DNA from: Oligoflexales bacterium
Lineage (GTDB): Bacteria; Myxococcota_A; UBA9042; DTJE01
Direction of reading: 5' to 3'
Assembly (NCBI GenBank): GCA_012840965.1
Contig: DUVQ01000103.1
Span: forward strand, 291 to 64,290
Length of the DNA stretch: 64,000 nt
In this document: piece by piece, positions 1-64,000 of the stretch
Numbering within the stretch: position 1 is the first letter of the stretch
How the letters are laid out: each line of letters opens with the position of its first letter
Notes under the pieces: generated by a model
What the model was told of the DNA's origin: nothing
The model's database searches: none
The model's input: the letters and a program-made list of their open reading frames with translations, nothing else
Program-made: the position numbers and the translations under genes

Positions 1-996
1 CATGCCCGGGAAGACGGCGGTGATTAGGTGCTTGAAGTCTCGGGGTAGGGGGGCGGTGATTTCTAGCCTTTGTCCGGTTATTGGGTGGGTGAAAGCCACG
101 GACCAGGCGTGCAGTGCGTGACGCGTCATCTGCCTTAGGCTGGCTGCCTCGGACTCTGGCCTGCTACCAGGCCTTGGATAGGCCCGCCCATAAACTCGAT
201 CTCCGATTATCGGATGCCCAAGCTCCGATAGATGCACTCGAATCTGATGAGTACGCCCAGTCAGCGGCTGAGCCACCACAAGTGCAACCAAACTGGTTCG
301 CGCCAAGGTCTCATAACGGGTTATAGCCTTGCGATTAGAACTGACCTTACCAGTGAACTGACGCCTGTCACCTGGTCGACGCCCAAAATCAGACACGATC
401 TCTCCATGATCTGCGATAGAAGGCCCCAAAACCACAGCCAGATACTTTTTGTCTACCTGTCGATCTTTGAATTGCCTAGCCAAACCCTCATGCACTGCAT
501 TACTTTTCGCAATCAGGATGACCCCGGAAGTCTCTTTGTCTAGGCGATGAACCAAACCAGGACGGTCCGGCCCACCAAGCGTTGAAAAAGTCCGCCCACT
601 TGCAATTAACTGATTCACCAAGGTTCCTGACTGGTTACCCGCACCAGGATGAACCACTAAACCAGGCCTTTTGTTTAACGCCAGAATATCGCCGTCTTCA
701 TAAATGATATTTAGCTCGCCAGCAGACGGCGTCAATTCCCTTTTCGCAGGCGCCTCAGGGATCGACACCTTTACAGTCATGCCAGCCGCCACGCGATAAC
801 CACGCGCACGTTTGCGGCCATCTACAAGCACCCGATCAGCCTCGATCAATTTCTGGGCAGTCGACCTGGAAATCGATGGCACCAAGGCAGCCACACACAT
901 GTCAAGCCGCCAACCAGCGTGGGCTTCCCCAATCAGAAATTGCTCCTCTTGAAACTTGCTTTCGCTGATTTGTGCTTGCTGGACACCGGTTTCCAT
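1..996 (-). CDS. rluD: RluA/RluD-family pseudouridine synthase (3' end runs off the window; absent from the ORF track)
   Basis: Manual translation from ATG 996: N-terminal S4-like region (GWRLDMCV..SRSTAQKLI..V.VDG), NKRPGLVVHPG, catalytic HRLDKETSG, TGRTHQIRVH, GHPIIGD.VYG, HALHA, APLPRDF. No stop before base 1. Confidence 0.9.
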   Translation of the reverse strand, partial: METGVQQAQISESKFQEEQFLIGEAHAGWRLDMCVAALVPSISRSTAQKLIEADRVLVDGRKRARGYRVAAGMTVKVSIPEAPAKRELTPSAGELNIIYEDGDILALNKRPGLVVHPGAGNQSGTLVNQLIASGRTFSTLGGPDRPGLVHRLDKETSGVILIAKSNAVHEGLARQFKDRQVDKKYLAVVLGPSIADHGEIVSDFGRRPGDRRQFTGKVSSNRKAITRYETLARTSLVALVVAQPLTGRTHQIRVHLSELGHPIIGDRVYGRAYPRPGSRPESEAASLRQMTRHALHAWSVAFTHPITGQRLEITAPLPRDFKHLITAVFPGM

Positions 997-1034
997 TGCA
1001 GTTTCACTCGAAAATAAGGAAGATAGTGGGGTTT

Positions 1035-4000
1035 ATGAGCGAGGTCAAGTACCTGGTGCGTTCCCGAACACTTGCTAAGTTTCAAGCCTGCTTCCTGCTG
1101 GTTGCGCTTTCAACCGTCCTGAGTTGTGAGTCAGGGCCAGCCCTCAAGAAAAACTTGGAGGCCTGCCAAGAAGACTATGAATGCGCCTCAAACCTTTGTC
1201 TCCAGGGGCTTTGTGGCGACCCTCAAGCTGACCCAGACTACGATGGAATCCCAACGATTGTCGAGCTAAGGCTCGGACTTGACCCATTAAACCCTGATAC
1301 AGATTCAGATCAAATCCCAGACGGCATTGAAGTTGGCCCAGACTTTAACAACCCCATCGACACAGATGGCGACGGGATTATTGACGCCCTTGAAAGCAAC
1401 ATAAACGACGCTGATGGCGACTGCGTTCCTGATGTATTTGACCCCAGAAACGATATCCCAGATGCAACCGATGAAGAAGTGGCGCTTTTTGGATGTTCGA
1501 GGGTGGGCGTTTGCGGGGCCGACCCATTTGGCAAGCGGGCTACCTGCGCAGACGGGGTAGCGCTGTGCGACTATGAGCTGGTCGCCGGATACAGGCCTGC
1601 CCCTGAAGACCTCTGTGATGGCTTGGACAATGACTGCAATGGATTGACTGATGAAGGCTTCAACCTTGAGGGCATCCCAATTGGCCTGCCTTGCTTAGGC
1701 TTGGGAAGCTGTGGTGCCGGCACAGTGGAATGCGCAGACGACCAGGTTTCTACCAGGTGCTCAAGCAACCCGGGCGGCTCCCAAGACCAGTCAACACCTG
1801 AAACCTGTAACGGGCTTGACGACGATTGCGACGGAGAGACTGACAACAACCTGTTTTTGGCGGGAGTTCCCCTTGGCGGGTACTGCAAAGGCAGAGGCCA
1901 GTGTGGCATAGGGGTTGTTGAATGTGATGAGGACGGCGGGTTAAGATGCTCCACCAATCCAGGCGGCTCCCAAGACCAGTCAAAACCCGAGGTGTGTAAC
2001 GGACTTGACGACGACTGCAATGGCCAAACTGACGATGGGGTAGTGTGGGACGCTGAATCCGACCCATGCCGCACTCCAATGGGAATTTGTGCCTTATATC
2101 CTGAAAATGTGGTCCCAAGATGCTGGTTTGGCAAACCTTGGTGCGATTATTCCGATGTCCCAGGTTACAACGGTTTAGAGGAAGCCTTTTGTGACAACAT
2201 CGATAACAATTGCGATGGCTTGACTGATGAATCTCCAGCTTTTGCCTATGACGATCCCGTGCTTGGAACTCGCTTCATCGGCCAATCATGCGGCGCTGGG
2301 GCGTGTGTTGGGGGTACCGTCGTTTGCTCAGATGACGGCTTGGCTGGAAGTTGCTCATCCCTGAATTTGGGCTCCGATGAAATCTGCAACGGCCTTGATG
2401 ACAACTGTAATGGCCTAATTGACGAGGGATTGGCCAAAGTTTTCAGTGAGTTGTCTGTGGTTGCCCAAGAGCCCAATGTCAGGTTTGGAGCTGGCATGGT
2501 AGCAGTTGAGTCCGAGCTGTATGTCTATGGAGGGGCCCCAGCGGATAATATGCCCAATGATATCCGAGTGGTTTATGACGATTTGTGGCGCTTTGACGGT
2601 ACTGCTCGCCGTTTTTCATCGTTGGAATCCACAGGTCCAGGCCCAAGATTCCAGCCAATCCTCGTGCACTCTCCTGAAGTTGAAGAAGGCACTAGTGGGC
2701 AGTTGATTCTCTTGGGTGGCCATTTCCCCGCCTCGCACCAGGCGCTTCCTATTTGGACCTACGACTTGGAACAGCGGTCGTGGTCAGCTTCAGAGCTGGA
2801 GTTAGAGCAGGCCGACATGGTGGCCGCTGGCATTGCCAATGGGCATTTGTGGGTCTTAAGTGCAGGATCGTCGTGTCAGCTGACCAAAATCGACATGGCT
2901 ATCACTAGGCATGTTTGTGAAGAACAGGAAATTCCTGAACTTGATGGAGTTGTTGGGACTTTTGTCGGCCCATCTGAAGGTGGTGAGCCAGCTGGATTTA
3001 TGCTCTACGGACTTTCAAGGGAAGCAAAAGATGAGGATATTCAACCTCAGATGTGGTTCATTCCTTTGGAGGGGCAGCCTTGGGAGATTTCCGCCTTGCC
3101 GCTAGTGTCTCCAGAGCAACTGCCACGGCGCCTCAAGCCTTCACTGGCAGTTTTACCTGACCGCTCACTGTTGCTGATAGGTGGGACTAACACAAGCGGC
3201 CTTTTGGCGACTGATATGTTGCGCGTTAGGTTCAATGCTGACGAGCTGAGCGTTGGCAGGGCCCCTTCCATTTCGGGTGGGATATCTCTGCAATTGCCGT
3301 CTGTTGCCTCCAATCAGAATGGCGCCTATTTGTATGGAGGTCAGACCGTTTCTGGTCAAGGGTTCAGGCAAGTCCAACGCTTTGATATTGTTGATAATGA
3401 GTGGAAATCTTTGCTGCTGACTAGGCTTCCTCCAGGTCGAGTCGATGCCTCTATGTTTTCGCTTCGTGGTGGGCGTCTTGCGTATCTATTTGGCGGCTGG
3501 ACCACCGACGCGAGTGGTAGGCGGGCTTTGGCAGATATTTGGTCTTGGTCGGTGGATGACTTTACTTTCCAACCAGTTGCCTTGGTTAACAGCTCTGCAC
3601 CGGTTTTTATCAAGGGTGCGTTGGCTGTCGACGAAGGTGCAGGCATCATTTATCTGCATGGTGGCCTTCAAGCGCCTGTTGGGGTGATTGGTGGAATATC
3701 CAATACATTCGCCAGATTTATTCCGTCTCCTCGCGATTTTGAAGTCATTGGGTCAGGGCCAGGGGCGCGTTATAACCATTCCATGACCTGGACCCCTGGA
3801 GGGCTTTTGCTGTATGGCGGTCATAATGGCGAAAGAGTTCTTGGGGATATGTGGCGCTGGACAAGTGAAAACGGTTGGCAAAGGGAAATAAGTGATCCAA
3901 GGCCAAGTCAGAAGCACCAAGCGTTCTGGGATCAGGATGGTCAGCGCCTGATAGTGGTGGGAGGCCAGCCACGGGGTGAAGTAGTGGCTTGGTCATCTGG

Positions 4001-4277
4001 TAAGTGGGAGGTCCTGTCATCAGATTATCCAGCCAAGGGAAATTCAATCTTTGTTGACGAGGATTCGAACGGCTGTCTTGTGGTTGACCATGATGGAGCG
4101 ACTTCTTTTCTAAGTTTTGAAACCTGGGAAGCAGTCCCATTACCAGACATGTCGCTGCTTCCCTTCGGGGCAGGAGCATACAACCAAGTAACGAGGCAAT
4201 TCCTGTACTACAGCGGGGGATCCTCCCAGCCATTAGCAATATCAATCACACAAACTTGCCCAGAATCGCTGCCGTAA
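1035..4277 (+). CDS. Secreted lipoprotein with Ca-binding DxDxDG repeats, MopE-type Cys-rich metal-binding repeats and a C-terminal Kelch-like beta-propeller
   Basis: Start moved to ATG 1035 because the ORF-track start overlaps rluD. Lipobox TVLSC; DPDYDG/DTDGDG/DADGDC; about five E.CNGLD[DN]DC.G.[TI]D units; later LYVYGG, LILLGG, AYLYGG, YLFGG, LLLYGG Kelch-like blades. Confidence 0.75.
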   Translation: MSEVKYLVRSRTLAKFQACFLLVALSTVLSCESGPALKKNLEACQEDYECASNLCLQGLCGDPQADPDYDGIPTIVELRLGLDPLNPDTDSDQIPDGIEVGPDFNNPIDTDGDGIIDALESNINDADGDCVPDVFDPRNDIPDATDEEVALFGCSRVGVCGADPFGKRATCADGVALCDYELVAGYRPAPEDLCDGLDNDCNGLTDEGFNLEGIPIGLPCLGLGSCGAGTVECADDQVSTRCSSNPGGSQDQSTPETCNGLDDDCDGETDNNLFLAGVPLGGYCKGRGQCGIGVVECDEDGGLRCSTNPGGSQDQSKPEVCNGLDDDCNGQTDDGVVWDAESDPCRTPMGICALYPENVVPRCWFGKPWCDYSDVPGYNGLEEAFCDNIDNNCDGLTDESPAFAYDDPVLGTRFIGQSCGAGACVGGTVVCSDDGLAGSCSSLNLGSDEICNGLDDNCNGLIDEGLAKVFSELSVVAQEPNVRFGAGMVAVESELYVYGGAPADNMPNDIRVVYDDLWRFDGTARRFSSLESTGPGPRFQPILVHSPEVEEGTSGQLILLGGHFPASHQALPIWTYDLEQRSWSASELELEQADMVAAGIANGHLWVLSAGSSCQLTKIDMAITRHVCEEQEIPELDGVVGTFVGPSEGGEPAGFMLYGLSREAKDEDIQPQMWFIPLEGQPWEISALPLVSPEQLPRRLKPSLAVLPDRSLLLIGGTNTSGLLATDMLRVRFNADELSVGRAPSISGGISLQLPSVASNQNGAYLYGGQTVSGQGFRQVQRFDIVDNEWKSLLLTRLPPGRVDASMFSLRGGRLAYLFGGWTTDASGRRALADIWSWSVDDFTFQPVALVNSSAPVFIKGALAVDEGAGIIYLHGGLQAPVGVIGGISNTFARFIPSPRDFEVIGSGPGARYNHSMTWTPGGLLLYGGHNGERVLGDMWRWTSENGWQREISDPRPSQKHQAFWDQDGQRLIVVGGQPRGEVVAWSSGKWEVLSSDYPAKGNSIFVDEDSNGCLVVDHDGATSFLSFETWEAVPLPDMSLLPFGAGAYNQVTRQFLYYSGGSSQPLAISITQTCPESLP
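1767..2018 (+). repeat. Internal duplication (189-nt / 63-aa period) in the lipoprotein gene
   Basis: aacccgggcggctcccaagaccagtcaacacctgaaacctgtaacgggcttgacgacgattgc at 1767 recurs as aatccaggcggctcccaagaccagtcaaaacccgaggtgtgtaacggacttgacgacgactgc at 1956. Confidence 0.85.
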
Positions 4278-4293
4278 TTGTACCCCCGTTTTT

Positions 4294-4397
4294 GACCCTG
4301 CTAATTAGCATGTTTTAGCTCCCAATTGTTTGTTCTTTGTTGCGTTTTATCTCTTCGTTACAGTTTTAAAACATGTCCGGGGGCATCCTTCCGGCCC
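4294..4397 (+). repeat. 104-nt dispersed non-coding element, copy A
   Basis: Aligns without gaps to the reverse complement of 39733-39836 (15 mismatches in 104 nt by hand count). Followed by a C-rich hexamer tract. Confidence 0.85.
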
Positions 4398-4464
4398 CGG
4401 CCCCTGTCCCTGCCCCGCCTTTGGTACTATACTCATAACTGGACCTTTGCTGTCCCTAGCTCCT

Positions 4465-5889
4465 ATGGCACAGGAGACTGGCGTGTTGGATCAATGGCTA
4501 ATCCTAATTTTGTCGGGGCTGTTAGTTGTTACAGCCATTGGTTTTTCCACTCACATCTTGCTGAACAAACGCAATCCGTACGCTGCGGCTTGGTGGCTGA
4601 CCCTTATTTGGTTTGTTCCAGTTATCGGGATGTTGTTGTATTGGGGATTTGGCGTCAATAGGGTTGCCAGAAAGGCCAGAAAGCGTAAAAAACCAAAAGT
4701 TGCGCCTGGTACTCCAAACAAAAGGGATGTGCCTGATGACCTGCTACCCCTTCTGCATGCCGGAGAGCACCTGTGCCCATGGCCTTTAGCACCTAACAAC
4801 GCCATCGAGCTTTTGAGAGACGGCGACGAAACTTACCCAGCAATGTTGCAAGCCATTGAAGGCGCCCAAAAAACGATTGGGATGGTTACCTATATTTTTG
4901 ACGAGGATGAGGCCGGCCTCAAATTCGAAAAAGCCTTGATGGACGCTGCCGCCAGGGGGGTTAAAGTCAGACTCCTGGTCGACGGCCTTGGCGCTATTGG
5001 TATCGGTCCCAGGCTCCATCGCACCTTGCCAAAGGCCGGGGGAAAGGTAGCCTCCTTTTGGCCTAGGGGGCGTTGGCTTAAACACCCAGGGATAAACCTT
5101 CGAAATCACCGCAAAATTCTGGTTGTTGATGGAACGATTGGCTTTACTGGTGGACTTAATATCTCCAGCAAGCACGTCTCAAGGTCAAAAACGATTGGCC
5201 CTGAATCTAATGACCTCCACTTCAGGCTGCGTGGTCCAGTTGTTTCGCATCTGGTGGAAGCCTTTTTGGACGACTGGGAGCTTGCCACTGGTGAAGTACT
5301 AAAGGGGCCAAATTGGTTCCCAGAGCTTCCACACGCTGGAACTATCATGGCGCGCGGTTTTCCTTCTGGTCCAGAGTTTGAAGAGGCTCCCCTTCACGAA
5401 CTGCTTTTAAGTGCTGTGCGCACCGCCAAAAAGCGCGTTGATTTGATGTCCCCGTATTTTATTCCAGATGCCGCTTTATTGGCGCTGATGCGAACCGCCA
5501 GCCGTTCTGGGGTCAAAGTCCGCTTGGTGATACCCAAGAAAACGGACCATCCTTTTATGGCTTGGGCCGCACGGGCTTACTTGCCAGAACTGGTTGCATG
5601 TGGGGTGGATGTCTGGGAGGTGGCGGGCGATTTTGTACACGCAAAACTGGCCGTTGTTGATAATCACTGGGTGATGTTTGGCTCAGCCAATCTCGATAAT
5701 CGAAGTTTTCGCCTTAATTTTGAATTTAACGTCGAGGCATGGTCAGCAGATTTGGCCAGACGGGTGATGTCCTACATCAACCATTACCAGGGTAGGTCCA
5801 CCAAAGTGACTAGAAAGACTTTGCGCAAAGAACCAGTGGCGATACGTCTGCGAAACCAAGCCATCAAACTGTTTTCCCCACTTTTGTAA
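4465..5889 (+). CDS. cls: Cardiolipin synthase (phospholipase D family)
   Basis: N-terminal TM segments with AAWWLTLIWFVPVIG.LLY; two HKD motifs (NHRKILVVD, HAKLAVVD); GSANLDNRS..LNFE. Start moved to ATG 4465 because the longer ORF reads through the repeat element. Confidence 0.9.
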   Translation: MAQETGVLDQWLILILSGLLVVTAIGFSTHILLNKRNPYAAAWWLTLIWFVPVIGMLLYWGFGVNRVARKARKRKKPKVAPGTPNKRDVPDDLLPLLHAGEHLCPWPLAPNNAIELLRDGDETYPAMLQAIEGAQKTIGMVTYIFDEDEAGLKFEKALMDAAARGVKVRLLVDGLGAIGIGPRLHRTLPKAGGKVASFWPRGRWLKHPGINLRNHRKILVVDGTIGFTGGLNISSKHVSRSKTIGPESNDLHFRLRGPVVSHLVEAFLDDWELATGEVLKGPNWFPELPHAGTIMARGFPSGPEFEEAPLHELLLSAVRTAKKRVDLMSPYFIPDAALLALMRTASRSGVKVRLVIPKKTDHPFMAWAARAYLPELVACGVDVWEVAGDFVHAKLAVVDNHWVMFGSANLDNRSFRLNFEFNVEAWSADLARRVMSYINHYQGRSTKVTRKTLRKEPVAIRLRNQAIKLFSPLL

Positions 5890-5922
5890 TACAATGCTCA
5901 GGCCCGCTTTTTTAGAGGCCCC

Positions 5923-7299
5923 ATGAGTAGTGCAAACAATAACGACTCGGCAGCAGGCGATAAACCTGCCGGCCAAGACCGCGTAGCTGGCGACCTGGCC
6001 CAACACGGTTGCTCAATGACGGGCTTTGTTTTCCAGCTTGCAGGCATGCCTGGCCGTTTGTCCATCGTGATATTTGGAGAGCGTGATTGCGCCAACGCCA
6101 TGCCCAGACTTAGGGCCAAAACAGCCTCTGACCCAGAATGGAACGTCTTTTCTGCACATATCTCTGAGTCGGATGTTGTTGCTGGAACAGCTGAAAAGAC
6201 GTTGGAAGAGTGCCTTCGAGCGGTGGCTGCCCCTCGATGGGTCCCACCTGGTGAATTTTTGCCCCCCGAGGGCATTATCGTGGTCTCGACCTGCCTTTCC
6301 GAGATGATTGGCGCCGACCCAAAGCCCGTTTGCGAGCTGGTTGAAAGGGAAACAGGCGTTAAAATAGTGCCAGTTGCAACTAGCGGCCTAAAACTTAGAA
6401 CCCAGCCTGAGGTTGCAGATTGGGTCGCCAAAACCATGATTACTGAGTTTGGCAAATTTTCCGAGCCGGACCAAGATGCCATCAATCTGATTGGTTATTC
6501 CACGGACCCAGTCGAAAACCCCCAGGATTTACATCGCACATTCCAAGGTGAGGTCAGTCAGGCTTTAAAGCCAGCTGGACTGAGGGTCAATGCCCAAGCG
6601 CCAATTGGAGCGTCCTTGGATGACTGGCGCAATTTGCCCACGGCTGGGCTTTCTGTAGTCATCGATCAAGTCATGTATGACAACCTGTTGCAATTGCTTG
6701 AAAGGCCAGGGCACATCGTCTTGGAATTGCCTCAACCATATGGTTTAGCCAAAACTGACGCCTTTTACCAGGCGATAGCTAAAGCGACAGGTAGACCCCT
6801 TGAAGAAGGCTTGGCACAACTTGATGCAAGGCAGGCTGCTGTCGAGGCTTTGGCCCGCGCCAAGAGCAAATTTACAGGCAAGCGGCTCGCTTATGGAATC
6901 GGCTCGCATCATAACTTCAGGCCAGATGATTTGGCCTCTGAGGGCCTTGGGGCCCTGCCTCTTATGCTGGAGATGGGGTTTGAAGTCGAGATTGTAATCC
7001 AGGAGCGTGATCGTCCCGACGTCCATGACAGGATCAAGCGCAATCTGGCTGCTCTTAACATCGATTTACCCTACCGTCTGTTTTATGAACCGGCGGTGCT
7101 GGCCCCCGTTTTGCTGGAAGGGAAGTTTGATGTTGGCTATCTATCAGACTTTTTGATGGGACAGGCGACTTCAGTGCACCTGCCGACGGTTCCATTGGGG
7201 CGTTTGCTGCCAGGTTATCGCGGTATTCCAAGAGCTGTAAGCAAATTTGAAAACATTGCAGGCTCAATCTTTGAAGGGCGCTACAAAAAGTACCTCTAA
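5923..7299 (+). CDS. Nitrogenase component 1-like oxidoreductase, alpha-type subunit (NifD/BchN/BchY fold)
   Basis: Three cluster-ligand Cys at NifD-like spacing: C30 (HGCSMTG), C56 (GERDCAN), C124 (STCLSEMIGAD). ESDVVAG resembles NifD EKDIVFG. C-terminal PGYRG. Confidence 0.8.
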   Translation: MSSANNNDSAAGDKPAGQDRVAGDLAQHGCSMTGFVFQLAGMPGRLSIVIFGERDCANAMPRLRAKTASDPEWNVFSAHISESDVVAGTAEKTLEECLRAVAAPRWVPPGEFLPPEGIIVVSTCLSEMIGADPKPVCELVERETGVKIVPVATSGLKLRTQPEVADWVAKTMITEFGKFSEPDQDAINLIGYSTDPVENPQDLHRTFQGEVSQALKPAGLRVNAQAPIGASLDDWRNLPTAGLSVVIDQVMYDNLLQLLERPGHIVLELPQPYGLAKTDAFYQAIAKATGRPLEEGLAQLDARQAAVEALARAKSKFTGKRLAYGIGSHHNFRPDDLASEGLGALPLMLEMGFEVEIVIQERDRPDVHDRIKRNLAALNIDLPYRLFYEPAVLAPVLLEGKFDVGYLSDFLMGQATSVHLPTVPLGRLLPGYRGIPRAVSKFENIAGSIFEGRYKKYL

Positions 7300-7308
7300 G
7301 GGGGATTA

Positions 7309-8619
7309 ATGCAAGCTAACCATCCAGACTTGGAAAAATTCAGACTAAGGCCTGTTGATCATACTGATTTGTTTGGGATTTTTATGGGGGTTCACGCGAT
7401 TCCCAACACGGTAATGCTCCTGCACACTACAGTCGGCTGTAAATTTAAGACCCAAATGCATCTAGTGGACCACGATTGGTTTTCAGAATCCCATAATCAA
7501 CGGCTTTGGACTGGTGTTGATGACGTCCGCCTGATTCAAGGGTCTGGCAAACGTTTGCTGCAATTTGCCACCACCTGGTATGAAAGACGGCATCCAGAAT
7601 TGTTTGTTGTCACAACCAACGCCGCCATTGAGCTTTCAGCATTCGACGTCGAGGCCGCCGTTCAGGAATTGCAGGCCACGCTTCCGTGTCCGGTGATTTT
7701 GCTTAAAGCACCAGGCCATGAAGGCTCATATCAGCGTGGTTATCGTCGTTTCATCGAAGCGATTTGTGAGCTGGTTGATTGGGATGTTAAACCCCAGGAA
7801 AAGCGCGTGTCTTTGGTGGGTTATCTGTTTGACAGATTTGAAATGGATCACGCGGCTAATCTTAGCGAAGTGCGGCGTCTGCTTTTGGCTGCTGGTCTTG
7901 AACCTGGTGTGAATCTGCTGGAAGGCCGCAAGCTCGGCGTCTTGGCCAACGTGGCAAAATCGCAAATAATCGGGGTGTTGCCCCTTGCCAAACCCATGAT
8001 TTCCTCCTTTGAAAAGTTGCCGGATCGCAAAATCGTTTCCTTGGACCTGCCCATCGGTTTAAATGGGACGGCCCAATTCTTGCGAACCTTGGTGGCAGCG
8101 GCCGGTGGTAATTTAGACGAGCTGGAAACTGTAATTGATCGCGAAATGGCCAGGGCAGTGCCTTTGATCGCCCATGGGGCTAGGCGTCTTAAAGGTACGC
8201 GAGTGGCCATTTTTCAAGATACCCCGACGGCAATTGCTTTGGCGGCATTTTTATGGGAACTGGACTGCGAAGTCCCCTTGGTGGCCCTCTCAGAGACCGA
8301 GCCTGTTGACCCTCAAGTGTTTTTTGATGGGATTGAGCGCCTTGGTGTGAAATTCGCTAACCAACCGGTTGTATTATCAAATGCTTCAAGGGATGGTGGG
8401 CTTGCCGAGTACAGACGGCTTGTTGAAGAGGACCCAATTCCGGTGGTGATTGGCTCTTCCCTACAGAAGGCCGCACTTGGCGCTGGTCAGGCCGCAGTCA
8501 TTGAACTTGGATATCCTTCAGTTTACAAACACAGCCTGTTTCCCGTGCCATGGCTTGGTTTTAACGGTGCTTTAGCGCTCGTTCAACGTTTAGTTGACGC
8601 CCTAAATTATGCTTTTTGA
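7309..8619 (+). CDS. Nitrogenase component 1-like oxidoreductase, beta-type subunit (NifK/BchB/BchZ fold)
   Basis: G..MGVHAIPN.VMLLHTTVGC (C44), LDLPIGLNGTAQFLR, ELGYPS...H...P.LGFNGAL.LVQRL. Starts 9 nt after the alpha subunit, with GGGGA RBS. Confidence 0.85.
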   Translation: MQANHPDLEKFRLRPVDHTDLFGIFMGVHAIPNTVMLLHTTVGCKFKTQMHLVDHDWFSESHNQRLWTGVDDVRLIQGSGKRLLQFATTWYERRHPELFVVTTNAAIELSAFDVEAAVQELQATLPCPVILLKAPGHEGSYQRGYRRFIEAICELVDWDVKPQEKRVSLVGYLFDRFEMDHAANLSEVRRLLLAAGLEPGVNLLEGRKLGVLANVAKSQIIGVLPLAKPMISSFEKLPDRKIVSLDLPIGLNGTAQFLRTLVAAAGGNLDELETVIDREMARAVPLIAHGARRLKGTRVAIFQDTPTAIALAAFLWELDCEVPLVALSETEPVDPQVFFDGIERLGVKFANQPVVLSNASRDGGLAEYRRLVEEDPIPVVIGSSLQKAALGAGQAAVIELGYPSVYKHSLFPVPWLGFNGALALVQRLVDALNYAF

Positions 8620-8654
8620 GTTACAGTAGGTGTGGCAACGGAGTTTAGGCAGCC

Positions 8655-9665
8655 GTGAATGGTAGCGACAAATTGTTGGGAGTGGTTTTAAACGACGATT
8701 TTAGGGTCGTCCGCCAAATTGGCTTTGGTGGCTATGCAAAAGTGTACGCAGCCGAGCAGTTGTCGGTAGGAAGGCGCATTGTTGCAATCAAGGTGCTGCA
8801 CGCTATGCACGGCGACATCTCGGCTGCCGTTGGCGGACTGAAACGGGAGGCCGCCTACCTGGCTTTACTTAGAAGCTACTGCTTTCCCAGGATATTTAGG
8901 ACTGGAGCTACGCCAGAAGGTCTGCCGTACTTTGTGATGGAACTGGTTTCAGGTCGAGCCCTGGATGTGGCCATCAAAGAATCTGGCCCCTTATCCCTTG
9001 AGGACGCTGCCCCTGTCCTGGACTCTTTGATGGAGGGTATCGCTGAGATGCACTCCAAGGAAATCATTCATAGGGACATAAAGGCTGGCAACGTTATCCT
9101 TGAAGAAGACGCTGGTTTTGGTGCCAGGGTCAAGATGCTTGACCTTGGAAGTGCAAAATCTGCACATGAAGCGGACCAGCCAATTGCCGCAGCCAACCAG
9201 TTGTCGATTGGTAGCCCACCATATCTGGCTCCAGAAACGGCTATTGCTGGAACTACTAGCGAATTTTCAGACATTTATAGCCTTGGGGCGCTTGCCTACG
9301 AGACTCTTTGTGGAATTCGCGCCCTCCACCTTAAGGAAACAAACCCTGAATCCTATTACGATTATTTAAGGTCTGACAAGGCGATTCCCACCTATCGAGT
9401 TGGCACCATCCAGCCCAATATTCCAGAGGCAGTCGAGGAGGTCATTCATAGGGCTTTGGCCAGAAAGCCTCAGGATCGTTGGTCCTCAGTTGCTGAGTTT
9501 CGCAGTGCGTTTTTTCATGCGGTGCAACCGTGCATTGGCCTTGGCGCCGACAAGCTTCTGCTAAGAGCGGCTGGAGTTCATGGAAATCACAATGAGCGCT
9601 GCTCAAGATCCAAAAATAGTGGCGGTCTTAAGGCTATTCTCCCCTTGCGCTTCCGCAAACGGTGA
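8655..9665 (+). CDS. Hanks-type Ser/Thr protein kinase (soluble catalytic domain only)
   Basis: GFGGYAKVY, VAIK, HRDIKAGN, DLG (DFG variant), GSPPYLAPE, SDIYSLG. No TM segment seen. Confidence 0.9.
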   Translation: MNGSDKLLGVVLNDDFRVVRQIGFGGYAKVYAAEQLSVGRRIVAIKVLHAMHGDISAAVGGLKREAAYLALLRSYCFPRIFRTGATPEGLPYFVMELVSGRALDVAIKESGPLSLEDAAPVLDSLMEGIAEMHSKEIIHRDIKAGNVILEEDAGFGARVKMLDLGSAKSAHEADQPIAAANQLSIGSPPYLAPETAIAGTTSEFSDIYSLGALAYETLCGIRALHLKETNPESYYDYLRSDKAIPTYRVGTIQPNIPEAVEEVIHRALARKPQDRWSSVAEFRSAFFHAVQPCIGLGADKLLLRAAGVHGNHNERCSRSKNSGGLKAILPLRFRKR

Positions 9666-9766
9666 TTAAATTTCATTCGTCAGGGGCGACAAGGCTGGTC
9701 GCTTTCGTGGCATGTTTAACCCATAAAGTCTGGTGAAATCGGACGGTTTTTGAAAAGGAGTATGAA

Positions 9767-10060
9767 ATGAAGCTCAGGCCATTGCATGATCGTATCGTCG
9801 TTAAGCGAGCTGAATCGGAAGAATTAACAGCTGGTGGACTATACATTCCAGAAACTGCAAAGGAAAAGCCTCAGCAAGCGGTTGTTGTGGCCGCCGGTCC
9901 TGGAAGGGCTCTCGATAATGGTCAGATTCGCCCCCCAAGTGTAAAGGTTGGGGACCGTGTTTTGTTCAGCATGCACGCTGGACGTGAAGTCAAAGTTGAT
10001 GGCGAAACCTATCTAATTATGTATGAAGACGATGTGTTGGCAGTCCTTGAGGACAGGTAG
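9767..10060 (+). CDS. groES: Co-chaperonin GroES
   Basis: MKLRPLHDRIVVKR, GGLYIPETAKEKP, VGDRVLF, EDDVLAV; AAGGAG RBS. Confidence 0.98.
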   Translation: MKLRPLHDRIVVKRAESEELTAGGLYIPETAKEKPQQAVVVAAGPGRALDNGQIRPPSVKVGDRVLFSMHAGREVKVDGETYLIMYEDDVLAVLEDR

Positions 10061-10083
10061 AACCAACCTAAAAGAAATTGTGA

Positions 10084-11748
<1,665 letters not shown>

Positions 11749-11765
11749 TTTAAAATCCAATGGTT

Positions 11766-11807
11766 ATCGCCAGCACCAGCGTCCAATAGGAGTCTGGTGT
11801 TGGCGAT
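11766..11807 (+). terminator. Stem-loop after groEL (possible terminator or mRNA stabiliser)
   Basis: ATCGCCAGCACCAG / CTGGTGTTGGCGAT, a 14-bp stem with one G-U pair. No clear U-tract. Confidence 0.55.
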
Positions 11808-11876
11808 GCCAATTGCATAACCCTGCAATTTAGAGTAGCATCGCCCCCGGTCGTTTTCGACTTAAGGAGATGATTA

Positions 11877-11978
11877 ATGGGCAGAAATTCCATCAGTAAG
11901 GTTCGTTCCAGACGGATTCGCCAAGCAAAGCACAAAGCAAGGCTGAAACGAAAAATCGAAGCTGCCAAGAAAAGTTAA
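11877..11978 (+). CDS. 33-aa highly basic small protein (MGRNSISKVRSRRIRQAKHKARLKRKIEAAKKS)
   Basis: AAGGAG RBS 7 nt before ATG 11877; TAA at 11976-11978, 5 nt before the HIT gene. Below the ORF-track length cutoff. Confidence 0.7.
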   Translation: MGRNSISKVRSRRIRQAKHKARLKRKIEAAKKS

Positions 11979-11983
11979 TCGTT

Positions 11984-12325
11984 ATGGACGATTGCATTTT
12001 TTGTAAGATAGCGTCTGGCGAAATCCCGGCGAAGGTTGTGTTCCAAGACGATCATGTCTTTGCGTTTCACGATATAAACCCTGTCGCTCCAGTTCACATC
12101 TTGGTTATCCCCAAGAAGCATCTGGCCTCGTTGAGTGAGGCTGACCCTGGTGACCAAGAACTTCTTGGGAGGGTGCTGGCAGGGGCCAAAAAGGCAGCCG
12201 AGATTGCTGGGGTCAGTAAGACTGGTTTTCGCACGGTAATCAATACTGGTAAGAGTGCTGGCCAATCAGTATTTCACCTTCATGCTCATGTCATCGGTGG
12301 CAAAGAGCAAGGCTGGCCGCCATAA
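11984..12325 (+). CDS. Histidine triad (HIT/Hint) nucleotide-binding protein
   Basis: DCIFCKI, AFHDINPVAPVHILVIPKKH, GQSVFHLHAHVIGG. Confidence 0.95.
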   Translation: MDDCIFCKIASGEIPAKVVFQDDHVFAFHDINPVAPVHILVIPKKHLASLSEADPGDQELLGRVLAGAKKAAEIAGVSKTGFRTVINTGKSAGQSVFHLHAHVIGGKEQGWPP

Positions 12326-12530
12326 CCCCCCTATTGGCTTCAGATAATCCTCGTATAAATCTGTGACTTTAGTCTAGGACTTGACTATTGCTCCTATCGT
12401 GACCAGTTTGGTGTGCAGTCGAGGATTCATGGTTGGAATCTCGGCTTCGCTGGCGCGGTCCTCCTTTGCCGTAAAAGGGGTACGGCGCCATCGAGAAAAT
12501 TAAAACTTAAAACTCGAAGGAGCCCGTTCA

Positions 12531-12971
12531 ATGAAAAACAAACGTCCTGCTTATCTTTCCGCAAAGTCACTATCTTCTGGCCAGCAAAAAAGCTTGGTCA
12601 AAAACGTGTCAGATGCCTCCTTTGATGCCGAGGTTTTAGGGTCTGACCTGCCAGTATTGGTGGACTTTTGGGCCCCTTGGTGCGGCCCATGCAAGATGGT
12701 TGGCCCAATCGTCGAGGAACTGGCCAAGGAATATGAAGGCCGCCTTAAGGTGGTTAAGATTAACACCCAGGATAATCCTGGCGTCCCTGGCCAAATGGGC
12801 GTGCGTTCCATTCCCACCCTGATTATCTTCAAGGGCTCAGAAGTCGCGGATCACCGGGTCGGAGCGGCTCCAAAAGAGAGTTTGCGCCAGATGATCGAAG
12901 GCGTTTTAAACCCCAAACCAAGCCTTTTTGGGCGTCTTTTTGGTGGCAAACAAAAAGCTGAAGAGGCCTAA
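12531..12971 (+). CDS. trxA: Thioredoxin with short N- and C-terminal extensions
   Basis: [26 protein letters not shown]. Confidence 0.93.
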
Positions 12972-13269
12972 TCGCTTATTTTGGCCCCTGCCGTTTCGCG
13001 ACCCGATTCCCCGCCAAATCAATTTTGTCATTGAATTCATTACGAATATCTGAGAATCATGATCTCCAAAAGTAGGTAAAAGTTTTTTGACCTCAAAAAA
13101 TCGATTTTGGTGCTGCTGCCAAGATTAGGCGGGGATTATTGGCTGAACTAATTCTGTGTGCCTCAGCCTTTCACTGTGTTAAACTGGAAGCCTTGTCGGT
13201 TATTGTAACGGCGTCCGGCGTTTTGTCCGGCTGCCATACCGCAACGAAAGAGACGGGAGGAAATCGATC

Positions 13270-16176
13270 ATGAGGAACTTGTCTTGCGTTGTTGGCATTT
13301 TGGGCTTGGCTTCCATGATTGTCGCTTGCGGCGGCTCTGGCTTACCCACGGACGACCTTCAATCCGGCACTGACTCCCCTGCGGACGACCTACAAACCGG
13401 CCGTGACACCCCCACTAGCGACCTCTACCCCGGCCGTGACTTCTCCACTATCGACTTTTACCCCGGTGGAGAAATATCAGAAATGAGCGTTGTTTTGAAT
13501 GTGGAAGACTTCTCACCGGATGGAATGCCTCGAAAGGATGAACCGGTAACATCCGGAGTGCCGATCCCCCAATCTGTCGGAATTTACAATAAGGACCATT
13601 TCGTTTTGACAGACAGTCTCGGGACTCCCTTACCGGCTCAATTCAAGGTCTTATCCAGATGGAACGGGCAGCCGAATGAAGAAACAAAACCTATCAAATG
13701 GCTGTTAGTGGATTTCCAGGCGAATGTGCAGCCTGGTGAAACAGCCCAATACACATTGACAACAGGTCAAAGGACATTGCCTGAAGTACAGATAGATATC
13801 ACTGATAATGAAAGCAATATTGTTGTTGATACAGGCAGCGCCATATTTGAGATTAATCGCAACTATTTCAACCTGTTTGACAGAGTCACAGTAAAAAACA
13901 ACAGTACGCTGCTAGTGGACCAGGCTGGAAAAGGCGGCATTACCCTCATCGATGGTAAAGGAAAAGAGTTTTCAACTCTGCTATCCGCCCCTGAAGACAT
14001 CACAATAGAAGAAAGCGGACCACTTCACAGCGTTATCAATATCCGTGGAGTATTCAAGGCCAAAGACGGCTCTTTTTTCGCGCCATCTATCAAGGATTAT
14101 GGTGATGATCCAAAATGGCCCAGATATAAACAGCCATATCCGAACTCCTTTTTTTACTATAACTGCAGAATGCATTTTTACGCCGGGAAATCGTATGTGA
14201 AGGTTTTTCTAACAATTGAAAATAATGGTTCTAATGGAAGAACAAACCCTGAACAGAATTACGCTCCCATACAAATGGTGACTTTTGACCGGATTGGGTT
14301 GAACCTGAATTTGCTTGAGCAGCCGTCAACGCGGTTTATCTCAAACGATTTGGATGTGCCGTTAACTAAAAATGACCATCTAACGATATTTCAAAATTGG
14401 AAAGAGAATTCGGACCCTTCCCGAAGCACTTTACTGGAACCGTCCTTCGTGAACGGCCCTTATTATGATGCCACTTTAAATGGTGAGGGGAAGCAGCACG
14501 GTCAACTGCATCCAGGGTGGATGAGAATAGCAGGTGAAAATGGTGGTGTCGGGCTCTATATGCGGCATTTTTGGCAAAATTATCCCAAAAAACTCGGCGG
14601 CACACCTGCCACAATGACGATCGATTTATGGCCGGCGGAGGGCTACTATCCGTACGCCAGAAGCGAGTCTTTCCCTGAACGCGAATGGGATGACTACCTG
14701 CGTAAGGCCGGGAAACATGCCGGGCTATATCTTTTTGATGCAGGGAGGCATAAGACCCATGAATTTATTCTTGATTTCGCAAAATCCGGGGATCAGGGCG
14801 CCTCTTCATCCATGTTATCCACACTTTCCTATCCCTTGATGGCTCTGGCGCCGGCCAATTGGTTTGTTGAAAGCGGTGCATTAGGGCTGATCGCGCCTAG
14901 CGGTCTTTCAAATGAGGCGGAGCCGGAAGTTAATGAAGCAATGCAGCGTTTTGATCAATTGCAGCTTGCTATGGTTGATGAAGAGGTAGCTCAGAATGGG
15001 TGGACAATCAATAATTTAAAGACCGCAATTGAACCTCATTGGAATTATCCACCTCAATGGAAGTATTTTGGATGGATGAATTTTGGGGATATGTTGTGGG
15101 AAGGACAAGTGCCGTCATCTTTACATTATGATTGGCCGTACAGCATGCTGTTACACTACGTCAGAACCGGAGAAAGAAAACTCTTTGATACTGCTGTAGA
15201 AATGGTGAAGCACCGGTATGACGTTGATCAGTATCATGGGGACAGGACAGATAAACAGGGAAATCATGTTTATATCAACGGCATGTCTTTTTATGAAATA
15301 GATGGACATGCGGACCCGAGTGTATGTATGAACAACCCATCCCGGATTTCCATGAACAGCCACACATGGAATGGAGGTTTGGTTTTATACTATCTTTTGA
15401 CTGGAGACCAAAAAGCGTGGGAAGCTGCTGTGGAAAACGGAATAGCGGCTTCTGCCCTGCTGGCGAAATTGTCCGAGACTCTTTCTTGTGCGGATGCCGA
15501 GCTGCGTCAAGAGACCTGGCCCATTTTGAATCTCGTTAACTTATATCGAGCAGATGGTAATCCTGAATATTTGCGCGTCGCCAAAAACATTGCGGTAAAT
15601 CGGGTCCTCTACAGAGAACAAGAAGTGGGTAAAAGAGGCAATTTCGGACGTCAAACATGCGATCTTCAAGCTGGAAAAAGCGAAGCAAGTGTTATGTTGG
15701 CCTATTCCATCGACCCTCTTATTCAGATACATCATGAAACTCAAGATCCTCAAATTGCCAGTTTGATTGTCCGAATGGCAGAATATACCAAAAATATGTT
15801 TCTTTTTGGCGGAGACACAAACGATGAAGGTCAATATAGACCATTGCAAAGTTTATTTATCTGGTACGAGGATCGACCCAATGAAGGGAAGGGCGAACCC
15901 GTGAAAAACTTGTTTTGGGCTGACTTGTTTTCATATGCCTTTAGAATAACAAAGGAATCTAAATATCTTGAATGGGCAAGGCAAGCATTCAGAGATGGAA
16001 TGTTTTACTACACTATGCTTGGGGGTACTTATGTTGACCCTTCCAGCCGTGCTCGCATCGGTTTTATTGATGGTGGATTTCCAAATAGTGAATCAAAAGT
16101 ACACGGTTGGATGGGAAGGACAAATCAAGTCTATTTAAATACCGAATATGAACTTTTGAAGGCCGCTTCAGAGTGA
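13270..16176 (+). CDS. Lipoprotein of the PcRGLX/YetA-like (RIFT-barrel, exo-rhamnogalacturonan lyase-like) family
   Basis: Lipobox MIVAC; EPVTSGVPIP..LPAQFKVLSRW..KWLLVDFQA; EESGPLHSV; C-terminal helical region with FGD..LHYDWPY..HYVRTG. Confidence 0.7.
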   Translation: MRNLSCVVGILGLASMIVACGGSGLPTDDLQSGTDSPADDLQTGRDTPTSDLYPGRDFSTIDFYPGGEISEMSVVLNVEDFSPDGMPRKDEPVTSGVPIPQSVGIYNKDHFVLTDSLGTPLPAQFKVLSRWNGQPNEETKPIKWLLVDFQANVQPGETAQYTLTTGQRTLPEVQIDITDNESNIVVDTGSAIFEINRNYFNLFDRVTVKNNSTLLVDQAGKGGITLIDGKGKEFSTLLSAPEDITIEESGPLHSVINIRGVFKAKDGSFFAPSIKDYGDDPKWPRYKQPYPNSFFYYNCRMHFYAGKSYVKVFLTIENNGSNGRTNPEQNYAPIQMVTFDRIGLNLNLLEQPSTRFISNDLDVPLTKNDHLTIFQNWKENSDPSRSTLLEPSFVNGPYYDATLNGEGKQHGQLHPGWMRIAGENGGVGLYMRHFWQNYPKKLGGTPATMTIDLWPAEGYYPYARSESFPEREWDDYLRKAGKHAGLYLFDAGRHKTHEFILDFAKSGDQGASSSMLSTLSYPLMALAPANWFVESGALGLIAPSGLSNEAEPEVNEAMQRFDQLQLAMVDEEVAQNGWTINNLKTAIEPHWNYPPQWKYFGWMNFGDMLWEGQVPSSLHYDWPYSMLLHYVRTGERKLFDTAVEMVKHRYDVDQYHGDRTDKQGNHVYINGMSFYEIDGHADPSVCMNNPSRISMNSHTWNGGLVLYYLLTGDQKAWEAAVENGIAASALLAKLSETLSCADAELRQETWPILNLVNLYRADGNPEYLRVAKNIAVNRVLYREQEVGKRGNFGRQTCDLQAGKSEASVMLAYSIDPLIQIHHETQDPQIASLIVRMAEYTKNMFLFGGDTNDEGQYRPLQSLFIWYEDRPNEGKGEPVKNLFWADLFSYAFRITKESKYLEWARQAFRDGMFYYTMLGGTYVDPSSRARIGFIDGGFPNSESKVHGWMGRTNQVYLNTEYELLKAASE
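13345..13476 (+). repeat. Four degenerate 33-nt (11-aa) tandem repeats after the lipobox
   Basis: PTDDLQSGTDS / PADDLQTGRDT / PTSDLYPGRDF / STIDFYPGGEI. Confidence 0.75.
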
Positions 16177-16230
16177 AAATTCTTGACCGTTACATGATCG
16201 CCAGCTGATACTTTTCGGCTGGAGGTTTAT

Positions 16231-17886
16231 GTGGCCGAAGAAAAAAAGAAGAATGCCTGGCAGATATTGGCCAGCGCCCTTCGCAGTCGTAAAACAGCGG
16301 TGATGTTAGCTTTTGGCTTTTCCGCTGGCCTTCCTTACACACTTTTGCTGGGAACGTTGAATGCTTGGCTGTCTGAGGCCAAAGTTGATTTGACCACCAT
16401 TGGAATCCTTTCCTGGATTGGCTTGGCATATGCGTTTAAATTTCTGTGGTCGCCGCTGTTGGATCACCTTCAATTGCCGCTGCTACGTCGCCTCGGAAGG
16501 CGTAGAAGCTGGTTGGTGGTGTGTCAAGCTGTGCTAGCCATCGCCTTTGTGGTTTTGGCCTCGATTGACCCTGCACTTGGAATTGGCTCTTTTGCCTTAG
16601 TCGCGGTGCTTGCCGCCTTTACATCTGCCACCCAGGATGTGGTAGTTGACGCTTGGCGCATTGATGTCGCGGATAAAACAGCCACTTTGGAACTGCTGTC
16701 CACCATTTATCAGTTTGGCTACAGGATTGCGGCATTGGTTGGAGGCGCCTTAGCCCTTGTTTTAGCAGCAAGAATCGGGTGGGCCAATGTTTACACCATC
16801 ATGGGCGGCTTGATGGCCCTGGTGATTTTGGTGACCATGGCCGCCCCTGATACTACCGCTCCTGTTGGTGACAAAGCCAAGGCCCTGGAATTGCAGCAGG
16901 TGCCCAGAAAATATCGAAATGTCGGGCTAGCTATCGTCGCGATATCTTGGACTTGGGCCATTTTCACAATTGGCTCCTTCATGGTCAGCTCGCTTTCTGT
17001 GTCTGGTGGTCAAAAGCCAGATGCTGGCAGCTTCATAAAATTTACCGCCCCGTGGATTGTGGTGGCAACCGTTTTGATTCCAGCAGTTGTAGCCGCCTGG
17101 ATGTTGAAACTTAAACGAAACGCTGGGGCCGGCCACAGATTCAGACCGCCAACCATGATTGATAAGGTAGCCGATCACACCTACTACGCCTTAATTTTGC
17201 CCCTTGCAGAATTGGTCGGACCTCTTCGATGGGGCTCATTGATCGTTTTAGGCCTGATACTTTCATATCGCCTGTGTGACTCAATATGGGGGCCCTTCGC
17301 CTTTCCTTTCTATCTTGAAGAGCTTCACTTCACCCACGACGAGGTTGCCTTTGCATCCAAAATCTTTGGGGTTTTAATGACCATTGGCGGCATCGCCCTC
17401 GGAGGTATCCTGTTTGTGTGGCTTGGGCGCATGCCAACGCTTATTTTAGGCGCCCTAGTTGCAGCGGCCAGTAATCTGCTTTATGCCGATCTTGCAAGCG
17501 GAGGCTACTGGATTGATATCTTTGCGCATTATACAGGCATAGAGTTTCTGGCGAACTATGTAGGGGTCCCAGCCAGGATGACGCGCCTTATGCTGGCAAT
17601 ATCAGGGGAAAACGTTGCTGGCGGCCTCGCGGGAGCTGCATTCATAGCTTATCTATCGACCATCGCCAGCAAGGAATACAGCGCAGTCCAATATGCACTT
17701 TTATCATCCCTGACCTTCTTGGTTGGCTCCCTAGGCCGCGGTGCCCTCGGCCAGGCAATTGAAGTCCACGGATACGCACCCGTGTTCAGATTCACCGCCG
17801 CGTTAGGCCTGATCGCGGTGGCGTTTTGCCTGATGGAGTGGGGCAGGAGCAGGAGGGCGGTGGCAGGGGCGGGGACAGGGCCTTAG
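16231..17886 (+). CDS. ampG: AmpG-family muropeptide MFS transporter
   Basis: GFSAGLP..L..TL.AWL, FKFLWSPLLD, GRRRSW, SATQDVVVDAWR, QYALLSSL. Confidence 0.92.
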   Translation: MAEEKKKNAWQILASALRSRKTAVMLAFGFSAGLPYTLLLGTLNAWLSEAKVDLTTIGILSWIGLAYAFKFLWSPLLDHLQLPLLRRLGRRRSWLVVCQAVLAIAFVVLASIDPALGIGSFALVAVLAAFTSATQDVVVDAWRIDVADKTATLELLSTIYQFGYRIAALVGGALALVLAARIGWANVYTIMGGLMALVILVTMAAPDTTAPVGDKAKALELQQVPRKYRNVGLAIVAISWTWAIFTIGSFMVSSLSVSGGQKPDAGSFIKFTAPWIVVATVLIPAVVAAWMLKLKRNAGAGHRFRPPTMIDKVADHTYYALILPLAELVGPLRWGSLIVLGLILSYRLCDSIWGPFAFPFYLEELHFTHDEVAFASKIFGVLMTIGGIALGGILFVWLGRMPTLILGALVAAASNLLYADLASGGYWIDIFAHYTGIEFLANYVGVPARMTRLMLAISGENVAGGLAGAAFIAYLSTIASKEYSAVQYALLSSLTFLVGSLGRGALGQAIEVHGYAPVFRFTAALGLIAVAFCLMEWGRSRRAVAGAGTGP

Positions 17887-18984
17887 CTTGCTGCTTGCAT
17901 TAGCAAATATGCGTGGATGAAGCCATCTAGGTCGCCGTTTAGCACTGCATCGGCGTTTCCGGTTTCATAGTCTGTTCGCAGATCTTTAACCATTCGATAC
18001 GGGTGCAACACGTAGCTTCTGATCTGGCTGCCAAAGTCGATTTCCTTCTTGGCCGCCTCGATCTTGTCTCGCTCAGACTCCTTCTTCTTACGCTCCAAAT
18101 CGTACAACCTAGCCTTAAGCATCTTCATCGCCATACTACGATTCTTTAGCTGCGACCGCTCATTTTGACACTGCACCACAATCCCAGTCGGCAGGTGAGT
18201 CAACCTGACCGCCGAATCCGTCTTATTTACATGCTGCCCACCAGCCCCACCAGCTCGATAGGTATCAACCCGCAAGTCTTCATCCTTAACTTCAATATCA
18301 ATCGTATCCTCAATGTCAGGCAGCACTGAAACCCCAGCAAAGGTCGTGTGGCGCCTTGCATTAGCATCAAAGGGCGAAATTCGCACCAACCTATGGACCC
18401 CACCCTCAGCCTTCAGATACCCATATGCCCAGTCGCCACTCACCTGAAACGCCACGCTCTTTAAACCAGCCTCTTCACCAGCCAACTCATCAAGCACGTC
18501 AACCTTGAACCCACGTCGCTCACACCACATCAGATACATCCGCAACAACATCTGGACCCAATCCTGGGATTCAGTACCACCCATCCCAGCGTGGATCTCC
18601 ACAATCGCGTCATTACGGTCATTTTCCCCAGACATCATCCTCGCAAACTCAAGGTCCGAGATTTCTTGCTCAATTCGCTCAACCGAAGCCGCCACCTCCG
18701 TCGCAAACTCCTCCTCGCCCTCCAACTCAGCCATCTCCAGAAGCTCAGCCGCCTCCTTAATCGCATTCAGCGGGGCATCAACCGCGTCGATATCCTTTTG
18801 CAGCCGCGTTTTTTCCCTACCAAGGCTTTGCGCCCGTTGGTGGTCGTTCCAAAAATCTGGTCCTGCACTTATGACGTCAATCTCGCCAATGCGGGCTAGT
18901 TTGGCTTCGCGGTCAAAGATACCTCCCGAGGACCTCGGCCCTCTCACGGAGGCTGGAAATACTGGCTTTCAACTCATCAAACAT
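17883..18984 (-). CDS. prfB: Peptide chain release factor 2 (programmed +1 frameshift, 366 aa)
   Basis: ATG 18984 MFDELK...GRYL then CTT TGA C; downstream frame has GGTESQDW, SPF (RISPFD), GAGGQHVNKTDSAVR, GSQIRSYV. Confidence 0.97.
18912..18927 (-). promoter_or_regulatory. prfB +1 frameshift signal
   Basis: GGGAGG-TAT-CTT-TGA-C on the minus strand: internal SD plus slippery CUU-U and UGA. Confidence 0.95.
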
Positions 18985-19038
18985 GCAATTTGGCCCTCAA
19001 AAAAACACGTCAGAGTTTGCCTTTATCCGCCCCACCTG

Positions 19039-19953
19039 TCAATTGGGGCGTTTTTGGGGTGAACCGGTGCGCCCACTCCTCACCGTTTCAAAAACCCCAC
19101 GCTTATAAGTCTCCAACAACCTATTTAGCAACCTCTGATCGTTTTGAATCCTAATCCAGAGCCATGTCACATTTGGGTCAGCATCCTGATCGCAACTTGA
19201 AGACTCCGCCGTCGACACATTGATAGCCGTAAACAGATAAATCCCCTTGGGAGTCTCGATGAGCCTAGACTGACCAGCCGGCACGTACACGGCTCCTTCC
19301 GGGACGCCTTCACCATTAAGTCCAACAGTTAAGGCATAGTGGTCACTGTTCCACTGGCACATATCATCAGCCTGAAAGGCCTCGGTATAAGTCCGCCTGA
19401 ACGAAGTATCCACTTTGAAAGGCACCTCAGGTGGAAGTTTGGCTGTTATCGTCCCCGTAAAGTACCAAAGTACAGAACCATCAGGGTCGTAGATACGTAT
19501 TTGCCTAGCATCCGGCGCAAGTGCTTCATTTCTATATGTTATTAGGCGTCCTCTGCTGAGGTCTGGCACTACGTCTGCAAGAAAAGTATCCATTCGAATT
19601 CTGATGGCTTGCCCAGTACTGTCGGCAAGCCACAAAGAAAACCCAGGATAAGGGTCTTGATCAGTCGTGATTTGTCGGACAGTTGCCAAAATATAGCCGC
19701 CGTTATCCGATCCTCCAGTGACAGATTCGACCTCAGTCCCGGCCGCGGTAGTAATAGACACCTGTAACCCTGGGTGGCCCCCAATTGGTAAGGCGCCTTT
19801 GGTGTACTTCGCCGCCGAGGCGCAACCCACCATCGACAAAACGGCAATGGCAAGAATTGCATGGGGCAATGAACCACATAACTTTTTGACCAAAAGGGCT
19901 GTATTTTCGCCTCTAAAGATGTTTTTAAATGTGTGCAACAATTGACACCTCAT
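19039..19953 (-). CDS. Hypothetical lipoprotein (true start probably downstream of 19953)
   Basis: 304-aa ORF filling the gap; hydrophobic stretch ending in lipobox LSMVGC. No recognised domain. Confidence 0.6.
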   Translation of the reverse strand: MRCQLLHTFKNIFRGENTALLVKKLCGSLPHAILAIAVLSMVGCASAAKYTKGALPIGGHPGLQVSITTAAGTEVESVTGGSDNGGYILATVRQITTDQDPYPGFSLWLADSTGQAIRIRMDTFLADVVPDLSRGRLITYRNEALAPDARQIRIYDPDGSVLWYFTGTITAKLPPEVPFKVDTSFRRTYTEAFQADDMCQWNSDHYALTVGLNGEGVPEGAVYVPAGQSRLIETPKGIYLFTAINVSTAESSSCDQDADPNVTWLWIRIQNDQRLLNRLLETYKRGVFETVRSGRTGSPQKRPN

Positions 19954-19999
19954 TATTCCAAGGATTAGTATAGCATCGGTCTTTTTATGCGAGTCTGAA

Positions 20000-20941
20000 A
20001 TGCTTTGGAAAGGTGTTCAGTGGAGGTCTCTTCTGGCGGCATTTCCGTTATTAGCGCTGGTACTTCTTTTTTCGTTCCCAGCTAATGCGGATAAACCCAT
20101 AGATATTCGTGTGTTGCGCGTGTCGGGCGCTGGTTTAAGCCCTGATGCCGCTGAAATGCTCACTGAGGCGGTTTTGGCAAAAATTGCCCAAAACTCCAAG
20201 TATCGAGCCCTGCCGGTGCCTGCAGAGGATCCCATCGACATGATGATTGATGCCGGTTGTATCGACTTCGATGCGGAGTGTCTGGTTAAGCTGGCCGGCG
20301 GCGCCGACATGGTTCTATACACCGAGGTTTTTGAGCGTAATGGTGCCCAGGCCATCAACCTACGTTTGGTGGAAGTTGAGACACTTAAGGTTCAAAATCC
20401 AGAAGGTGAGGTGCAAGACCAGGCCAGGGTCGCTGACTTTTTGAGCACCGCGCTTGAGCGAATTTTGGGGCCAGAGCCCGAAAAAACCCCTGGTCCAGTT
20501 CGTGTTGACCTGTTGTCCACCCCACCAGGCGGTGAAGTATGGATCGATGGCGAGTTCATAGGCTTAACTCCTGTTGTTACCAAGCTAAAGCCTGGCACAT
20601 TCAAGCTGAGGGTTGCAAAGGCTGGCTTTGAAGAGTTCAAGGATTCGCTGGTCATCGAGCCTGGTAAGGCTGCCCAGTTGAATATGGCATTGGCCGCCAT
20701 TGAGGTTCCCATTGCAGATGTTGCCGCCGCTCCTGCCGAGAAAGAGCCCAAAAAGGAAGTAAAAACACCGGTTTATAAGAAGTGGTGGTTTTGGACGATC
20801 ATTGGGGCCGTCGTTGTTGGTGGCGCAACTACAGCCGGTGTGTTAGCCGGCCAGCAATCCGGAACTACCGGAAATAGCAGCGCCAGTTTTTCCCATGATC
20901 CCTTCATGGCTCCCCAGGATGTAACGATTTATCCTAGATAG
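20000..20941 (+). CDS. PEGA-domain protein with C-terminal TM anchor
   Basis: Signal peptide; STPPGGEVWIDGEFIGLTP..LKPG...LRVAKAGF; YKKWWFWT followed by a TM segment. Confidence 0.85.
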   Translation: MLWKGVQWRSLLAAFPLLALVLLFSFPANADKPIDIRVLRVSGAGLSPDAAEMLTEAVLAKIAQNSKYRALPVPAEDPIDMMIDAGCIDFDAECLVKLAGGADMVLYTEVFERNGAQAINLRLVEVETLKVQNPEGEVQDQARVADFLSTALERILGPEPEKTPGPVRVDLLSTPPGGEVWIDGEFIGLTPVVTKLKPGTFKLRVAKAGFEEFKDSLVIEPGKAAQLNMALAAIEVPIADVAAAPAEKEPKKEVKTPVYKKWWFWTIIGAVVVGGATTAGVLAGQQSGTTGNSSASFSHDPFMAPQDVTIYPR

Positions 20942-20951
20942 AGGTGTCGTA

Positions 20952-22838
20952 ATGAAAAGATTTTATGTATCAATTATTGTTGCGGCCTTCTTCAGCGTTT
21001 CATGCGCCGACGATGGGGCGTTTGTATCATTTCAAGGGCCGGAAGAATCTGAAAATGGCGTTTTGCAAATCGCTTTGGAAGGCCTAGAGGCTGAGTACTT
21101 CAAGATTCAGCTTTACCCAACCCTACCAACTACACCAGATGTCGAACCCTATTTTGCATCTGAATGCAGTCTGGCTAAACGTGGGTTTGGCTTAAACAGG
21201 CTTAAGACCGGTAAGGATTATGTCCTTGTATTCGAGGCGTTTTCGACTTCTAGCTGTCAGGCTGGTTCCAGAGTTGGCTACGGCGTTAGAGGCGGGATTG
21301 AAGTGTTTCCTGAGGGGGTTGGAAACGCGATCTACTACGTTAACGTGAACCGCTCTGGCGACATAACCCCGCTGCCTGTTCCTGGGCCAAGCTTGAGTGC
21401 GCCTAACCCGCCGATTTCCTGTGTGTCTGATGGTGACTGCCAGGAATTGATCGACTGCCCCGATCCGGCCGAATGTCGCTTTGTGCTGTCGGTTGCATGT
21501 GATAGCGACGAGTACTGTCCGGACGGGACCAAAACGATGCAGTATAAATTGCATCCAGCCGCGACTTGTAACCTGGGATTTTGCAGGCTGACCACTTTGT
21601 TTCCTTTAAATACCCAGACTGAAAGGGTTTTTCACCTGGCGGCTTCTTCCACCGAGGGTGACTTGTCTATCATCGGCGGCCTTGCTTCTTCAGGCATCAG
21701 GTCACTGGTGGCCAAATCGGGCACTTTTGACAAGCCTGACCTTGAGTCATTTTCCGCAAACACTGGTTTGTTCTCGCATCTCCAGTTTGATCGAGACCTA
21801 GGCAATTCCTTGGCTCTGTCCAGCACCACCATGGTTGGAGATAACCTGCTGATGATAGTGGGTGGAACGTCTGCTATCTCGGCCGACTTAGTTGGTGAAA
21901 GCATTGTCCCTTGGCCTTGGGCCAGCAAGTGCACACATACAGAATGCCAACTGTCTGAAAAAATGTGGCTGGTTGATTTGGATGCAGGCACGGCCAGCCA
22001 ATCGGAGCTTCCATTACCAATAGCCACAGGTCAGGTTGTACAAATCCCCAGCGTAGATGGCAAACCCAGGGTATTCATCAGATCCGGGCTGGTTCAATCG
22101 CTGGTTCAAAACGAGCTGCGTCCCGGTCGCGAGGCCTGGATATGCTCCATTGCCGACGACATGACCACGGATTGCACCCCTGTTGCAGAAACCAGCCAAC
22201 GTTCTGGTAGATACATGGCTACAGGCGTTTGTCTGACCGAAAATGACGACGGCACCTGCAGCGATTACCTGGTTCTTGGGGGTAACTCTGAAGGAACTTC
22301 GTTTGCGGAAGTTTTCTCGATTACTGAAGAAGGCCCTGTGATTTATCCATTGGTACCCTTAGAGGGCGTTCCAGACACCTTGTTTGGTGCCACGGCGGTT
22401 AACCTGAATGGTCAAATTTTGGTTATTGGTGGCGGCTCGGTGCACAGAAACGCAGACTCTGCTTTGCTGGTTTTCGACGTCAACCTTACCAATCGCACCA
22501 TTGCCGGCAGAGCAGTCTCTTTATCTGACAACCAGGAAAGCCAGCTTGAGCGGATTTTCCACACCGTTACTCCATTGGCTGGCGGCTGGGATCTGCTGGT
22601 CACCGGTGGTCTCAACGCCGACCTTAAGCCAACCAGATCTGCAACCCTCATCAGGGTTACCGAAGAAGGCATCTCCATTCTTAAGCAGTGGGAAGGGCTT
22701 GCTGTTCCTCGCGCTGGCCACACCGCTACAAGGCTTCGAGGTGGGCTGCTAAATGGTGGGATCGTCATTACAGGAGGCCTAAACTCACTGCTTGGCTCTC
22801 CTTCCTTCGCCGAGGGTGCTGAATTTTACCTGCCCTAA
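20952..22838 (+). CDS. Lipoprotein with Cys-rich module and Kelch/galactose-oxidase-like propeller
   Basis: Lipobox FSVSC; R.FH...IIGG, LVLGG, LVIGG, RIFHTVT..LLVTGG, PRAGHTATRL..VITGG. Confidence 0.75.
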   Translation: MKRFYVSIIVAAFFSVSCADDGAFVSFQGPEESENGVLQIALEGLEAEYFKIQLYPTLPTTPDVEPYFASECSLAKRGFGLNRLKTGKDYVLVFEAFSTSSCQAGSRVGYGVRGGIEVFPEGVGNAIYYVNVNRSGDITPLPVPGPSLSAPNPPISCVSDGDCQELIDCPDPAECRFVLSVACDSDEYCPDGTKTMQYKLHPAATCNLGFCRLTTLFPLNTQTERVFHLAASSTEGDLSIIGGLASSGIRSLVAKSGTFDKPDLESFSANTGLFSHLQFDRDLGNSLALSSTTMVGDNLLMIVGGTSAISADLVGESIVPWPWASKCTHTECQLSEKMWLVDLDAGTASQSELPLPIATGQVVQIPSVDGKPRVFIRSGLVQSLVQNELRPGREAWICSIADDMTTDCTPVAETSQRSGRYMATGVCLTENDDGTCSDYLVLGGNSEGTSFAEVFSITEEGPVIYPLVPLEGVPDTLFGATAVNLNGQILVIGGGSVHRNADSALLVFDVNLTNRTIAGRAVSLSDNQESQLERIFHTVTPLAGGWDLLVTGGLNADLKPTRSATLIRVTEEGISILKQWEGLAVPRAGHTATRLRGGLLNGGIVITGGLNSLLGSPSFAEGAEFYLP

Positions 22839-22844
22839 GGCTGC

Positions 22845-24848
22845 TTGCATTTCGCAACGATAAACACCTGGTGGATGTCAGTGAAAGGGCTACAAAGGCT
22901 CAAGGCGTTATTGGCGACTGAAAGTCACGATGTTACGGCCTGGGCTTTGGCGGTGTTCGCCATATCGGCGTTTGTGCTGTTGATCCTTAGTGTGCCCGGG
23001 ATTTATGTCAAAGATTCCGGTGAGTTGGTGGCCGCAATCCGAGGCATGGGAGTCCCCCATCCAACCGGTTTTTCGCTGTATTGCTTGACTGGCAAATTGT
23101 TTGACCTGCTTCCCTTTGGTGCCGGCGCATTTCGAGCCAACGCTTTTTCGGCTGTCAGCGCAGCAGGGGCCGCTACTCTGGCGTTTTTGTTGACCGTCGA
23201 ACTGGCTCGCATCCTTGGCATCAGGCCCAATTTGGTCGCGGCGCTTGTTTCCCCAATCGCTTTGATTGCCAGCCACTTGTTTTGGCAACACGCTACAACA
23301 ACCGAGGTCTACGCCTTTTCCCTTGCAGGCATGTTGCTTGCTTTTTTGGCTTGGGTTCGGGGCGCTTTTTTGCAAGACGCCAGGTGGCTTGCTGTCGGCG
23401 CTGTGGTTACAGGCCTTGGTGCAGGCGGCCATCTGACATGGCCCTTGTATGGAGCGATGGTTGGTTTCTCTGCTCTGATAGTCTATTTACGCAGTACCAA
23501 GCGCTTTAGCTTGGTTCCCATCCTGGTGTTGCTGGCCATTTTGGGAAGCCTGGTCAGTCTTTATCTTTTAGCCGTCGCAAATCGAGGCCCCTACATGAAC
23601 TGGGGAAGTCCTGCTGATCTAAAGGGTTTCCTTGCTCATTTGACCGGGTCTAGGATTCGTACATCGTTTCAAGACGAGCTTTCAGGCGTACCTTTGGGCC
23701 TTGTCTGGATAAACTTCAAACGCTCAGTTTTGACCCTTTCAGATGGAGCAATCGCCATCATTCCGGCCGCTTTGGCGGGTCTGGTGTTGCTGTTTATCAA
23801 ACGTCCATTTCTTGCTGTTGTCGCCTTTTGCCTACTATTGGCGGACCTGCTCTTTTCCGCTCGCATAAATCCTATGGGAATCGTTGATTGGCAGACCTTG
23901 CTGCCGTCCGCATCCTACTTGGCAATTTTAGCAGGGGTGGCAACTGTGGTGTTGTGGGACTACAAGTGGGGCAAAGTGCTTGTTTTTGCATCGATAGCTG
24001 CCGCTTTGGCCCAGTTCAGCGTTTCACCAATCGAACGCAGGATGGATCGGGTAACTGCTGCATCAGACATCGTTTGGGACTTTTTGGACGCTTTACCACC
24101 GTCTGCCACAGTATTTACCAGCAGCGACAACCTATCTTCCAGTTTGGCTGGCATCCAACTGGTTGAAACTGCAAGGCCAGACGTTTTGGTATTGGTCAAG
24201 CAGCACATGTCAGATGCCAAGTACACGGCGGCTCGCTTGGATCAGCATGGAGGGGCAAGCAATCGTGGGCGTCTGGTCGGTTCGTTTAAGGGCCAAGCCT
24301 TTGAAAGTGCATCGGAAACGCCTCAGGATGCAGTCATCAGGGCGTTGGCTGCGTCAAGTCAAGACGGTGCAGTGTGGTTTGAACTAGGGGAAGGCATGGT
24401 TGATCGCGCTGTCATGCCCAATCTGAAGCCAGATTTTCCTGCATTCAGGTACGTGGAAAGGCAGTCTAGCGACCAAGCTGATGAGGTGGCAGAAAGGGCC
24501 ATCGTCCACATTGAAAATGCCGACAGATGGGCTGCAGGCTGGTCTTCCAACTTCCTGACGCAACTTGGGATATGGGCTGTCTTCAAGAACAACAACGCTC
24601 AAGCGGCGCGTTACACGGCAATGGCCATCAAAGCAGAACCTGGAAACGCCAAGGCGCTGAACAACATGGCTGTAATTTTAAGGGCTGAAGGTGACTTTGA
24701 GAACGCGATCAAGTTCGCAAACCTGGCAGTCAAGGCAGATTCCTCCTATCAAAGAGGGTGGAAAACCTTGGCGAACACCGCGCAGATGGCTGGTGACAGT
24801 GAAACGTTTGAAAAAGCCCAACATGCGTTAAAGAGTTTTGAGCGCTGA
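22845..24848 (+). CDS. DUF2723/TMEM260-like GT-C membrane glycosyltransferase with C-terminal TPR
   Basis: DSGELVAA..GVPHPTGFSLY, EVYAF, many TM segments, YMNWG.P; TPR-like ALNNMAVIL. Confidence 0.8.
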   Translation: MHFATINTWWMSVKGLQRLKALLATESHDVTAWALAVFAISAFVLLILSVPGIYVKDSGELVAAIRGMGVPHPTGFSLYCLTGKLFDLLPFGAGAFRANAFSAVSAAGAATLAFLLTVELARILGIRPNLVAALVSPIALIASHLFWQHATTTEVYAFSLAGMLLAFLAWVRGAFLQDARWLAVGAVVTGLGAGGHLTWPLYGAMVGFSALIVYLRSTKRFSLVPILVLLAILGSLVSLYLLAVANRGPYMNWGSPADLKGFLAHLTGSRIRTSFQDELSGVPLGLVWINFKRSVLTLSDGAIAIIPAALAGLVLLFIKRPFLAVVAFCLLLADLLFSARINPMGIVDWQTLLPSASYLAILAGVATVVLWDYKWGKVLVFASIAAALAQFSVSPIERRMDRVTAASDIVWDFLDALPPSATVFTSSDNLSSSLAGIQLVETARPDVLVLVKQHMSDAKYTAARLDQHGGASNRGRLVGSFKGQAFESASETPQDAVIRALAASSQDGAVWFELGEGMVDRAVMPNLKPDFPAFRYVERQSSDQADEVAERAIVHIENADRWAAGWSSNFLTQLGIWAVFKNNNAQAARYTAMAIKAEPGNAKALNNMAVILRAEGDFENAIKFANLAVKADSSYQRGWKTLANTAQMAGDSETFEKAQHALKSFER

Positions 24849-24851
24849 TGT

Positions 24852-25940
24852 TTACTGTGTGCTGACCGGGGTCAGGTTTAGATACTCGCCAACGGCTTTT
24901 GCAACGATTTCATAGCCTTTTGATGACAGATGCTCTTCTTGCAAATACTGCGCTTCAAAGTCCTGCCAGCCATGGGTTTTAAGAACTTGTCGAAATTGCG
25001 GAAAAAGATCAATGCATTCCAGTTGATTCTGATTGCAGGTTTGTAAAAGCAATTCGTATTGTTTTTGGCCCCTGAGCCCCATGTCTTGTGTGGGATCCAA
25101 CTCAAATCGCCAGGGCATCAAAACGAAGATAGGTCGAGCGTTTTGCTTTTGTGCCTCACGTCTCATTTCTAATATCAACCACTCTCCAAGTTCGGCGATT
25201 GTTTCATCTGTTTCTGACGGTGAAGGGCGCAGCGAAATGTCTAGCAGCAACTTGGGAAGCGCAATTATCAACGGCAATTGGCGCTTTAAACGCTGCTGTC
25301 TTGTTGGTACCGGGCTGCCGGTAAGCGTCCATTTTTCATCGACCTTTTTAAACACCGGTTTGGCCCCTGAAAAGTGCCTAGTCGTTAATCGATCAAGGTC
25401 GTGAGTTATCAGGCCAACCAAGAGAACATCCGGACTGAATCTTTTCATCATTGTTTTGGCCTTAAGATAGACTTGGTCCAAGCCATATCCAGGAGTGCCA
25501 GCGTTTAACACCTCTACATTGTTGAAGCTTTTTTCCAGGTGCGCAGTGATGGTGCCCTAGTCGTCCGCACCAATCCCAAACATCATGGAATCTCCAACTG
25601 CCAGAATGCGAAGATTGGTGGGGTCTTTTGTCAAAGAACGTTCGCGTTCACTTCTAAGCCCATTGGAATCAGTTGAAATCATGCGTTGTTTGTTATCGAA
25701 ATTTTTGAAGTTGGGCTTTACATCGAAGCCAAGGTCAGGGTTGTGAATCAAGTATCTGGGCGAATCGACAGGCCCGTAAAGTGATGCGAATTCACAAAAC
25801 TCCCCGTAGGGCGCACAACCATGGAATCTAAAGAACTTCAAAAAGACCCAAGTGCCAGCTCGTGCCCCAAGCTCCACAAGCACCAAAATGGCCAGGATGG
25901 TGCCAAAAAACCTCAAGAATTTGTTGCTTTTTATGCTCAA
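24852..25940 (-). pseudogene. SGNH/GDSL hydrolase-family gene interrupted by an in-frame TAG (25557-25559)
   Basis: The two ORF-track pieces are in one frame: ...VGDSMMFGIGADD*GTITAHLEKSFNNVEVLNAGTPGYGLDQ...EEHLS.KGY. All SGNH blocks are otherwise present. Confidence 0.8.
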
Positions 25941-26098
25941 AACAACACCTCATCGTGAACCATGACCGCCACTAACATACATCGGTCTGGCAAAATGTAC
26001 CAACAGCTAGCTCCAACGTTTCCTTTTATCATCTGATTTTGGGGCAACGGCGCTCTTTTTTGATATACTGCCGCGCCTTTTCGGTACGGGGAGTTACC

Positions 26099-27418
26099 AT
26101 GAAGCCCACTGTGGCGCTGGTTGGGCGCCCAAACGTTGGAAAATCCACTCTGTTTAACAGGATTCTTGGTCGCAAAGCGGCAATTGTTGAAGATCTGCCT
26201 GGAGTTACCAGGGACCGCAACTATGCCGAAACAGACCATGCTGGTCGCGCCTTTGTAGTGGTCGACACCGGCGGATTTGAGCCTGATTCGGACGATGAGA
26301 TGCTGGTTCTGATGGCCAGCCAAGTGGAAATCGCGTTGGCCGAGGCGGACGCGATAGTCCTGGTCATGGATGGCAGGGCTGGCCTGACCGACGTTGACAA
26401 GGACATCTTTGAAAAGATCAGGCGAGCAGGCAGGCGGGTGTATTTGGCGGTCAACAAGATAGACTCTCCAAGCCTGATGCCTTTGCTTGCTGATTTTTAC
26501 ACCCTTGGTGCCGAGCATGTCTTTCCCATCACCGCCGAGGGTGGCAGCGGGGTCGCTGAACTACTGGAACAGATCCTTGAAGACACAGACGCTCCCCCAA
26601 TAACGCCCCCAGAGGCGGACGAAGGCTTGGGGCCTTGCCGCCTGACGATAGTTGGGCGCCCCAACGTAGGCAAATCCACGCTTTCCAACGCCATAATCGG
26701 CTACGAGCGCTTCTTGACCAGCGACGTCGCCGGCACCACCCGCGACTCGATTGACTCGTCCTTCACCGCCAACGGTCGCCAGTACATCTTGGTCGACACC
26801 GCCGGGGTCAGGCGCCGAAAGCGCGTAGAATCCGGCGTCGAGCGAATGAGCGTCGGCCGAGCCATGCAGGCCATAGACCGCGCCCACGTTGTGGCCCTTG
26901 TCTTTGATGCAACAGAAGGTTTGACCGACCAAGACAAAAAGCTGGCCTCTCTAATAACGGACCGAGGCCGCGGCCTGGTATTAGTAGCAAACAAATGGGA
27001 TTTAATGGCCGGAAAAGAATCAGCTGAGGCCTTCACCAAGCGGATTCGCAACGAAGCCTCGTTTTTGAGCTTTGCGCCCCTAATCCTGTTGTCAGCAAAA
27101 ACCGGCAAATCCACCCAACGCGTCCTACCCACCGTAGACAGAGTCTACACAAACCTATTTCGCAGGATAACCACCTCGGAACTAAACCGTTTTTACGAAC
27201 AGGTAATCCAAACTCATCCCCCCCACACCACCGGCACCAAAACAGTCCGAATCAAGTACCTGATGCAGGTCGATGTCAACCCCCCTGTAATCTTGCTCTA
27301 TCGCGGCGGCACGGGCTTGATACCCGACTCGTACCTGCGGTTCCTGACCAGAGAGATCCGCAAGCGCTGGGACTACGAAGGCGTGTCGCTGGTCCTGGCC
27401 CCTAAAGGGGCACGGTAG
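26099..27418 (+). CDS. der: Ribosome biogenesis GTPase Der/EngA
   Basis: Two GTPase domains (GRPNVGKST twice, DTGG/DTAG, NKID/NKWD) plus KH-like C-terminus. Start ATG 26099. Confidence 0.97.
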   Translation: MKPTVALVGRPNVGKSTLFNRILGRKAAIVEDLPGVTRDRNYAETDHAGRAFVVVDTGGFEPDSDDEMLVLMASQVEIALAEADAIVLVMDGRAGLTDVDKDIFEKIRRAGRRVYLAVNKIDSPSLMPLLADFYTLGAEHVFPITAEGGSGVAELLEQILEDTDAPPITPPEADEGLGPCRLTIVGRPNVGKSTLSNAIIGYERFLTSDVAGTTRDSIDSSFTANGRQYILVDTAGVRRRKRVESGVERMSVGRAMQAIDRAHVVALVFDATEGLTDQDKKLASLITDRGRGLVLVANKWDLMAGKESAEAFTKRIRNEASFLSFAPLILLSAKTGKSTQRVLPTVDRVYTNLFRRITTSELNRFYEQVIQTHPPHTTGTKTVRIKYLMQVDVNPPVILLYRGGTGLIPDSYLRFLTREIRKRWDYEGVSLVLAPKGAR

Positions 27419-27424
27419 TGCGCG

Positions 27425-27476
27425 GTAGGGCGGGGGCAGGGGGGGCGGAGCAGGGACGGGGCGGGGCTAGGGTCAG
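27425..27476. repeat. G-rich degenerate hexamer tract (GGGCAG/GGACGG/GGTCAG)
   Basis: ggtagggcgggggcagggggggcggagcagggacggggcggggctagggtcag directly after the der stop. Confidence 0.7.
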
Positions 27477-27547
27477 CATCTGGGACCACAGTGGTGGGTG
27501 AAATTGGTGCTTGCTTTGGGGTTTATAGTGTGCGATAAATCCGGGTC

Positions 27548-29419
27548 ATGAGAAAGCTAATTTCACAACTTTGTCTCTGGTTTGCCCTTTGCCTGGTCGG
27601 GTTGTTACCGGCTGCTAACACCAAAGCTCAATCCTCGGAGATTATCGCTGTCTTCGAGATTGAAAGGCGGGGAGTTCCTTTAAAAGCAGCCACGATGGCG
27701 AATCTAAACGACTACATGTATGGTCGTTTGGCATTTGCTGGTTTCAAACTCACCCCCCAAAGTCAAGTTCGAGAGCGCGTTGTCAGTCTCAAACGTGAGT
27801 CCCGCAAAGACTGTTATGACCAATCCTGCCAAATCGAACTTGGCAAGGCTGTATCCGCCCACAAATCATTATCCAGCCGGCTGATTAAAATTGGCGATGT
27901 GTGCTCGTTACAATCACAGATATACGACCTCAAAACAGAAACCACCGAAATGGGGGCCGAGGCGAAAGGCCCCTGCACTGAAAAGGGTATAGCGGCCTCC
28001 ATCGACCAAGTCGTTGCCATATTCAAAGGCGGCGTTGTAGCGCCAGCACAGCCAGTTCAAGATTTGGACAAAGGCGGTGGTTCAGCCAAGATCACCAGCT
28101 CGCCGTCTGGAGCCGAAGTGTGGCTCAACGATGAATTCATAGGCATAACACCCCATATAATCCCTGAAAAGCCGTCCGGTACCTACAAATTACGCCTTGA
28201 ATTACCCGACTATGTCTCCAACGAAGCGACTTTGGTGATCAAGAAGGGTAAAGAGACCATACATCACCGAGAATTGGCCTCTAATTGGGGAAAAATCAGC
28301 ATTTCAAGCTCCCCCACCGGCGCCACGGTTTATCTGGACGATGTACTGGTGCCAAATCTAACAACTCCCTGTGTTTTGGACCGCGTCGCTCCCGGAGTAC
28401 ACGTCGTCAAGTTTTTCCTTGCCGGCCACAGCGAGGGCACAGCAAGGACAAGCGTCATTCGCGGCAAGACAGCGTCAGTAGCAGCAAAACTAGAACCAAT
28501 GTGCGGTCGTTTGGTAGTGTCGTCCAGCTACGGCGGCGGCAGTAAGTGCGAAGGCAATCTAAAGATCGACGGCCAAATTGTAGGCCGCACTCCCTGGCAA
28601 GGAGACGTCTCAGCCGGCTCCCACACAGTCGAGGTACAGTGCCAAAACGGCAAGGCCAGCCAACAGGTTACAGTCGCGCACAATGGTCGTTCAGAGCTGA
28701 ACATTTTGATTGAAACCTGTCCTGGTGACTGGTGTTTGATTCCCGGTGGTAGTTCTAATATGGGGTCTAATGATGGCGATGATGACGAAAAGCCAGTTCA
28801 TCGAGTAACTGTACGAACGTTTGAAATGACAAAGACTCAGGTGACGGTCGAGCAGTACAAAGCTTGTGTTGATGCTGGTGTCTGCACAGCTCCTGATACT
28901 GGGGATTATTGTAACTGGGGCCAATCTGATCGTGGCAAGCATCCTATAAACTGCGTTGATTGGCACCAAGCTCAAGCCTATGCTAAGTGGGCTGGTGGTC
29001 GTTTACCCACAGAGGCAGAATGGGAGTACGCAGCCCGCAGTGGTGGTCGTGATTGGAAGTATCCTTGGGGCAATGAAAATGCTACTTGTGAGCGTGCTGT
29101 AATGTACGATGGTGATTTGGGTTGCGGCCGTGAAAGTACCTGGCCAGTTTGCAGCAAGCCGAGAGGCAACACTACTCACGGCTTGTGCGATATGGCAGGC
29201 AATGTTTGGGAGTGGGTTCAGGATTGGTACCATGACAGTTACAAAGGTGCACCAACTGATGGCTCAGCTTGGGAAAAGCCGACAGGCTCTAGCCGGGTTG
29301 ATCGCGGCGGTTCCTGGGGCAACGGCGCCGGGAGCGTGCGGGCGGCGATTCGCAACCACGCCTCGCCCGGCTACCGCCACGACACCCTCGGGTTTCGCCT
29401 TGCCAGAGATTCGCTGTAG
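27548..29419 (+). CDS. Secreted PEGA x2 + FGE-sulfatase (SUMF1/CLec-fold) protein, paralog 1
   Basis: Signal peptide; two PEGA domains (SSPSGAEVWLND, SSPTGATVYLDD); MGS..E.P.H.V, GRLPTEAEWEYAAR, DMAGNVWEWVQDWY, RGGSW...GFRLAR. Confidence 0.92.
   Translation: MRKLISQLCLWFALCLVGLLPAANTKAQSSEIIAVFEIERRGVPLKAATMANLNDYMYGRLAFAGFKLTPQSQVRERVVSLKRESRKDCYDQSCQIELGKAVSAHKSLSSRLIKIGDVCSLQSQIYDLKTETTEMGAEAKGPCTEKGIAASIDQVVAIFKGGVVAPAQPVQDLDKGGGSAKITSSPSGAEVWLNDEFIGITPHIIPEKPSGTYKLRLELPDYVSNEATLVIKKGKETIHHRELASNWGKISISSSPTGATVYLDDVLVPNLTTPCVLDRVAPGVHVVKFFLAGHSEGTARTSVIRGKTASVAAKLEPMCGRLVVSSSYGGGSKCEGNLKIDGQIVGRTPWQGDVSAGSHTVEVQCQNGKASQQVTVAHNGRSELNILIETCPGDWCLIPGGSSNMGSNDGDDDEKPVHRVTVRTFEMTKTQVTVEQYKACVDAGVCTAPDTGDYCNWGQSDRGKHPINCVDWHQAQAYAKWAGGRLPTEAEWEYAARSGGRDWKYPWGNENATCERAVMYDGDLGCGRESTWPVCSKPRGNTTHGLCDMAGNVWEWVQDWYHDSYKGAPTDGSAWEKPTGSSRVDRGGSWGNGAGSVRAAIRNHASPGYRHDTLGFRLARDSL
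29294..29407 (+). other. Candidate DGR variable region (VR)
   Basis: Abrupt shift to GC-rich codons. All 11 codons at positions where DGR templates carry AAC end in C, and they differ from AAC only at the A positions. Confidence 0.6.
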
Positions 29420-30130
29420 AACGGTAAAGAGTTGGGAATGAAAGAGTCCTACGATGAAGGTTTAGCGAGCCACATCGGCCCCGAGTCATGCGGGTATGAT
29501 GGTAACGTCATATTCGAAGCGTTGACAGGGGGAAATGCAGGCAGGGTATTGAGCCTCGAAATGGGCGGAATAGTTCTGAGCGCCGACGTACTCCGCGCAT
29601 ACGGAAGGCAACACTGGATACACCGCAAACGCGAGGTGTAACCGGGCTCGGCGGGGTCCTAGACCCCTTGCATGCATGGAAACTCTTTACACGGGATGCA
29701 GGAGGTCCCGGTCTTTGTCCACCGAGAGATTGCGCGGTGGACGGCACGGAAAACCCGTAAGGGGTACAGCCGTGAGGTACGAGACCGGGAAGTCGGACAG
29801 TTTCATAGTACCGGAGAATCACATGAACAAAGCAGCAACAGCATTGGAGGGAGCACAACGGGGGGAAGGACTTAGCCGGACATCCGCAGTTCCTGAACCG
29901 ACGTCAAAGGCTGTGGCGGAGTGTGAGGAGGGAAGGGAACTGGCCAAGGGGAATCCGGTAGGGCAATACAGGGACTGGACACAGAGCCGGTTCACCCTGC
30001 AAAGAGCGCTCGACTGGATACGGCAGGCCGCAAGTCTGCGCGTCTGACCCAAGGCAGGAGCCCGGTGCGGTAGTTCCGCACGCCGGGATCTGTGCGGGGG
30101 GTGGCCCGTAAGGGCCATTCCTACCGCGAC
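29408..30130 (+). mobile_element. ORF-less (RT-deleted) group II intron, IIB-like, 723 nt
   Basis: Domain V GAGCCCGGTGCGGTAGTTCCGCACGCCGGGATC at 30058 (AGC triad, AC bulge); domain VI ending CCTACCGCGAC with bulged A at -8; domain I-type blocks (GAAGGTTTAGCGAGCCACATCGGCCCCGAGTCATGCG, GGGAAGTCGGAC..ATAGTACC); only the N-terminal stub of the intron ORF remains (..GKSDSFIVPE..ELAKGN..TQSR..ALDWIRQAA-SLRV*). The 5' boundary is inferred. Confidence 0.88.
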
Positions 30131-30153
30131 TCGGTGCGCTAGATCCTTGGTCT

Positions 30154-30210
30154 GCGCCCCTGTTGGCCAGGCGACAGCGCAGCGTAGGCGCCAATGGCCA
30201 ACAGGGGCGC
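30154..30210. other. Long GC-rich stem-loop just downstream of the intron / reconstituted stop codon
   Basis: Perfect 16-bp inverted repeat GCGCCCCTGTTGGCCA (30154-30169) / TGGCCAACAGGGGCGC (30195-30210), with further GGCG/CGCC pairing inside the loop. Confidence 0.8.
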
Positions 30211-30405
30211 CCGGAGTTGCGCGTCAGCAGCTTGAGGTCGGATTTTTTTGCCTCCCCCCCATCACCATTGCGAAACCGCGTGTTTGAGAAAACAGTTCCG
30301 AGATTCTTGTTTCGACGGGCACAGGAGCAGCGCCAGCGCGGGTTTCCCTGTTGACGTTTGAGGGGGGTTATGGTAGCCAATTGCTGTCTGTGATTGGGGT
30401 ATGCC

Positions 30406-31350
30406 GTGAAGCGTGTTTTTGAGTTTGTCCTGTTTCTGGTTGCTGTTTTCTATTCTGGCTCGGTTTTTAGTCAGGCTGCCGCTGTTGACATTGAATGGGT
30501 GCGGATTCCAGGTGGTAGTTTTATAATGGGCTCCAGTGGCAAGGACGCTGAAGAAGACGAAACTCCCGCTCATAAAGTAAACGTCCCAGAATTTGAAATG
30601 AGCAAAACTCTAGTAACCCTTGATCAGTATAAGGCCTGCGTCGATGCAGGTGTGTGCGAGACCCCGGATACTGAAGAAGGCTGTAATTGGGGAAAATCAG
30701 ATCGCGGAAACCATCCCATAAATTGCGTCGACTGGGAGCAAGCTCAAGCCTTTGCCACTTGGGCTGGAGGTCGTTTGCCCAGCGAGGCTGAATGGGAGTA
30801 TGCGGCTCGAAGCGCCACCCGTGGCTGGAAGCATCCTTGGGGGAATAAACGAGCAAATTGTTCGCTGGCCGTAATGACGGAATCAAGTAAACGACAAGGC
30901 TGTGGCAATGACGGCACTTGGCCTGTTTGCAGCAAGCCAAAAGGCAACACAGCTCAAGGGTTATGCGATATGGCCGGCAATGTAATGGAGTGGGTCCGGG
31001 ATTGGTATTACTACGGCTACAAAGGTGCCCCAAAGGATGGTTCAGCCAGGGAGGTAAAGGGAAGCCCATACAAGGTTTGTCGCGGCGGCTTCTGGGGTGG
31101 CCACGCCAGGAACATGCAAGCAGCTGTTCGTGTATACTACCCACCAGAGTTTCGCGAAAACTTCATAGGCTTCCGCATCGCTAGACCTGTGCCAGCCAAA
31201 CATCCCGAGCCTAGAGATAAATTGGACGGCGATCTTGGACCGGACAGCGATGTTAGCCCGGACAGCAATGTTAGACCTGTGCCACCTAGTCCCCAGGATT
31301 TTGCCCCTAAAAACCAATCCAAGAAAATGTTTGAAACTTTCATAAAATGA
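30406..31350 (+). CDS. Secreted FGE-sulfatase (SUMF1/CLec-fold) protein, paralog 2
   Basis: GTG start by alignment with paralog 3 (VKRVFEFV / MKRVFQFV); GRLPSEAEWEYAAR, DMAGNVMEW, RGGFW..GFRIAR; Pro/Asp-rich tail. Confidence 0.9.
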   Translation: MKRVFEFVLFLVAVFYSGSVFSQAAAVDIEWVRIPGGSFIMGSSGKDAEEDETPAHKVNVPEFEMSKTLVTLDQYKACVDAGVCETPDTEEGCNWGKSDRGNHPINCVDWEQAQAFATWAGGRLPSEAEWEYAARSATRGWKHPWGNKRANCSLAVMTESSKRQGCGNDGTWPVCSKPKGNTAQGLCDMAGNVMEWVRDWYYYGYKGAPKDGSAREVKGSPYKVCRGGFWGGHARNMQAAVRVYYPPEFRENFIGFRIARPVPAKHPEPRDKLDGDLGPDSDVSPDSNVRPVPPSPQDFAPKNQSKKMFETFIK

Positions 31351-31369
31351 AAGTATCCTACATTTTATG
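31331..31369 (+). promoter_or_regulatory. Putative sigma70 promoter and inverted-repeat operator of the AbiE operon
   Basis: TTGAAA-17-TATCCT ending 8 nt before the ATG; interlocked IRs ACTTTCAT/ATGAAAGT and CATAAAATG/CATTTTATG, the latter covering the start codon. Confidence 0.6.
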
Positions 31370-32017
31370 CAGACGCTTACCGAAAAAATCCTGCAAGCCG
31401 ACCTTGGAAAGAGGGTCATTTTTCATAATCAGGTTGCAAGACTCGTAACCGGCTCTGACCAGCGGCGTTATAACTTGGTCAATCGCGCCCTCAACAGCGG
31501 TGAGCTGGTGTGGCTGCGGCGCGGGCTGTACATGCTTTCACCGAAAATCACCGGTTTCACGCCGCACCGGTTTGTGATTGCACAAGCTATTGTCCCAGGC
31601 TCCTTTGTAAGTATGGAAACAGCCCTTTCATGGCATGGATTAATCCCAGAACAAGTTCATTCAGTCCTATCAATGGTTCCCGGGCCTCGCTTGTTGGAAG
31701 TTGACCACGACCTGGTCGGACATTTTCAATTCCTACCAAGCGCCTTGGTCAAAGGCCAGTTTTTACAGATGGTTGACAGGCACCAATTCGGCCCTCAATT
31801 TGCCCTCGTCGCATCCCCAATCAGGGCAGTAACAGACATTATCTACATCAAAAAGCTACAACCACAGGATATGGAGCATTTATTCGACTTTTTGCGCATC
31901 GACCGCCATGATTTTCCAAAAATCTCGAAAGCAACCTGGAACATCTTGGCCAACACCTACCAACACTCAAGAATGGTCAAATGCATAAGAGCCCTACAAC
32001 TGGAGCTGCAGCCATGA
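31367..32017 (+). CDS. abiEi: Type IV TA AbiEi-family antitoxin
   Basis: wHTH-like N-terminus (LVWLRRGLY), PGSFVSMETALSWHGLIPE, ASPIRAVTD.IY; ATGA overlap with the toxin gene. Confidence 0.85.
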   Translation: MQTLTEKILQADLGKRVIFHNQVARLVTGSDQRRYNLVNRALNSGELVWLRRGLYMLSPKITGFTPHRFVIAQAIVPGSFVSMETALSWHGLIPEQVHSVLSMVPGPRLLEVDHDLVGHFQFLPSALVKGQFLQMVDRHQFGPQFALVASPIRAVTDIIYIKKLQPQDMEHLFDFLRIDRHDFPKISKATWNILANTYQHSRMVKCIRALQLELQP

Positions 32018-32877
32018 TTAACTTAATTAGACAAAAGCTAGAAAGTTATAAAGTTACCGATATTGAAACCGAAAAACAGGCGCTAAAGGAAATCCTGCAG
32101 TCAATCACTTTGTACGCACTATGGCGGGTGGATTTCTTTGAAATTGCCGCATTTCAAGGAGACACCAGTCTGCGCATCTTGCATGCACTGCCCAGGTTTT
32201 CAGAAGACCTGGATTTTATAACGAAAACTCCTGATCCAACATTTACATGGGAAGCCTACTCTCAAAATTTGCTGGATGTTTTGGCCGAATATAACGTTGC
32301 ATGCCAATTTGTTCACAGGCCAAACGATACAAGACCAGTGAAAGAGGCCTTCATCAAAGACGATTCAATTACCAGCCAGCTTGAGTTTAGCTTCATGGAT
32401 ACTGGGCGGCGTGGCCTTTTAAAGGTGAAGTTAGAGGTAGACACAAATCCTCCAATTGGTTCAAACTGGGATTACCGATTTTTGGATTTTCCGTTGGATT
32501 TCGAAGTCTGCACACAGGATTTATCATCCAACTTTGCACTCAAGCTACATGCACTACTATGCCGGCCCTATGTAAAGGGGCGCGACTGGTTCGACTTTGG
32601 CTGGTACTGCAGGTTTCAGGTCAAGCCAAACATGGTTTTACTGGAAAACGCCATCAACCAATATGGACCATGGAAGAACAAAGATGAAAAAATCAATGAA
32701 GTTTGGCTGTTAAACAAGCTGGCAGAACGAATCAGAGCAATCAATTGGAATGAAGCAGTTTTGGACGTCACCCCCTTTGTAGCACCCATCGAACGCCCCA
32801 GTCTAAAGCTATGGAGCCAGGGTTTCTTTTTGGAAAAGCTGGCAACACTGGAACAGACCCTGGAGTCGCCAAGGTGA
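32014..32877 (+). CDS. abiEii: Type IV TA AbiEii nucleotidyltransferase toxin (GG motif altered to GD)
   Basis: AFQGDTSLRILHALPRFSEDLDF, KVKLEVDTNPP, FALKLHALLCR, KGRDWFD. Confidence 0.9.
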   Translation: MINLIRQKLESYKVTDIETEKQALKEILQSITLYALWRVDFFEIAAFQGDTSLRILHALPRFSEDLDFITKTPDPTFTWEAYSQNLLDVLAEYNVACQFVHRPNDTRPVKEAFIKDDSITSQLEFSFMDTGRRGLLKVKLEVDTNPPIGSNWDYRFLDFPLDFEVCTQDLSSNFALKLHALLCRPYVKGRDWFDFGWYCRFQVKPNMVLLENAINQYGPWKNKDEKINEVWLLNKLAERIRAINWNEAVLDVTPFVAPIERPSLKLWSQGFFLEKLATLEQTLESPR

Positions 32878-32904
32878 CGGCCAGCCGGTTGTGAGCTAAT
32901 GTGG

Positions 32905-33000
32905 GGGCAGGAACAGGTACAGGACCAGGGGCAGGGACAGGATCAGGGACAGGATCAGGATCAGGGACAGAACCAGGACCAGGATCAGGCACAAGAACCG
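32905..33000. repeat. Tandem array of 16 degenerate GNNCAG hexamers
   Basis: gggcag gaacag gtacag gaccag gggcag ggacag gatcag ggacag gatcag gatcag ggacag aaccag gaccag gatcag gcacaa gaaccg. Confidence 0.9.
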
Positions 33001-33097
33001 CACAAGCCTCAAGAACTAGGCGGGGCCGGCCGTTTCTGTGTTGACGGCCCATGGTGGTTGTGATAACCAACTCTTTGTCCTCAATTGGGACCATGCA

Positions 33098-33871
33098 ATG
33101 AAGCGCGTTTTCCAGTTTGTCATTCTCGGACTCGTCCTCTCCCTATCTAGTCCCGTCCTCAGCCAGTCCAAGCCCGTCGACATTCAGTGGGTCAGGATTC
33201 CTGGCGGCAGCTTCATCATGGGCTCCACCGATAATGTCGCTGACGCCGACGAAAAAGCCGTCCATCCAGTAAAGGTACCAACCTTTGAAATCAGTAAAAC
33301 CGAGGTCACCGTCAATCAATACATGGCCTGTGTCGTCGCCGGTGCCTGCACCGCGCCCAACACCGGAGATGACTGCAATTGGGGCAAGTCCGGCCGCGGA
33401 AATCACCCCATCAATTGCGTCGATTGGCAGCAGGCTCAAGTATTCGCAAACTGGGCTGGAGGCCGCTTACCCACCGAAGCTGAATGGGAGTACGCAGCTC
33501 GCAGCGGCGGTCGTGACTGGAAATACCCCTGGGGCAATGAAGAAGCAACGTGCGCCCTCGCTGTAAAAGGCGGTTGTGGCCACACCAGCACAACCCCAGT
33601 TTGCGGCCTGGAAGAAGGCAACACCTCCCAAGGCTTGTGTGACATGGCCGGCAACGTCTGGGAGTGGGTCCAGGATTGGTATCACGACAGCTACAAAGAC
33701 GCCCCCAACGATGGCTCTGCCTGGGTATCACCCCCAGGCACTCACCGGGTTGTACGCGGTGGCGCTTACCGCCTAGGCGCCCAATTTGTACGCTCGGCCA
33801 AACGCGGCATCAGCTTGCCCAGCACCCGCGACGACGATTTAGGCTTCCGCCTCGCCAAATCCGTGCGCTAG
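33098..33871 (+). CDS. Secreted FGE-sulfatase (SUMF1/CLec-fold) protein, paralog 3
   Basis: Signal peptide; GRLPTEAEWEYAARSGGRDWKYPWG, DMAGNVWEWVQDWY, RGG...GFRLAKSVR*. Confidence 0.92.
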   Translation: MKRVFQFVILGLVLSLSSPVLSQSKPVDIQWVRIPGGSFIMGSTDNVADADEKAVHPVKVPTFEISKTEVTVNQYMACVVAGACTAPNTGDDCNWGKSGRGNHPINCVDWQQAQVFANWAGGRLPTEAEWEYAARSGGRDWKYPWGNEEATCALAVKGGCGHTSTTPVCGLEEGNTSQGLCDMAGNVWEWVQDWYHDSYKDAPNDGSAWVSPPGTHRVVRGGAYRLGAQFVRSAKRGISLPSTRDDDLGFRLAKSVR

Positions 33872-33930
33872 GCGGGCGCGGGGACAGGGTCAGGGTCAGG
33901 TTGGTTATTTTTGGGGCGGGGCTTTCGCTC

Positions 33931-33959
33931 TTGACGTTGGGCATAAATCCGGTTACTTT
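33931..33959 (+). promoter_or_regulatory. Putative sigma70 promoter for tadA/tRNA-Ser
   Basis: TTGACG-17-TACTTT, 60 nt upstream of the tadA ATG. Confidence 0.5.
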
Positions 33960-34018
33960 ATGCGCCGCTTTTGTGCTCGTTGACAATTTTTGGTGACGAT
34001 TCCCGTTGGTGGCTGCTG

Positions 34019-34471
34019 ATGGATGACCAATATTGGATGAAACTGGCGCTGGCCGAGGCCGAGGCCGCTTTTGAGGCCGGTGAGGTTCCAGTTGGTTGTG
34101 TCATCGTTGCTGGGGATCAGATCCTTTCAAGAGGGCAAAATCAAGTAGTTAGACTTGGTGACCCAACCGCCCATGCCGAGTCCCTGGCCATAAGACAGGC
34201 CATGAACGCCGGGCGCTTCAAGGTTGCCGGGGCTACCTTGTACGTGACGATGGAGCCGTGCCTGATGTGCGCTGGCGCCATATTGCTTGCCCGCCTTGGA
34301 CGCGTTGTCTATGGTTGTGACGATCCCAAGGGTGGGGCCGCTCGAAGCCTTTACACCGCCCTCAGTGACGAGCGCCTGAACCACCTGTGCAAGGTCACAC
34401 CAGGAGTCTTAGCCCAGCAGGCATCCGACCTGTTGAGCTCGTTCTTTGAAGAATTGCGTAACCGTCGATAA
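34019..34471 (+). CDS. tadA: tRNA adenosine(34) deaminase
   Basis: GEVPVGCV, DPTAHAE, TLYVTMEPCLMCAGAI, DPKGGA, FFEELR. Start ATG 34019. Confidence 0.93.
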   Translation: MDDQYWMKLALAEAEAAFEAGEVPVGCVIVAGDQILSRGQNQVVRLGDPTAHAESLAIRQAMNAGRFKVAGATLYVTMEPCLMCAGAILLARLGRVVYGCDDPKGGAARSLYTALSDERLNHLCKVTPGVLAQQASDLLSSFFEELRNRR

Positions 34472-34487
34472 TGGCGGTACTTTTGTT

Positions 34488-34578
34488 GGAGAGATGACCG
34501 AGCTGGCCGAAGGTGCACGACTGGAAATCGTGTGCAGGTTTACCCCTGCCGGGGGTTCGAATCCCCCTCTCTCCGCCA
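34488..34578 (+). tRNA. tRNA-Ser(GGA)
   Basis: GGAGAGA/TCTCTCC acceptor stem, anticodon loop CT-GGA-AA, long variable arm, GGTTCGAATCC, encoded CCA. Confidence 0.97.
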
Positions 34579-34593
34579 TTTTTTCACGAACCT

Positions 34594-34683
34594 GGAGAGC
34601 TGGCCGAGAGGTCGAAGGCAGCTGACTCGAAATCAGCCGTGGGTGTATGCTCACCGGGGGTTCGAATCCCTCGCTCTCCGCCA
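34594..34683 (+). tRNA. tRNA-Ser(CGA)
   Basis: GGAGAGC/GCTCTCC acceptor stem, anticodon loop CT-CGA-AA, long variable arm, GGTTCGAATCC, encoded CCA. Confidence 0.97.
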
Positions 34684-34793
34684 AACAATCAACAATTTGC
34701 CTGATTTATCTGGCCTTAAGTCGCCCCCAATTTGGATTCTTGTTTGCCTTTAATTTATAGTAAAGCGCCCTTTGCGGACCGAGAACAGCTTCC

Positions 34794-35651
34794 ATGAAAA
34801 GAAATGTCGTTGTGGCCGGCACATTTTATGAGTCAGACCCGAAGAAGCTGAAGAAATACTTAAAAAACCTACTTTCCACATCCTCTTTGACGCTTGATGA
34901 GCACGAAAAAGAACCGCTTGCCGTCATGGTTCCACACGCAGGTTACAGTTTTTGTGGCAAGGTACTGTCCGACATTTATCAAGGCATTAAAGTCCCCAAT
35001 CGCGTGATTATTTTGGCCCCAAACCACACTGGACTTGGACAGGCTGTGTCTGTATCGCCGGCCGCATGTTTTGAGACTCCCATTGGGAATATTAAAAATG
35101 ATAAAGAAATTGGGAGGTTATTGGTTGAAACAGGCCCCTTTGTTTGGGACGAACTAGCCCACCTTCAGGAGCATGCCATCGAGGTGCACCTGCCGCTGCT
35201 TTTGACAAAAAATCCAAAGGTTAAAGTCACAGCCGTTTGTCTGCGGACCAACGGTTTCCAGGCATGCGAGGAAATGGGTAACAAGCTTGCTGCTGTACTG
35301 GCGTCGATTTCCGAGCCTGTGTTATTGATTGCCAGCTCTGATATGAACCACCATGAACCCTGTAACGTGGCGCTGCGCAAGGATAGAATGGCGCTTGACA
35401 GGATTTCAGATATTGACCCAAGGGGGTTATTCACCGCCGTTGTTGAACACAACGTCTCCATGTGCGGTCTGGTCCCAATGGTGGTCGTCCTTGTGGCCGC
35501 AAAGGCTCAAGGCGCCAAGCACGCTAGGGTGGTCTCCTACTGCACAAGCGGCGATCACAACGGCGACATGTCCAGCGTAGTAGGCTATGCCGGGGTTATC
35601 GTATCAAAAGGAGCACAGGACGGAGACAGACCCAAGCTTGTTTCGATGTAG
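34794..35651 (+). CDS. AmmeMemoRadiSam protein B (MEMO1 family), stand-alone
   Basis: VAGTFY, PHAGYSFCG, APNHTG, EHAIEVHLP, ASSDMNH, SMCG, Y.TSGD..VVGYA. Confidence 0.92.
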   Translation: MKRNVVVAGTFYESDPKKLKKYLKNLLSTSSLTLDEHEKEPLAVMVPHAGYSFCGKVLSDIYQGIKVPNRVIILAPNHTGLGQAVSVSPAACFETPIGNIKNDKEIGRLLVETGPFVWDELAHLQEHAIEVHLPLLLTKNPKVKVTAVCLRTNGFQACEEMGNKLAAVLASISEPVLLIASSDMNHHEPCNVALRKDRMALDRISDIDPRGLFTAVVEHNVSMCGLVPMVVVLVAAKAQGAKHARVVSYCTSGDHNGDMSSVVGYAGVIVSKGAQDGDRPKLVSM

Positions 35652-35693
35652 GCCCAGGGGCAGGCTCAGGGACAGGCTCAGGGACGGGGACAG
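35652..35693. repeat. Seven GNNCAG-type hexamers
   Basis: gcccag gggcag gctcag ggacag gctcag ggacgg ggacag. Confidence 0.85.
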
Positions 35694-35764
35694 GTCGCTA
35701 CCTGAGCATCCGTTAACCACGGTGCTTTTGCCCTCCATGCTGTAATGTGTGCTTTCGGTATCAT
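35678..35764 (-). pseudogene. Truncated AbiEii toxin remnant (first ~22 codons only)
   Basis: ATGA overlap with the antitoxin stop; MIPKAHITAWRAKAPWLTDAQV is the typical N-terminus of this AbiEii subfamily, then runs into the hexamer tract and stops (ATCPRP*). Confidence 0.75.
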
Positions 35765-36543
35765 TCGTCTGGCTCCAGGTCGGTGTTGATGATCAGCTTC
35801 CACTTTGTGTTGCGCTTAGCCTTCGCTATTGGCGCAGCACGCCGTAGAGGCGTGTAGCTTCTTGCTTGTTCTTGTACGAAAGGATTGAGGGCCGCGGCCA
35901 AGTCCTCGTGGCCGACCAGCCCTAGAATGTAGCCAAGCCGCTGCGACCAACTGATGGGCGAGAGCCTTGCGACCTCAAGCAGCTTCACCACGTCAAGTCC
36001 CTCGGCCAGCTCGTCGATGATTGTGGCCACGTTGCCCAGTCCACCGGCGTGGTTCGGGTAGCCAACGAGCTCAAGCGCAGTCACTTCAGGAGTAGCGTAA
36101 TGTAAAACACCGCGAGGCGTGTTAATCGTGGTAACAGGCATACTCTCCAGATCGCCACGAGCGATGAAGCCGACTTGCACCTTACCACACGAGATCGCAG
36201 CTCTATTCTTACGCACCATCACCTGACAAAACTGCGGACGCTGGTGCGCCGCCCCGTGTCGCTCAGCTGCAGACAGCAACCCCAGATAATAAGGTTCACC
36301 CCAAGCGTTCATGAGTTGGTCGATAAAATGCTCAGCCGGCAGACAGCCTAGTCTCCGGTACTCGGGCGGCACGATCACGTGGAAACTGCGTACAGGCTCT
36401 GCAATGAACCCTTGCGCCTTCAGCCGGCGCAGCTGGCCTCGCACAGCAGCCTGGCTACCACCAAGTGCCTCGAATGCCTCCGCAGAACTGAAGTGGCAGC
36501 GTCCGTTCGAGGCCAACTCATCTATGTACGCTCGGGCACTCAT
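35761..36543 (-). CDS. abiEi: Type IV TA AbiEi-family antitoxin (now orphan)
   Basis: F.S.EA..LRRLKAQG.I..P..F.VIVPPEY, YYLGLLSAAE.HGAAHQRPQ, ATPE.TALELV, QRLGYIL, KWKLIIN. Start ATG 36543 (alternative 36573). Confidence 0.85.
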   Translation of the reverse strand: MSARAYIDELASNGRCHFSSAEAFEALGGSQAAVRGQLRRLKAQGFIAEPVRSFHVIVPPEYRRLGCLPAEHFIDQLMNAWGEPYYLGLLSAAERHGAAHQRPQFCQVMVRKNRAAISCGKVQVGFIARGDLESMPVTTINTPRGVLHYATPEVTALELVGYPNHAGGLGNVATIIDELAEGLDVVKLLEVARLSPISWSQRLGYILGLVGHEDLAAALNPFVQEQARSYTPLRRAAPIAKAKRNTKWKLIINTDLEPDE

Positions 36544-36583
36544 GTGCACATCTTCCAGAAAACACGGCGTCAAGAATTGACTT

Positions 36584-36613
36584 AGAAACGCAACTGGAAT
36601 CTGTTACGTTTCT
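36584..36613 (-). promoter_or_regulatory. Imperfect inverted repeat upstream of the antitoxin (candidate autoregulatory operator)
   Basis: AGAAACGCAAC-8 nt-GTTACGTTTCT (10/11 match), about 40 nt upstream of the ATG. Confidence 0.5.
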
Positions 36614-36665
36614 TGGCTAATATAACATTAAGCGTTACTTTTGGCAAGATTTGTATTGCTCAGAC

Positions 36666-37766
36666 TCAGGGATTCATCACTGTGTAGTAGTAGCTGCCTC
36701 GGCCTTTGAATTCTTGTGGTTTTCCATCGACTTCTACTTCTATGGCGTAGATGCCGTCAAAGTAATACATCACTGGTTTTGCGAATTTCGAGATTATGAA
36801 GCGGGCGGCGGCGCCTGATGATTCAAGGAAGTCTTCGCTGGACGTCAGCTTTGTTGCCTTGATGGCGCCTCTAAAGTTGCCTTTTTGTGTGGTTCCTGAA
36901 ATCTCCATCAACCGTGGTGCCTGGTAGCCTGATTTTTTGGGGTCAACGTAAGGATCAGACAGCGAGACGTTGAAATCGACCGACTCAAACACAACCTTGC
37001 CATTTCTGAACAACACCGCCTGTCTGATCGGAGCCCCGCCATAAACCTTCGGAGTCCTGATATCCGACACTAGCAAAGTCGTTTTCTCGCCCAAAACTCG
37101 AAATCTGGCCCACGTTTGAGCCTGCTCATGCGGACCAATGCTGGCCACGGAATGGTCTGAATGGATTAACCCTTTGATTTGATGCTCTTTATTGTTGTCT
37201 TTAGTCTTGACCGTCCCGCTGACCTTGCCTACTGGAACTAGGTACTGGAATGCATAATAACGGGTCTTCTTTTTGCCATACTGAGCCTTGGCAGTCCCAG
37301 GTTTCCACGGCTGGGCGATGTTTTCGATGACCAATTCAGCTGATAACTCTTTGTTTTCAAGTTGAATTTTTAGGTTGTTCAGTGGCCCACTCAAACGGTT
37401 GTCCCCAAATTGCAACAGGAATTGATCCTTCTGCCAGGACCACTGGCTGCTGGAATATTCGGAAGTTGTCTTGTATTTGCGGCCATCAGGAGTGCCAAAT
37501 TCAACTTTTACAAAGCCTTTGCCGTCGCCTGGCCCCATATTGCTGATTAAAAACTGCACATAGGCCGTGTAGCCATCATCAAGGCGAAAGACAAAAGCCC
37601 ACCACTCGCTGTAAAACTCGTTGGTCTTGTTTTCAGGCCGATCATAATGGGGAAGCGCGTCTTCAAGCTTTACTTTAGTTGAACCTGGTTCAAAGGGGGT
37701 TAGCGGGTCAGCATGTAAAAGAGCTGGAACAAGCATCAACACAAGCGCGAAATAGACTGATTTCAT
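36666..37766 (-). CDS. Secreted hypothetical protein, possibly lipocalin-like AttH/CrtC/Svf1 fold
   Basis: Signal peptide MKSVYFALVLMLVPALLHA; YSEWWAFVF.LDDG, GLIHSDH, W.RF; all-beta character. Confidence 0.55.
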   Translation of the reverse strand: MKSVYFALVLMLVPALLHADPLTPFEPGSTKVKLEDALPHYDRPENKTNEFYSEWWAFVFRLDDGYTAYVQFLISNMGPGDGKGFVKVEFGTPDGRKYKTTSEYSSSQWSWQKDQFLLQFGDNRLSGPLNNLKIQLENKELSAELVIENIAQPWKPGTAKAQYGKKKTRYYAFQYLVPVGKVSGTVKTKDNNKEHQIKGLIHSDHSVASIGPHEQAQTWARFRVLGEKTTLLVSDIRTPKVYGGAPIRQAVLFRNGKVVFESVDFNVSLSDPYVDPKKSGYQAPRLMEISGTTQKGNFRGAIKATKLTSSEDFLESSGAAARFIISKFAKPVMYYFDGIYAIEVEVDGKPQEFKGRGSYYYTVMNP

Positions 37767-37859
37767 AAAAAAGCCTCCATAAACAGCATCGGTCGCAGAC
37801 GTCTCAGGCCTCAAAGTATTCTTAACATAGTTGGAACTAGCAAAAATTCCAATGATATT

Positions 37860-39536
37860 TCAAGGCCCTTGCGTCGCCTTATGCTTTAACATTTCAAGCA
37901 CTTCGTCAACTGGTGCACCTTTTTCAACAGCCAGCTGGCAGATGTTGGTGGCGCGTACCACATCTGGCTGACTCGCCAACAGGATGCAGAGGTTTCCCAA
38001 GGCCGCTGGCATTCCTGGGCGCATCTCAATCGCCTTGACCAAAGAATCCATCGCCTCTTGAGGCCGGCCTAGCTGCATCAACACTCTGCCCCTGTTATTT
38101 AACGCCGATGCATTAGTCGGGTCTATTGATAGGGACCGTTCAATCGCCGTCAATCCAGCCTCCAGATCGCCATCTTGTTGCAGCGCCAATCCCAGATTGT
38201 TCCAAAGCCTAGTTGACCCAGGATATGCCGCAAGCGATGAATCAAACAGCGATTTTGCGTTCTTGAAATCGCTGTTTCTGGAGGCCAGCATCCCCATAAA
38301 TCCAAGGCAAAACAGTACTACAACAGCGGCGGCGCCAAAACCGATAAAGCGGCTTGAGACTTTCGTGCGCAAAAATTCGGCAATCCCGACCAAAATCAGC
38401 GCAAATCCAGCAGATGGAAGGTACAGCAAGCGCTCTCCAAACAACACCGAGCTCGGGATTATCAAGTTGGAAATCAAGGCATATGGGATGGCCAAAACGG
38501 CTACTCCAACGGCTATCAAGGCGCTTTTATGTTTGGAAAAAGCCGACCAAAAGTATAAAGCCAACCCGGAAATGATTATTACGAACCCAACCAAGGCCAA
38601 GCCCAAAGAAGCTGTCTGGGGTAGTCCAGTGGCGTTAAAACCATAATCAACAGTTGTCTTCATGGGAAAAACCAATAAAGACAGCGCAAGTGGGACCAGG
38701 TTCAAGGCCGATTTGATGCGTTCAAAGGGACCAACCAAGACAAGCGGGTTGTCCTGCCAGGGGATGTGAGCTGTTGTAATGCTTCCAATGGCCCAGTAGC
38801 GCAGGCCTAAGTATGTGATTAACATCACGAAAGCTGTTCCTGCCATAGCGGCAATCGTTTTCCAGGAAGAGCCGGGCAGCGCAGCTCCAACCGCTATCAA
38901 CAAGAAGGGAATGGTGACAGCGCCTTCCTTGAACAAAAGCGCAAGGATGGTCACTGTGCCAGTCAAAATCAGCAGCAGGGCCCTTTGTTTTTTGTCTTGT
39001 TGCCGCGTCCCAATTTCAGGGCTAGATGACTGAAACGCTTTGACCGCCAAAATAAGCAGGGCCAGAATAAGCAGGGTGCTTGTCAGCTCCTCCCTGGTAA
39101 CTACAAAAAAGATGGCCTCGGCGTGGATTGGGTGAGAAGCAAACCACAAGGCCCCAAGAGCCGAGGCCGTGATACCGGCACCCAAACTCAGTGCTAAAAG
39201 CATCAAAGCCACCGAAGCGGCACCATGAAGCATCAGGTTGGTGAGCCTGTACAACAACGGGTTTAGCCCGACCATCTTGTGGGTGGCAGCAAGTGATAAA
39301 ACCGAAAGAGGCCTGTAGTTTGGGGTATGACTGTAGTTAGCCGTAGACCCCCAAGCGTTTGAAGAAAATATTTCTTTGACATCCAGCGAATCAACCACAA
39401 GCGGATTGTTTACAACCGCCCAGTTGTCATCAAACAGAAATGGATAATTCAAACCTCTGAGTCCCGGCAGCACAGCCGCCAAGAAGACTAAAGCGGCAAG
39501 GCCAGCGATTGCGAATCTAGGTTGCACGTTTTTCAA
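37860..39536 (-). CDS. TMTC-like (DUF1736 + TPR) GT-C membrane glycosyltransferase
   Basis: FLFDD..V.NNP, YRPLS.LS, HPIHAEA, REELTST, ERLLYLPSAG, C-terminal TPRs (LWNNLG, ALNNRG). Confidence 0.88.
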   Translation of the reverse strand: MKNVQPRFAIAGLAALVFLAAVLPGLRGLNYPFLFDDNWAVVNNPLVVDSLDVKEIFSSNAWGSTANYSHTPNYRPLSVLSLAATHKMVGLNPLLYRLTNLMLHGAASVALMLLALSLGAGITASALGALWFASHPIHAEAIFFVVTREELTSTLLILALLILAVKAFQSSSPEIGTRQQDKKQRALLLILTGTVTILALLFKEGAVTIPFLLIAVGAALPGSSWKTIAAMAGTAFVMLITYLGLRYWAIGSITTAHIPWQDNPLVLVGPFERIKSALNLVPLALSLLVFPMKTTVDYGFNATGLPQTASLGLALVGFVIIISGLALYFWSAFSKHKSALIAVGVAVLAIPYALISNLIIPSSVLFGERLLYLPSAGFALILVGIAEFLRTKVSSRFIGFGAAAVVVLFCLGFMGMLASRNSDFKNAKSLFDSSLAAYPGSTRLWNNLGLALQQDGDLEAGLTAIERSLSIDPTNASALNNRGRVLMQLGRPQEAMDSLVKAIEMRPGMPAALGNLCILLASQPDVVRATNICQLAVEKGAPVDEVLEMLKHKATQGP

Positions 39537-39579
39537 AGGTATCTCAAAGGCAAAGACGCTTGGGGATTATACACCGGAA

Positions 39580-39666
39580 GGGCTGGGACTGGGACAGGTG
39601 TGGGGGCGGGGTCAGGGTGAAGGGTGAAGAGAACAGGGACAGGGACGGGGGCAGGGACAGGATCAG
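39580..39666. repeat. G-rich hexamer tract left of dispersed element B
   Basis: gggctg ggactg ggacag ... ggacag ggacgg gggcag ggacag gatcag. Confidence 0.8.
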
Positions 39667-39732
39667 GGGGATGATTGTGCTGATCTGCAGGATTTGGAGC
39701 TAAAAGGACGTCGAGAGGGCACCCTGCAACAT

Positions 39733-39836
39733 GGTCCGAAAGGATGCCCCCGGACATGTTTTTAAACTGCAACGAAGAGATAAAACGCAAAAAAGAACAA
39801 ACAATCGTAAGCCTGAACATGCAACTTGGCAGGATC
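39733..39836 (-). repeat. 104-nt dispersed non-coding element, copy B
   Basis: Reverse complement aligns without gaps with 4294-4397 (89/104 identical). Confidence 0.85.
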
Positions 39837-39843
39837 TGTAGTT

Positions 39844-39911
39844 GGGCAGGGGCGGGGGCAGGCCCAGGATCAGGCTCAGAGCCGGGGCCAGGCAAACGGG
39901 GACAAGAACAG
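39844..39911. repeat. G-rich hexamer tract right of dispersed element B
   Basis: gggcag gggcgg gggcag gcccag gatcag gctcag agccgg ggccag. Confidence 0.8.
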
Positions 39912-40033
39912 GGGGCTTTTGAGGGCTGGCTTGAGCTTGAGACTGTTGATTCAGCGAGTTCAGAGTTGACATCGCGGCGGCAGAACAGGATAATCCCATG
40001 GATCTGTACTCCCACATTTGGAGGAACGTCAGG

Positions 40034-42130
40034 ATGCTGAAACGTTTATGGTTTTTCCTGCCAGTAATGGCTTTTGTCGCTTTTGGTATTGGCTGCAAGG
40101 ATTCTGGTGGTGGCATCAAGCAATTCTCGACTATCGAGATTGATCCAGCCAGAACCACTGTTGAAGTCGATAACTCATATTCATCAGACTATAGGATAAC
40201 CGTCAGAAATACAGGGAATATAGATTTAAATATCACCGACCTTGTATTGGACTATACCCCCGTTACTGACGAAGAGACGCAAGCCGGCCCGGCCTTTTAC
40301 ATGAGACGCGTCGACCTGCCTGTCGCTGTCAAGCCAGTTGGCGTAGGGGACATCTCTGAACAGTACTTTACCTTTACTGTTTCATTCAAACGTTATGAAG
40401 ACTTCAAAGGCAGGTCTGCCACTCTAACGATTGTGAATGACAACACCGAATATGCCGAAAAGCGAAATCTGGCCGTGAAGTTCAACACCCGCCAGTGCGC
40501 CCCCAACCTGAATCTGCCGGCCCAAATTGACTTTGATCATGTCGGCTTTGAAGATTCAGGCGAAGAGATGATTGCCTTGAACAACACAGGTGCTTGTCGT
40601 TTGGACATAGATTGGGTCCGCCTTGATGGCAAACCAACTTTTGAAATTGAAATTGATGGCCAAGTAATCCCAGCTAGCGAGGACTTCCAGGAAATCAGAT
40701 TTGACCCACCCCTTTCTGTTGAGCCGAACTCTGGTACGGTCTGGACGGCCAGGTTTACCCCTGTTGATGGTGAGCCTGACAAGGCCAACTTGGTAATCCA
40801 CTCTAACAACACCGCGGCCGTTGCTGGTTTGAATCAAGTCGAATTGATTGCAAACTCGACGGGGCCAAAACTGACAATTGACCCGAATCCTGTTGATTTT
40901 GGGGCTAAATTGATTGGCAAGGTCGCCATGATGGATGTCAAACTGGTCTCCTCAGGGACTGCCGATCTGGTTATGACCGACATCAAGGTGGAAACTATCG
41001 AAGCTGTCGGTTCTTTTACAATCGACCTTTCAACAATTCCGGATGGCCCCCCGACCGCCGAAAAGCCGTTGACTCTCTCTCCTGGTGCGTCTGTGACCAT
41101 TCAGGCCACATACGAACCTCCAGTTGAGCCAAGCGCCCTTGATGAAAACGACGTCCCAATCAAGGACAGGGCTGAGTTGATCGTCAAGGACAACACATTC
41201 AGCGGTGAAACTGTCGCGCCGATGAGTGGTTTTGGTGTCTCTGCCGAGTGCCCCACTCCTGTCATCTTGATTGAAGAGGGTGAAGAAGTTGGTCCCGTAA
41301 CGATTTTGCACCTGCATGGTGAGCAAAGTGTTGGGGCCAATGGCGAAATCGACAGGTATAACTGGACTGTTACTCAACCTGAAGATAACAAGTTTAACTT
41401 CGTACCAAACGTCACCTTCGAAAATCCGACTCACCAAGCAAACGTTGCTGGCGAATACATTTATTGCCTCGATGTGTGTGACCAAGAGAAGTGTTCATGG
41501 GACAACGATTGTAAATCCACTGCCTGCAAGAAGGTGGTTGTTGTTCCAGACGAGGCTATTTTGGTCGAGCTGACTTGGCGTACTCCTGGCGACCCAGACG
41601 AATTTGATGAAGGGCCTGACGCTGGATCCGACCTTGACTTGCACTTTGCCCATCCATTTGCTCACTCTCAGGACGTGGATGGTGATGGACAGCCTGATCC
41701 ATGGTTTGACGAAACCTATGATGTTTTCTGGTTTAACGTGAACCCAGAATGGGAAACCAGCAACCCTAATGCTCGTGACAATCCAAAGTTAGACCGTGAC
41801 GATACGGATGGTGCTGGTCCTGAAACAATCACGCTAGGCGTTCCAATGAGTGGGCGTGTGTACAGAGTTGGCGTTCATTACTGGGATGACCACGGTTATG
41901 GGATCGCATATCCACGTGTAAAAATCTGGATTCGTGGAATTCAGGTTTATGACCGCGACCTTGAGGACTTGGGCTTAAGCTTAAGCCGCTGCGACATGTG
42001 GGAAGTGGCAACCATCACTTGGCCTCATGGTACTGTAGTTGAGATCAAGGACAGTCAGGGTAACCCCAAGATTATTCCAAAGTACCAAAACGACAAATTC
42101 GTTGGTTTGACCGGCGGAAACTGCCGTTAA
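40034..42130 (+). CDS. Lipoprotein with Ig-like (choice-of-anchor D/ASH-like) domains, a PKD-like module and a YfaP-like C-terminal domain
   Basis: Lipobox FGIGC; repeated ..N.G...L.I..; P..IDFG; VELTW..DLDLH..NP.LD.DD.DG.GPE.I..Y.VGVHYW. Confidence 0.75.
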   Translation: MLKRLWFFLPVMAFVAFGIGCKDSGGGIKQFSTIEIDPARTTVEVDNSYSSDYRITVRNTGNIDLNITDLVLDYTPVTDEETQAGPAFYMRRVDLPVAVKPVGVGDISEQYFTFTVSFKRYEDFKGRSATLTIVNDNTEYAEKRNLAVKFNTRQCAPNLNLPAQIDFDHVGFEDSGEEMIALNNTGACRLDIDWVRLDGKPTFEIEIDGQVIPASEDFQEIRFDPPLSVEPNSGTVWTARFTPVDGEPDKANLVIHSNNTAAVAGLNQVELIANSTGPKLTIDPNPVDFGAKLIGKVAMMDVKLVSSGTADLVMTDIKVETIEAVGSFTIDLSTIPDGPPTAEKPLTLSPGASVTIQATYEPPVEPSALDENDVPIKDRAELIVKDNTFSGETVAPMSGFGVSAECPTPVILIEEGEEVGPVTILHLHGEQSVGANGEIDRYNWTVTQPEDNKFNFVPNVTFENPTHQANVAGEYIYCLDVCDQEKCSWDNDCKSTACKKVVVVPDEAILVELTWRTPGDPDEFDEGPDAGSDLDLHFAHPFAHSQDVDGDGQPDPWFDETYDVFWFNVNPEWETSNPNARDNPKLDRDDTDGAGPETITLGVPMSGRVYRVGVHYWDDHGYGIAYPRVKIWIRGIQVYDRDLEDLGLSLSRCDMWEVATITWPHGTVVEIKDSQGNPKIIPKYQNDKFVGLTGGNCR

Positions 42131-42140
42131 AATCTAATCT

Positions 42141-42225
42141 GCCCCTGTCCCGGTCCCTGCCCCCGCTTCCGGTCCCTGCCCACGTTCCAGCCTCCCGTCC
42201 CCGCCCCCAATCCAGCCCCAGTTCC
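42141..42225. repeat. C-rich (reverse-orientation) hexamer tract
   Basis: cctgtc ccggtc cctgcc cccgct tccggt ccctgc ... tccagc cccagt after the stop codon. Confidence 0.75.
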
Positions 42226-42325
42226 ATCCAATTACAACTTTTCTCCAATTCACTAGTTACATATGTGTTAGATAGCGTATAAACTACTCGGGCGTTCGTT
42301 TGACTGCGCGTTTTTGGAGGCACAG

Positions 42326-45300
42326 ATGCTTCGTTTCCTGAAACTGAATTTCCTCTTGGTTATGTTGCTGGCGGTAAACTCTGGGTGCTCATGTTCTGAC
42401 AGTAGCCGTGCCGCGGATGACATGATTCTTGGCGTTAATCCATCGATAATTAGCTTTGGTTCCGTGGCTATTCACAGCTCTAAATCAGTTACCCTCACCC
42501 TGACACACTTGGGGTCTTCAGGTGAAATACTGCTTAACGACATCTCAATCAGCAGTCGCTCCACCGAATTTACCTTTGATGAACCTACTGTTAACAAACT
42601 TGGCGTCGGTGAATCCACCACCTTGACCGTTTGGTACAAGCCAGTGGACTCTGTAAGTGACTCTGGTGAATTGATAATCAGCCATAACGTTGCGCAACAG
42701 GGTTTTAAAACTTCTGTAAAGATTACCGCAGGGGGATTTGTCGCTGAATTGATTAGTGAACCCAGCCCAATTGATTTTGGCAGTGTAAAACAAGGCACAC
42801 ATAAAGACCTTGATGTGGTTTTAAAGAACATTGGCTCTGACCAAGTGGAAATCACCCAATTGTATTTGGACGCTAATGGAAGCACTGATTTTGCGATTCT
42901 GGCCATCGTTCATGAGGATGGCGATTCTTTACCAATAACGATTTTACCTGGAGGCTCGCTGGGGTTGGTGCTTCGTTACACCCCAAAATCCGATGAACAA
43001 AACCCAATTTCTGACGAGTCGTTTCTGTTAGTGGATGGCAAAAGTAACGGTGATAAATCCTGGCGTTTTGATGTCTCCGGTATGGAGCTTGGCCCGAAAC
43101 TGATTTTGACCCCAGGTGAGGTTGATTTTGGATGGGTGCCTTTAAACCAGACGGAAAAACGCCTGATAATGATGGAAAATATTGGTAATGACGACCTGGT
43201 GATTGACGACATCGACTTTTTGCCAGATGCCAACCAGGATTTGTCTTTAGAGGGCGTCTCAGGCCTGCCGTTGACCTTAAAGCCGAATGAAAGCCATGAT
43301 ATTAAGGTGGTTTGGGCTCCAAAGACGGCGTTTTCAGATGCGAACGCTCCCATTGGGATTGTCGGCTTCCACTCGAACGACGCTGTAAATCCGTTGATAG
43401 CTCGCGTGTTTGGACGCATCGAGTCTCCTTTGATATTTGTTATTCCTGATGAACTCGAATTTGGTTTTGGCGCTCAAAACGTGCCAGTCGAGCGTCTGCT
43501 GACTATCAGGAATGACGGCTATGGCATCCTGCGTATCAAGGACCTTGCGATTGTTGATGCAAATCCAACGACTTACGGTGACGAGTTTTCGTTCGCTGTC
43601 CCATCCACCCATCAAAAAAATGCAGATGGTGAGTATGAGATCCCATCTAACACCGCGATGGCTTTAACTATGATCTTTACTAACAAAGGGCCAGGGCAGG
43701 GCAGCGCTAGGGCAAAGCTGGAGATCGTGTCAAATTCGCCTGATTCTGATAGGCTTTTTGTGCCTTTATCCGCCCAAAGAGCGACTTCCCCCGAATGTAA
43801 ACTGGTTTTGGAGCCGGCGAGCCTGACTTTTGGTACCGTCCCAGCCGGTTACTCCAAGGATCTGCCCATCAATCTAAAGAATGTTGGTTCTGGGAACTGT
43901 GGGTTTAAAAGCGCCAGAATCGAGGACTGCATTTCCTTTCCTGGGGCGCCCCTAGTGTGTCAGACCCCAGGCGCGAAGCCTCCCTCCCAGAAGTTTTTCT
44001 TTTTAGGCATTCCGGTTCCCAGTGATGAAGGAATTAAGCCTGGTATGTCAATTCCATTGAGGGTCATGTTTGCTCCCAAAAGTGCCAGTACCTTGTGGGG
44101 CGACCTGACTCAGTACGCGGCATTGTTGTCGGTTGTCGGCTGGGACCCCATCAAACAACAGGAGTTTCTGGTCCCAGCAAATGCTGCCACTGAGCAACCT
44201 AACCCCAACATTTCAGGGGCAACTGGAACGGTCAATCTGTCGGTCCTGCCTTCAAGCATTGACTTTGGCTTGGTGACTGTTGGCTGTCACAGCCAGACCC
44301 ATCGCGTGTGCGTTTATAACACTGGAACGGCAGCGCTTAGCATTACTGAAATAAAAATGCAGGGTTGTAGCCCTGAATTTAAGCGCAAAAACGTGCCGCC
44401 TCTACCCAAGGACCTGACCTCGTTGGCGCCGGTTTGTTTCGAGCTGGTTTATGCCCCACAGGATCTGACGGCTGACGAGTGCGTTGTGCAGATCTCCAGC
44501 AATGACCAGACTTCTCCATCTATGAGCATTGGTATCAAGGGCAAGGGAACTTATGAGACCGAACAGACAGACGTCTTCCAACAGGTGTCAGGTCAAACCG
44601 TGGACGTCTTGTTTGTTATCGACGACTCGGGTTCCATGTGTGATGAGCAGGAAAAAATGGCCGAAAATTTCCAGTCCTTCATCCAGCACTCGGAGGTTTG
44701 GAACAACGACTATCACATTGGTGTGGTTAGTACTAACGTTGTTGACGAGCACATCAGAGGGAAGCTGAATTTGGGGGATGCCAGAAGGACTCCTAGGTTT
44801 ATTACCAAGGGACCAAACGCTCAGTCTCAGTTTGAGCGCCTTGTGAATCTTGGTTGTGACAGCTCAGGCTCAGGCCAGCAGGAGGCCGGCTTCCAAGCTG
44901 CACAGGCTGCCCTGACTGCGCCGTTGATTACTGAAACAGGTGTTGCTTGTTCCTCTGACAATGACTGTAAGAACAACACTTCCCTTTGTGGTAAGCCCAC
45001 CAATTGCCCTTACTCCTGTCTCGATGGTACTTGTGGTGGGTGGAACAAGGGCTTCATGAGGCCCGATGCACAGCTTGAAATAGTGGTCATGTCGGACGAA
45101 GAGGACCAAAGCAACGGTACGCCTGACTTCTATATTGACTTTTTCAAGAGTTTAAAGGGCTATTACAATAGCAATATGATGCATTTTAATGCTATCGTTG
45201 GGGAAGATACGACGGGCCAAGGCACTTGCACGTCTCCAGACGGTCAAACCCTAGCCGGAGATGGTAAGCGTTATAAATACGTGGTTGAGGAAACTGATGG

Positions 45301-45568
45301 GAAGTTTGGATCGATATGCGACCCTGACTTTGACGTGGTTATGAACGAAATTGGCGCTGTGGCATTTGGCTTGAAGGTGCAGTTTTATCTGAGCCGTTTG
45401 GCTGACCCTTCGGCTATTGATGTCAAGGTCAAGGGTGTGGAATGTAAGACTGGTTGGCGGTACGATGTTGCCTCCAACAGCGTGATCTTCGATGAAGAAG
45501 GTCCGTGTATGCCCCAGCCAGGCGATGAGATCAGGATTCATTATGAAACCTTGTGCTTGAAGAGTTAG
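42326..45568 (+). CDS. Lipoprotein with multiple Ig-like (choice-of-anchor D) domains and a C-terminal vWA domain (CglB-like)
   Basis: Lipobox NSGC; five or six P..[IL]DFG.V..N.G repeats; MIDAS motif DVLFVIDDSGSM; IVVMSDEEDQS. GGAGG RBS before ATG 42326. Confidence 0.82.
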   Translation: MLRFLKLNFLLVMLLAVNSGCSCSDSSRAADDMILGVNPSIISFGSVAIHSSKSVTLTLTHLGSSGEILLNDISISSRSTEFTFDEPTVNKLGVGESTTLTVWYKPVDSVSDSGELIISHNVAQQGFKTSVKITAGGFVAELISEPSPIDFGSVKQGTHKDLDVVLKNIGSDQVEITQLYLDANGSTDFAILAIVHEDGDSLPITILPGGSLGLVLRYTPKSDEQNPISDESFLLVDGKSNGDKSWRFDVSGMELGPKLILTPGEVDFGWVPLNQTEKRLIMMENIGNDDLVIDDIDFLPDANQDLSLEGVSGLPLTLKPNESHDIKVVWAPKTAFSDANAPIGIVGFHSNDAVNPLIARVFGRIESPLIFVIPDELEFGFGAQNVPVERLLTIRNDGYGILRIKDLAIVDANPTTYGDEFSFAVPSTHQKNADGEYEIPSNTAMALTMIFTNKGPGQGSARAKLEIVSNSPDSDRLFVPLSAQRATSPECKLVLEPASLTFGTVPAGYSKDLPINLKNVGSGNCGFKSARIEDCISFPGAPLVCQTPGAKPPSQKFFFLGIPVPSDEGIKPGMSIPLRVMFAPKSASTLWGDLTQYAALLSVVGWDPIKQQEFLVPANAATEQPNPNISGATGTVNLSVLPSSIDFGLVTVGCHSQTHRVCVYNTGTAALSITEIKMQGCSPEFKRKNVPPLPKDLTSLAPVCFELVYAPQDLTADECVVQISSNDQTSPSMSIGIKGKGTYETEQTDVFQQVSGQTVDVLFVIDDSGSMCDEQEKMAENFQSFIQHSEVWNNDYHIGVVSTNVVDEHIRGKLNLGDARRTPRFITKGPNAQSQFERLVNLGCDSSGSGQQEAGFQAAQAALTAPLITETGVACSSDNDCKNNTSLCGKPTNCPYSCLDGTCGGWNKGFMRPDAQLEIVVMSDEEDQSNGTPDFYIDFFKSLKGYYNSNMMHFNAIVGEDTTGQGTCTSPDGQTLAGDGKRYKYVVEETDGKFGSICDPDFDVVMNEIGAVAFGLKVQFYLSRLADPSAIDVKVKGVECKTGWRYDVASNSVIFDEEGPCMPQPGDEIRIHYETLCLKS

Positions 45569-45622
45569 GTGGAAGTGACGGCGACTTGCCGTTTGATAAT
45601 AGCAGGTTATCAGGAGAGTCAT

Positions 45623-47725
45623 ATGCGAATCTGGCGTTTTTTAATCCTTGCATTGCTGGTAGCTTTTGCAGGATGCACTAAGGCGGGTAAGGTTGCTACG
45701 CCTGAGCTTTATCTGGAAGCTTACGGTGATATCAGTGGGAAGGATGGGCGAGTAAACAACGGGGACACCGTTTACTTCCTAAACAAGAGGGGCGCCATCA
45801 GGATTATCATTGGCAATGCAGGTGACCTTGAAATGAACCTTTATGAGCCTCAGGTCACCAGCACCAATCCCCAGATGAAGGAAAATCTTGGGTTTACAAC
45901 TTGGCCCAAAGTGATCCCAGCTGGAGATGTTGGTCCAAATAGTCCTGGTCACTTCAAGTTTGTTATCAACTTTAATCCAGATGGAAGTCAGGACGATACT
46001 CCTATGACCATCGAGATAGAAACGGACGATTTCCTTCACCTGCCAGAAGGCAAGTTTGTGTTTCACCTGGCTCCAGAAAAGGCCAAGCCCGAGCTGAAGG
46101 TGACTCCAGCAAGTCATACTTATTTGGATGCTACTATTACTCAACCGTCGACCCAAACGTTTGAATTGACCAATGTTGGCAACGCAAAGCTGATTCTGGG
46201 TGGCGCACGAATCGACCCTGCGGACGGCGCTTTTAAGATTGGTGGCGATCCCTTACGAACTGGAACCATTCTGGAGCCAGTTTCAAAGGGGCTGGGTAAC
46301 AATTTGGTCAAGATTGATGTCAAGTACTCGCCGATTGAGCCACCCGAAGAGGCCGACTTGGTCGTGCTTTGGGGTGCGGAAGTTGAAACGGGAGTTTCTT
46401 GTAGTTCTCCTGATGTCTGCTCGAAAAACAAGGATTTGTGCCCCAATGGAGCAGCTGACTGCCCCTACACTTGCATTGAATCTAAATGTGCTTGTTTAAG
46501 TGACTCGCAGTGTAAGACCGCTTTTTGTCAGGACCCAAATAACTGCAACATTATGTGCCTTTCCGGCGTTTGTAGGGCTCCAGAGGAAAAAAGGGTCTCA
46601 CTAAAGGGCGAAAGCAAGCCTGGGCAGCTCAAGGTTAATTACGCTGATATTCTGATTGGTTGCTTGGACTTTACGGAAGTGACTGTTGAGGGGCAGTCTT
46701 GTACGAAGGTCGTGCAGCTTTGGAACGAAAGTGATGGTGCTGTTAAGGTATTTAAACCAAAGGCCGAAGTGGCTGAAATGCCAGAGGGGCTGCCGTCTCC
46801 ATACACCGTCAGATGGTTCCAAAGGAATGCTTCGCAGGATGAGGTCCCGTGTGGTGAAGTCAGCGGTACCGAAATTTTGCAGGAGCAGCAGACCATTGTC
46901 ACCGGAAACCAGCCGATCAATGTCGCTGTAACATACAGGGCGCCTTCAACAAGAGGCGTCAATGGCGAGTTGGTAATTGACTATGCAGCGCCATTCCCTG
47001 GTAAGGCCAGTGTGCAGCTTTGTGGTGGCATTAAAAAGGGCGAAATTGGTGTGGCGCCGAATCCTACTATAGAGACGATCGTTCTTTTTGCAAAACCCGA
47101 TGAAAAAGCTCAAAAAACAGTTGTTGTGATGAACAAGGGTAACGATGTCCTGGATCTGACTGGCATTACCATCGGGGTTGAAGAAGGGTATCCGAAAAAG
47201 TTCTCACTTAAAAATGAGCCAACTGCTGGCCAACTGAAGATTCAACCTGGGCAGATGCTCCCACTAACAGTTGAATATGATGGGACCCATGACCTAGGCA
47301 TCATAACTGGGACCTTGGAGATTAATTATCAGGACCCGACAAATGCCGGAAATACCATGTCGACTATCGTACCCATTCGTGGCCAAAATTCCTTTGAGGG
47401 GGTTGACCTGCCTGTTGCCGATCCTGGTAAAACCAGCGATTATGCAGGCGCCAAGGTTGGTCAGAATCTCATCCTCGATGGTAGCAACAGCGTTGATGGG
47501 ACTTTCTTGATAGTTGACAACGGTGGTTACAGTTGGTTTGTATCTGCTAAGCCCGCGGCCAGTAAGCTGTTTTTCTATCCTGGTCCGGGTGGGGCAATGG
47601 TAAACGTTATTCCTGATGTCGCAGGTGAATACGAATTCAGACTGGTAGTGTTTTCCTATGATGCGCAAAATAACATGCCCTACTACAGTCATGAAGGCGT
47701 AGTAAAGATTAATGTGCAACCGTGA
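45623..47725 (+). CDS. Lipoprotein with Ig-like domains, Cys-rich insert and PKD-like C-terminus
   Basis: Lipobox AFAGC; ..N.G...L; two Cys-rich units; VADPG..LDGSNSVD..Y.W..P..PDVAGEYEFRLVV. Confidence 0.7.
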   Translation: MRIWRFLILALLVAFAGCTKAGKVATPELYLEAYGDISGKDGRVNNGDTVYFLNKRGAIRIIIGNAGDLEMNLYEPQVTSTNPQMKENLGFTTWPKVIPAGDVGPNSPGHFKFVINFNPDGSQDDTPMTIEIETDDFLHLPEGKFVFHLAPEKAKPELKVTPASHTYLDATITQPSTQTFELTNVGNAKLILGGARIDPADGAFKIGGDPLRTGTILEPVSKGLGNNLVKIDVKYSPIEPPEEADLVVLWGAEVETGVSCSSPDVCSKNKDLCPNGAADCPYTCIESKCACLSDSQCKTAFCQDPNNCNIMCLSGVCRAPEEKRVSLKGESKPGQLKVNYADILIGCLDFTEVTVEGQSCTKVVQLWNESDGAVKVFKPKAEVAEMPEGLPSPYTVRWFQRNASQDEVPCGEVSGTEILQEQQTIVTGNQPINVAVTYRAPSTRGVNGELVIDYAAPFPGKASVQLCGGIKKGEIGVAPNPTIETIVLFAKPDEKAQKTVVVMNKGNDVLDLTGITIGVEEGYPKKFSLKNEPTAGQLKIQPGQMLPLTVEYDGTHDLGIITGTLEINYQDPTNAGNTMSTIVPIRGQNSFEGVDLPVADPGKTSDYAGAKVGQNLILDGSNSVDGTFLIVDNGGYSWFVSAKPAASKLFFYPGPGGAMVNVIPDVAGEYEFRLVVFSYDAQNNMPYYSHEGVVKINVQP

Positions 47726-47832
47726 TGCAGGGTAAAGGACGGGTTGATTTTTCACGCTTGTAGCTTGCCCACGCCCTGTTGATCTGGTATATCCGAAAGG
47801 TGGCTTGCTAGGCTTCGCTAAAGGAGAGACCG

Positions 47833-50800
47833 ATGGACTTCAACGAACTGCTTTCCGAACTTGAAAGTAATCCTCAAGATGGTAGTGGCTTGGAAAAAAC
47901 CTTGTTGCAATTGATAGACGAGGGGAATCTGAGCGAGCTTGAATCTTTGCTGGGTAATTTGGTGCCTTCCTTACAGGCGGGCCAAGCGGGCGATACCGCA
48001 TTGAAGGTCCTAGAACAGATCTTCAGACGCAACCGAGAAAGTGATGCAGGTCAGATACTTGCTTGGTGGGGTGGATGGCTGGCATGGAAGGTGATTGACG
48101 ACCCCATGAGGGCTGAGTCGTTTTTCAAGCATTTGACATCTGCTGGCGACAACCAGATCGAGCTCGATGAGTTCTATCGTGTCTTTTATGCCTCCAGAGG
48201 TAACTGGCTGCGCTTGGAGCAGTACGTTGGCGAAGCCTGTGACCGTCGGGGCGTCGATGCCACTGAGGCGAAGCGGATTTTGGCCAAAACAGCCCAGGAG
48301 TTTGACAATCCTTCCAAGGAGTTGTCCTACTGGCAGGCCGTTGTTGGGGCAGAGCCCAACGATGAAGAGGCAGACGCGCAGTTGGAGCGGTTGTACACGC
48401 AGATGGGGCGCTGGCCGTCTCTGGCTGATTTGTTGAAAGGGCGCTTGGGCCGCCTTGGGGACGATGAAGTTCAACTTAAGGTCAGTATCTTGCGTGGGAT
48501 GCTGACGATCTATGAAGACAAGATGAAGGCTGAGCCAAGGGTTTTGGCGACCTACCAGCAGATTCTTGATATTGACCCCACCAATATCGACGCTATTGAC
48601 GCGCTTTTGGAGCGCTATGAAAAGTCCGCTAGATGGCCTGATTACGTCAAGACTTTGGCCAAGAAAATTGACGCCGTTTCTGATAAAGCCGAAAAGATAG
48701 CGCTGTTGGAACACCGGGCAAACATGATGGAAACTCGGTTTTCCAATGTTGCTGAGGCGTTGAAGATTTATGAGCGAATTCTGGAGCTGGCCCCTGATCG
48801 TCGTGACGTTGTTGAAAAACTGAAAGACCTGTACGAAAGACGCCGTGATTTCGAAAGTTTGATTCGTTTGCGTCGTGTTGAGGCCGAGCAGACCACCGAT
48901 TTGGATGAGCGCGTCAAAGTGTTCGCGGAATTGGCGAAAACTGCCAGTGACAGCCTTCGGAAGCCTCCGTTGGCGATTGAGCTGTGGGAAAAGGTTCTTG
49001 AGATTGACCCGGTTCATATGGAGGGTTTGAGGGAACTGGATGGCCTTTATGAAAGGGAGAAGGACTACGATCAGCAGTGTGGTGTGTTGTCTCGGCTGAT
49101 TGACCTGTCCCACGATGAAGACGAGCAGGTTACGCTGCTTGAAAAATTGGCTGGGATTCAGGGAAGCCGCCTGAATGATGCGTCTTCGGCTTTGGAGTCT
49201 TGGCGCAGAATTTTGGACGTTCGCGAAAATCACGACAGGGCAAAGCGAGAGCTGCGGTCGCGCTATTTGGCTGAAGAGCGTTTTGAGGACCTCGAAGTTT
49301 TCATGCGCAGGTTCGCCACTGTTGAAGAGCTGGGGCGTACGCTGGAATCTCAGATCTCTGGAATTGAAGACGAAGAAAAGAAGCTGTGGCTGCTGTTTAA
49401 GGTTGCCGAGATTTGGCGTGACGAGACCAATCAGCCTCAAAAGGCGGTCAGGCACCTGGAAACCGTCTTGGGTGTAGACCCCAGAAACCTTCGAGCTGCT
49501 ACTGAACTGATTGAGCTTAATCGCCAGCTCGGTGATTGGCGCAAGCTTCCTGCGGTTTATGAAGTTGCGATTGCCGAAACGGCTGATCCTGGCGAGCGCA
49601 CACGTTTGATGCTGCAGGCAGCACAGGTGTACGAGGTTAATCTGGCCAATCTGGAGCGGGCATTCTTCTGGTATTTGCAGGCGTTCAAGGAGAATCTGCT
49701 TGATGACTCGCTGCGAGCCCAAGCTGAGCGCCTTGCAGGGCCTTCTGATAACTGGGACATCTTTGTAATCGTTCTTGAAGGGGCTGCACGGCAGATTCCC
49801 GATGAAAATCGGCAGGTTGCGACTTGGTTACGAGTAGGCCAGATTTATTCGGAGGAGCTGAACGAAGGTGACGCTGCCCAGGCGGCATTCCAAGAAGCGC
49901 TGACGCTGGATCCTGAAAACCGTTTGGCAGTTAATGCCCTTGATGACCTGTATCGCAAGATGGAACGCTGGCCAGAGCTGGTGACCGTTCTTGAGCGGCG
50001 TTTGTCGATTGAACGCAGGGCCAAGGAGCGCCAGATTCTGCGCTTTGATATCGCTCAAATCCTTTACCACTCTTTGAATCGTGCCGATGACGCGATTTCG
50101 GTTTATGAAGACATTTTGGCTGAGGACCCGCAGGAGGTTAGAGCTTTTGCGGCCCTTGGTGACCTTTTGTTGGCCGAAGAGAAGTTTGCCGCTCTGAAGG
50201 AGCTTTTAGAGCGACAAATCAACGTGTTTACGGCCCTGGAAAGGCCGCATCCGGCGATTTTGGCTGACTTGCATTGCCGTGTGGCGACCTTGTCTTGTGT
50301 GCTTGAAGGGGCGACGGCAAGTGCGACTGAGTCTTGTGCCATGGCACTGGAGTATGACCCGCAGCACGCAGAGGCCATCAGCCTTCTTGAAAGTCTGCTA
50401 GGTGAAAAGGACCTGCGAATTGATATCGTGAATCTGCTGCGCAAGCCATACGAGTTGGCGAAGCGCTGGCAGGACTTGGCAGATTTGCTGGAAATCGAGT
50501 TGGCGGAGATTGGTGATACCGCTACTTCGGCTGAAACCCTTTGGCGCTTGGAAGGCCTTTATCGCGACAACGCCGTCGATGCAGACAAGCGCTTTAGGAC
50601 GTTGTCCCGCATTCTTAAGGTGACTCCTGAAGATAGCCGCTCTTGGGATGCTATTGAACGTGTCGCGGGCGAAGTGGATGGCTGGCGTGAGGTAGCTTCG
50701 TTGTACGAAGCCGCCGCGTACGACATTCAGGATTCTGAGGCTCAGGTCCAGATAAATCTGCGCCTCGCCAGGATTGAATGGCAGGAACTGAACAACATCG

Positions 50801-53800
50801 ACCACGCACGTCGGGCTTATCACGATGTGTTGGCAAATGACGAAACTAACGTTGATGCCTTGGACGCCTTGGAAACCATCTACGAAGAGATTGGTGACCA
50901 CCCAGAGCTGCTCAAGATCTACCAGCGGCGTTTCGATGTCTCTCCATATCCAGGTGAGCAGATTGCCTATGCCTTCAAAATTGCTGATGAACAGGCGCAG
51001 CACCTGGAAAACATCGAGGGGGCAATTGAGGCTGTAAAGAAGGTCTTGGATATTGAACCAGATTCTGAAATGGCTTACCGACGCTTGGATGGTCTGTACT
51101 TCAAGGCCGAGCGTTGGTATGACTTGGCCTCTGTCCTAGAACAGCGAATTGTCCTCGCGCAGGAGCTGTCGGATCGCAGTTATCTGCGCCTGCGTCTGGC
51201 TGAAGTCTATGAATACCGCCTGGAAGATGTTCCTGGTGCGGTTGAAGTTTTCAGCCTGATTTTAGGTGAGGATTCGGCAAATGAAGACGCGCTTCGCGAG
51301 TTGGAGCGTTTGTTTGCGAATGAAGACGTTCGCGTCAGCGTGGCCAAGATCCTGCTGCCAGCCTACAAGGTCCAGGAAAACTTTGTGAAGCTGGTTGAGG
51401 TTTATGATGTTCTGGCTGGGGCTGAAGGCGACACTGAAGTCAGACTGTCATATTTCGCGACTATCGCCGAGATTTATGAAAACAAAATCCAAGACTTGGA
51501 TAAGGCCTTCGAGTACAGGGCCAAGGCTTTCCGCGAAATGCCCGACCGAGAAGAGCTGCTTAATCAAGTACTTAGAGTTGGCGAGGCCAAGGGCGCTCTT
51601 GATGATGCGATCTTTGTTCTTATCGAATTGGTCTTTGACATCAGTGATCCTGAGCGTAGAAAGGAAACTCACAGAGTTATCGCCAGCGTGTGTCGGGACA
51701 AGGGGATTGATCGCGAGCTATCCAAGCGACATTACACCGAAATTCTTGGGCTCGACCCCGAGGATATGGACGCTATCGACTCCTTGATTAGCCTGCGCGA
51801 TGAGGATGGCGAAGTTGACATCCTGGTCTCGTTGCTTGTCAGAAAGGCCGAGATAGTGATGGAGCCCGAACGCAGAGCTGGATTGCTGCTGTGGGCTGGT
51901 GATCTGTACTCTCAGAAGCTGGAAAAACCGGAAGATGCTATCGCCAGCTACACCGAAGTGCTGGACATGGATCCTGCCAACGGTCATGCCATTCTTGCCT
52001 TGGAGGCTTTGTATGAGCAAAGCGAAGAATGGATGGAGTTGGTCGAAGTTTTGGGCAGAAAGGCCGATGTTGCAAACACGCCGCAGGAACGCGTTGCAGC
52101 CCTGAAAAAACAAGGACTTATTCAGCACGAGCGCTTGGATGCTTCTATCGACGCTATCGAGACCTTCTTGGTAGTGCTTAGCGTTGATGGCGAAGATGTG
52201 GACGCCATGCGCACTTTGGACCGCTTCTATGGGTCGGTTGAGGATTGGACCAGTCAGTACGACATCCTTGCCAAAATCTATGAGCGTGTTGAAGGTGAAG
52301 ACAGGCTTACGATGCGCTTTAGAATGGGGCGCTTGCTTGAGCAAAACCTTGGCGATCCCTACAAAGCCATTGAAATCTATCGTGATTTGTTGGCTGAGTT
52401 CCCCGATAACGTGGAAGCTGTCGACGCCTTGGAAGGCATGGTTCGTGCTGGGGATGCGGCTGAGCCTGCATTTGCGGTCCTCAAGCCCATTTTGGCCAAT
52501 AGAGCCGAATGGCAGCGGCTGTATGTGAACTACGAGGTCCTGACCGAGCGCGAACACGACCCAGTTAGAAAGGTTGCAAACTTGGTGACCATGGGTGAAA
52601 TCGCCCAAAACCAGATGAATCAACCTATCAGTGGCTTTGAGTGCTTTGGCAAGGCGTTTACGACCGACCCACTGAATCGCGATGTACTGGGAAGGGTGTA
52701 CAGCTTGGCCGAAAGCTTCGATATGTGGCATGACGTGCCAGCTTTACTGCAAGAGGCCGCCGCCGAGATAGAGGGCATGCCTCAGGCGTTGGAGCTCTTG
52801 CTCCAGGCTGGAGCCGTCTTGCGTGACAGGCTTGAGAACCGTGAAGCCGCTATTGAAGTGTTTGAAAGTATCCTTAAGGACTTCTCGGACAACATGACCG
52901 CCTTGGACGCTTTGGATGAGCTGTACAGCGGACTTGAGAAGTGGGAAGACCAGATTCGTATCTTGCGCTTCAAGTACGACGTCAAGTTCGATCCAGAAGC
53001 GAAAATCCAAGTGTTGCTGCGACTGGCGGATGTTTGTGAATTCAAGGTCAATCGCACTCAGGACGCTCTTGAGGCCAGACAGGAGGCCTTGTATCTGCAT
53101 CCTGGTCAACCTCAGGCAGTGCTTGAACTTCGCCGCATGTTTGATGAAGGCAAACACCTGGATCAAATACTGGAAATCCTGGAGCCAATCTACCAGGAAT
53201 CCGGGGCATACTCAGATTTAGCAACCATTTACGAGGCGTCCTTAGTGGCGATCGAGGATCCTGACCGTCGCAAGGAAACTCTGCTTAAGCTTGCTGAAGT
53301 CTGGGCCCAGAACCTTGGTGAAGGGGTGACTGCTCTTGGCTGGTTTGGCAAGGCTTTGGAGCTTGATCCTGGTGACGAGATTCTGGAAATGCAGATTGAT
53401 GAGCTGGCTGCTTCAGTTTCGGCTTGGGAAAGCCTACTTTCCATTCAGCTGACGGCGGCACAGGCTTGTGACAACAACGAGCGCAAAATCGCTTTGTGGC
53501 ATAAGGCCGTTCAATCTGCCCGTGATCGCATTGGCGACTATGAAAAGGCTGAGGCCATTTGTAAGTGGATACTGGAGCTTAACGATTCTGATGCCTTGGC
53601 GTTGGCAGACCTGGATCGTATGTATCTGTCTCAAGGTCGAGACGCCGATTTACTGGCAATTTTGAAACGGGAAGTCGAAGTTGCGGAGTATGACGACGAC
53701 AAGATCAAGTTCTTGATGCGAGCTGGAACGCTGCAAAGGGATAAGCTTGATGATCTGGAAGGTGCGATTGAGTCGTTTGCCCATGTGGTCAGGATTGACG

Positions 53801-56800
53801 AGATGCAGCTTCAGGCCCTGACGGCTTTGGCTGACCTCTATGACATGCGCAATGATTTCGAGCCTTTATTCAGAACGTTGTCATTGCTTTCCGACATGGC
53901 TCAGACCGGAGAAGAGCGTGCAGCGCTGCAGCGAAGGCTGGCCATCATTGCTGAAGAAAAATTGGGGCGTAAGGATGATGCCCTTGCTCTTTGGGACGAG
54001 GTGGCCGCGGCTTCCCCAACAGATGCTGGCGCTTTGCAGCAATTGCAGCGTCTGTACAGGGATAAGGAAGATTGGGAGGCTTTGATTGAGGTATGTGAGC
54101 GGGAAATCAACGCCACTGCTCCTGAAGTAGACCGCATTGTTGTGCTGTTGCGTGAAATTGGTGTCGTTGGAGAGACCAAGCTTGATGACCCCAACACTGC
54201 ACAGCATGCTTATGTCCGCCTGCTTGAATTTGCTCCCGGCGACCGCGAGTCTTTGGAAGCGCTCAGGCGTCTGTACCTGGAAACTGGCGATCTGGAGTCT
54301 CTGTCTGGTGTCTTGGAGCAGCTTTATAACAGCGAGATGTTGTCCCAGGACGAAAAGAATGAGATTTGCTTGGAGCATGCCAAGCTGCTGACTGATGAGT
54401 TGGCGAAGCCTGAAGAGGCCATCGTTTGGTGGAATCTGGTGCTAAATACCGACCCGCAGATGGACGAGGGGCTCACGGCTCTGGATCAGCTTTATGAGAA
54501 CACCGGTCGATTTGCCGATTGTGTCAGGATTATTGAGCGTAGGGCTGAGAAGGTTGAGGGCGATGAGCGGGCCAGTCTGCTGATTAGGGCTGCTGAGCTG
54601 CAAAACGGTCCATTGAACGACCCGGCTGCGGCGGCTGACACCTTGGAGGTGGTTACTGGCTTGCAACCTGCCAACATGGATGTGTCCCATGAGCTTCAGT
54701 CCCTGTACATGAGACTTGAGGATTGGGACAAGCTGGCCGCCGTGCTTTTGCGCCGCGATGAGCACTTTGGTGATGACCTCGATGGCCGCATCAGCAACCT
54801 GGGCGAGCTGGCCAGAATTTACGAGACCAACAAGGGCGCCGCGGACCTGGCCTTCTATGTTTGGGTCAAGGCTGCCCAGCTTCATCCTGAAGATCACATG
54901 GCCGTTTCTGAGCTGTGGCGTCTTGCCCAGGAACTGGGGATGTGGACCGAGTATGTTGATTCGCTGAGCGAGGCTGTAAACAGAATGCCGGAAGAGTCGA
55001 AGCGCGAGCACTTGCTGCGCTTTGGCGAGGTCATGTGGCGCAACGCTGAAAGGGATGACCAGGCGATTGGCTGGTTCGAGAAGGTCAAGGCTGAATGGCC
55101 GGAAGACGAAACCGCGTTGGCAGCGCTGCATGAGCTTTATCTGGGTTCACATCGCTGGGAAGAGCTGGTTGGTGTTGTAAATGTTCAGATCGAACTGACT
55201 CCGGACTTCATGGAGAAGATTTCGCTGGGTCTGTTGGTCGGTGATGTGCTGGAAAACAAGATCAAGGACCTAGCAAGGGCGCTGGAGGCGTACAAGCTGG
55301 TCCTGAGCTTTGATGAAGGCTCGATCGCAGCTTTGGACGCGTTGATTCGAATCCATGAAAACCGCAATGAGTGGGAGGACTTGTTAAAGGCCCTGGATCT
55401 GAAGGCGCCTTTGGTACCAGAGGAAGAAGTCCAGATCAGAATGCTGATGGGCGCGATTTTAGAGGCCAAGGTTGGGGATGCGAATAGGGCTATTGAGGCC
55501 TATGAAGCGGTTCTGGATGTTGAGCCTACCAATGAACCGGCGCTTGAGCATCTGAAGGACCTGTATGGTGGCATGCACAATTGGCTAGGCTTGGCGGATG
55601 TTTACGAGCGCAAGCTTGGCCAGCTGTACGAAGTTGCTGAAAGGATTCACTTTAGCCACCTGTTGGCGATGCTTTATGAAACGGCGCTGGATGACAAGCA
55701 GCGGGCGCTTGATTATTGGATGCAGATCCTCGACATGGACCGCGTTGATGAGGAGGCGTTTGAGACAGCGGCACGTCTGTTGACCGAAATGGAAGACTGG
55801 AACGAGCTGATCAACCTGTTTGAGAACCGCATCGCCAGTGTTAAGGATGAGCGCGAAAAAATGGCGGTCTTGGTCAGGTTGGCCAAGATTCACGAAGAGC
55901 GGGTTGAAGATATCAACAGCGCGATTGCCACTCATCAAAGGGTGTTGGATATCGACGACCGTAAGACGGATTCCTACGCTGAGTTGGAGCGCCTGTTTGG
56001 CTTGGTGGAATCTTGGGAAGATGTTGTTGATACGTTGCTTAAGTGGACCGAGCATTCTGATTCCACAGCTCAATTGCTTGAATTAAGCCATCGAGCTGTA
56101 GATGTGGTGCTTGAGAAGCTTGAAAATCCGGATCGTGCAGCTCAATTGCTGAAAGACCTGTTGCAAACTAATCCTAACGACGTCCCTGCCTATAACAAGC
56201 TGCGTGATATCTACGCCAGCCTTGAGGATTGGGAGCGCGTCGCAGACGTGTTCTTGGATCAAGAGGCTCAGGCCAGCACAGATGAGGAGCGAGCCAAGCA
56301 TCGGGCTGCGGCTGGTGACATCTATCTGAATCGCCTGAAGGATCGCAACAAGGCTATCTTGCACTTTGAGCGCTCCATGGAGCTAAATCCCAAGCAGGAT
56401 AATGTGGCGCTTGGGCTTGCCAGAAGCTACGTGGCCGCAGAGAGATGGGAGAAGGCGCAACCGTTGCTGGAAAGCTTGCTGGAAAGCCCGGATGCCATTG
56501 CGGATTCAGCTTTGGCGGCCAAGATTCACTTCAACATGGGCGTTTGCAGCGAGCGGCTGCTTGATTATGAAAAGGCTTTCCGTGAATATCAGGCGGCTGC
56601 CCAATTAACGCCTGACGATCCTGAAACCCTGATGGGGCTTGGCCGGATGTATCAGCGCAAGCAATTCTGGCAGCTGTCCAAGGATCGCTATGTCAGGGCG
56701 TTATCCGTTGGTGGTGATGCCTTGGATCAAAAGGAAGTGGCCGCCGTCAACTTTGCGCTGGGCGAAGTATGTATCGAGTTGGGCGAATTTGAAGAAGCGG

Positions 56801-58587
56801 CGAAGTACCTTGACCAGTCGCTGGCAATTCAGCCTGATCAAGCCAGAGCTACCGACTTGCAGATCACCCTGGCGGAAAAACGGGGCGATTGGCCGGCCGT
56901 TATTCGGTACCGACAGGCCAGAGCCGAGAGCAGGGGCGATATCTTCGAGAAGTTCTCGGTCATGTTGGAAGTCGGCGATATCTATCGCTTAAAGATGAAC
57001 AACGTTTATGGTGCTGCCGCCGCGTACAAGGAAGCGCTGGAAATGAACCCAGGGGCCAAGGTGCCGTTGATTAAGCTTTTTGAGCTTTATCTGCAGGCTG
57101 GGAACATTGAAGACGCGCTGTTCACCATGGAGGAGCTGGCAAGGGCAGAGGATAGTCCAAGCAAACGTGCCGGTCACTACATGACTATGGCCGCGATTTA
57201 TCAGCAAAAACTTAATGATGACATCAAGGCTGTTGAGTACCTGAACGCGGCTTTGGATGAAGACCCAGACGAGCTGCAGGCCTTTAGGGCAATCGATGAA
57301 ATCCTGACCAAGAACAGGGATTGGAAGCGCCAGGCCGATGCTTATCAGCGTATGCTTGAGAGATTGGAAGGCCGCAACAATCCTGAGCTTGAGTTCAAGC
57401 TTCTGTTTGCGCTTGGTGAGATTTTCCGGTCCAGGCTGAAACAAAACGAAGAGGCCATTGAGGTTTATGAAAGGGCGACCAAGCTGCAGCCTTCAGACAG
57501 GCGGGCTCATGAGATTTTGGCGCAACTCTATGAAGTTATAGGTGATTACAACAAGGCTGTCGCTGAGCATGTGGCGACGGTGTCGGCGGATCCTCTAAGC
57601 GGGTCGTCGGTAGAGTCATATAGGGCGATGATGCGCCTCTATCGTACTTTGGCCGAGCTGGACAAGGCCTTCATGGTTGCATCGGTCATGGTGGCTCTTG
57701 GTATCGCTGGTCCTGAGGAAAAGGCGTTCTTTGAGAACAACCTGGAGCCAAATCTGCCTTGGTTTAAGGGCACCATCGATCCTCTGCGCTGGGAAAACCA
57801 TCTGGTTCCAAGTGGCGGCAGTAACTTGCTGGGTAGGATCCTTCAGGTGTTGTTGGTTGGGCTGGGTGAGCATCTTGGCACCAAGGATCTGAAGGACCTG
57901 GGATTGAAGAAGAGGTCCGAGATGGATCTTGGCGCTAAGCTGCTGTTTGTTAATGTTTACAAGGCTGTAGCTAAGGTTCTGGGGCCGCTTCCACACAAGG
58001 TTTATCGTAATGATAATCCTGTTGGGTTGACCATTGAATTCCTGACTCCGCCGGCGTTGATTGTTGGCTCTGACATGCTGACCGGCCACGATGAGCGGGA
58101 AATCGGCTTCTTGATCGGACGCCAGCTGGCCTACATGAACCCGATGTATTTCTTGGCAGCAGTCAAGAACACCAGCGAATTGAAGGCCTTCTTGGGTGCG
58201 GCAATCAAGTTCTGCCGTCCGGACACTCAGCTTGGCGCAGGCGCAGATATCGTGCTGCACTATGTCCGCCAGATCGAGCGCCGTATGCCGCAGCAACAGA
58301 AAAACCAGCTGATGTCCTTGATTGACGAGCTGTTTACCACCTATCCAACGGGCGATTTTGGCACGATTTTCGAGGATTTCTTCCAGTTGATCGAGCTGAC
58401 CTCGCTTAGGGCTGGTATGCTGATTTCCGGGTCAGTCCCAACTGTTTTGGGTATCTTGCAGGTTGAAGACCTGAGTTTCTCGGGAATGCCACAAAAGGAG
58501 CGCCTTGAGGAAGTTGTACGCTTCGCAGTTTCTGAAAACCACTTCGTACTGAGGCGGGCACTAGGGGTGGCAGTTGAGGCTACTTAA
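47833..58587 (+). CDS. Giant (3584 aa) TPR-repeat protein, AgmK-like
   Basis: Dozens of A..Y..[IV]L..DP.N..A..AL..LY...W..L repeats; distinct C-terminal domain (E..FLIGR.LAY..; RAGMLISG..; HF.LRRALG). AgmK similarity is from recalled architecture only. Confidence 0.85.
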   Translation: MDFNELLSELESNPQDGSGLEKTLLQLIDEGNLSELESLLGNLVPSLQAGQAGDTALKVLEQIFRRNRESDAGQILAWWGGWLAWKVIDDPMRAESFFKHLTSAGDNQIELDEFYRVFYASRGNWLRLEQYVGEACDRRGVDATEAKRILAKTAQEFDNPSKELSYWQAVVGAEPNDEEADAQLERLYTQMGRWPSLADLLKGRLGRLGDDEVQLKVSILRGMLTIYEDKMKAEPRVLATYQQILDIDPTNIDAIDALLERYEKSARWPDYVKTLAKKIDAVSDKAEKIALLEHRANMMETRFSNVAEALKIYERILELAPDRRDVVEKLKDLYERRRDFESLIRLRRVEAEQTTDLDERVKVFAELAKTASDSLRKPPLAIELWEKVLEIDPVHMEGLRELDGLYEREKDYDQQCGVLSRLIDLSHDEDEQVTLLEKLAGIQGSRLNDASSALESWRRILDVRENHDRAKRELRSRYLAEERFEDLEVFMRRFATVEELGRTLESQISGIEDEEKKLWLLFKVAEIWRDETNQPQKAVRHLETVLGVDPRNLRAATELIELNRQLGDWRKLPAVYEVAIAETADPGERTRLMLQAAQVYEVNLANLERAFFWYLQAFKENLLDDSLRAQAERLAGPSDNWDIFVIVLEGAARQIPDENRQVATWLRVGQIYSEELNEGDAAQAAFQEALTLDPENRLAVNALDDLYRKMERWPELVTVLERRLSIERRAKERQILRFDIAQILYHSLNRADDAISVYEDILAEDPQEVRAFAALGDLLLAEEKFAALKELLERQINVFTALERPHPAILADLHCRVATLSCVLEGATASATESCAMALEYDPQHAEAISLLESLLGEKDLRIDIVNLLRKPYELAKRWQDLADLLEIELAEIGDTATSAETLWRLEGLYRDNAVDADKRFRTLSRILKVTPEDSRSWDAIERVAGEVDGWREVASLYEAAAYDIQDSEAQVQINLRLARIEWQELNNIDHARRAYHDVLANDETNVDALDALETIYEEIGDHPELLKIYQRRFDVSPYPGEQIAYAFKIADEQAQHLENIEGAIEAVKKVLDIEPDSEMAYRRLDGLYFKAERWYDLASVLEQRIVLAQELSDRSYLRLRLAEVYEYRLEDVPGAVEVFSLILGEDSANEDALRELERLFANEDVRVSVAKILLPAYKVQENFVKLVEVYDVLAGAEGDTEVRLSYFATIAEIYENKIQDLDKAFEYRAKAFREMPDREELLNQVLRVGEAKGALDDAIFVLIELVFDISDPERRKETHRVIASVCRDKGIDRELSKRHYTEILGLDPEDMDAIDSLISLRDEDGEVDILVSLLVRKAEIVMEPERRAGLLLWAGDLYSQKLEKPEDAIASYTEVLDMDPANGHAILALEALYEQSEEWMELVEVLGRKADVANTPQERVAALKKQGLIQHERLDASIDAIETFLVVLSVDGEDVDAMRTLDRFYGSVEDWTSQYDILAKIYERVEGEDRLTMRFRMGRLLEQNLGDPYKAIEIYRDLLAEFPDNVEAVDALEGMVRAGDAAEPAFAVLKPILANRAEWQRLYVNYEVLTEREHDPVRKVANLVTMGEIAQNQMNQPISGFECFGKAFTTDPLNRDVLGRVYSLAESFDMWHDVPALLQEAAAEIEGMPQALELLLQAGAVLRDRLENREAAIEVFESILKDFSDNMTALDALDELYSGLEKWEDQIRILRFKYDVKFDPEAKIQVLLRLADVCEFKVNRTQDALEARQEALYLHPGQPQAVLELRRMFDEGKHLDQILEILEPIYQESGAYSDLATIYEASLVAIEDPDRRKETLLKLAEVWAQNLGEGVTALGWFGKALELDPGDEILEMQIDELAASVSAWESLLSIQLTAAQACDNNERKIALWHKAVQSARDRIGDYEKAEAICKWILELNDSDALALADLDRMYLSQGRDADLLAILKREVEVAEYDDDKIKFLMRAGTLQRDKLDDLEGAIESFAHVVRIDEMQLQALTALADLYDMRNDFEPLFRTLSLLSDMAQTGEERAALQRRLAIIAEEKLGRKDDALALWDEVAAASPTDAGALQQLQRLYRDKEDWEALIEVCEREINATAPEVDRIVVLLREIGVVGETKLDDPNTAQHAYVRLLEFAPGDRESLEALRRLYLETGDLESLSGVLEQLYNSEMLSQDEKNEICLEHAKLLTDELAKPEEAIVWWNLVLNTDPQMDEGLTALDQLYENTGRFADCVRIIERRAEKVEGDERASLLIRAAELQNGPLNDPAAAADTLEVVTGLQPANMDVSHELQSLYMRLEDWDKLAAVLLRRDEHFGDDLDGRISNLGELARIYETNKGAADLAFYVWVKAAQLHPEDHMAVSELWRLAQELGMWTEYVDSLSEAVNRMPEESKREHLLRFGEVMWRNAERDDQAIGWFEKVKAEWPEDETALAALHELYLGSHRWEELVGVVNVQIELTPDFMEKISLGLLVGDVLENKIKDLARALEAYKLVLSFDEGSIAALDALIRIHENRNEWEDLLKALDLKAPLVPEEEVQIRMLMGAILEAKVGDANRAIEAYEAVLDVEPTNEPALEHLKDLYGGMHNWLGLADVYERKLGQLYEVAERIHFSHLLAMLYETALDDKQRALDYWMQILDMDRVDEEAFETAARLLTEMEDWNELINLFENRIASVKDEREKMAVLVRLAKIHEERVEDINSAIATHQRVLDIDDRKTDSYAELERLFGLVESWEDVVDTLLKWTEHSDSTAQLLELSHRAVDVVLEKLENPDRAAQLLKDLLQTNPNDVPAYNKLRDIYASLEDWERVADVFLDQEAQASTDEERAKHRAAAGDIYLNRLKDRNKAILHFERSMELNPKQDNVALGLARSYVAAERWEKAQPLLESLLESPDAIADSALAAKIHFNMGVCSERLLDYEKAFREYQAAAQLTPDDPETLMGLGRMYQRKQFWQLSKDRYVRALSVGGDALDQKEVAAVNFALGEVCIELGEFEEAAKYLDQSLAIQPDQARATDLQITLAEKRGDWPAVIRYRQARAESRGDIFEKFSVMLEVGDIYRLKMNNVYGAAAAYKEALEMNPGAKVPLIKLFELYLQAGNIEDALFTMEELARAEDSPSKRAGHYMTMAAIYQQKLNDDIKAVEYLNAALDEDPDELQAFRAIDEILTKNRDWKRQADAYQRMLERLEGRNNPELEFKLLFALGEIFRSRLKQNEEAIEVYERATKLQPSDRRAHEILAQLYEVIGDYNKAVAEHVATVSADPLSGSSVESYRAMMRLYRTLAELDKAFMVASVMVALGIAGPEEKAFFENNLEPNLPWFKGTIDPLRWENHLVPSGGSNLLGRILQVLLVGLGEHLGTKDLKDLGLKKRSEMDLGAKLLFVNVYKAVAKVLGPLPHKVYRNDNPVGLTIEFLTPPALIVGSDMLTGHDEREIGFLIGRQLAYMNPMYFLAAVKNTSELKAFLGAAIKFCRPDTQLGAGADIVLHYVRQIERRMPQQQKNQLMSLIDELFTTYPTGDFGTIFEDFFQLIELTSLRAGMLISGSVPTVLGILQVEDLSFSGMPQKERLEEVVRFAVSENHFVLRRALGVAVEAT

Positions 58588-59564
58588 TGTCAAATTCCAT
58601 GGTCGAATGTCGGCTTTGCCCCAAGCAGTGCCGAATCGCGCCAGGCCAGGCCGGGGATTGCCGCGTCAGGATGAACCTTGACGGCAAGCTCACGGCTGTA
58701 ACCTATGGAATAGCTGCAGCAGCTCACGTTGATCCAGTCGAAAAAAAGCCTTTTTATCATTACTATCCAGGGGCAAAAATCCTTTCGATTGCCACTGTAG
58801 GGTGTAATCTTCATTGCAAGGGATGCCAAAACTGGCAGATTTCGCAGGCAAATCCTGAAGAAGCTGGTGGGTTTCATCTGCCGCCTGAGGATGTCGCCAA
58901 AGTGGCCAAAAGGGAAAAGATTCCTTTGGTTGCATGCACTTACACCGAGCCGTTTGTGTATTATGAATACACGATGGATACGGCGATAGCCTGCAAGGAA
59001 CATGGGGTTAAAACGGCAATTGTTTCAGCTGGTTATGCGAATAAAGAACCGGTTGCGGCGCTTTTTAAGGTCATTGATGCGGCCACCATTGATTTGAAGT
59101 CGTTTGACGACGCCTACTATCGCAAGTGGTGTGATGGCAGTTTAAAGCCAGTGCTAAACACGTTGGTGGCTGCGAAGGAGGCAGGCATTTGGCTGGAGGT
59201 GTCTAATTTGCTGGTCCCTGGGTTGACTGACAGCAAGGATGGGCTGTCGGATTTGGTCCGTTGGATGGTCCAAAACTTGGGGGCGGACACTCCGATCCAT
59301 TTTTTGCGGTTCATGCCCCATTACCAGATGAAGAATTTGCCTCCAACTCCGGTTTCGTCTTTGGAATTGGCATATAAAACAGCCAAGGATGCTGGGCTTA
59401 AGTATGTGTACATTGGCAATTTCAGAGGCCACGAAACTGAAAGTACCTTGTGCCATTCGTGTGGCCACATGGTAATTGAAAGGGTAGGGTATCAAATCCG
59501 GGGTGTGGACATGGTTTCGGGCCGTTGTCCCAAATGCGACACGTTGATCCCGGGGCGCTTTTAG
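58587..59564 (+). CDS. AmmeMemoRadiSam radical SAM enzyme
   Basis: CRLCPKQC..G.CRVR, DPVEKKPFYH, GCNLHCKGCQNWQIS, TYTEP, PIHFLRF.P, C-terminal CxxC...CxxC. Confidence 0.95.
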   Translation: MSNSMVECRLCPKQCRIAPGQAGDCRVRMNLDGKLTAVTYGIAAAAHVDPVEKKPFYHYYPGAKILSIATVGCNLHCKGCQNWQISQANPEEAGGFHLPPEDVAKVAKREKIPLVACTYTEPFVYYEYTMDTAIACKEHGVKTAIVSAGYANKEPVAALFKVIDAATIDLKSFDDAYYRKWCDGSLKPVLNTLVAAKEAGIWLEVSNLLVPGLTDSKDGLSDLVRWMVQNLGADTPIHFLRFMPHYQMKNLPPTPVSSLELAYKTAKDAGLKYVYIGNFRGHETESTLCHSCGHMVIERVGYQIRGVDMVSGRCPKCDTLIPGRF

Positions 59565-59569
59565 TTGGT

Positions 59570-59839
59570 ATGATTGATCGTCGAACATTTTTGGGCCTAG
59601 GCGTTGCAGGGGTGCTCGCTTTGGGTTTGTGGCCAGTTAGGGTTTTGGGCGGGGTTGGTGGGGTTGGTGGGGGTGAGTTTTTGGGCGGCGGCGGGGGCGC
59701 TGGGGTTGGTGATGGGGTTGGTGATGGCGAGTTTTTGGCTGAAGTGGGCGGTCCCGAGTTTCGGGAGTTTTTGCAGCGGTTGAAAGTTCGGCCTTTTGAC
59801 AGGGATTATTTGTTTGTGAAACACAATTTAGCGGGGTGA
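59570..59839 (+). CDS. Small protein with twin-arginine signal, Gly-rich linker and C-terminal HNLAG
   Basis: MIDRRTFLGLGVAGVLALGLWP...RPFDRDYLFVKHNLAG*; fills the gap between the radical SAM and B-A fusion genes with 5-nt and 3-nt spacers. Confidence 0.75.
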   Translation: MIDRRTFLGLGVAGVLALGLWPVRVLGGVGGVGGGEFLGGGGGAGVGDGVGDGEFLAEVGGPEFREFLQRLKVRPFDRDYLFVKHNLAG

Positions 59840-59842
59840 CAA

Positions 59843-61369
59843 ATGAAGATTTACCAAGCACTCCCTTTGATTTTATTGATGGCAGTGTTTTCCTCTTGCC
59901 GAAGCCAGGAGGTGCAGGTCGTGAAACAGACTGAACAACCAGTAGTAGCCAGCCCAGAGGTACCAGCCAAGGTCATTTATTCACCAATAGCTGGTTCTTG
60001 GTACACCAATAAACCTGACGCGTTGCGCCGCGAACTGCGCGGTTATTTGGATGAAGGCAAAGGCGACACCAGTTGGGGTGGCAGAGTAGTTGGTCTAGTG
60101 GCCCCACACGCTGGATATCGTTTTTCGGGCCCCGTGGCTGGTCATGCATACGCTCAGCTTGAGGGCCAAGCGGTCAAAAGGGTGATTGTGATAGCCCCTT
60201 CCCACCATGTGCCTTTTAGCGGATTTGCCTTGCCTGATGCAGGGTTATGGGAAACTCCCCTTGGGCAGATGCAAATTGATGTGGCGACGGTCAAGAAGCT
60301 GCTGGAGGGGCCTGATTTCAAGCTGTTGGACCAGGCGTTCGCCAAAGAGCACGCGGTTGATATCCAGGTGCCATTTTTACAGCTGATCGCGCCTGATGCC
60401 CAGTTGGTGCCCATTGTTGCAGGTAGGGTTGACGATGCGGCGATTGTCAGGGCTGGGCGGGCCTTGGGTGCTTTACTGGATGATCAAACCGTTATTGTTG
60501 CAAGCTCCGACTTCACCCATTATGGGGCCAGTTTTGGCTACATGCCCTTTAAGTTGGATGATCAAACAGGCGAAAATCTGGCTAAATTCGCGGATATAGC
60601 TGGATCAGCCGCGGCTGCCTTGGATAGTGAGGCCTTTAAAAAGCACTTGGCAGAGACAAATGACACCATCTGTGGGGCCATGCCCATCTTGGTGTTGATG
60701 GCGGCGTTGGATAAGGGGACTGAAGGCAAGGTGCTGAGATATGATAATTCCGGTCGTATGACTGGTGGCTATGAACACGCCGTTTCATATGTGTCCATTG
60801 CCTTCAGGGCTTCTGCCCAGGCCGGTCCAATGTCTGAGCAGGACCAAAAGTACCTGTTATCCTTGGCGCGGCGCACCATCCAACACCATCTGGCAGGAAA
60901 AGGCAGGTTGAGCGTGGATGAAAGCGAGGTCCCGCCGGCAGTAGCCAAAAAATACGGTGTTTTCGTGACGTTGAACAAAAATGGAAACTTGCGCGGCTGC
61001 ATAGGTTCAATACTGCCAGTGGAGGCGCTGTACACAGGCGTCATCAGGAATGCCATAAACGCGGCGGCCAACGACACAAGGTTTCGACCTGTGACCGCCC
61101 AAGAGGAGCCTGAACTTCATATAGAGATTTCAGTCCTGACCAACCCCAAACGCATTGAAAGATGGCAAGACATCGTGATTGGACGTGACGGGGTCATATT
61201 GACCAAGGGTTGGGCGAAATCTGTGTTTTTACCTCAGGTTGCGCCCGAGCAAGGCTGGAATCTCAAACAGATGCTTGAGCACCTTTCCATGAAGGCTGGG
61301 CTGCCGGCCAATGGATATCTGGAGGGGGCCACCTTTGAGATCTTTCAGGCCCAAGTTTTTAGCGAGTAA
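59843..61369 (+). CDS. AmmeMemoRadiSam B-A fusion (MEMO1 + AMMECR1) with lipoprotein-like N-terminus
   Basis: AGSWY, PHAGYRFSG, APSHH, EHAVDIQVPF, ASSDFTHYG, ICG; then GVFVTL..LRGCIG, DTRFRPV, EISVLT, GRDGVI, VFLPQVAPEQGW, FQAQVF. N-terminus LMAVFSSC. Confidence 0.93.
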   Translation: MKIYQALPLILLMAVFSSCRSQEVQVVKQTEQPVVASPEVPAKVIYSPIAGSWYTNKPDALRRELRGYLDEGKGDTSWGGRVVGLVAPHAGYRFSGPVAGHAYAQLEGQAVKRVIVIAPSHHVPFSGFALPDAGLWETPLGQMQIDVATVKKLLEGPDFKLLDQAFAKEHAVDIQVPFLQLIAPDAQLVPIVAGRVDDAAIVRAGRALGALLDDQTVIVASSDFTHYGASFGYMPFKLDDQTGENLAKFADIAGSAAAALDSEAFKKHLAETNDTICGAMPILVLMAALDKGTEGKVLRYDNSGRMTGGYEHAVSYVSIAFRASAQAGPMSEQDQKYLLSLARRTIQHHLAGKGRLSVDESEVPPAVAKKYGVFVTLNKNGNLRGCIGSILPVEALYTGVIRNAINAAANDTRFRPVTAQEEPELHIEISVLTNPKRIERWQDIVIGRDGVILTKGWAKSVFLPQVAPEQGWNLKQMLEHLSMKAGLPANGYLEGATFEIFQAQVFSE

Positions 61370-61396
61370 TCCCTTTTAGCCGGCGTCAAAGGTGCG

Positions 61397-64000
61397 TTGT
61401 TGACAAGATTTCTAGGTGGCAGACTTTTGGCATTTGCCTTGGGGGCCTTTACAGTTGGTGCCCAAGCCGCCCTTTTACGCGAATATCTAATTTCATTTAA
61501 AGGTTCGGAACTGGCCTTTGGGCTGATGTTTTTCTTTTGGTTCTTTTGGATAGCCCTGGGCGCCAATCTGACTGGCAAAAGTGCGCGATTATCCGCGTTT
61601 ACAAGCAGGCACACGGCCTTGTTGGCGGCTTTACAGCCAGTTTGGTCGCTTGTCGGATTGCTAAGTCTGGCCAGCTTGCGTTTGGTTTCAGGCACTCCTT
61701 CATTTGCGCCTGTTTCGATAACTTGGCTGGTTGCAGGGGCGGCTTGGGCCAGTTTTGCCCCAAGTTTCATCACTGGGCTTGTATTTCCGGCGATTAGCAG
61801 GGCGTGTGATGAAAGCCCAGCGGCCGGGGCCAAAACCGTTTATATCATTGAGTCTTTTGGCGCAATTTTTGGCGGCATAGCTGCGACCGTTGCCTTTGCG
61901 ATGGGCCTGTCGTCGATTGTGGTTGTCGCTGGCCTTGGGTTGGTCCAGGTTGTGGCGGCCTTTGTGTTTATTTTGCAGTTTGGGCGGTTGGGTGGTGCTG
62001 GACGGGCAGGGGGTGATGGGCCGTCTGGTGCCGGGCCGTCTGGGGCTGCCGGGCAGGCAGGGCCTGCTGGCTTGAAAGCTTTCGCCAAAGACTGTGCGGT
62101 GGTTGTGCTGGCCTTGATTACTTGCGTTGGGTTGTTGCTCCCGCCTTTTGGGCCGCTGTTTAAAGGCAAAATCCAGCAAGTATCTTTGAAGGCCAACCTT
62201 GATGGTGCCAAGCTGCAATCCCAGATTGAAACCGCCTACAACCAAGTGACTTTTGCGAAGTACGGCACGCAAAACGTGATTTTGGTAAATGGCGAGGTTC
62301 AAGCCAGTTTTCCAGCCGGCCCAGAGGTGTTGGGTGAGGCGGCATTGCTGGCTGCTCAGGCGGGCAAACACGACAAGGCGTTGATTCTGGGTGGGGACCG
62401 CCTGGAAACGAGCATCGCCTTGGCCGCCTATTTCGATCTTGTCCAGATGGTGACGCTGGATGGCGAACTGTTTGATATTGCTGTGCGGGCCAGGAAGGAC
62501 GCTGGTCTTGGTCAGTTGCCATCAAATCTGGAAGTTATCATCGAGGATCCAAGGGGTTATGCTGTATCCAGCCATGAACCGGTCGACTTGATAGTAATAG
62601 CCTCCCCTGAACCTTCAACTAGGGCGGCCGGCCGGATGTTTTCGGTGGAATTTCTTGGACAATTGGCCCCCAAATTAGCCGGCGACGGGGCCTTGGCCGC
62701 CTTTGTGCAATCCGGTGAAAATGCTTTGATTGGCGAGACTTTGCGCTATGGTCAATCAATCTGGCAGACCTTTTCTAGCGTTTTTGCAAACGTGGCGGTT
62801 GTTCCAGGCGAAGAAGCGGTGATTTTGGCTGGGCACAAGGATGCCAATCTGACCACGAATTCTGGCGAGCTCGCCCAAAGATACTTGGCCTTTACCGGGG
62901 GCAAAGGTCCATACGACCCCAGGCGCTTTTCAGAATTGGTTCAAGATGACCGCGCCACTTTTGTGAAAGACGCCTATCAAGCAAACACCCAGCAGATGAT
63001 CCACAGTGATACTCGCCCCTTGTCATCGTTTTTGGCGATGCTGACTTCATTCCAAAGGGGCGGCAGCGGCAGTTCAGATGGGCTTTGGGCCTTGTTCTTG
63101 GCCGGACCAGTGGTCGCGGTCATAGTTTTGCTAGTCTTGGTTTTTTGGCTTTTCAAGGCCAGGGCCAGGCAAGGGGGCCAAGGCTACGAGTTTAGTTCCA
63201 AAGTGCTGATAACCACCGTCGGCGGTGCCTCCATCGCGGGGTCCATCGTGATGTTGGCCCAGTACCAGGCGGTTGTTGGGGCCTTTCACCGCGACATCGG
63301 CGCTGCTTCGGCGTTGACAATGGCTGGCTTGGCCATCGGCTCGTTCATAGGCAGCAGGTTAAAAAGTCGCCCCGAAAATTCGCTGTTTGTGTCACTGGTC
63401 AACGCCTGCTTCTTTTTTGTGCTCCCATGGCTTTTGCCTGAGGCATTTGTTGGAGCCTCAACTTTCGCCATCTTTGCAGGCCTCTTTGTTGCCCTTGGCA
63501 TGATTACAGGCCTGGCCTGGCCAGTAGCCGCCAGTTTGATCTCTGGCCAAAATGTTGCCGCCACCTTGGAATCCTTCGATCACTTGGGGGCTGCTTTGCT
63601 AGCGGCTATCACCGGAGTGGGGCTATTACCGCTTTATGGCACAAGAAACACCCTTTGGATCCTGGCTGGACTGGTGCTGCTGGCCGCTATTTCAGCGGCC
63701 ACAGACCGATTGCTGGGCTCACAGAAAGGCAAACGCTTTTTGCACGGCAGGATTGGCAGGGCCCTGACCCATGCGGTCTGGCCGAAAAGCATCCTTTGGC
63801 CTGGACTTCTGGCGTTGTTTGCCATCTTAGCGGTGATAGTCCCCAACTTGGGGGACCGCACCCCACCTGGATTAAGCCCCAGGATTTCCCACGAAGACAT
63901 CCGCAGGATTGAACAGGCCAAAGGTATCGAGGATTTCTTTAATCCCTTTGTTTATTCAAGGCTTGAAGGGACTGAAAAAGGTGAAGGAATAATCATTGCG
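61397..64000 (+). CDS. Membrane protein with MFS-like TM blocks and a spermidine-synthase-like domain (runs off the right edge; absent from the ORF track)
   Basis: TTG start; GAQAALLREYLISFKGSELAFG..W; ETAYNQVT, VTLDGEL, EDPR, DLIVIASPEP..GRMFSVEF, HSDTRP. The frame matched at four spot-checked positions including the last codon. Confidence 0.8.
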   Translation, partial: MLTRFLGGRLLAFALGAFTVGAQAALLREYLISFKGSELAFGLMFFFWFFWIALGANLTGKSARLSAFTSRHTALLAALQPVWSLVGLLSLASLRLVSGTPSFAPVSITWLVAGAAWASFAPSFITGLVFPAISRACDESPAAGAKTVYIIESFGAIFGGIAATVAFAMGLSSIVVVAGLGLVQVVAAFVFILQFGRLGGAGRAGGDGPSGAGPSGAAGQAGPAGLKAFAKDCAVVVLALITCVGLLLPPFGPLFKGKIQQVSLKANLDGAKLQSQIETAYNQVTFAKYGTQNVILVNGEVQASFPAGPEVLGEAALLAAQAGKHDKALILGGDRLETSIALAAYFDLVQMVTLDGELFDIAVRARKDAGLGQLPSNLEVIIEDPRGYAVSSHEPVDLIVIASPEPSTRAAGRMFSVEFLGQLAPKLAGDGALAAFVQSGENALIGETLRYGQSIWQTFSSVFANVAVVPGEEAVILAGHKDANLTTNSGELAQRYLAFTGGKGPYDPRRFSELVQDDRATFVKDAYQANTQQMIHSDTRPLSSFLAMLTSFQRGGSGSSDGLWALFLAGPVVAVIVLLVLVFWLFKARARQGGQGYEFSSKVLITTVGGASIAGSIVMLAQYQAVVGAFHRDIGAASALTMAGLAIGSFIGSRLKSRPENSLFVSLVNACFFFVLPWLLPEAFVGASTFAIFAGLFVALGMITGLAWPVAASLISGQNVAATLESFDHLGAALLAAITGVGLLPLYGTRNTLWILAGLVLLAAISAATDRLLGSQKGKRFLHGRIGRALTHAVWPKSILWPGLLALFAILAVIVPNLGDRTPPGLSPRISHEDIRRIEQAKGIEDFFNPFVYSRLEGTEKGEGIIIA

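Follow-up and report, generated by a model that had tools for sequence, protein, structure and literature searches.

Which reductase does a nitrogenase-like gene pair belong to when its genomic neighbourhood offers no Fe protein, and where would its electrons come from? The window (the whole 64-kb stretch of DNA analyzed here) carries two adjacent genes for component-1-like subunits (Table 1), and a six-frame tblastn search of all 64 kb with a NifH query, approximate in that it was 88% identical to Pantoea NifH, found no NifH-like gene. Pfam scans of the window open reading frames of at least 150 aa, and of a few shorter ones, likewise found no Fer4_NifH, nif, bch, or cfb gene. This absence had been reported in an earlier note on the sequence, which described the pair as a stand-alone reductase with no Fe-protein partner. 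We conclude instead that the pair probably supplies the component-1 (D/K-type), catalytic part of a nitrogenase-like reductase of the Group VI type, with the NifH-like protein (H) encoded in trans.

Table 1. Genes of the locus and codons of the predicted cluster ligands, with positions in the window
Feature	Position	Strand	Remarks
Alpha (NflD-like) subunit	5923..7299	+	458 aa; PF00148 E 5.5e-39
Alpha C30 codon, predicted first cluster ligand	6010..6012	+	Equivalent to NifD C62, NifE C37, BchN C29, BchY C76
Alpha C56 codon, predicted second cluster ligand	6088..6090	+	FGERDC motif; equivalent to NifD C88, NifE C62, BchN C54, BchY C101
Alpha C124 codon, predicted third cluster ligand	6292..6294	+	STC motif; equivalent to NifD C154, NifE C124, BchN C115, BchY C159
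Beta (NflK-like) subunit	7309..8619	+	436 aa; PF00148 E 2.8e-46
Beta C44 codon, predicted fourth cluster ligand	7438..7440	+	Equivalent to NifK C94 (Av C95), NifN C44, BchB D36, BchZ C35
Ser/Thr protein kinase	8655..9665	+	336 aa, 36 nt 3' of beta; Pkinase E 3e-33
groES-groEL	9767..11748	+	NCBIfam GroES, GroEL; syntenic with the pair in one sub-lineage

The two genes encode a real alpha/beta nitrogenase component 1, as the earlier note had recognized. Both products match the PF00148 (Oxidored_nitro) profile far above chance. The open reading frames share a frame and are separated by 9 nt, with a GGGGGA Shine-Dalgarno sequence upstream of the beta ATG, and the two genes adjoin each other in every case within the family. 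Alpha homologues form 47 clusters, all with PF00148; Myxococcota or "Deltaproteobacteria" are the source of the few named clusters and of all 14 genome loci. AF2 models of alpha (pLDDT 86.1) and beta (pLDDT 87.3) both retain the three-domain Rossmann-like fold, whose loss in structure prediction the earlier note had named as a possible objection, with Foldseek TM scores of 0.68 to 0.80 to NifEN, NifDK, and BchNB across the two subunits. The best matches of alpha were NifE/NifEN entries (E of ~1e-19 to 1e-20, TM of ~0.7), and beta gave hits to NifK and NifN (TM of 0.76 to 0.80). Scores against NifEN, NifDK, and BchNB were nearly equal, with marginal differences.

Alignment to the Pantoea NifDKEN and Roseobacter litoralis BchNB and BchYZ sequences gave the ligand map in Table 1. 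C56 and C124 do not vary among 43 alpha homologues, and conservation of C30 is 90% or higher; alpha has two additional cysteines, C97 and C137. In beta, C44 lies within HTTVGC and is the sole invariant cysteine among 15 beta homologues, where it sits inside an invariant LHTTVGCKFKTQ motif, and the wider clade also retains it without exception, as part of GCKxK. The first and third ligand positions of beta, equivalent to NifK 70 and 153, are occupied by T19 and N104/A105, neither of which is cysteine; N104 is invariant in the same 15 homologues. This bears out the previously described arrangement of three alpha cysteines and a single beta cysteine. The reported lack of a NifD Cys275-type ligand was also upheld, with D248 aligned at that position and G426 at the position of H442, so that the FeMo-co ligands of true nitrogenases are missing. 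Of the six P-cluster cysteines (alpha 62, 88, and 154; beta 70, 95, and 153), four are present.

Judged by alignment, this 3+1 pattern is not unusual: it exactly matches the [4Fe-4S] ligand set of NifEN (NifE C37, C62, and C124 with NifN C44) and that of COR (three BchY cysteines with one from BchZ). It departs from the DPOR set, in that a cysteine replaces the aspartate at the position of BchB D36. DPOR and COR had both been cited in the earlier note, and the likeness to NifEN was absent from it. The exact match to NifEN and BchYZ predicts one inter-subunit [4Fe-4S] cluster. The identity of ligand sets with NifEN also speaks for a different role, that of a NifEN-like scaffold or maturase on which a cofactor would be made and then passed to a D/K-type pair, with a radical-SAM protein acting as NifB does. 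NifEN entries being the best structural matches of alpha would fit this role, which we nevertheless regard as improbable. The Foldseek differences are marginal, the equivalent of NifE C250 is Asp248, and the radical-SAM proteins of the system match HxsC, MoaA, SPASM, and twitch types, with NifB not among the matches. The window contains no NifB-like gene, and a review reports that NifB homologues are absent where Group VI systems are the only ones an organism has (PMC13474568).

By sequence scores, the pair falls outside NifDK, NifEN, BchNB, BchYZ, CfbD, and Mar, which agrees with the noncanonical clade proposed earlier. All NCBIfam equivalog scores were 56 bits or lower against cutoffs of 268 to 1229. 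For NifEN, they were 51.5 bits against 505 (TIGR01283) and 37 against 327 (TIGR01285); identity to NifEN is 15 to 19%, and the window pair differs further by the aspartate at the C250 position and by its surroundings, which contain no nifB, nifX, or any further nif gene, despite sharing the heterotetramer fold. The DPOR (BchNB/ChlNB) models gave 36 to 50 bits against 420 (TIGR01279) and 43 to 49 against 490 (TIGR01278), and the COR models gave 16 to 17.5 against 425 (TIGR02015, BchY) and 22 to 32 against 529 (TIGR02014, BchZ). No bch or puf genes, bchX, or other photosynthesis context occurs in the window. COR and DPOR have one inter-subunit [4Fe-4S] cluster as their sole cofactor and use it to reduce the substrate directly, as we predict for the window pair; COR has the same all-cysteine set, whereas DPOR has aspartate at the beta-subunit position. 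A tetrapyrrole substrate for Group VI is a published conjecture only.

The remaining component-1 families were also distant. The CfbD (Group IV-B) model scored 16.7 bits against 268 (TIGR03282), and the window has two distinct subunits and no cfb context. The best PDB chain scored 38 bits or lower, MarDK included (9d9u and 9fmg, with chains at 25 to 37 bits by phmmer), and the incomplete P-cluster ligands also set the pair apart from Mar/Isr (Group IV-C/F). MarDK and other Group IV NFL systems resemble the pair in being component-1 proteins of nondiazotrophic metabolism and in having, as the pair probably does, a NifH-like partner. However, Mar has a NifB-like partner, a P-cluster, and an L-like cluster ligated by His/Cys, and the window has none of the three.

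The nearest relatives are alpha/beta pairs of Elusimicrobia and other bacteria (28 to 34% identity). Window alpha scored 177 to 215 bits against the alpha/beta-like pairs of an Elusimicrobia MAG (L038) and of two further loci (L039 and L041), and window beta scored 223 to 256 bits against their beta-like proteins. Against the D/K-type subunits that accompany H in related operons, the scores were 38 to 71 bits for alpha and 93 to 127 bits for beta, and against Nif and Bch proteins they were at most 55 bits (beta to NifK). A neighbor-joining tree, built with capped distances and 60 bootstraps, recovered an alpha/beta-type clade that includes the H-linked members in 54 of 60 replicates; this clade joined the K-type proteins, to the exclusion of Nif and Bch references, in 49 of 60.

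Group VI was defined on a NifH tree (Méheust 2020, 10.1101/765248), in work that recorded its nifH in 14 Myxococcales genomes, with divergent D/K and radical-SAM genes as neighbors (10.1101/765248). Table S2 of that paper lists a Group VI nifH for the culturable Enhygromyxa salina SWB007. Group VI members retain no more than four of the six P-cluster cysteines, with C275 and H442 missing, and among the major branches of the nitrogenase superfamily, this group alone has no characterized member (PMC13474568). The window pair has these same features: highly divergent D/K-like subunits, a partial set of P-cluster cysteines, and neither C275 nor H442. Its clade also shares the taxa of Group VI, Elusimicrobia and Myxococcales. 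From the gene architecture, the Elusimicrobia relative (P0355, L038), and the genome list of Méheust, we infer that the clade of the pair is the Group VI ("Elusimicrobia paralog") lineage. That lineage had been named in the earlier note as a comparator only. Radical-SAM genes adjoin the pair in three relatives (L010, L038, and L039). None do so in the window, where the sole radical-SAM gene (58587-59564) is part of a Memo/AMMECR1 set.

The catalytic subunits of Group VI appear to be of two types. The alpha/beta type has a complete, NifEN/COR-like 3+1 site, the GCKxK motif, and no N-terminal extension. The D/K type, as found in H operons, has an incomplete site: its D subunit is ~610 aa long, carries an N-terminal extension of ~200 aa, and is missing the first cysteine. 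Because the D-type ligand set is incomplete, these proteins could be seen as recipients of a cofactor assembled on alpha/beta, as the scaffold role would have it.

In four independent genomes, relatives of the pair are linked to a gene for a NifH-like ATPase. In L010, an rSAM-K-D-H cluster is divergent from CoA-transferase-alpha-beta, with a gap of 48 bp, and in L038, H-K-D is divergent from alpha-beta. In L039, rSAM-alpha-beta is followed on the same strand by three further rSAM genes and H, and in L041, alpha-beta is convergent with H. Radical-SAM genes are present at three of these four loci (all except L041). One Myxococcales genome has a window-type pair 2.6 kb from an H-D-K-radical-SAM operon. 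The P-loop, switch I, Cys97, and Cys132 are intact in the H-like proteins, which are 41 to 64% identical among themselves versus 36 to 38% to NifH and BchL. Two pairs per single H, as in L010 and L038, would suit a scaffold that hands its product to a D/K-type pair. Against this, the 10-kb surroundings of alpha/beta and H in L039 and L041 contain no D/K-type pair; alpha/beta can therefore be the sole partner of H, a further difference from NifEN.

At 13 of 14 close-family loci, the exception being L010, H is absent from the available flank (up to 10 kb), and in another relative (L040) the pair is also unlinked from H. The window pair and most of its close family thus differ from other Group VI NFL systems in standing apart from nflH and radical-SAM genes. 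Nevertheless, unlinked pairs and H operons occur in the same MAGs at separate loci. Neighboring GenBank protein accessions place alpha HOU54383.1/HQK51516.1 with H HOU54979.1/HQK52338.1, and alpha NOZ01390.1 with H NOZ01997.1. A pair and an H operon also come from the same JGI sample (3300009689), and others from the same run (SRR11844784). Tetranucleotide correlations between pair locus and H locus were high (r = 0.99 for L001/L025 and 0.98 for L004/L021). This co-occurrence covers three or four MAGs, whose bins can be chimeric, and it could partly reflect shared taxonomy, given that the H family is far more widespread than the alpha/beta family (>120 versus 47 clusters).

Because related genomes encode an ATP-driven electron donor, either adjoining the pair or elsewhere in the genome, the pair is probably not a stand-alone enzyme, and the claim that it has no Fe-protein partner is not supported. 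The earlier note had said that its reading would fail if the pair were placed inside Bch, Cfb, or Mar clades with the reductase encoded elsewhere; relatives do encode the reductase elsewhere, but the placement is outside those clades. Reasoning from relatives to the window genome, we consider it most likely that a Group VI NflH acts in trans on the pair, which would be the catalytic component.

The other side of this argument is the gene that follows beta. Orthologues of the Ser/Thr kinase lie downstream of the pair in eight loci, with 53 to 70% identity versus ~30% to unrelated kinases. In six of the eight, the kinase comes directly after beta (from a 4-nt overlap to a 265-nt gap), and in two it lies ~2.5 kb downstream. 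The order alpha-beta-Ser/Thr-kinase(-groES-groEL) is conserved in Myxococcota; there, alpha/beta has left the vicinity of H for a locus that is linked to the kinase and inherited vertically. This stable separation, together with the kinase(-groESL) arrangement, is apparently undescribed; the Group VI literature examined contained no description of a split from H or of two subtypes. The kinase is a conserved operon neighbor that is probably cotranscribed with the pair and a possible regulator of it.

In about half of the 14 close-family loci, the pair keeps the kinase-groESL neighborhood with no H in the flank, which would also fit a role independent of H. Under such a role, alpha/beta would work without a NifH-like ATPase, with ferredoxin, flavodoxin, or a thioredoxin-type protein as its electron donor, possibly under kinase control. 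The absence of H from the window, from nearly all close-family flanks, and from the L040 locus favors it, and the orthologous kinase kept in eight loci suggests an independent regulatory unit. We still consider it unlikely: each characterized member of the superfamily requires an H-type ATPase (reviewed in PMC13474568), members of the clade are H-linked in four genomes, and H operons share MAGs with unlinked pairs. It is similarly doubtful that in the window lineage specifically the pair has become an ATP-independent [4Fe-4S] reductase, free of the NifH-like ATPase and wired to a dedicated Ser/Thr kinase. If H-independence were true, this would be the first catalytic component of the nitrogenase superfamily to work without an Fe protein, and the rule that an ATP-driven one is required for nitrogenase-like catalysis would fall.

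Separation from H could also mark a decaying or nonenzymatic Group VI remnant, retained by synteny alone after H was lost. This is very improbable. Both open reading frames are intact, all four ligand cysteines are conserved, and both folds were modeled with confidence. The two genes always adjoin each other in this family of 47 clusters, and the N-terminal domain of beta is extremely conserved, with ~50 invariant positions in residues 13 to 114 among loci that are 45 to 80% identical.

We therefore return to a catalytic pair supplied with H in trans. By homology, alpha and beta would form an alpha2beta2 tetramer. On the alignment, each alpha/beta interface would hold one [4Fe-4S] cluster, bound by alpha C30, C56, and C124 and beta C44. 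Because the pair has no ligands for a P-cluster, FeMo-co, or L-cluster, we expect an organic substrate to be reduced directly from the [4Fe-4S] cluster, as in DPOR, COR, and CfbCD, and no N2 fixation. The electrons would most likely be delivered, one at a time, by a Group VI NflH, an ATP-hydrolyzing NifH-like dimer. In this lineage, NflH would come from another locus, typically an nflH-D-K-radical-SAM operon. NflH may also serve the D/K pair of that operon, so that, as with NifEN, one H protein would have two pairs as partners. The downstream kinase may regulate the enzyme. Our leading guess for the substrate is a metabolite or cofactor intermediate made by the radical-SAM enzymes associated with the system. 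In a milder reading, one NflH may serve two catalytic pairs at separate loci, which would catalyze consecutive reduction steps on the way to a cofactor. For experiments, the locus offers a compact two-gene target with mutable ligand residues, a candidate partner in trans, and a candidate regulatory kinase.

Other neighbors of the pair were considered as partners and set aside. A GT-C/PMT_2 glycosyltransferase lies upstream in L004, L039, and L041 (GT-like in L040); the link is at the Pfam level only, and these proteins have no BLAST similarity among themselves or to other loci. A lipid theme, suggested by a cardiolipin synthase upstream in the window and a CDP-alcohol phosphatidyltransferase in L001, is not conserved across loci. 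Promoter and terminator scans performed at chance level overall and so carry little information on operon limits; a terminator-like hairpin lies between kinase and groES (9728-9744). For groESL, we note synteny with the pair and claim no functional link: the same order is found in L004, L009, and L018, and in L013 it extends up to groES, where the contig ends.

The window encodes two adjacent nitrogenase-like subunits, alpha (NflD-like) and beta (NflK-like), whose genes are separated by 9 nt, with a GGGGGA ribosome-binding site ahead of the beta ATG. Both matched the nitrogenase component 1 family (PF00148; E = 5.5e-39 for alpha and 2.8e-46 for beta). Neither approached an NCBIfam equivalog cut-off, with top scores of 51.5 bits for NifE (cut-off, 505) and 56 bits for NifK (cut-off, 427); scores for the BchN, BchB, BchY, BchZ, and CfbD equivalogs were all far below their cut-offs. 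Among sequences of solved structures, top scores were only 34 to 38 bits (BchB, NifE, and NifK), and methylthio-alkane reductase chains (9d9u and 9fmg) reached 31 to 37 bits. AlphaFold2 produced confident models (pLDDT of 86.1 for alpha and 87.3 for beta), and Foldseek matched both to nitrogenase-family structures only. NifEN entries topped the list for alpha (E of about 1e-19 to 1e-20, TM of about 0.7), while NifK and NifN topped it for beta (TM of 0.76 to 0.80). The component 1 fold is intact in both predicted structures.

Features of the window and of comparison loci (L-numbers) from other genomes; H, NifH-like ATPase (NflH); rSAM, radical SAM
Source	Feature	Positions	Description
Window	alpha	5923-7299	458-aa ORF; same strand and frame as beta
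Window	beta	7309-8619	436-aa ORF; same strand and frame as alpha
Window	FGE-sulfatase (SUMF1-like) domain proteins	27548-33871	three, one fused with PEGA domains
Window	AbiEii toxin gene	31981-32877	interleaved among FGE-sulfatase genes
Window	Memo-like gene	34794-35651	additional, stand-alone; unrelated to pair
Window	AbiEi antitoxin-like gene	35761-36573	
Window	HYDIN/ASH/Cep192-type Ig-like domain proteins	39998-47725	three, large; precede TPR protein
Window	giant TPR-repeat protein	47833-58587	3584 aa
Window	rSAM gene	58587-59564	325 aa
Window	rSAM gene, then Memo-AMMECR1 fusion (508 aa)	58587-61369	fused AmmeMemoRadiSam-type trio
L004	GT-C/PMT_2-type gene	6264-9695	just upstream of alpha/beta-type genes
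L010	D-type subunit	4552-6402	616 aa
L010	CoA-transferase	7277-9847	856 aa, two family-III domains; directly upstream of alpha, same operon
L021	D-type subunit	10872-12704	
L032 (GCA_029210625.1)	one NifH-like gene	5034-14630	two D/K-type pairs (612/465 and 789/479 aa) around it, with two rSAM genes
L038 (Elusimicrobia MAG)	H-K-D divergent from alpha-like - beta-like		rSAM gene nearby
L039	rSAM-alpha-beta-rSAM-rSAM-rSAM-H		all one strand
L039	GT-C/PMT_2-type gene	4285-6624	just upstream of alpha/beta-type genes
L040	solitary beta-like gene		without H
L040	GT-C/PMT_2-type gene	8395-9936	just upstream of beta-like gene
L041	alpha-beta convergent with H		
L041	GT-C/PMT_2-type gene	6766-8430	just upstream of alpha/beta-type genes

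We aligned the pair to the products of Pantoea nifHDKEN (L035) and Roseobacter litoralis bchNBL and bchXYZ (L036 and L037). Alpha C30/C56/C124 corresponded to NifD C62/C88/C154, NifE C37/C62/C124, BchN C29/C54/C115, and BchY C76/C101/C159, and beta C44 to NifK C94 (Av 95), NifN C44, BchZ C35, and BchB D36, confirming the 3+1 cysteine pattern that the earlier note had described for an alpha/beta pair. The two remaining NifK ligand positions fell on beta T19 and N104/A105, the NifD C275 and NifE C250 positions on alpha D248, and the NifD H442 position on alpha G426. Since this ligand set is identical to those of NifEN and COR (BchYZ), a single inter-subunit [4Fe-4S] cluster is predicted, and sites for a P-cluster, FeMo-co, and an L-cluster are predicted to be absent. 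Among 43 alpha homologues, C56 and C124 were invariant and C30 was at least 90% conserved; among 15 beta sequences, C44 was the sole invariant cysteine, within an invariant LHTTVGCKFKTQ motif, and residues 13 to 114 held about 50 invariant positions. Because it is conserved across homologues of both subunits, the ligand pattern is under selection. Such strong conservation contradicts the idea that the pair is a decaying remnant, which we regard as highly improbable. Other residues were also invariant or at least 90% conserved: beta K45, K47, H55, D56, and the FDRYExD motif throughout the whole clade, and alpha GSHHNF (327 to 332) and QERD (360 to 363) in the close family of window-type homologues. 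The alpha motifs align with NifD 356 to 359 and the region of about 381, which surrounds FeMo-co in nitrogenase. Together, these are candidate substrate-site residues.

The earlier note had also reported that the window lacks nif, bch, cfb, and NifH-like genes. In agreement, tblastn with NifH over the whole window found no NifH-like gene, and Pfam scans of its large ORFs found neither Fer4_NifH nor nif, bch, or cfb genes. The sole radical-SAM gene of the window adjoins a Memo-AMMECR1 fusion, belongs to that set, and is unrelated to the pair.

The close family comprised 47 alpha homologue clusters, all PF00148; every cluster with a named source traced to a MAG of Myxococcota or "Deltaproteobacteria". 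When GTDB species genomes were scanned, 14 loci emerged, all from Myxococcota and often Anaeromyxobacteraceae-like. Alpha adjoined beta in every locus of the close family. In eight loci, an orthologous Ser/Thr kinase lay downstream (53 to 70% identical to the window's kinase, versus about 30% for unrelated kinases), either directly after beta (six loci, with spacing between a 4-nt overlap and 265 nt) or about 2.5 kb away (L007 and L008), and groES-groEL came next after the kinase in four or five of the eight. This alpha-beta-kinase(-groESL) neighborhood is stable and vertically inherited. In base composition, the window organism stands out from the family: G+C content was 51.6% in the window, versus 55 to 74% at relatives' loci (L004 to L041), and reached 69% even at L006, whose alpha shares 75% protein identity with that of the window. 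One MAG, VGRB01 (L016, L019, and P0043), carried three alpha copies (FJ087_07735, _11955, and _20870), with beta adjacent at both copies checked (L016 and L019).

The local context of the pair agrees with an enzyme that works independently of any NifH-like protein, as the earlier note had proposed, but the relatives do not support that inference. The family locus L010 (Myxococcales bin-466) carries a NifH-like gene (PF00142; E = 3e-72) in an operon ordered H, D-like, K-like (459 aa), and double radical-SAM (1055 aa), divergent from a CoA-transferase-alpha-beta operon that starts 48 bp away. The H-D-K-radical-SAM operon was widespread in Myxococcota (nine operon loci read), and each of the 120 best-scoring NifH-like clusters shared at least 54% identity with the H protein of L010. 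Alpha and H were found at separate loci of the same MAG (HOU54383.1/HQK51516.1 with HOU54979.1/HQK52338.1, and NOZ01390.1 with NOZ01997.1); the former pair also occurred together in one JGI sample, and another alpha and H pair shared one sequencing run. Tetranucleotide profiles of alpha and H loci correlated at 0.99 and 0.98, the top match in each case. Given H-linked clade members and the co-occurrence of H with unlinked alpha/beta in the same MAGs, we consider a truly H-independent enzyme unlikely.

The D-type subunits of these operons (L010, L021, L025, L020, L032, and L038) are extended at the N terminus by about 200 aa and have Ala at the first cluster-ligand position, so that D/K-type pairs retain just three of the customary Cys positions; in some, QHCDxEC contains an additional Cys. 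L032 is a further case of several catalytic pairs per H. The CoA-transferase may indicate that a CoA thioester is the substrate in the L010 genome; no alpha-linked CoA-transferase gene was seen at other loci.

An exhaustive HMMER search with beta recovered 61 representatives at E < 1e-30 and 366 at E < 1e-10. The nearest group outside the close family (29 to 40% identity; common signature HxGVGCKxK...HD) includes Elusimicrobia, Deltaproteobacteria, and Myxococcota proteins. The alpha-like proteins of L038, L039, and L041 kept all three ligand cysteines and scored 177 to 215 bits against window alpha, and their betas scored 223 to 256 bits against window beta, versus 38 to 71 and 93 to 127 bits for D/K-type subunits and at most 55 bits for Nif/Bch. 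In a neighbor-joining tree of beta-type sequences (60 bootstraps), support was 59/60 for the window family, 54/60 for the alpha/beta-type clade including H-linked members, and 58/60 for the K-type clade. The alpha/beta-type and K-type clades together stood apart from NifK, NifN, BchB, BchZ, NifD, NifE, BchN, and BchY in 49/60. The earlier note's assignment of the pair to a non-canonical clade is supported. The clade-associated H proteins were 41 to 64% identical to one another, versus only 36 to 38% to NifH and BchL, and fell under every NCBIfam cut-off; they retain the P-loop, switch I, Cys97, and Cys132.

"Group VI" nitrogenase paralogues were defined in Elusimicrobia by Méheust et al. as having a NifH-like gene and highly divergent NifD/K-like genes without some P-cluster cysteines, in neighborhoods with many radical-SAM genes; 14 Myxococcales genomes, including cultured Enhygromyxa salina SWB007, carried Group VI nifH (10.1101/765248). 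A 2026 Chem Rev review describes at most four of six P-cluster cysteines, the loss of C275 and H442, and no NifB in organisms with Group VI systems only (PMC13474568). The window pair's clade displays the Group VI gene architecture, and the pair fits the sequence criteria as judged by published descriptions. What appears to be new is a Group VI sub-clade of the alpha/beta type whose NifEN/COR-like site is complete, as well as its stable relocation in Myxococcota, away from nflH and into an alpha-beta-kinase(-groESL) locus.

By homology, the pair would most likely form an alpha2beta2 tetramer with one [4Fe-4S] cluster per alpha/beta interface and with alpha C30/C56/C124 and beta C44 as the cluster ligands. 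An NflH dimer would hydrolyze ATP and reduce the tetramer one electron at a time, and an organic substrate may then receive electrons directly from the cluster, in the manner of DPOR, COR, and CfbCD. In the window's lineage, H would be encoded elsewhere and would probably also serve the D/K-type pair of the operon that contains it. A NifEN-like maturase serving the D/K-type pair would agree with the ligand pattern and with loci that carry two pairs; yet the C250 equivalent is missing, the radical-SAM proteins are not NifB, and loci with H and alpha/beta alone exist, making this role less likely still than H independence. At L039 and L041, alpha/beta is the only subunit pair that accompanies H, which suggests that alpha/beta itself acts as a catalytic partner and not merely as a NifEN-style scaffold. 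A tetrapyrrole substrate is a published idea founded on context only.

GT-C/PMT_2-type membrane glycosyltransferase genes lie just upstream at L004, L039, L040, and L041, in genomes distant from one another; we rejected a conserved link because these genes lack detectable mutual sequence similarity. Finally, P0195, an 899-aa protein whose residues 458 to 885 match beta, probably represents a naturally occurring alpha-beta fusion from the wider clade and could serve structure work.

Follow-up and report, generated by a model that had tools for sequence, protein, structure and literature searches.

A candidate DGR target with no template nearby

Can a gene that carries a DGR-type variable region (VR), with neither a template (TR) nor a reverse transcriptase (RT) beside it, be traced to a particular DGR, and if so, is it still being diversified? 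The question is raised by a gene at positions 27548..29419 (forward strand) of the 64,000-nt stretch of DNA analysed here, hereafter the window. The initial annotation had taken this gene for the remote target of a DGR located elsewhere and supposed that it was being diversified. [quoted passage not shown] In our preferred reading, to which we assign a probability of about 0.72, the VR is a genuine DGR product and the gene a remote target that is now frozen and fossilised, the cause being insertion of a group II intron that split its predicted initiation-of-mutagenic-homing (IMH) sequence.

The stretch homologous to the TR covers 125 nt (29282..29406, forward strand) and encodes residues 579-620, within the C-terminal PF03781 domain, a variation-tolerant fold. 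It had been placed at 29294-29407, and its start thus had to be moved 12 nt upstream. Its codons were exactly those first read, namely GGC AAC GGC GCC GGG AGC, GTG CGG GCG GCG and ATT CGC AAC CAC GCC TCG CCC GGC TAC CGC CAC GAC ACC, followed by LGFRLAR. The reported shift from T- to C-ending codons was also reproduced: T occupies 43% of third-codon positions in the FGE-sulfatase domain (28712-29281), C occupies 57% of those in the VR, and GC content is 0.71 in 29282-29407 versus 0.51 in the remainder of the gene. Elsewhere in the window, a paralog gene at 33038-33871 is likewise C3-rich. The protein is identical to P0121, and the exact sequence recurs on dozens of contigs. These stem from many metagenomes of the anaerobic-digester type and from Myxococcota MAGs, and one of them is a closed contig of 3.2 Mb. 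Up to the VR, the gene is ~100% identical to proven DGR targets.

The resident DGR lies ~554 kb away

Scanning the 64-kb window without gaps on both strands (≥60% identity) returned the VR itself and no TR-like copy, and tblastn of RT, Avd and HRDC against the window gave no match; the absence of a template or RT nearby therefore holds for the whole window. The cassette itself was located on other contigs of the same organisms. Its order is target-HRDC-Avd-RT-TR, with a paralogous target directly upstream of HRDC, bAvd and an RVT_1 RT, and its Avd matches PF22296 as well as NF033474 (NCBIfam, 85.3 bits, above the cut-off of 80). The template, TR1 (L012:6274-6398, 125 nt), is found just downstream of the RT and translates as TGSNRVNRGGSWNNNARNVRAANRNNDDPRNRNDNLGFRLA; the same sequence occurs at L140:7015-7139, and it is unchanged in 5 independent assemblies. 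The template that had been reconstructed from the VR alone, WNNNARNVRAANRNNNTPDNRNNNLGFR, is a near match to the actual sequence, WNNNARNVRAANRNNDDPRNRNDNLGFRLA.

Identical RT, Avd and HRDC proteins and the exact TR are encoded at ~303.7-304.9 kb of JBMNKS010000001.1 (3,204,074 bp), a contig that carries the window's gene at ~858-860 kb. The proposal of a DGR located elsewhere is thus confirmed, at a distance of ~554 kb on the same contig. Remote targets are known for HRDC-type chromosomal DGRs (PMC5758913). TR alleles differ between lineages: TR1 reads ...NNDDPRNRNDNL, and a sister lineage carries a different allele, TRB, reading ...NNNLPGNRNDNV. In that sister lineage, an intron-less VR departs from TRB at 1/93 non-adenine sites and from TR1 at 8/93, which indicates that active VRs track their resident TR.

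The VR departs from its template at non-adenine sites

Aligned without gaps to TR1, the window VR carries changes at 16/32 adenine sites (9 to G, 5 to C and 2 to T; positions 29292-29385, codons S582 and D585 included) and at 10/93 non-adenine sites, 7 of these 10 being synonymous. Differences are thus enriched at adenines (Fisher p = 1.1e-5). Such enrichment is not fully specific by itself, because the ordinary paralog at 33038-33871 is biased too (22/32 adenine and 27/93 non-adenine sites differ from the TR). What distinguishes the window VR is its identity to the TR at non-adenine sites, 89% versus 71% for the ordinary paralog. Together with the position in PF03781, the TR match bears out a DGR-type VR at the C-terminus of a CLec-fold gene.

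Derivation of every codon from the template by adenine changes alone accounts for the 16 adenine sites and not for the 10 others. Likewise, a TR does exist in the genome beside a DGR RT and avd, but the differences from it are not confined to adenines. In active paralogs they nearly are: their VRs differ from the TR at 15-16/32 adenine sites and at 0-3/93 others, versus 10/93 in the window. This mismatch pattern fits a former target, not a current one. The repeats of inactivated DGRs are expected to gather non-adenine mutations (PMC3521204), and those in the window VR are what this expectation predicts. Compared with the two known alleles, the window VR shows 10 non-adenine mismatches to TR1 and 8 to TRB. 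Five positions fit neither, so it possibly derives from a third TR allele and may preserve an older state of the template.

A group II intron remnant interrupts the predicted recognition region

Comparison with intron-less paralogs and Rfam matches delimited a group II intron remnant at 29408..30130 (forward strand, 723 nt), in sense orientation and ORF-less, with the ends GATTCG...GCGAC. Its insertion point falls precisely between AGA (R620) and TCG GTG CGC TAG. When 29408-30130 was deleted in silico, the reading frame continued in-frame into ...LGFRLARSVR*, the ending of the intron-less paralogs, and then into the conserved flank. Domains D1-D4 span 29443..29666 (forward strand; RF02005 group-II-D1D4-6, 196.1 bits with a gathering score of 49, full model 1-225). 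Domains V-VI span 30056..30130 (forward strand; RF00029, 37.0 bits, E 2.1e-5, just below the gathering score of 40, full model 1-77). Between them, a 74 aa ORF at 29823..30047 (forward strand) is presumably, by its position, the N-terminus of the intron-encoded protein, the RT/maturase portion of which is deleted. A homolog search with this stub recovered short remnant-like stubs only and no full-length protein.

Canonical group II introns begin with GUGYG and end in AY. The 3' end of the remnant (...CGAC) fits AY, and the RF00029 match stops at the predicted 3' splice site; the 5' end, GAUUCG in all 5 copies, departs from the canonical GUGYG. The remnant is presumably not spliced. The last 12 nt of the present gene (GAT TCG CTG TAG) are intron-derived, and the unspliced gene would accordingly close with DSL, three residues read from the intron, and with a stop codon that also belongs to it. 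The earlier reader had missed the remnant, which begins right after R620.

Based on where adenine mutagenesis and TR/VR homology end, we assigned the 5' part of a predicted IMH to 29387..29407 (forward strand, CTCGGGTTTCGCCTTGCCAGA, from alignments). The version common to the TR and active VRs is CTTGGGTTCCGCCTCGCGAGG, from which the window copy has drifted by 4 synonymous changes and AGG>AGA; an IMH matching the window would read ...GCCAGAGATTCGCTG. Active targets end in ...CGC CTC GCG AGG TCG GTG CGC TAG, and their common 3' end (...CGCCTCGCGAGG TCGGTGCGCTAG) is followed by a small GGGCC-CTTG-GGCCC hairpin and then by a long hairpin. In the window, the 3' exon TCG GTG CGC TAG (SVR-stop), identical to the final 12 nt of the active targets L011, L012 and L013, is displaced to 30131..30142 (forward strand). 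This is the part of the predicted IMH by which a VR is told from the TR. A long GC-rich inverted repeat follows at 30154..30210 (pairwise alignment and DNA folds, z -3.4 and -3.8). Such a repeat lies downstream of every DGR target in the lineage, 746 nt from the VR in the window versus ~50 nt, and the small hairpin found ahead of it in active targets has been lost here by deletion. A terminator-like T-run at 30240..30250 (forward strand), after the hairpin region, would mark the end of the original transcription unit, and the same layout is seen behind active targets.

Because the original exon and repeat resume right after ...CGAC, the intron lies inside the predicted IMH, 1 nt past the end of TR/VR homology. 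The VR of the window therefore lacks an intact predicted IMH and hairpin at its 3' end, the two halves being 723 nt apart. In BPP-1, target recognition in homing requires the IMH together with an adjacent hairpin, and these elements suffice for it (PMC3240598). By analogy, we infer that the same requirement would apply to the DGR studied here, and that the interrupted sequence would be a functional IMH.

One dominant allele among hypervariable paralogs

We then considered variation across the population. Records of the paralogous PEGA-FGE-sulfatase proteins of the same organisms are near-identical outside the C-terminus, where they vary according to the pattern PTGS-x-RV-x-RGGSW-xxx-A-[RGW]-x-VRAA-x-R-xxxx-P-[RG]-x-R-xxx-LGFRLARSVR. 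Clusters of intron-less paralogs contain as many distinct VRs as records, or nearly so (11/12, 9/10 and 9/9), versus 4/11 for the window's gene and 2/7 for another intron-bearing target (P0012, L135). The window VR is represented by one dominant allele on ~40 contigs from many samples, as counted in consensus assemblies, which hide low-frequency variants, and 10 assemblies, each from a different sample, show 100% identity in the DNA of the gene and of the intron that flanks it. Within the cluster, 10/11 protein variants differ from the window's protein; the exact window VR is nevertheless found in 8/11, 3 of which depart from the window's protein elsewhere. The ninth variant carries a single VR change, R610H, which is not adenine-type.

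The two remaining members with other VRs, P0127 and P0129 (623 aa), have SVR-type tails and differ from the window's protein from residue ~520 onward. We considered them as intron-less alleles of the window's gene and rejected this assignment, as their last ~100 residues are paralog-like; given where the divergence begins, they are probably paralog recombinants or chimeric assemblies. P0002, which we had considered as an intron-less ortholog at the window's locus, was found to lie at the P0006-type locus.

Diversity in the species is very low throughout (0 differences among 10 contigs), and even intron-less targets have individual VR alleles that recur on as many as 15 contigs. For this latter reason invariance by itself is weak evidence, and it is the contrast with the paralogs that carries the argument. 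Unlike its paralogs, the window VR does not appear hypervariable across these assemblies. Current diversification, as first supposed, is not supported, given the single dominant allele, the 10 non-adenine mismatches and the interrupted 3' recognition region.

The intron recurs at the same nucleotide of other targets

The same intron 5' sequence, after a DSL tail and at the same nucleotide, was found in at least 4 further target alleles, located at different loci or belonging to related lineages, so that the intron occupies one nucleotide position in at least 5 target alleles, at least 4 loci and at least 2 lineages. Intron and DSL tail were associated in all 5 alleles examined. L134 carries the intron at the P0006-type locus, of which L011 and L154-157 have intron-less, variable versions, and L137 carries it at the P0016-type locus, where L013 has none. 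L135, from another lineage, contains two tandem intron-bearing targets with further internal deletions. The intron-bearing VRs of L135a and L137 fit TR1 well (2-3 non-adenine mismatches).

The 12 nt adjoining the intron differ among intron-bearing alleles. Such different 5' flanks speak for independent insertions or long residence, not one recent gene conversion. Similarly, the window and L134 VRs have the blocks TCG CCC GGC TAC and CTC GGG TTT in common and differ at adenine sites on both sides, a pattern perhaps better explained by VRs that were each frozen separately, after being written from an earlier TR allele, than by one recent gene conversion. We tentatively raise the possibility, itself somewhat doubtful, that a group II intron lineage homes to the conserved 3' end (IMH) of DGR VRs and recurrently switches off targets. 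If so, frozen VRs would record earlier TR states and could help to reconstruct TR evolution. A search of the literature returned no report of a group II intron within a DGR IMH.

What may have frozen the variable region

According to the preferred reading, the C-terminal CLec-fold VR would have been written in the past by adenine-mutagenic retrohoming from the chromosomal DGR ~554 kb away. A group II intron would have inserted between the R620 codon and TCG GTG CGC TAG and later lost its reverse-transcriptase ORF. By halving the predicted IMH and shifting the conserved downstream hairpin by ~0.7 kb, this insertion would have prevented further integration of DGR cDNA. The VR would since have been inherited as ordinary sequence, drifting at non-adenine, mostly synonymous, positions. 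The decayed intron is the most likely cause of the freeze.

A frozen VR could also be explained with the intron as an incidental passenger, an account we regard as unlikely. The VR would then have been last written from another TR allele (ancestral, from a related lineage, or belonging to a lost second DGR) that later became incompatible or whose element disappeared. TR alleles do differ between lineages, as TR1 and TRB illustrate, the block common to the window and L134 VRs suggests that a third template wrote both, and the 5 non-adenine positions that fit neither known TR point in the same direction. We looked for such a template in a targeted and narrow scan of JGI metagenomes for a TR with a TCG CCN NGC NAC block, and no fitting TR was recovered; the sole match, L147, is a TR that belongs to an unrelated, high-GC DGR. 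A second Myxococcota DGR (RT P0199, Peptidase_S8-FGE target) has a TR that fits the window VR less well, with 23 non-adenine mismatches. The account is further weakened by the intron-bearing VRs of L135a and L137, which do fit TR1, and by the association of intron and DSL tail in 5/5 alleles.

Still less probable is that the VR remains an active remote target of the resident DGR and only appears invariant owing to strong selection or a clonal population. In favour of this, the genome has an intact DGR that clearly acts on other remote targets, the VR is still adjoined by the initial 20 nt of the predicted IMH, strong purifying selection can mimic inactivity (Roux et al.), and some intron-less alleles recur on many contigs, as noted above. 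Each homing event, however, would reset non-adenine positions to TR1, at which the window differs 10 times in 93 and active targets 0-3 times, and both the sequence distinguishing IMH from IMH* and the downstream hairpin elements are cut off from the VR by 723 nt. Moreover, strains that differ elsewhere in the protein retain the same VR, and the second intron-bearing target, in another lineage, is just as invariant. Finally, that the region is an ordinary FGE-sulfatase C-terminus, VR-like by chance or codon bias, is highly improbable: all members of the family share the RGGxW...R.A.R....P....GFR scaffold, and neighbouring ordinary paralogs share the bias towards TR-adenine positions and, in the case of 33038-33871, the C3 richness, but this reading is contradicted by the higher non-adenine identity to the TR, by the near-complete identity of the gene to proven DGR targets up to the VR, and by the original IMH tail and conserved DGR-target hairpin just past the intron.

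Comparison with known DGRs and group II introns

Presence or activity of a DGR is usually scored for the element as a whole. The locus described here hints at decay or regulation at the level of single targets, with a DGR busy on several paralogous PEGA-CLec surface proteins and one target locked. A VR-like fingerprint alone does not equal ongoing hypermutation, and live targets could be told apart from fossils by non-adenine mismatches to the resident TR and by the integrity of the 3' flank. If the intron is indeed the cause, the locus would represent a natural counterpart of the IMH and hairpin requirement in BPP-1, and a case in which one retroelement has put the target site of a different one out of action.

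One close resemblance is to Treponema denticola-type DGRs (HRDC-containing 'architecture C', lineage 4; CLec/FGE-sulfatase targets, among them TvpA), which are likewise chromosomal and not phage-linked. Both have an HRDC accessory gene with Avd and RT, and both serve several FGE-sulfatase-fold targets from one TR, some of them >100 kb away (PMC5758913). Unlike in the Treponema type, the TR follows the RT here (target-HRDC-Avd-RT-TR), the targets have PEGA domains, and the window's target no longer behaves as one. PEGA domains on DGR targets have already been noted (bioRxiv 10.1101/2020.04.01.020958). Inactivated DGRs in surveys such as DiGReF (PMC3521204) also share the loss of diversification and the predicted accumulation of non-adenine VR mutations. 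In those elements, however, the RT is broken by stop codons, frameshifts or IS elements, whereas here RT, Avd and TR are intact, other targets are active, and a single target appears disabled on the target side by an inserted element that is itself a retroelement.

As in BPP-1 (Mtd VR), the VR of the DGR studied here closes a CLec-fold gene, TR and VR differ specifically at adenines and diverge from a GC-rich 3' element onward, and active targets are followed closely by inverted repeats. The hairpins differ, with a 5-bp GGGCC stem and a ~20-bp stem of putative function here and an 8-bp stem with a GRNA loop in BPP-1, and in the window the target-recognition elements are parted from the VR by an inserted intron. 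This intron resembles other ORF-less or degenerate bacterial group II introns in having D1-D4 and D5-D6, in its sense orientation within a transcribed gene, in its precise insertion relative to empty sites and in the internal deletion of the intron-encoded protein. It departs from the typical ones in its 5' GAUUCG, in its apparent homing site at the VR 3' end and in its recurrence at several paralogous loci.

Possible homogenization of the FGE-sulfatase domain among DGR targets

Comparison of the PEGA and FGE-sulfatase gene at 27548-29419 (+) with its paralog at L012, a different locus that carries both a target and a DGR cassette, revealed an uneven distribution of similarity. The FGE-sulfatase domain lying 5' of the variable region (28808-29287) shares ~100% DNA identity with L012:3606-4085, while the N-terminal halves of the two genes are only ~70-78% identical. 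This block is also unusually T3-rich (43%). Taken together, the near-identical domain at two loci, the diverged N-terminal halves and the T3-richness suggest concerted evolution of the FGE-sulfatase domain among DGR targets by gene conversion. Such conversion may also be the source of the chimeric-looking protein records P0127, P0129 and P0152.

Degenerate and truncated relatives of the target and template

In another lineage, both of two tandem PEGA-FGE targets (L135:7052-12073) carry the group II intron remnant. D5-D6 and the 3' exon have been lost at this locus through deletions whose endpoints are apparently short CTGCGCGTCTG repeats. The locus is similar to the DGR-adjacent region, and HRDC-Avd-RT was not found within the L135 DNA examined. 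In the sister lineage, the real template repeat (TR) is followed, ~660-2000 nt further downstream, by a second, partial copy comprising its first ~75 nt with one change (L150:9008, L151:7673, L152:7683 and L153:7685), and at L139 the TR is replaced by a similar truncated version. The partial second copy may be a scar left by rearrangement, or it may stem from chimeric assembly.

Genomic context in the window

Two further FGE-sulfatase genes without PEGA domains are located a short distance downstream (30394-31350 and 33038-33871), both with ordinary, diverged C-termini. The second differs from the TR at 27 of 93 non-adenine sites and its product still ends in LGFRLAKSVR-stop. These genes may be very old former targets or relatives that were never diversified. 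They flank an AbiEi-like/AbiEii (PF08843) type IV toxin-antitoxin pair (31367-32877); AbiE pairs are also close to DGR targets at L013 and L001. Imperfect 6-nt periodic repeats resembling GGGACAGGATCAGG occupy intergenic positions (32899-33009, 35634-35690 and 39580-39900), often directly 5' or 3' of FGE-sulfatase genes, and comparable runs were observed downstream of the intron-less targets at L011 and L013.

The window additionally encodes two adjacent tRNA-Ser genes with anticodons GGA and CGA (34488-34683), a very large ORF of 3584 aa (47833-58587) and an ORF of 1101 aa (972-4277) with tandem cysteine-rich repeats (1605-2426) of the type C-x-G-x-D-x-D-C-x-G-x-x-D-E, which are typically carried by secreted myxobacterial proteins.

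What the first reader, a model, noticed from the sequence alone, without database searches (positions are those of the whole stretch)
29408..30142. ORF-less group II intron inserted exactly at the 3' end of the putative DGR variable region
Excising 29408-30130 joins GCC AGA to TCG GTG CGC TAG, giving GFRLARSVR*, which matches paralog 3's GFRLAKSVR* (GCC AAA TCC GTG CGC TAG). Unspliced, the intron supplies its own stop (ARDSL*), so the insertion is almost silent for the protein. Domains V and VI look intact, but the RT is cleanly deleted, leaving only the N-terminal stub fused to the last codons. The site corresponds to where a DGR initiation-of-mutagenic-homing (IMH) element would lie, so one retroelement may be parasitising or switching off the target of another, or an intron-derived RNA may have been co-opted. 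I know of no description of this arrangement. Caveats: the inferred 5' end reads GATTCG rather than GUGYG, and I found no EBS1-IBS1 pairing.
Basis: partly seen in the sequence, partly recalled or inferred. Interest (0 to 1): 0.87.

Follow-up and report, generated by a model that had tools for sequence, protein, structure and literature searches.

The report
Intron lodged in a hypermutation target site
A small group II intron that has lost its own reverse transcriptase sits exactly at the sequence a diversity-generating retroelement (DGR) needs to rewrite this gene's tip; related copies sit at the same spot in other target genes, and the tip interrupted here looks frozen.

Summary
Window 29408-30130 (723 nt, + strand) is an ORF-less group II intron. 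Rfam scores D1-D4 at 196 bits and D5/D6 at 37 bits. Intron-free alleles of the same gene in the same species give an empty site of AGG|TCGGTGCGCTAG, which fixes both boundaries.

The DGR reading also holds. The RT, bAvd, HRDC gene and template repeat (TR) are not in the window. They lie about 550 kb away in the same 3.2-Mb Myxococcota genome. TR/VR homology ends 3 nt after the insertion point, so the intron lies inside the IMH and separates it from the downstream hairpin.

New here:
- The same intron lineage occupies this exact site in at least six other DGR target genes. Three of those copies are decayed remnants.
- Two complete siblings have perfect EBS1-IBS1 pairing with compensating changes. 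The window copy pairs at only 3 of 6 positions.
- The interrupted variable region is identical in about 15 samples and has 11 non-adenine mismatches to the resident TR. Intron-free targets vary, and only at TR adenines.

Best reading: a non-autonomous intron lineage specialised on the DGR target site, which uncouples each invaded target from the DGR. Splicing, the source of a trans-acting RT, and whether the intron caused the freeze are untested. I rate it a new variant of a known kind.

The parts
27548..29407 (+). Exon 1 of the host gene, a PEGA + FGE-sulfatase (C-type-lectin fold) DGR target protein
   Evidence: Pfam FGE-sulfatase 1e-59 and PEGA 2.5e-26. The ORF is listed.
29281..29407 (+). 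DGR variable region (VR) up to the intron. This allele is fixed and does not match the resident TR
   Evidence: Aligned codon by codon to TR-A of the same genome (L046, from 9018): 16 adenine-site and 11 non-adenine mismatches. The VR is identical in about 15 contigs or samples, apart from one G>A change.
29402..29407 (+). IBS1 position: the last 6 nt of the 5' exon, GCCAGA
   Evidence: Pairs with EBS1 at only 3 of 6 positions. Siblings L014 (GCGAGG) and L026 (GCACGG) pair 6 of 6.
29408..30130 (+). ORF-less group II intron, 723 nt, 5' GAUUCG ... 3' GCGAC
   Evidence: Empty-site alleles L009 and L010; Rfam hits; alignment to full-length relatives.
29443..29666 (+). Ribozyme segment matched by Rfam's D1-D4 model (group-II-D1D4-6)
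   Evidence: RF02005, 196.1 bits, E = 1e-57, full-length model match.
29591..29599 (+). EBS1 loop CUCCGCGCA; the EBS1 6-mer CCGCGC is 29593-29598
   Evidence: In relatives the homologous loop is complementary to the last 5-6 nt of their 5' exons (read from alignment A1).
29823..30047 (+). Remnant of the intron-encoded protein ORF: 74 codons covering the N-terminal region only, with RT, X and the rest deleted
   Evidence: BLASTP to residues 17-67 of the Burkholderia ltrA product, E = 2e-4. No Pfam domain. No full-length homolog among 5.8 billion proteins. It diverges faster than the ribozyme (22/225 vs 16/499 differences, p = 5e-4).
30056..30130 (+). Domains V and VI, with the bulged branch-point A in CCUACCGC and a terminal AC
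   Evidence: RF00029, 37 bits. Class-typical sequence. Fold z = -4.2.
30131..30142 (+). Exon 2: TCG GTG CGC TAG (SVR*), the 3' tip of the IMH plus the stop codon
   Evidence: Identical to the sequence after the junction in intron-free alleles and other targets. TR homology ends at the TCG.
30154..30210 (.). GC-rich inverted repeat (16-bp arms), the hairpin/cruciform-type element found downstream of DGR VRs. The intron now puts it 723 nt further from the VR
   Evidence: DNA fold -28.9 kcal/mol, z = -4.8. Conserved after intron-free VRs in L009, L010, L014b and L046.

Best explanation
Window 29408-30130 is a non-autonomous (ORF-less) group II intron. It belongs to a lineage whose homing site is the 3' end of DGR variable regions (...GCGAGG|TCGGTGC, the IMH) in FGE-type target genes of an uncultured Myxococcota lineage from digester and sludge metagenomes.

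That site is conserved because the DGR needs it. It occurs in several copies per genome. It lies three codons before the stop, so an insertion costs the host protein only SVR>DSL.

Inferred steps:
- The intron RNA recognises the site by EBS1-IBS1 pairing and spreads among targets. This needs a related intron's RT supplied in trans, or spread is by recombination between paralogous targets.
- Once inserted, the intron splits the IMH and moves the downstream hairpin 723 nt away. The DGR can then no longer rewrite that VR, which becomes a frozen allele.
- Copies then decay.

The window copy is at an intermediate stage. Its ribozyme core is intact, but EBS1-IBS1 is mismatched and the 5' end is non-consensus. 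It probably splices poorly or not at all, and the protein probably ends ...ARDSL.
For: Shown directly:
- Exact boundaries from empty-site alleles of the same locus in the same species.
- Rfam D1-D4 at 196 bits and D5/D6 at 37 bits.
- DGR cassette with TR in the same genome. TR/VR homology ends 3 nt past the insertion point.
- The same intron (92-100% identical over the parts held) sits at the same codon boundary in at least six other target genes or contexts: L014-L019, L026, L055/L056, L050/L051, L053 and L054. Every copy I could place is at a VR end.
- Introns are 95-99% identical while their host genes are 82-87% identical.
- EBS1 tracks IBS1: CCUCGC/GCGAGG and CCGUGC/GCACGG, two compensating changes.
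- The ribozyme is more conserved than the ORF remnant (p = 5e-4).
- The W VR is identical in about 15 samples and has 11 non-adenine mismatches to the resident TR. The intron-free DGR-adjacent target shows 5 different VRs in 6 contigs that encode the identical RT, and both intron-free alleles of this gene differ. All of these change essentially only at adenines.
- Three copies are remnants lacking D5/D6, exon 2 and the hairpin.

From the literature:
- A DGR target needs an IMH followed by a hairpin at a suitable distance, and longer spacer insertions progressively reduce homing (PMC3240598).
- Bacterial ORF-less introns usually depend on a related IEP acting in trans (PMC4424553).
Against: - No trans-acting intron RT was found. 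The remnant ORF has no full-length homolog in the protein database, and I could not scan the rest of the 3.2-Mb genome.
- In this copy EBS1-IBS1 is only 3 of 6 and the 5' end is GAUUCG. It may never have reverse-spliced into this exon.
- W and the intron-free allele L009 are identical for 1.7 kb and then differ at 61 positions in the last 300 nt. The whole 3' segment, with the intron, may therefore have arrived by recombination.
- The freeze is a correlation. The VR's mismatches to the TR could be the reason it is no longer rewritten rather than a consequence.
- L050 and L054 share the same remnant, and their downstream flanks are 99.4% identical, yet their VRs differ strongly. VRs next to a dead intron can therefore still change, probably by gene conversion.
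- Sampling is biased: look-ups by exact protein sequence favour identical alleles.
Confidence: 0.66

Rival explanations
1. A single old insertion, copied passively. The intron entered one DGR target once. It now sits in several genes because the 3' ends of paralogous targets are shuffled by homologous recombination or gene conversion. It is an inert passenger, and the frozen VR reflects recombination history and TR divergence, not a block by the intron.
For: The last 300 nt of gene1 form a mosaic relative to the otherwise identical allele L009. L026 looks like a hybrid of W-type and L014-type introns. L050 and L054 share one remnant but have different VRs. All copies share the odd 5' end and the same ORF deletion. 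No IEP was found.
Against: EBS1 and IBS1 carry paired compensating changes in two complete copies. The ribozyme is more conserved than the ORF remnant. Both findings indicate selection on RNA function after ORF loss. ORF-less relatives of the same architecture persist in distant genomes.
Confidence: 0.22
2. A working, efficiently spliced intron that is neutral for both the host gene and the DGR. The mRNA is spliced to give ...ARSVR*, and the DGR still diversifies the VR. The observed invariance would then be clonal sampling.
For: D1-D6 are intact. The intron length is a multiple of three. Sibling copies have perfect EBS1-IBS1.
Against: This copy has EBS1-IBS1 at 3 of 6, including the -1 position, and a non-consensus 5' end. 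Its VR has 11 non-adenine mismatches to the only complete TR seen in its genome. In the same population the intron-free target varies between samples. IMH and hairpin are 723 nt apart, and the BPP-1 work found that even 6-15 bp of extra spacer reduces homing (PMC3240598).
Confidence: 0.07
3. A domesticated switch. The host uses intron gain and precise loss at the IMH to lock and unlock a useful VR variant.
For: Intron-bearing and intron-free alleles coexist in near-identical genomic backgrounds (99.3% identity over 11.8 kb) and in samples of the same study series. The intron-bearing allele is the common one.
Against: There is no evidence of regulated gain or loss. Several copies are decaying remnants that also deleted the hairpin, which is the fate of a parasite, not of a maintained switch.
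Confidence: 0.05

Closest known systems
Bacterial ORF-less group II introns that depend on a related intron's protein in trans (for example in Thermosynechococcus and in archaea; reviewed in PMC4424553)
   Same: About 600-750 nt long. The ribozyme domains are kept, the IEP is lost and remnants of its ORF remain. There are several related copies per genome or lineage.
   Different: No related IEP has been found for this lineage. All placed copies sit in one specific functional site of another retroelement, not in housekeeping genes, IS elements or other introns.
Full-length and ORF-less introns of the Rfam group-II-D1D4-6 lineage in Burkholderiales, Hyphomicrobiales and Desulfobacterota (L027-L029, L102, L116, L117 and others)
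   Same: The D1 core, the EBS1 loop position, the D5 with GGGAUC 3' strand and 5-nt loop, and the D6 CCUACCGCGAY end are shared. The ORF remnant is homologous to the N-terminus of their IEP. ORF-less derivatives of 636-768 nt occur there too.
   Different: Only 65-75% identical. Their 5' ends read GUGCG, GAGCG or apparently AAGCG, against GAUUCG here. None of those examined sits at a DGR VR end. The bacterial class (C, D, E ...) of this lineage was not determined here.
Site-specialised intron lineages: IIC introns after terminator stem-loops, IIC-attC introns in integron attC sites, RmInt1 in ISRm2011-2 (from my own knowledge; IIC stem-loop targeting is mentioned in PMC3240598)
   Same: A group II intron lineage uses a conserved, multi-copy, low-cost site that belongs to another genetic element.
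   Different: Here the target is a DGR IMH. The associated stem-loop lies downstream of the intron, not upstream as for IIC. The insertion is expected to disable the host element's activity at that target.
DGR target-site architecture of Bordetella phage BPP-1 (VR, IMH, hairpin/cruciform; PMC3240598)
   Same: The VR lies at the 3' end of a C-type-lectin-fold gene. Only TR adenines vary. A GC-rich end of homology is followed by an inverted repeat.
   Different: The RT and TR are about 550 kb from this target (a remote target). The accessory set includes an HRDC protein. The hairpin has 16-bp arms and a large loop, not a GRNA tetraloop. The IMH is interrupted by an intron.

Membership tests
Group II intron (ribozyme) | Domain V with catalytic triad, and domain VI with a bulged branch-point A | tested here: met
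   RF00029 at 37 bits, E = 2e-5, slightly below the gathering score of 40. The sequence matches D5/D6 of IEP-encoding relatives, including the class-specific G-A opposite the triad. The fold shows the bulged A.
Group II intron (ribozyme) | Domain I-IV architecture | tested here: met
   RF02005 at 196.1 bits against a gathering score of 49; full model length with only 3 non-canonical pairs.
Group II intron (ribozyme) | Consensus termini: 5' GUGYG and 3' AY | tested here: not met
   The 3' AC is present. The 5' end is GAUUCG (GAUGCG in L054). Relatives show GUGCG, GAGCG and apparently AAGCG, so the subgroup tolerates variation.
Group II intron (ribozyme) | EBS1-IBS1 pairing with the 5' exon | tested here: not met
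   Window copy: CCGCGC against GCCAGA, 3 of 6. Met in siblings L014 (6 of 6) and L026 (6 of 6).
Group II intron (ribozyme) | Precise insertion relative to an empty site | tested here: met
   Intron-free alleles L009 and L010 of the same locus.
Group II intron (ribozyme) | Self-splicing or lariat formation | not testable with these tools
   Needs RT-PCR, RNA-seq or an in vitro splicing assay.
Mobile group II intron (retroelement form) | Intron-encoded RT/maturase in domain IV | tested here: not met
   Only a 74-codon N-terminal remnant is left. No RVT_1 hit in any ORF scanned (window ORFs of 150 aa or more, apart from shadow ORFs overlapping longer ones) or in the precomputed Pfam calls.
DGR variable region / target | A cognate TR from which the VR differs only at TR adenines | tested here: not met
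   The W VR has 16 adenine-site and 11 non-adenine mismatches to resident TR-A. Intron-free alleles L009 and L010 and the DGR-adjacent target have 0-1 non-adenine mismatches besides the IMH/IMH* G/C position. The W VR looks written by an older or foreign TR variant.
DGR variable region / target | DGR RT with accessory protein and TR in the same genome | tested here: met
   HRDC, bAvd, RVT_1 and TR at JBMNKS010000001.1 295741-312742 (L046). The W allele lies at 848352-870076 of the same contig.
DGR variable region / target | IMH at the 3' end of the VR, followed at short distance by an inverted repeat | tested here: not met
   Both elements are present, but the 723-nt intron splits or separates them. 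In intron-free targets they are 22-57 nt apart (measured on the sequences printed; hairpin fold).
Class C (IIC) group II introns | Insertion just downstream of a terminator-like stem-loop | tested here: not met
   I saw no stem-loop in the 5' exon on reading the sequence. The conserved hairpin lies downstream of the intron. IEP similarity of relatives to IIC RTs is no better than to a IIB RT. The class is left open.

The most novel reading that the evidence does not exclude
This would be a previously undescribed interaction between two kinds of bacterial retroelement. A lineage of non-autonomous group II introns has made the DGR initiation-of-mutagenic-homing site its homing site and co-evolves with it: EBS1 tracks the DGR-mutable adenine at position -3. 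Insertion reversibly or irreversibly shuts off hypermutation at individual targets. The intron would then act as a natural off-switch, or a parasite, of targeted protein diversification.
Probability: 0.45. Interest if true: 0.8.

Novelty: new variant of a known kind. Interest (0 to 1): 0.68.

Why it matters
DGRs are the only known natural system for targeted protein hypermutation in bacteria. What limits or stops diversification at a given target is poorly understood.

This case gives a concrete natural mechanism for uncoupling a target from its DGR: insertion of another retroelement into the IMH. Intron-bearing and intron-free alleles coexist in nearly identical genomic backgrounds, which allows a direct comparison.

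For group II intron biology it adds three things:
- a new kind of homing site;
- a case of EBS1-IBS1 co-variation at a position that the host element itself mutates;
- evidence that ORF-less, apparently non-autonomous introns persist and recur in this class, although ORF-less introns are considered rare in bacteria (PMC4424553).

There is also a practical point. DGR-finding software that requires a contiguous VR, IMH and stop codon will misannotate such targets. Gene callers report the intron as small hypothetical ORFs.

Tried and rejected
- TR inside the window. A repeat search and a low-stringency BLAST of the VR found only the paralogous FGE genes. No RT turned up in the window ORFs scanned.
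- Genome-contig scan with a VR/TR pattern gave 0 hits. The species is evidently not in that collection, so I could not scan its whole genome for an intron RT.
- Viral-contig scan with the same pattern gave 0 hits.
- Full-length sibling through the ORF remnant. Only 6 short proteins were returned, all remnants.
- Class assignment. The PDB comparison of a relative's IEP does not separate IIC from IIB. Papers that mention the Rfam D1D4 models do not map them to classes.
- EBS2-IBS2. The loop GCAAACGCGA can pair with -13..-8 of the L014 exon. However, that loop is sequence-conserved across relatives with unrelated exons, so I treat the match as coincidence.
- Shifted intron boundaries. A one-base shift would give GCGAG|CTCG (which resembles the TR), but it does not reproduce the empty sites and breaks the terminal AY. 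Rejected.
- GTGCG at 29336 as the 5' splice site. Rejected: protein homology (GFRLAR) and the empty sites run through to 29407.
- L020 is a 0.8x-coverage assembly with obvious errors in D5, so I did not use it for conclusions.
- L021 joins the DGR-adjacent 710-aa gene to the W VR and intron. This may be an assembly chimera, so I did not use it.
Full report
**1. What is at 29408-30142**

Rfam's covariance models place a group II intron on the + strand. RF02005 (group-II-D1D4-6) covers 29443-29666 at 196.1 bits against a gathering score of 49. It matches the full model length and has only three non-canonical pairs. RF00029 (domains V and VI) covers 30056-30130 at 37 bits, E = 2e-5 in the 1.2-kb search. 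That is just below its gathering score of 40, and the model's terminal AY falls on 30129-30130. D5 and D6 fold as expected, with a bulged A in CCUACCGC and z = -4.2 against shuffles.

The host ORF (27548-29419) is a PEGA + FGE-sulfatase protein. It reads three codons into the intron and stops...GFRLARDSL*.

**2. Boundaries**

The 90%-identity cluster of the host protein holds eleven sequences. Nine end in ...ARDSL. Two, P0008 and P0010, end in ...ARSVR and ...ARSVP and carry very different residues at the positions typical of a DGR variable region.

The contigs of these two are intron-free alleles: L010 reads GCGAGG|TCGGTGCGCTAG and L009 reads GCACGG|TCGGTGCCCTAG. Both are followed by the same inverted repeat as in the window. 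L009 is the same locus of the same species: 11.8 kb is 99.3% identical to window 17542-29400.

Full-length relatives on proteobacterial plasmids start GTGCGCCGGGAGACCGG in the same alignment column where the window has GATTCGCTGTAGAACGG. This confirms the 5' end independently and shows that it departs from GUGYG.

**3. The RT is gone**

The ORF that starts at ATG 29823, behind a GGAG, has 74 codons. It aligns to residues 17-67 of the 510-aa ltrA product of a Burkholderia relative (40% identity, E = 2e-4; the TQSR...L..(I/V)RQAA motif) and then stops. It has no Pfam domain.

The 25 nt before D5 are homologous to the sequence before D5 in relatives. About 1.25 kb has therefore been lost. A search of 5.8 billion proteins with the remnant returned only other remnants.

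**4. The DGR is real and the site is its IMH**

No TR or RT lies in the 64-kb window. I inferred a TR from the positions that vary among six VR alleles and scanned the metagenome collection for it. This gave 14 loci.

These loci hold a canonical cassette: an FGE-type target, an HRDC protein, bAvd, a 333-aa RT, and then the TR. The RT cluster includes a protein found on a 3,204,074-bp contig. That contig is JBMNKS010000001.1 (GCA_050952305.1, labelled Myxococcota). It carries the cassette at 295741-312742 (L046) and the intron-bearing allele at 848352-870076 (L011). Gene1 is thus a remote target of this DGR.

The TR reads ...CTT GGG TTC CGC CTC GCG AGC TCG CGG CCT. Intact VRs read ...CTT GGG TTC CGC CTC GCG AGG|TCG GTG CGC TAG. 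Homology therefore ends three bases after the intron insertion point. The G/C difference at -1 is the usual kind of IMH/IMH* mismatch.

A 16-bp-arm inverted repeat (30154-30210, z = -4.8) follows every intact VR at 22-57 nt, measured on the sequences printed. In the window it is a further 723 nt away.

**5. The same intron in the same place in other targets**

Contigs that encode homologs of the remnant ORF, and contigs of FGE proteins that end in R/K-DSL or -DAL, showed this intron lineage at the same codon boundary in the following places:
- a 432/452-aa PEGA-FGE gene next to RNase HII and L19 (L014-L019; intron 94.9% identical to the window copy);
- L026 (98.6% identical);
- a 356-aa gene (L055/L056);
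- a 198- or 365-aa gene next to an M20 peptidase (L050/L051 and L054);
- L053.

L054 belongs to the same MAG, GCA_018056325.1, as one of the W alleles (L013).

In L014 a second target 2 kb downstream is intron-free and has the hairpin. L050, L053 and L054 are remnants. They keep intron nt 1-217 joined to about 582-645. D5/D6, exon 2 and the hairpin were then lost, apparently through the GCGCGTCTG microhomology that the intron shares with the sequence after the hairpin.

Every copy I could place is at a VR end.

**6. Signs of RNA-level function in the lineage, but not in this copy**

In relatives, the loop homologous to 29591-29599 is complementary to the last 5-6 nt of the 5' exon. Examples are Burkholderia ACUGU/ACAGU, S. 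meliloti UGUCAU/AUGACA and Microvirga UGACGU/ACGUCA, read from the alignment. This loop is therefore EBS1.

Among the siblings:

| Copy | EBS1 | 5' exon end | Pairs | D5/D6 |
|---|---|---|---|---|
| L014 | CCUCGC | GCGAGG | 6 of 6 | present |
| L026 | CCGUGC | GCACGG | 6 of 6 | present |
| Window (W) | CCGCGC | GCCAGA | 3 of 6 | present |
| L055 | CCUCGC | GCGCGG | 5 of 6 | contig ends before D5 |
| L050/L051 | CCUCGC | GCGAGA | 5 of 6 | deleted |
| L053 | CCUCGC | GCTAAG | 4 of 6 | deleted |
| L054 | CCUCGC | GCCCGA | 3 of 6 | deleted |

(All.)

L014 and L026 differ by two compensating changes. The window's EBS1 would fit GCGCGG, which is the exon end seen in L055. Position -3 is the TR adenine, so the DGR itself mutates part of the intron's recognition sequence.

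Between W and L014 the ribozyme parts differ at 16 of 499 positions and the ORF remnant at 22 of 225 (Fisher p = 5e-4). Several D1 differences keep their pairs, for example A-U to G-U and U-G to C-G or U-A (read). Introns are 95-99% identical where their host genes are 82-87% identical.

Together this points to selection on the RNA after ORF loss, and to spread more recent than the divergence of the host genes.

**7. Is the interrupted VR switched off?**

The W VR is base-for-base identical in L001-L006, L011-L013, L020, L021 and L023-L025. L022 has one G>A change. These come from about 15 samples and assemblies. Against the TR of its own genome it has 16 adenine-site and 11 non-adenine mismatches.

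By contrast, the DGR-adjacent intron-free target shows five different VRs in six contigs that encode the identical RT. The two intron-free alleles of gene1 also differ from each other. Where the TR type is known, their only non-adenine mismatches are the IMH position plus at most one other.

In the BPP-1 system a target needs an IMH followed by a hairpin at a suitable distance, and spacer insertions longer than 3 bp progressively reduce homing (PMC3240598). It is therefore a reasonable inference that a 723-bp insertion inside the IMH abolishes rewriting.

It is still an inference, for three reasons:
- W and L009 are identical for 1.7 kb and then differ at 61 positions in the last 300 nt, well upstream of where TR homology starts. 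The 3' end of gene1 is a recombination mosaic, and the VR plus intron may have arrived together from another target.
- L050 and L054 share one remnant, and their downstream flanks are 99.4% identical, yet their VRs differ. Gene conversion can still change a VR next to a dead intron.
- The sampling is biased towards identical alleles.

**8. Relatives and class**

They lie in Desulfobacterota, Burkholderiales, Gammaproteobacteria and other groups. The nearest are 65-75% identical to the window intron.

Several are ORF-less and 636-768 nt long (L116, L117, L173, L119, L080, L120). They keep the same N-terminal ORF segment, but their deletion junctions are not identical to each other. ORF loss with retention of the start of domain IV therefore recurs in this class. 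This fits the known role of that region as the IEP binding site in Ll.LtrB (my own knowledge), but I did not test it.

Their 5' ends read GUGCG, GAGCG or apparently AAGCG. None of those I examined lies at a VR end. I could not assign the bacterial class.

**9. Comparison with what is known**

ORF-less bacterial group II introns are known but considered rare, and they are normally found with a related IEP-encoding intron (PMC4424553; PMC12350094). Lineages specialised on sites of other elements are also known: terminators, attC sites, an IS element, and other introns' ORFs (partly from my own knowledge).

I found no paper in the held library that describes a group II intron in a DGR variable region or IMH. 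That library lacks most subscription journals.

I therefore file this as a new variant of a known kind. It is a true group II intron by RNA architecture. It is non-autonomous, has a new target specificity, and probably has a consequence for the host retroelement.

**10. Verdict**

The window copy itself is probably on the way to becoming a fossil. The lineage and its relationship with the DGR are the interesting part.

Confidence in the identity and boundaries of the intron and in the DGR context is above 0.95. Confidence in the specialised non-autonomous intron that blocks the DGR at invaded targets is about 0.66.

Noticed in passing
window 29100-29285 (compare L009 11553-11738 and L010): Alleles of gene1 that are otherwise identical for 1.7 kb diverge sharply from about 29100. 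This is some 180 nt upstream of where TR homology starts, and the differences include synonymous non-adenine changes. The 3' end of the gene looks like a recombination or gene-conversion mosaic among paralogous FGE targets.
   Followed up: partly
window 30143-30153; L009 11873-11908; L010 2180-2214; L014 3916-3950: The spacer between the stop codon and the hairpin is made of CCTTGG-like hexamer repeats whose number varies between alleles. It is about 11 nt in the window and about 35 nt in intron-free targets.
   Followed up: no
L046 11023-11110 (also L042 4766-, L030, L033, L034 and others): A second, truncated TR copy (the first ~75 nt, with GGT instead of GGC as in the W VR) lies 2 kb after the full TR. 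Between the two sits a Schlafen/AlbA_2-HATPase gene on the opposite strand, flanked by TAAATGTCGGGTTAAATGTCGGGTTA repeats. This looks like an insertion that duplicated or split the TR region. Other contigs carry a second full TR type (TTG CCC GGC).
   Followed up: partly
window 30394-31350 and 33038-33871: Two further FGE-sulfatase paralogs have host-like codon usage in the region equivalent to the VR and no downstream hairpin. They do not look like current DGR targets.
   Followed up: partly
window 31367-32877 and 35761-36573 (- strand): An AbiEii toxin gene (31981-32877) sits behind a 216-aa ORF that may be its antitoxin. A separate AbiEi_1 antitoxin-domain gene lies on the other strand. The whole block from the hairpin onward has no counterpart in what is held downstream of the hairpin on the intron-free contig L009, which continues into unrelated sequence.
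   Followed up: no
window 32899-33009, 35634-35690, 39580-39900; also L046 after target 1, L009 12080-12110, L050 5945-5990: G-rich imperfect hexamer/12-mer repeats (GGGACAGGGGCAGG...) recur in intergenic regions of this organism, often just after genes.
   Followed up: no
window 34488-34578 and 34594-34683: Two tandem tRNA-Ser genes (anticodons GGA and CGA) lie after a tadA-like deaminase gene.
   Followed up: yes
L166 around 448-540 (genome-contig hit): In one relative, an intron 3' end (CCTACCGCGAC) is followed directly by another intron 5' end (GTGCGCCGG). These are tandem or nested copies of the same intron class.
   Followed up: no
L029 2960-2990 (Burkholderia anthina plasmid): A full-length relative is inserted immediately after the palindrome TACTGTATAAATATACAGT upstream of imuA, which resembles an SOS (LexA) box. 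Its EBS1 pairs with the last 5 nt of that palindrome.
   Followed up: no
L021 1864-4707: One metagenome contig joins the DGR-adjacent 710-aa target gene to the W-type VR, the intron and the window's downstream genes. It is either a real recombinant or an assembly chimera through the conserved FGE domain.
   Followed up: no
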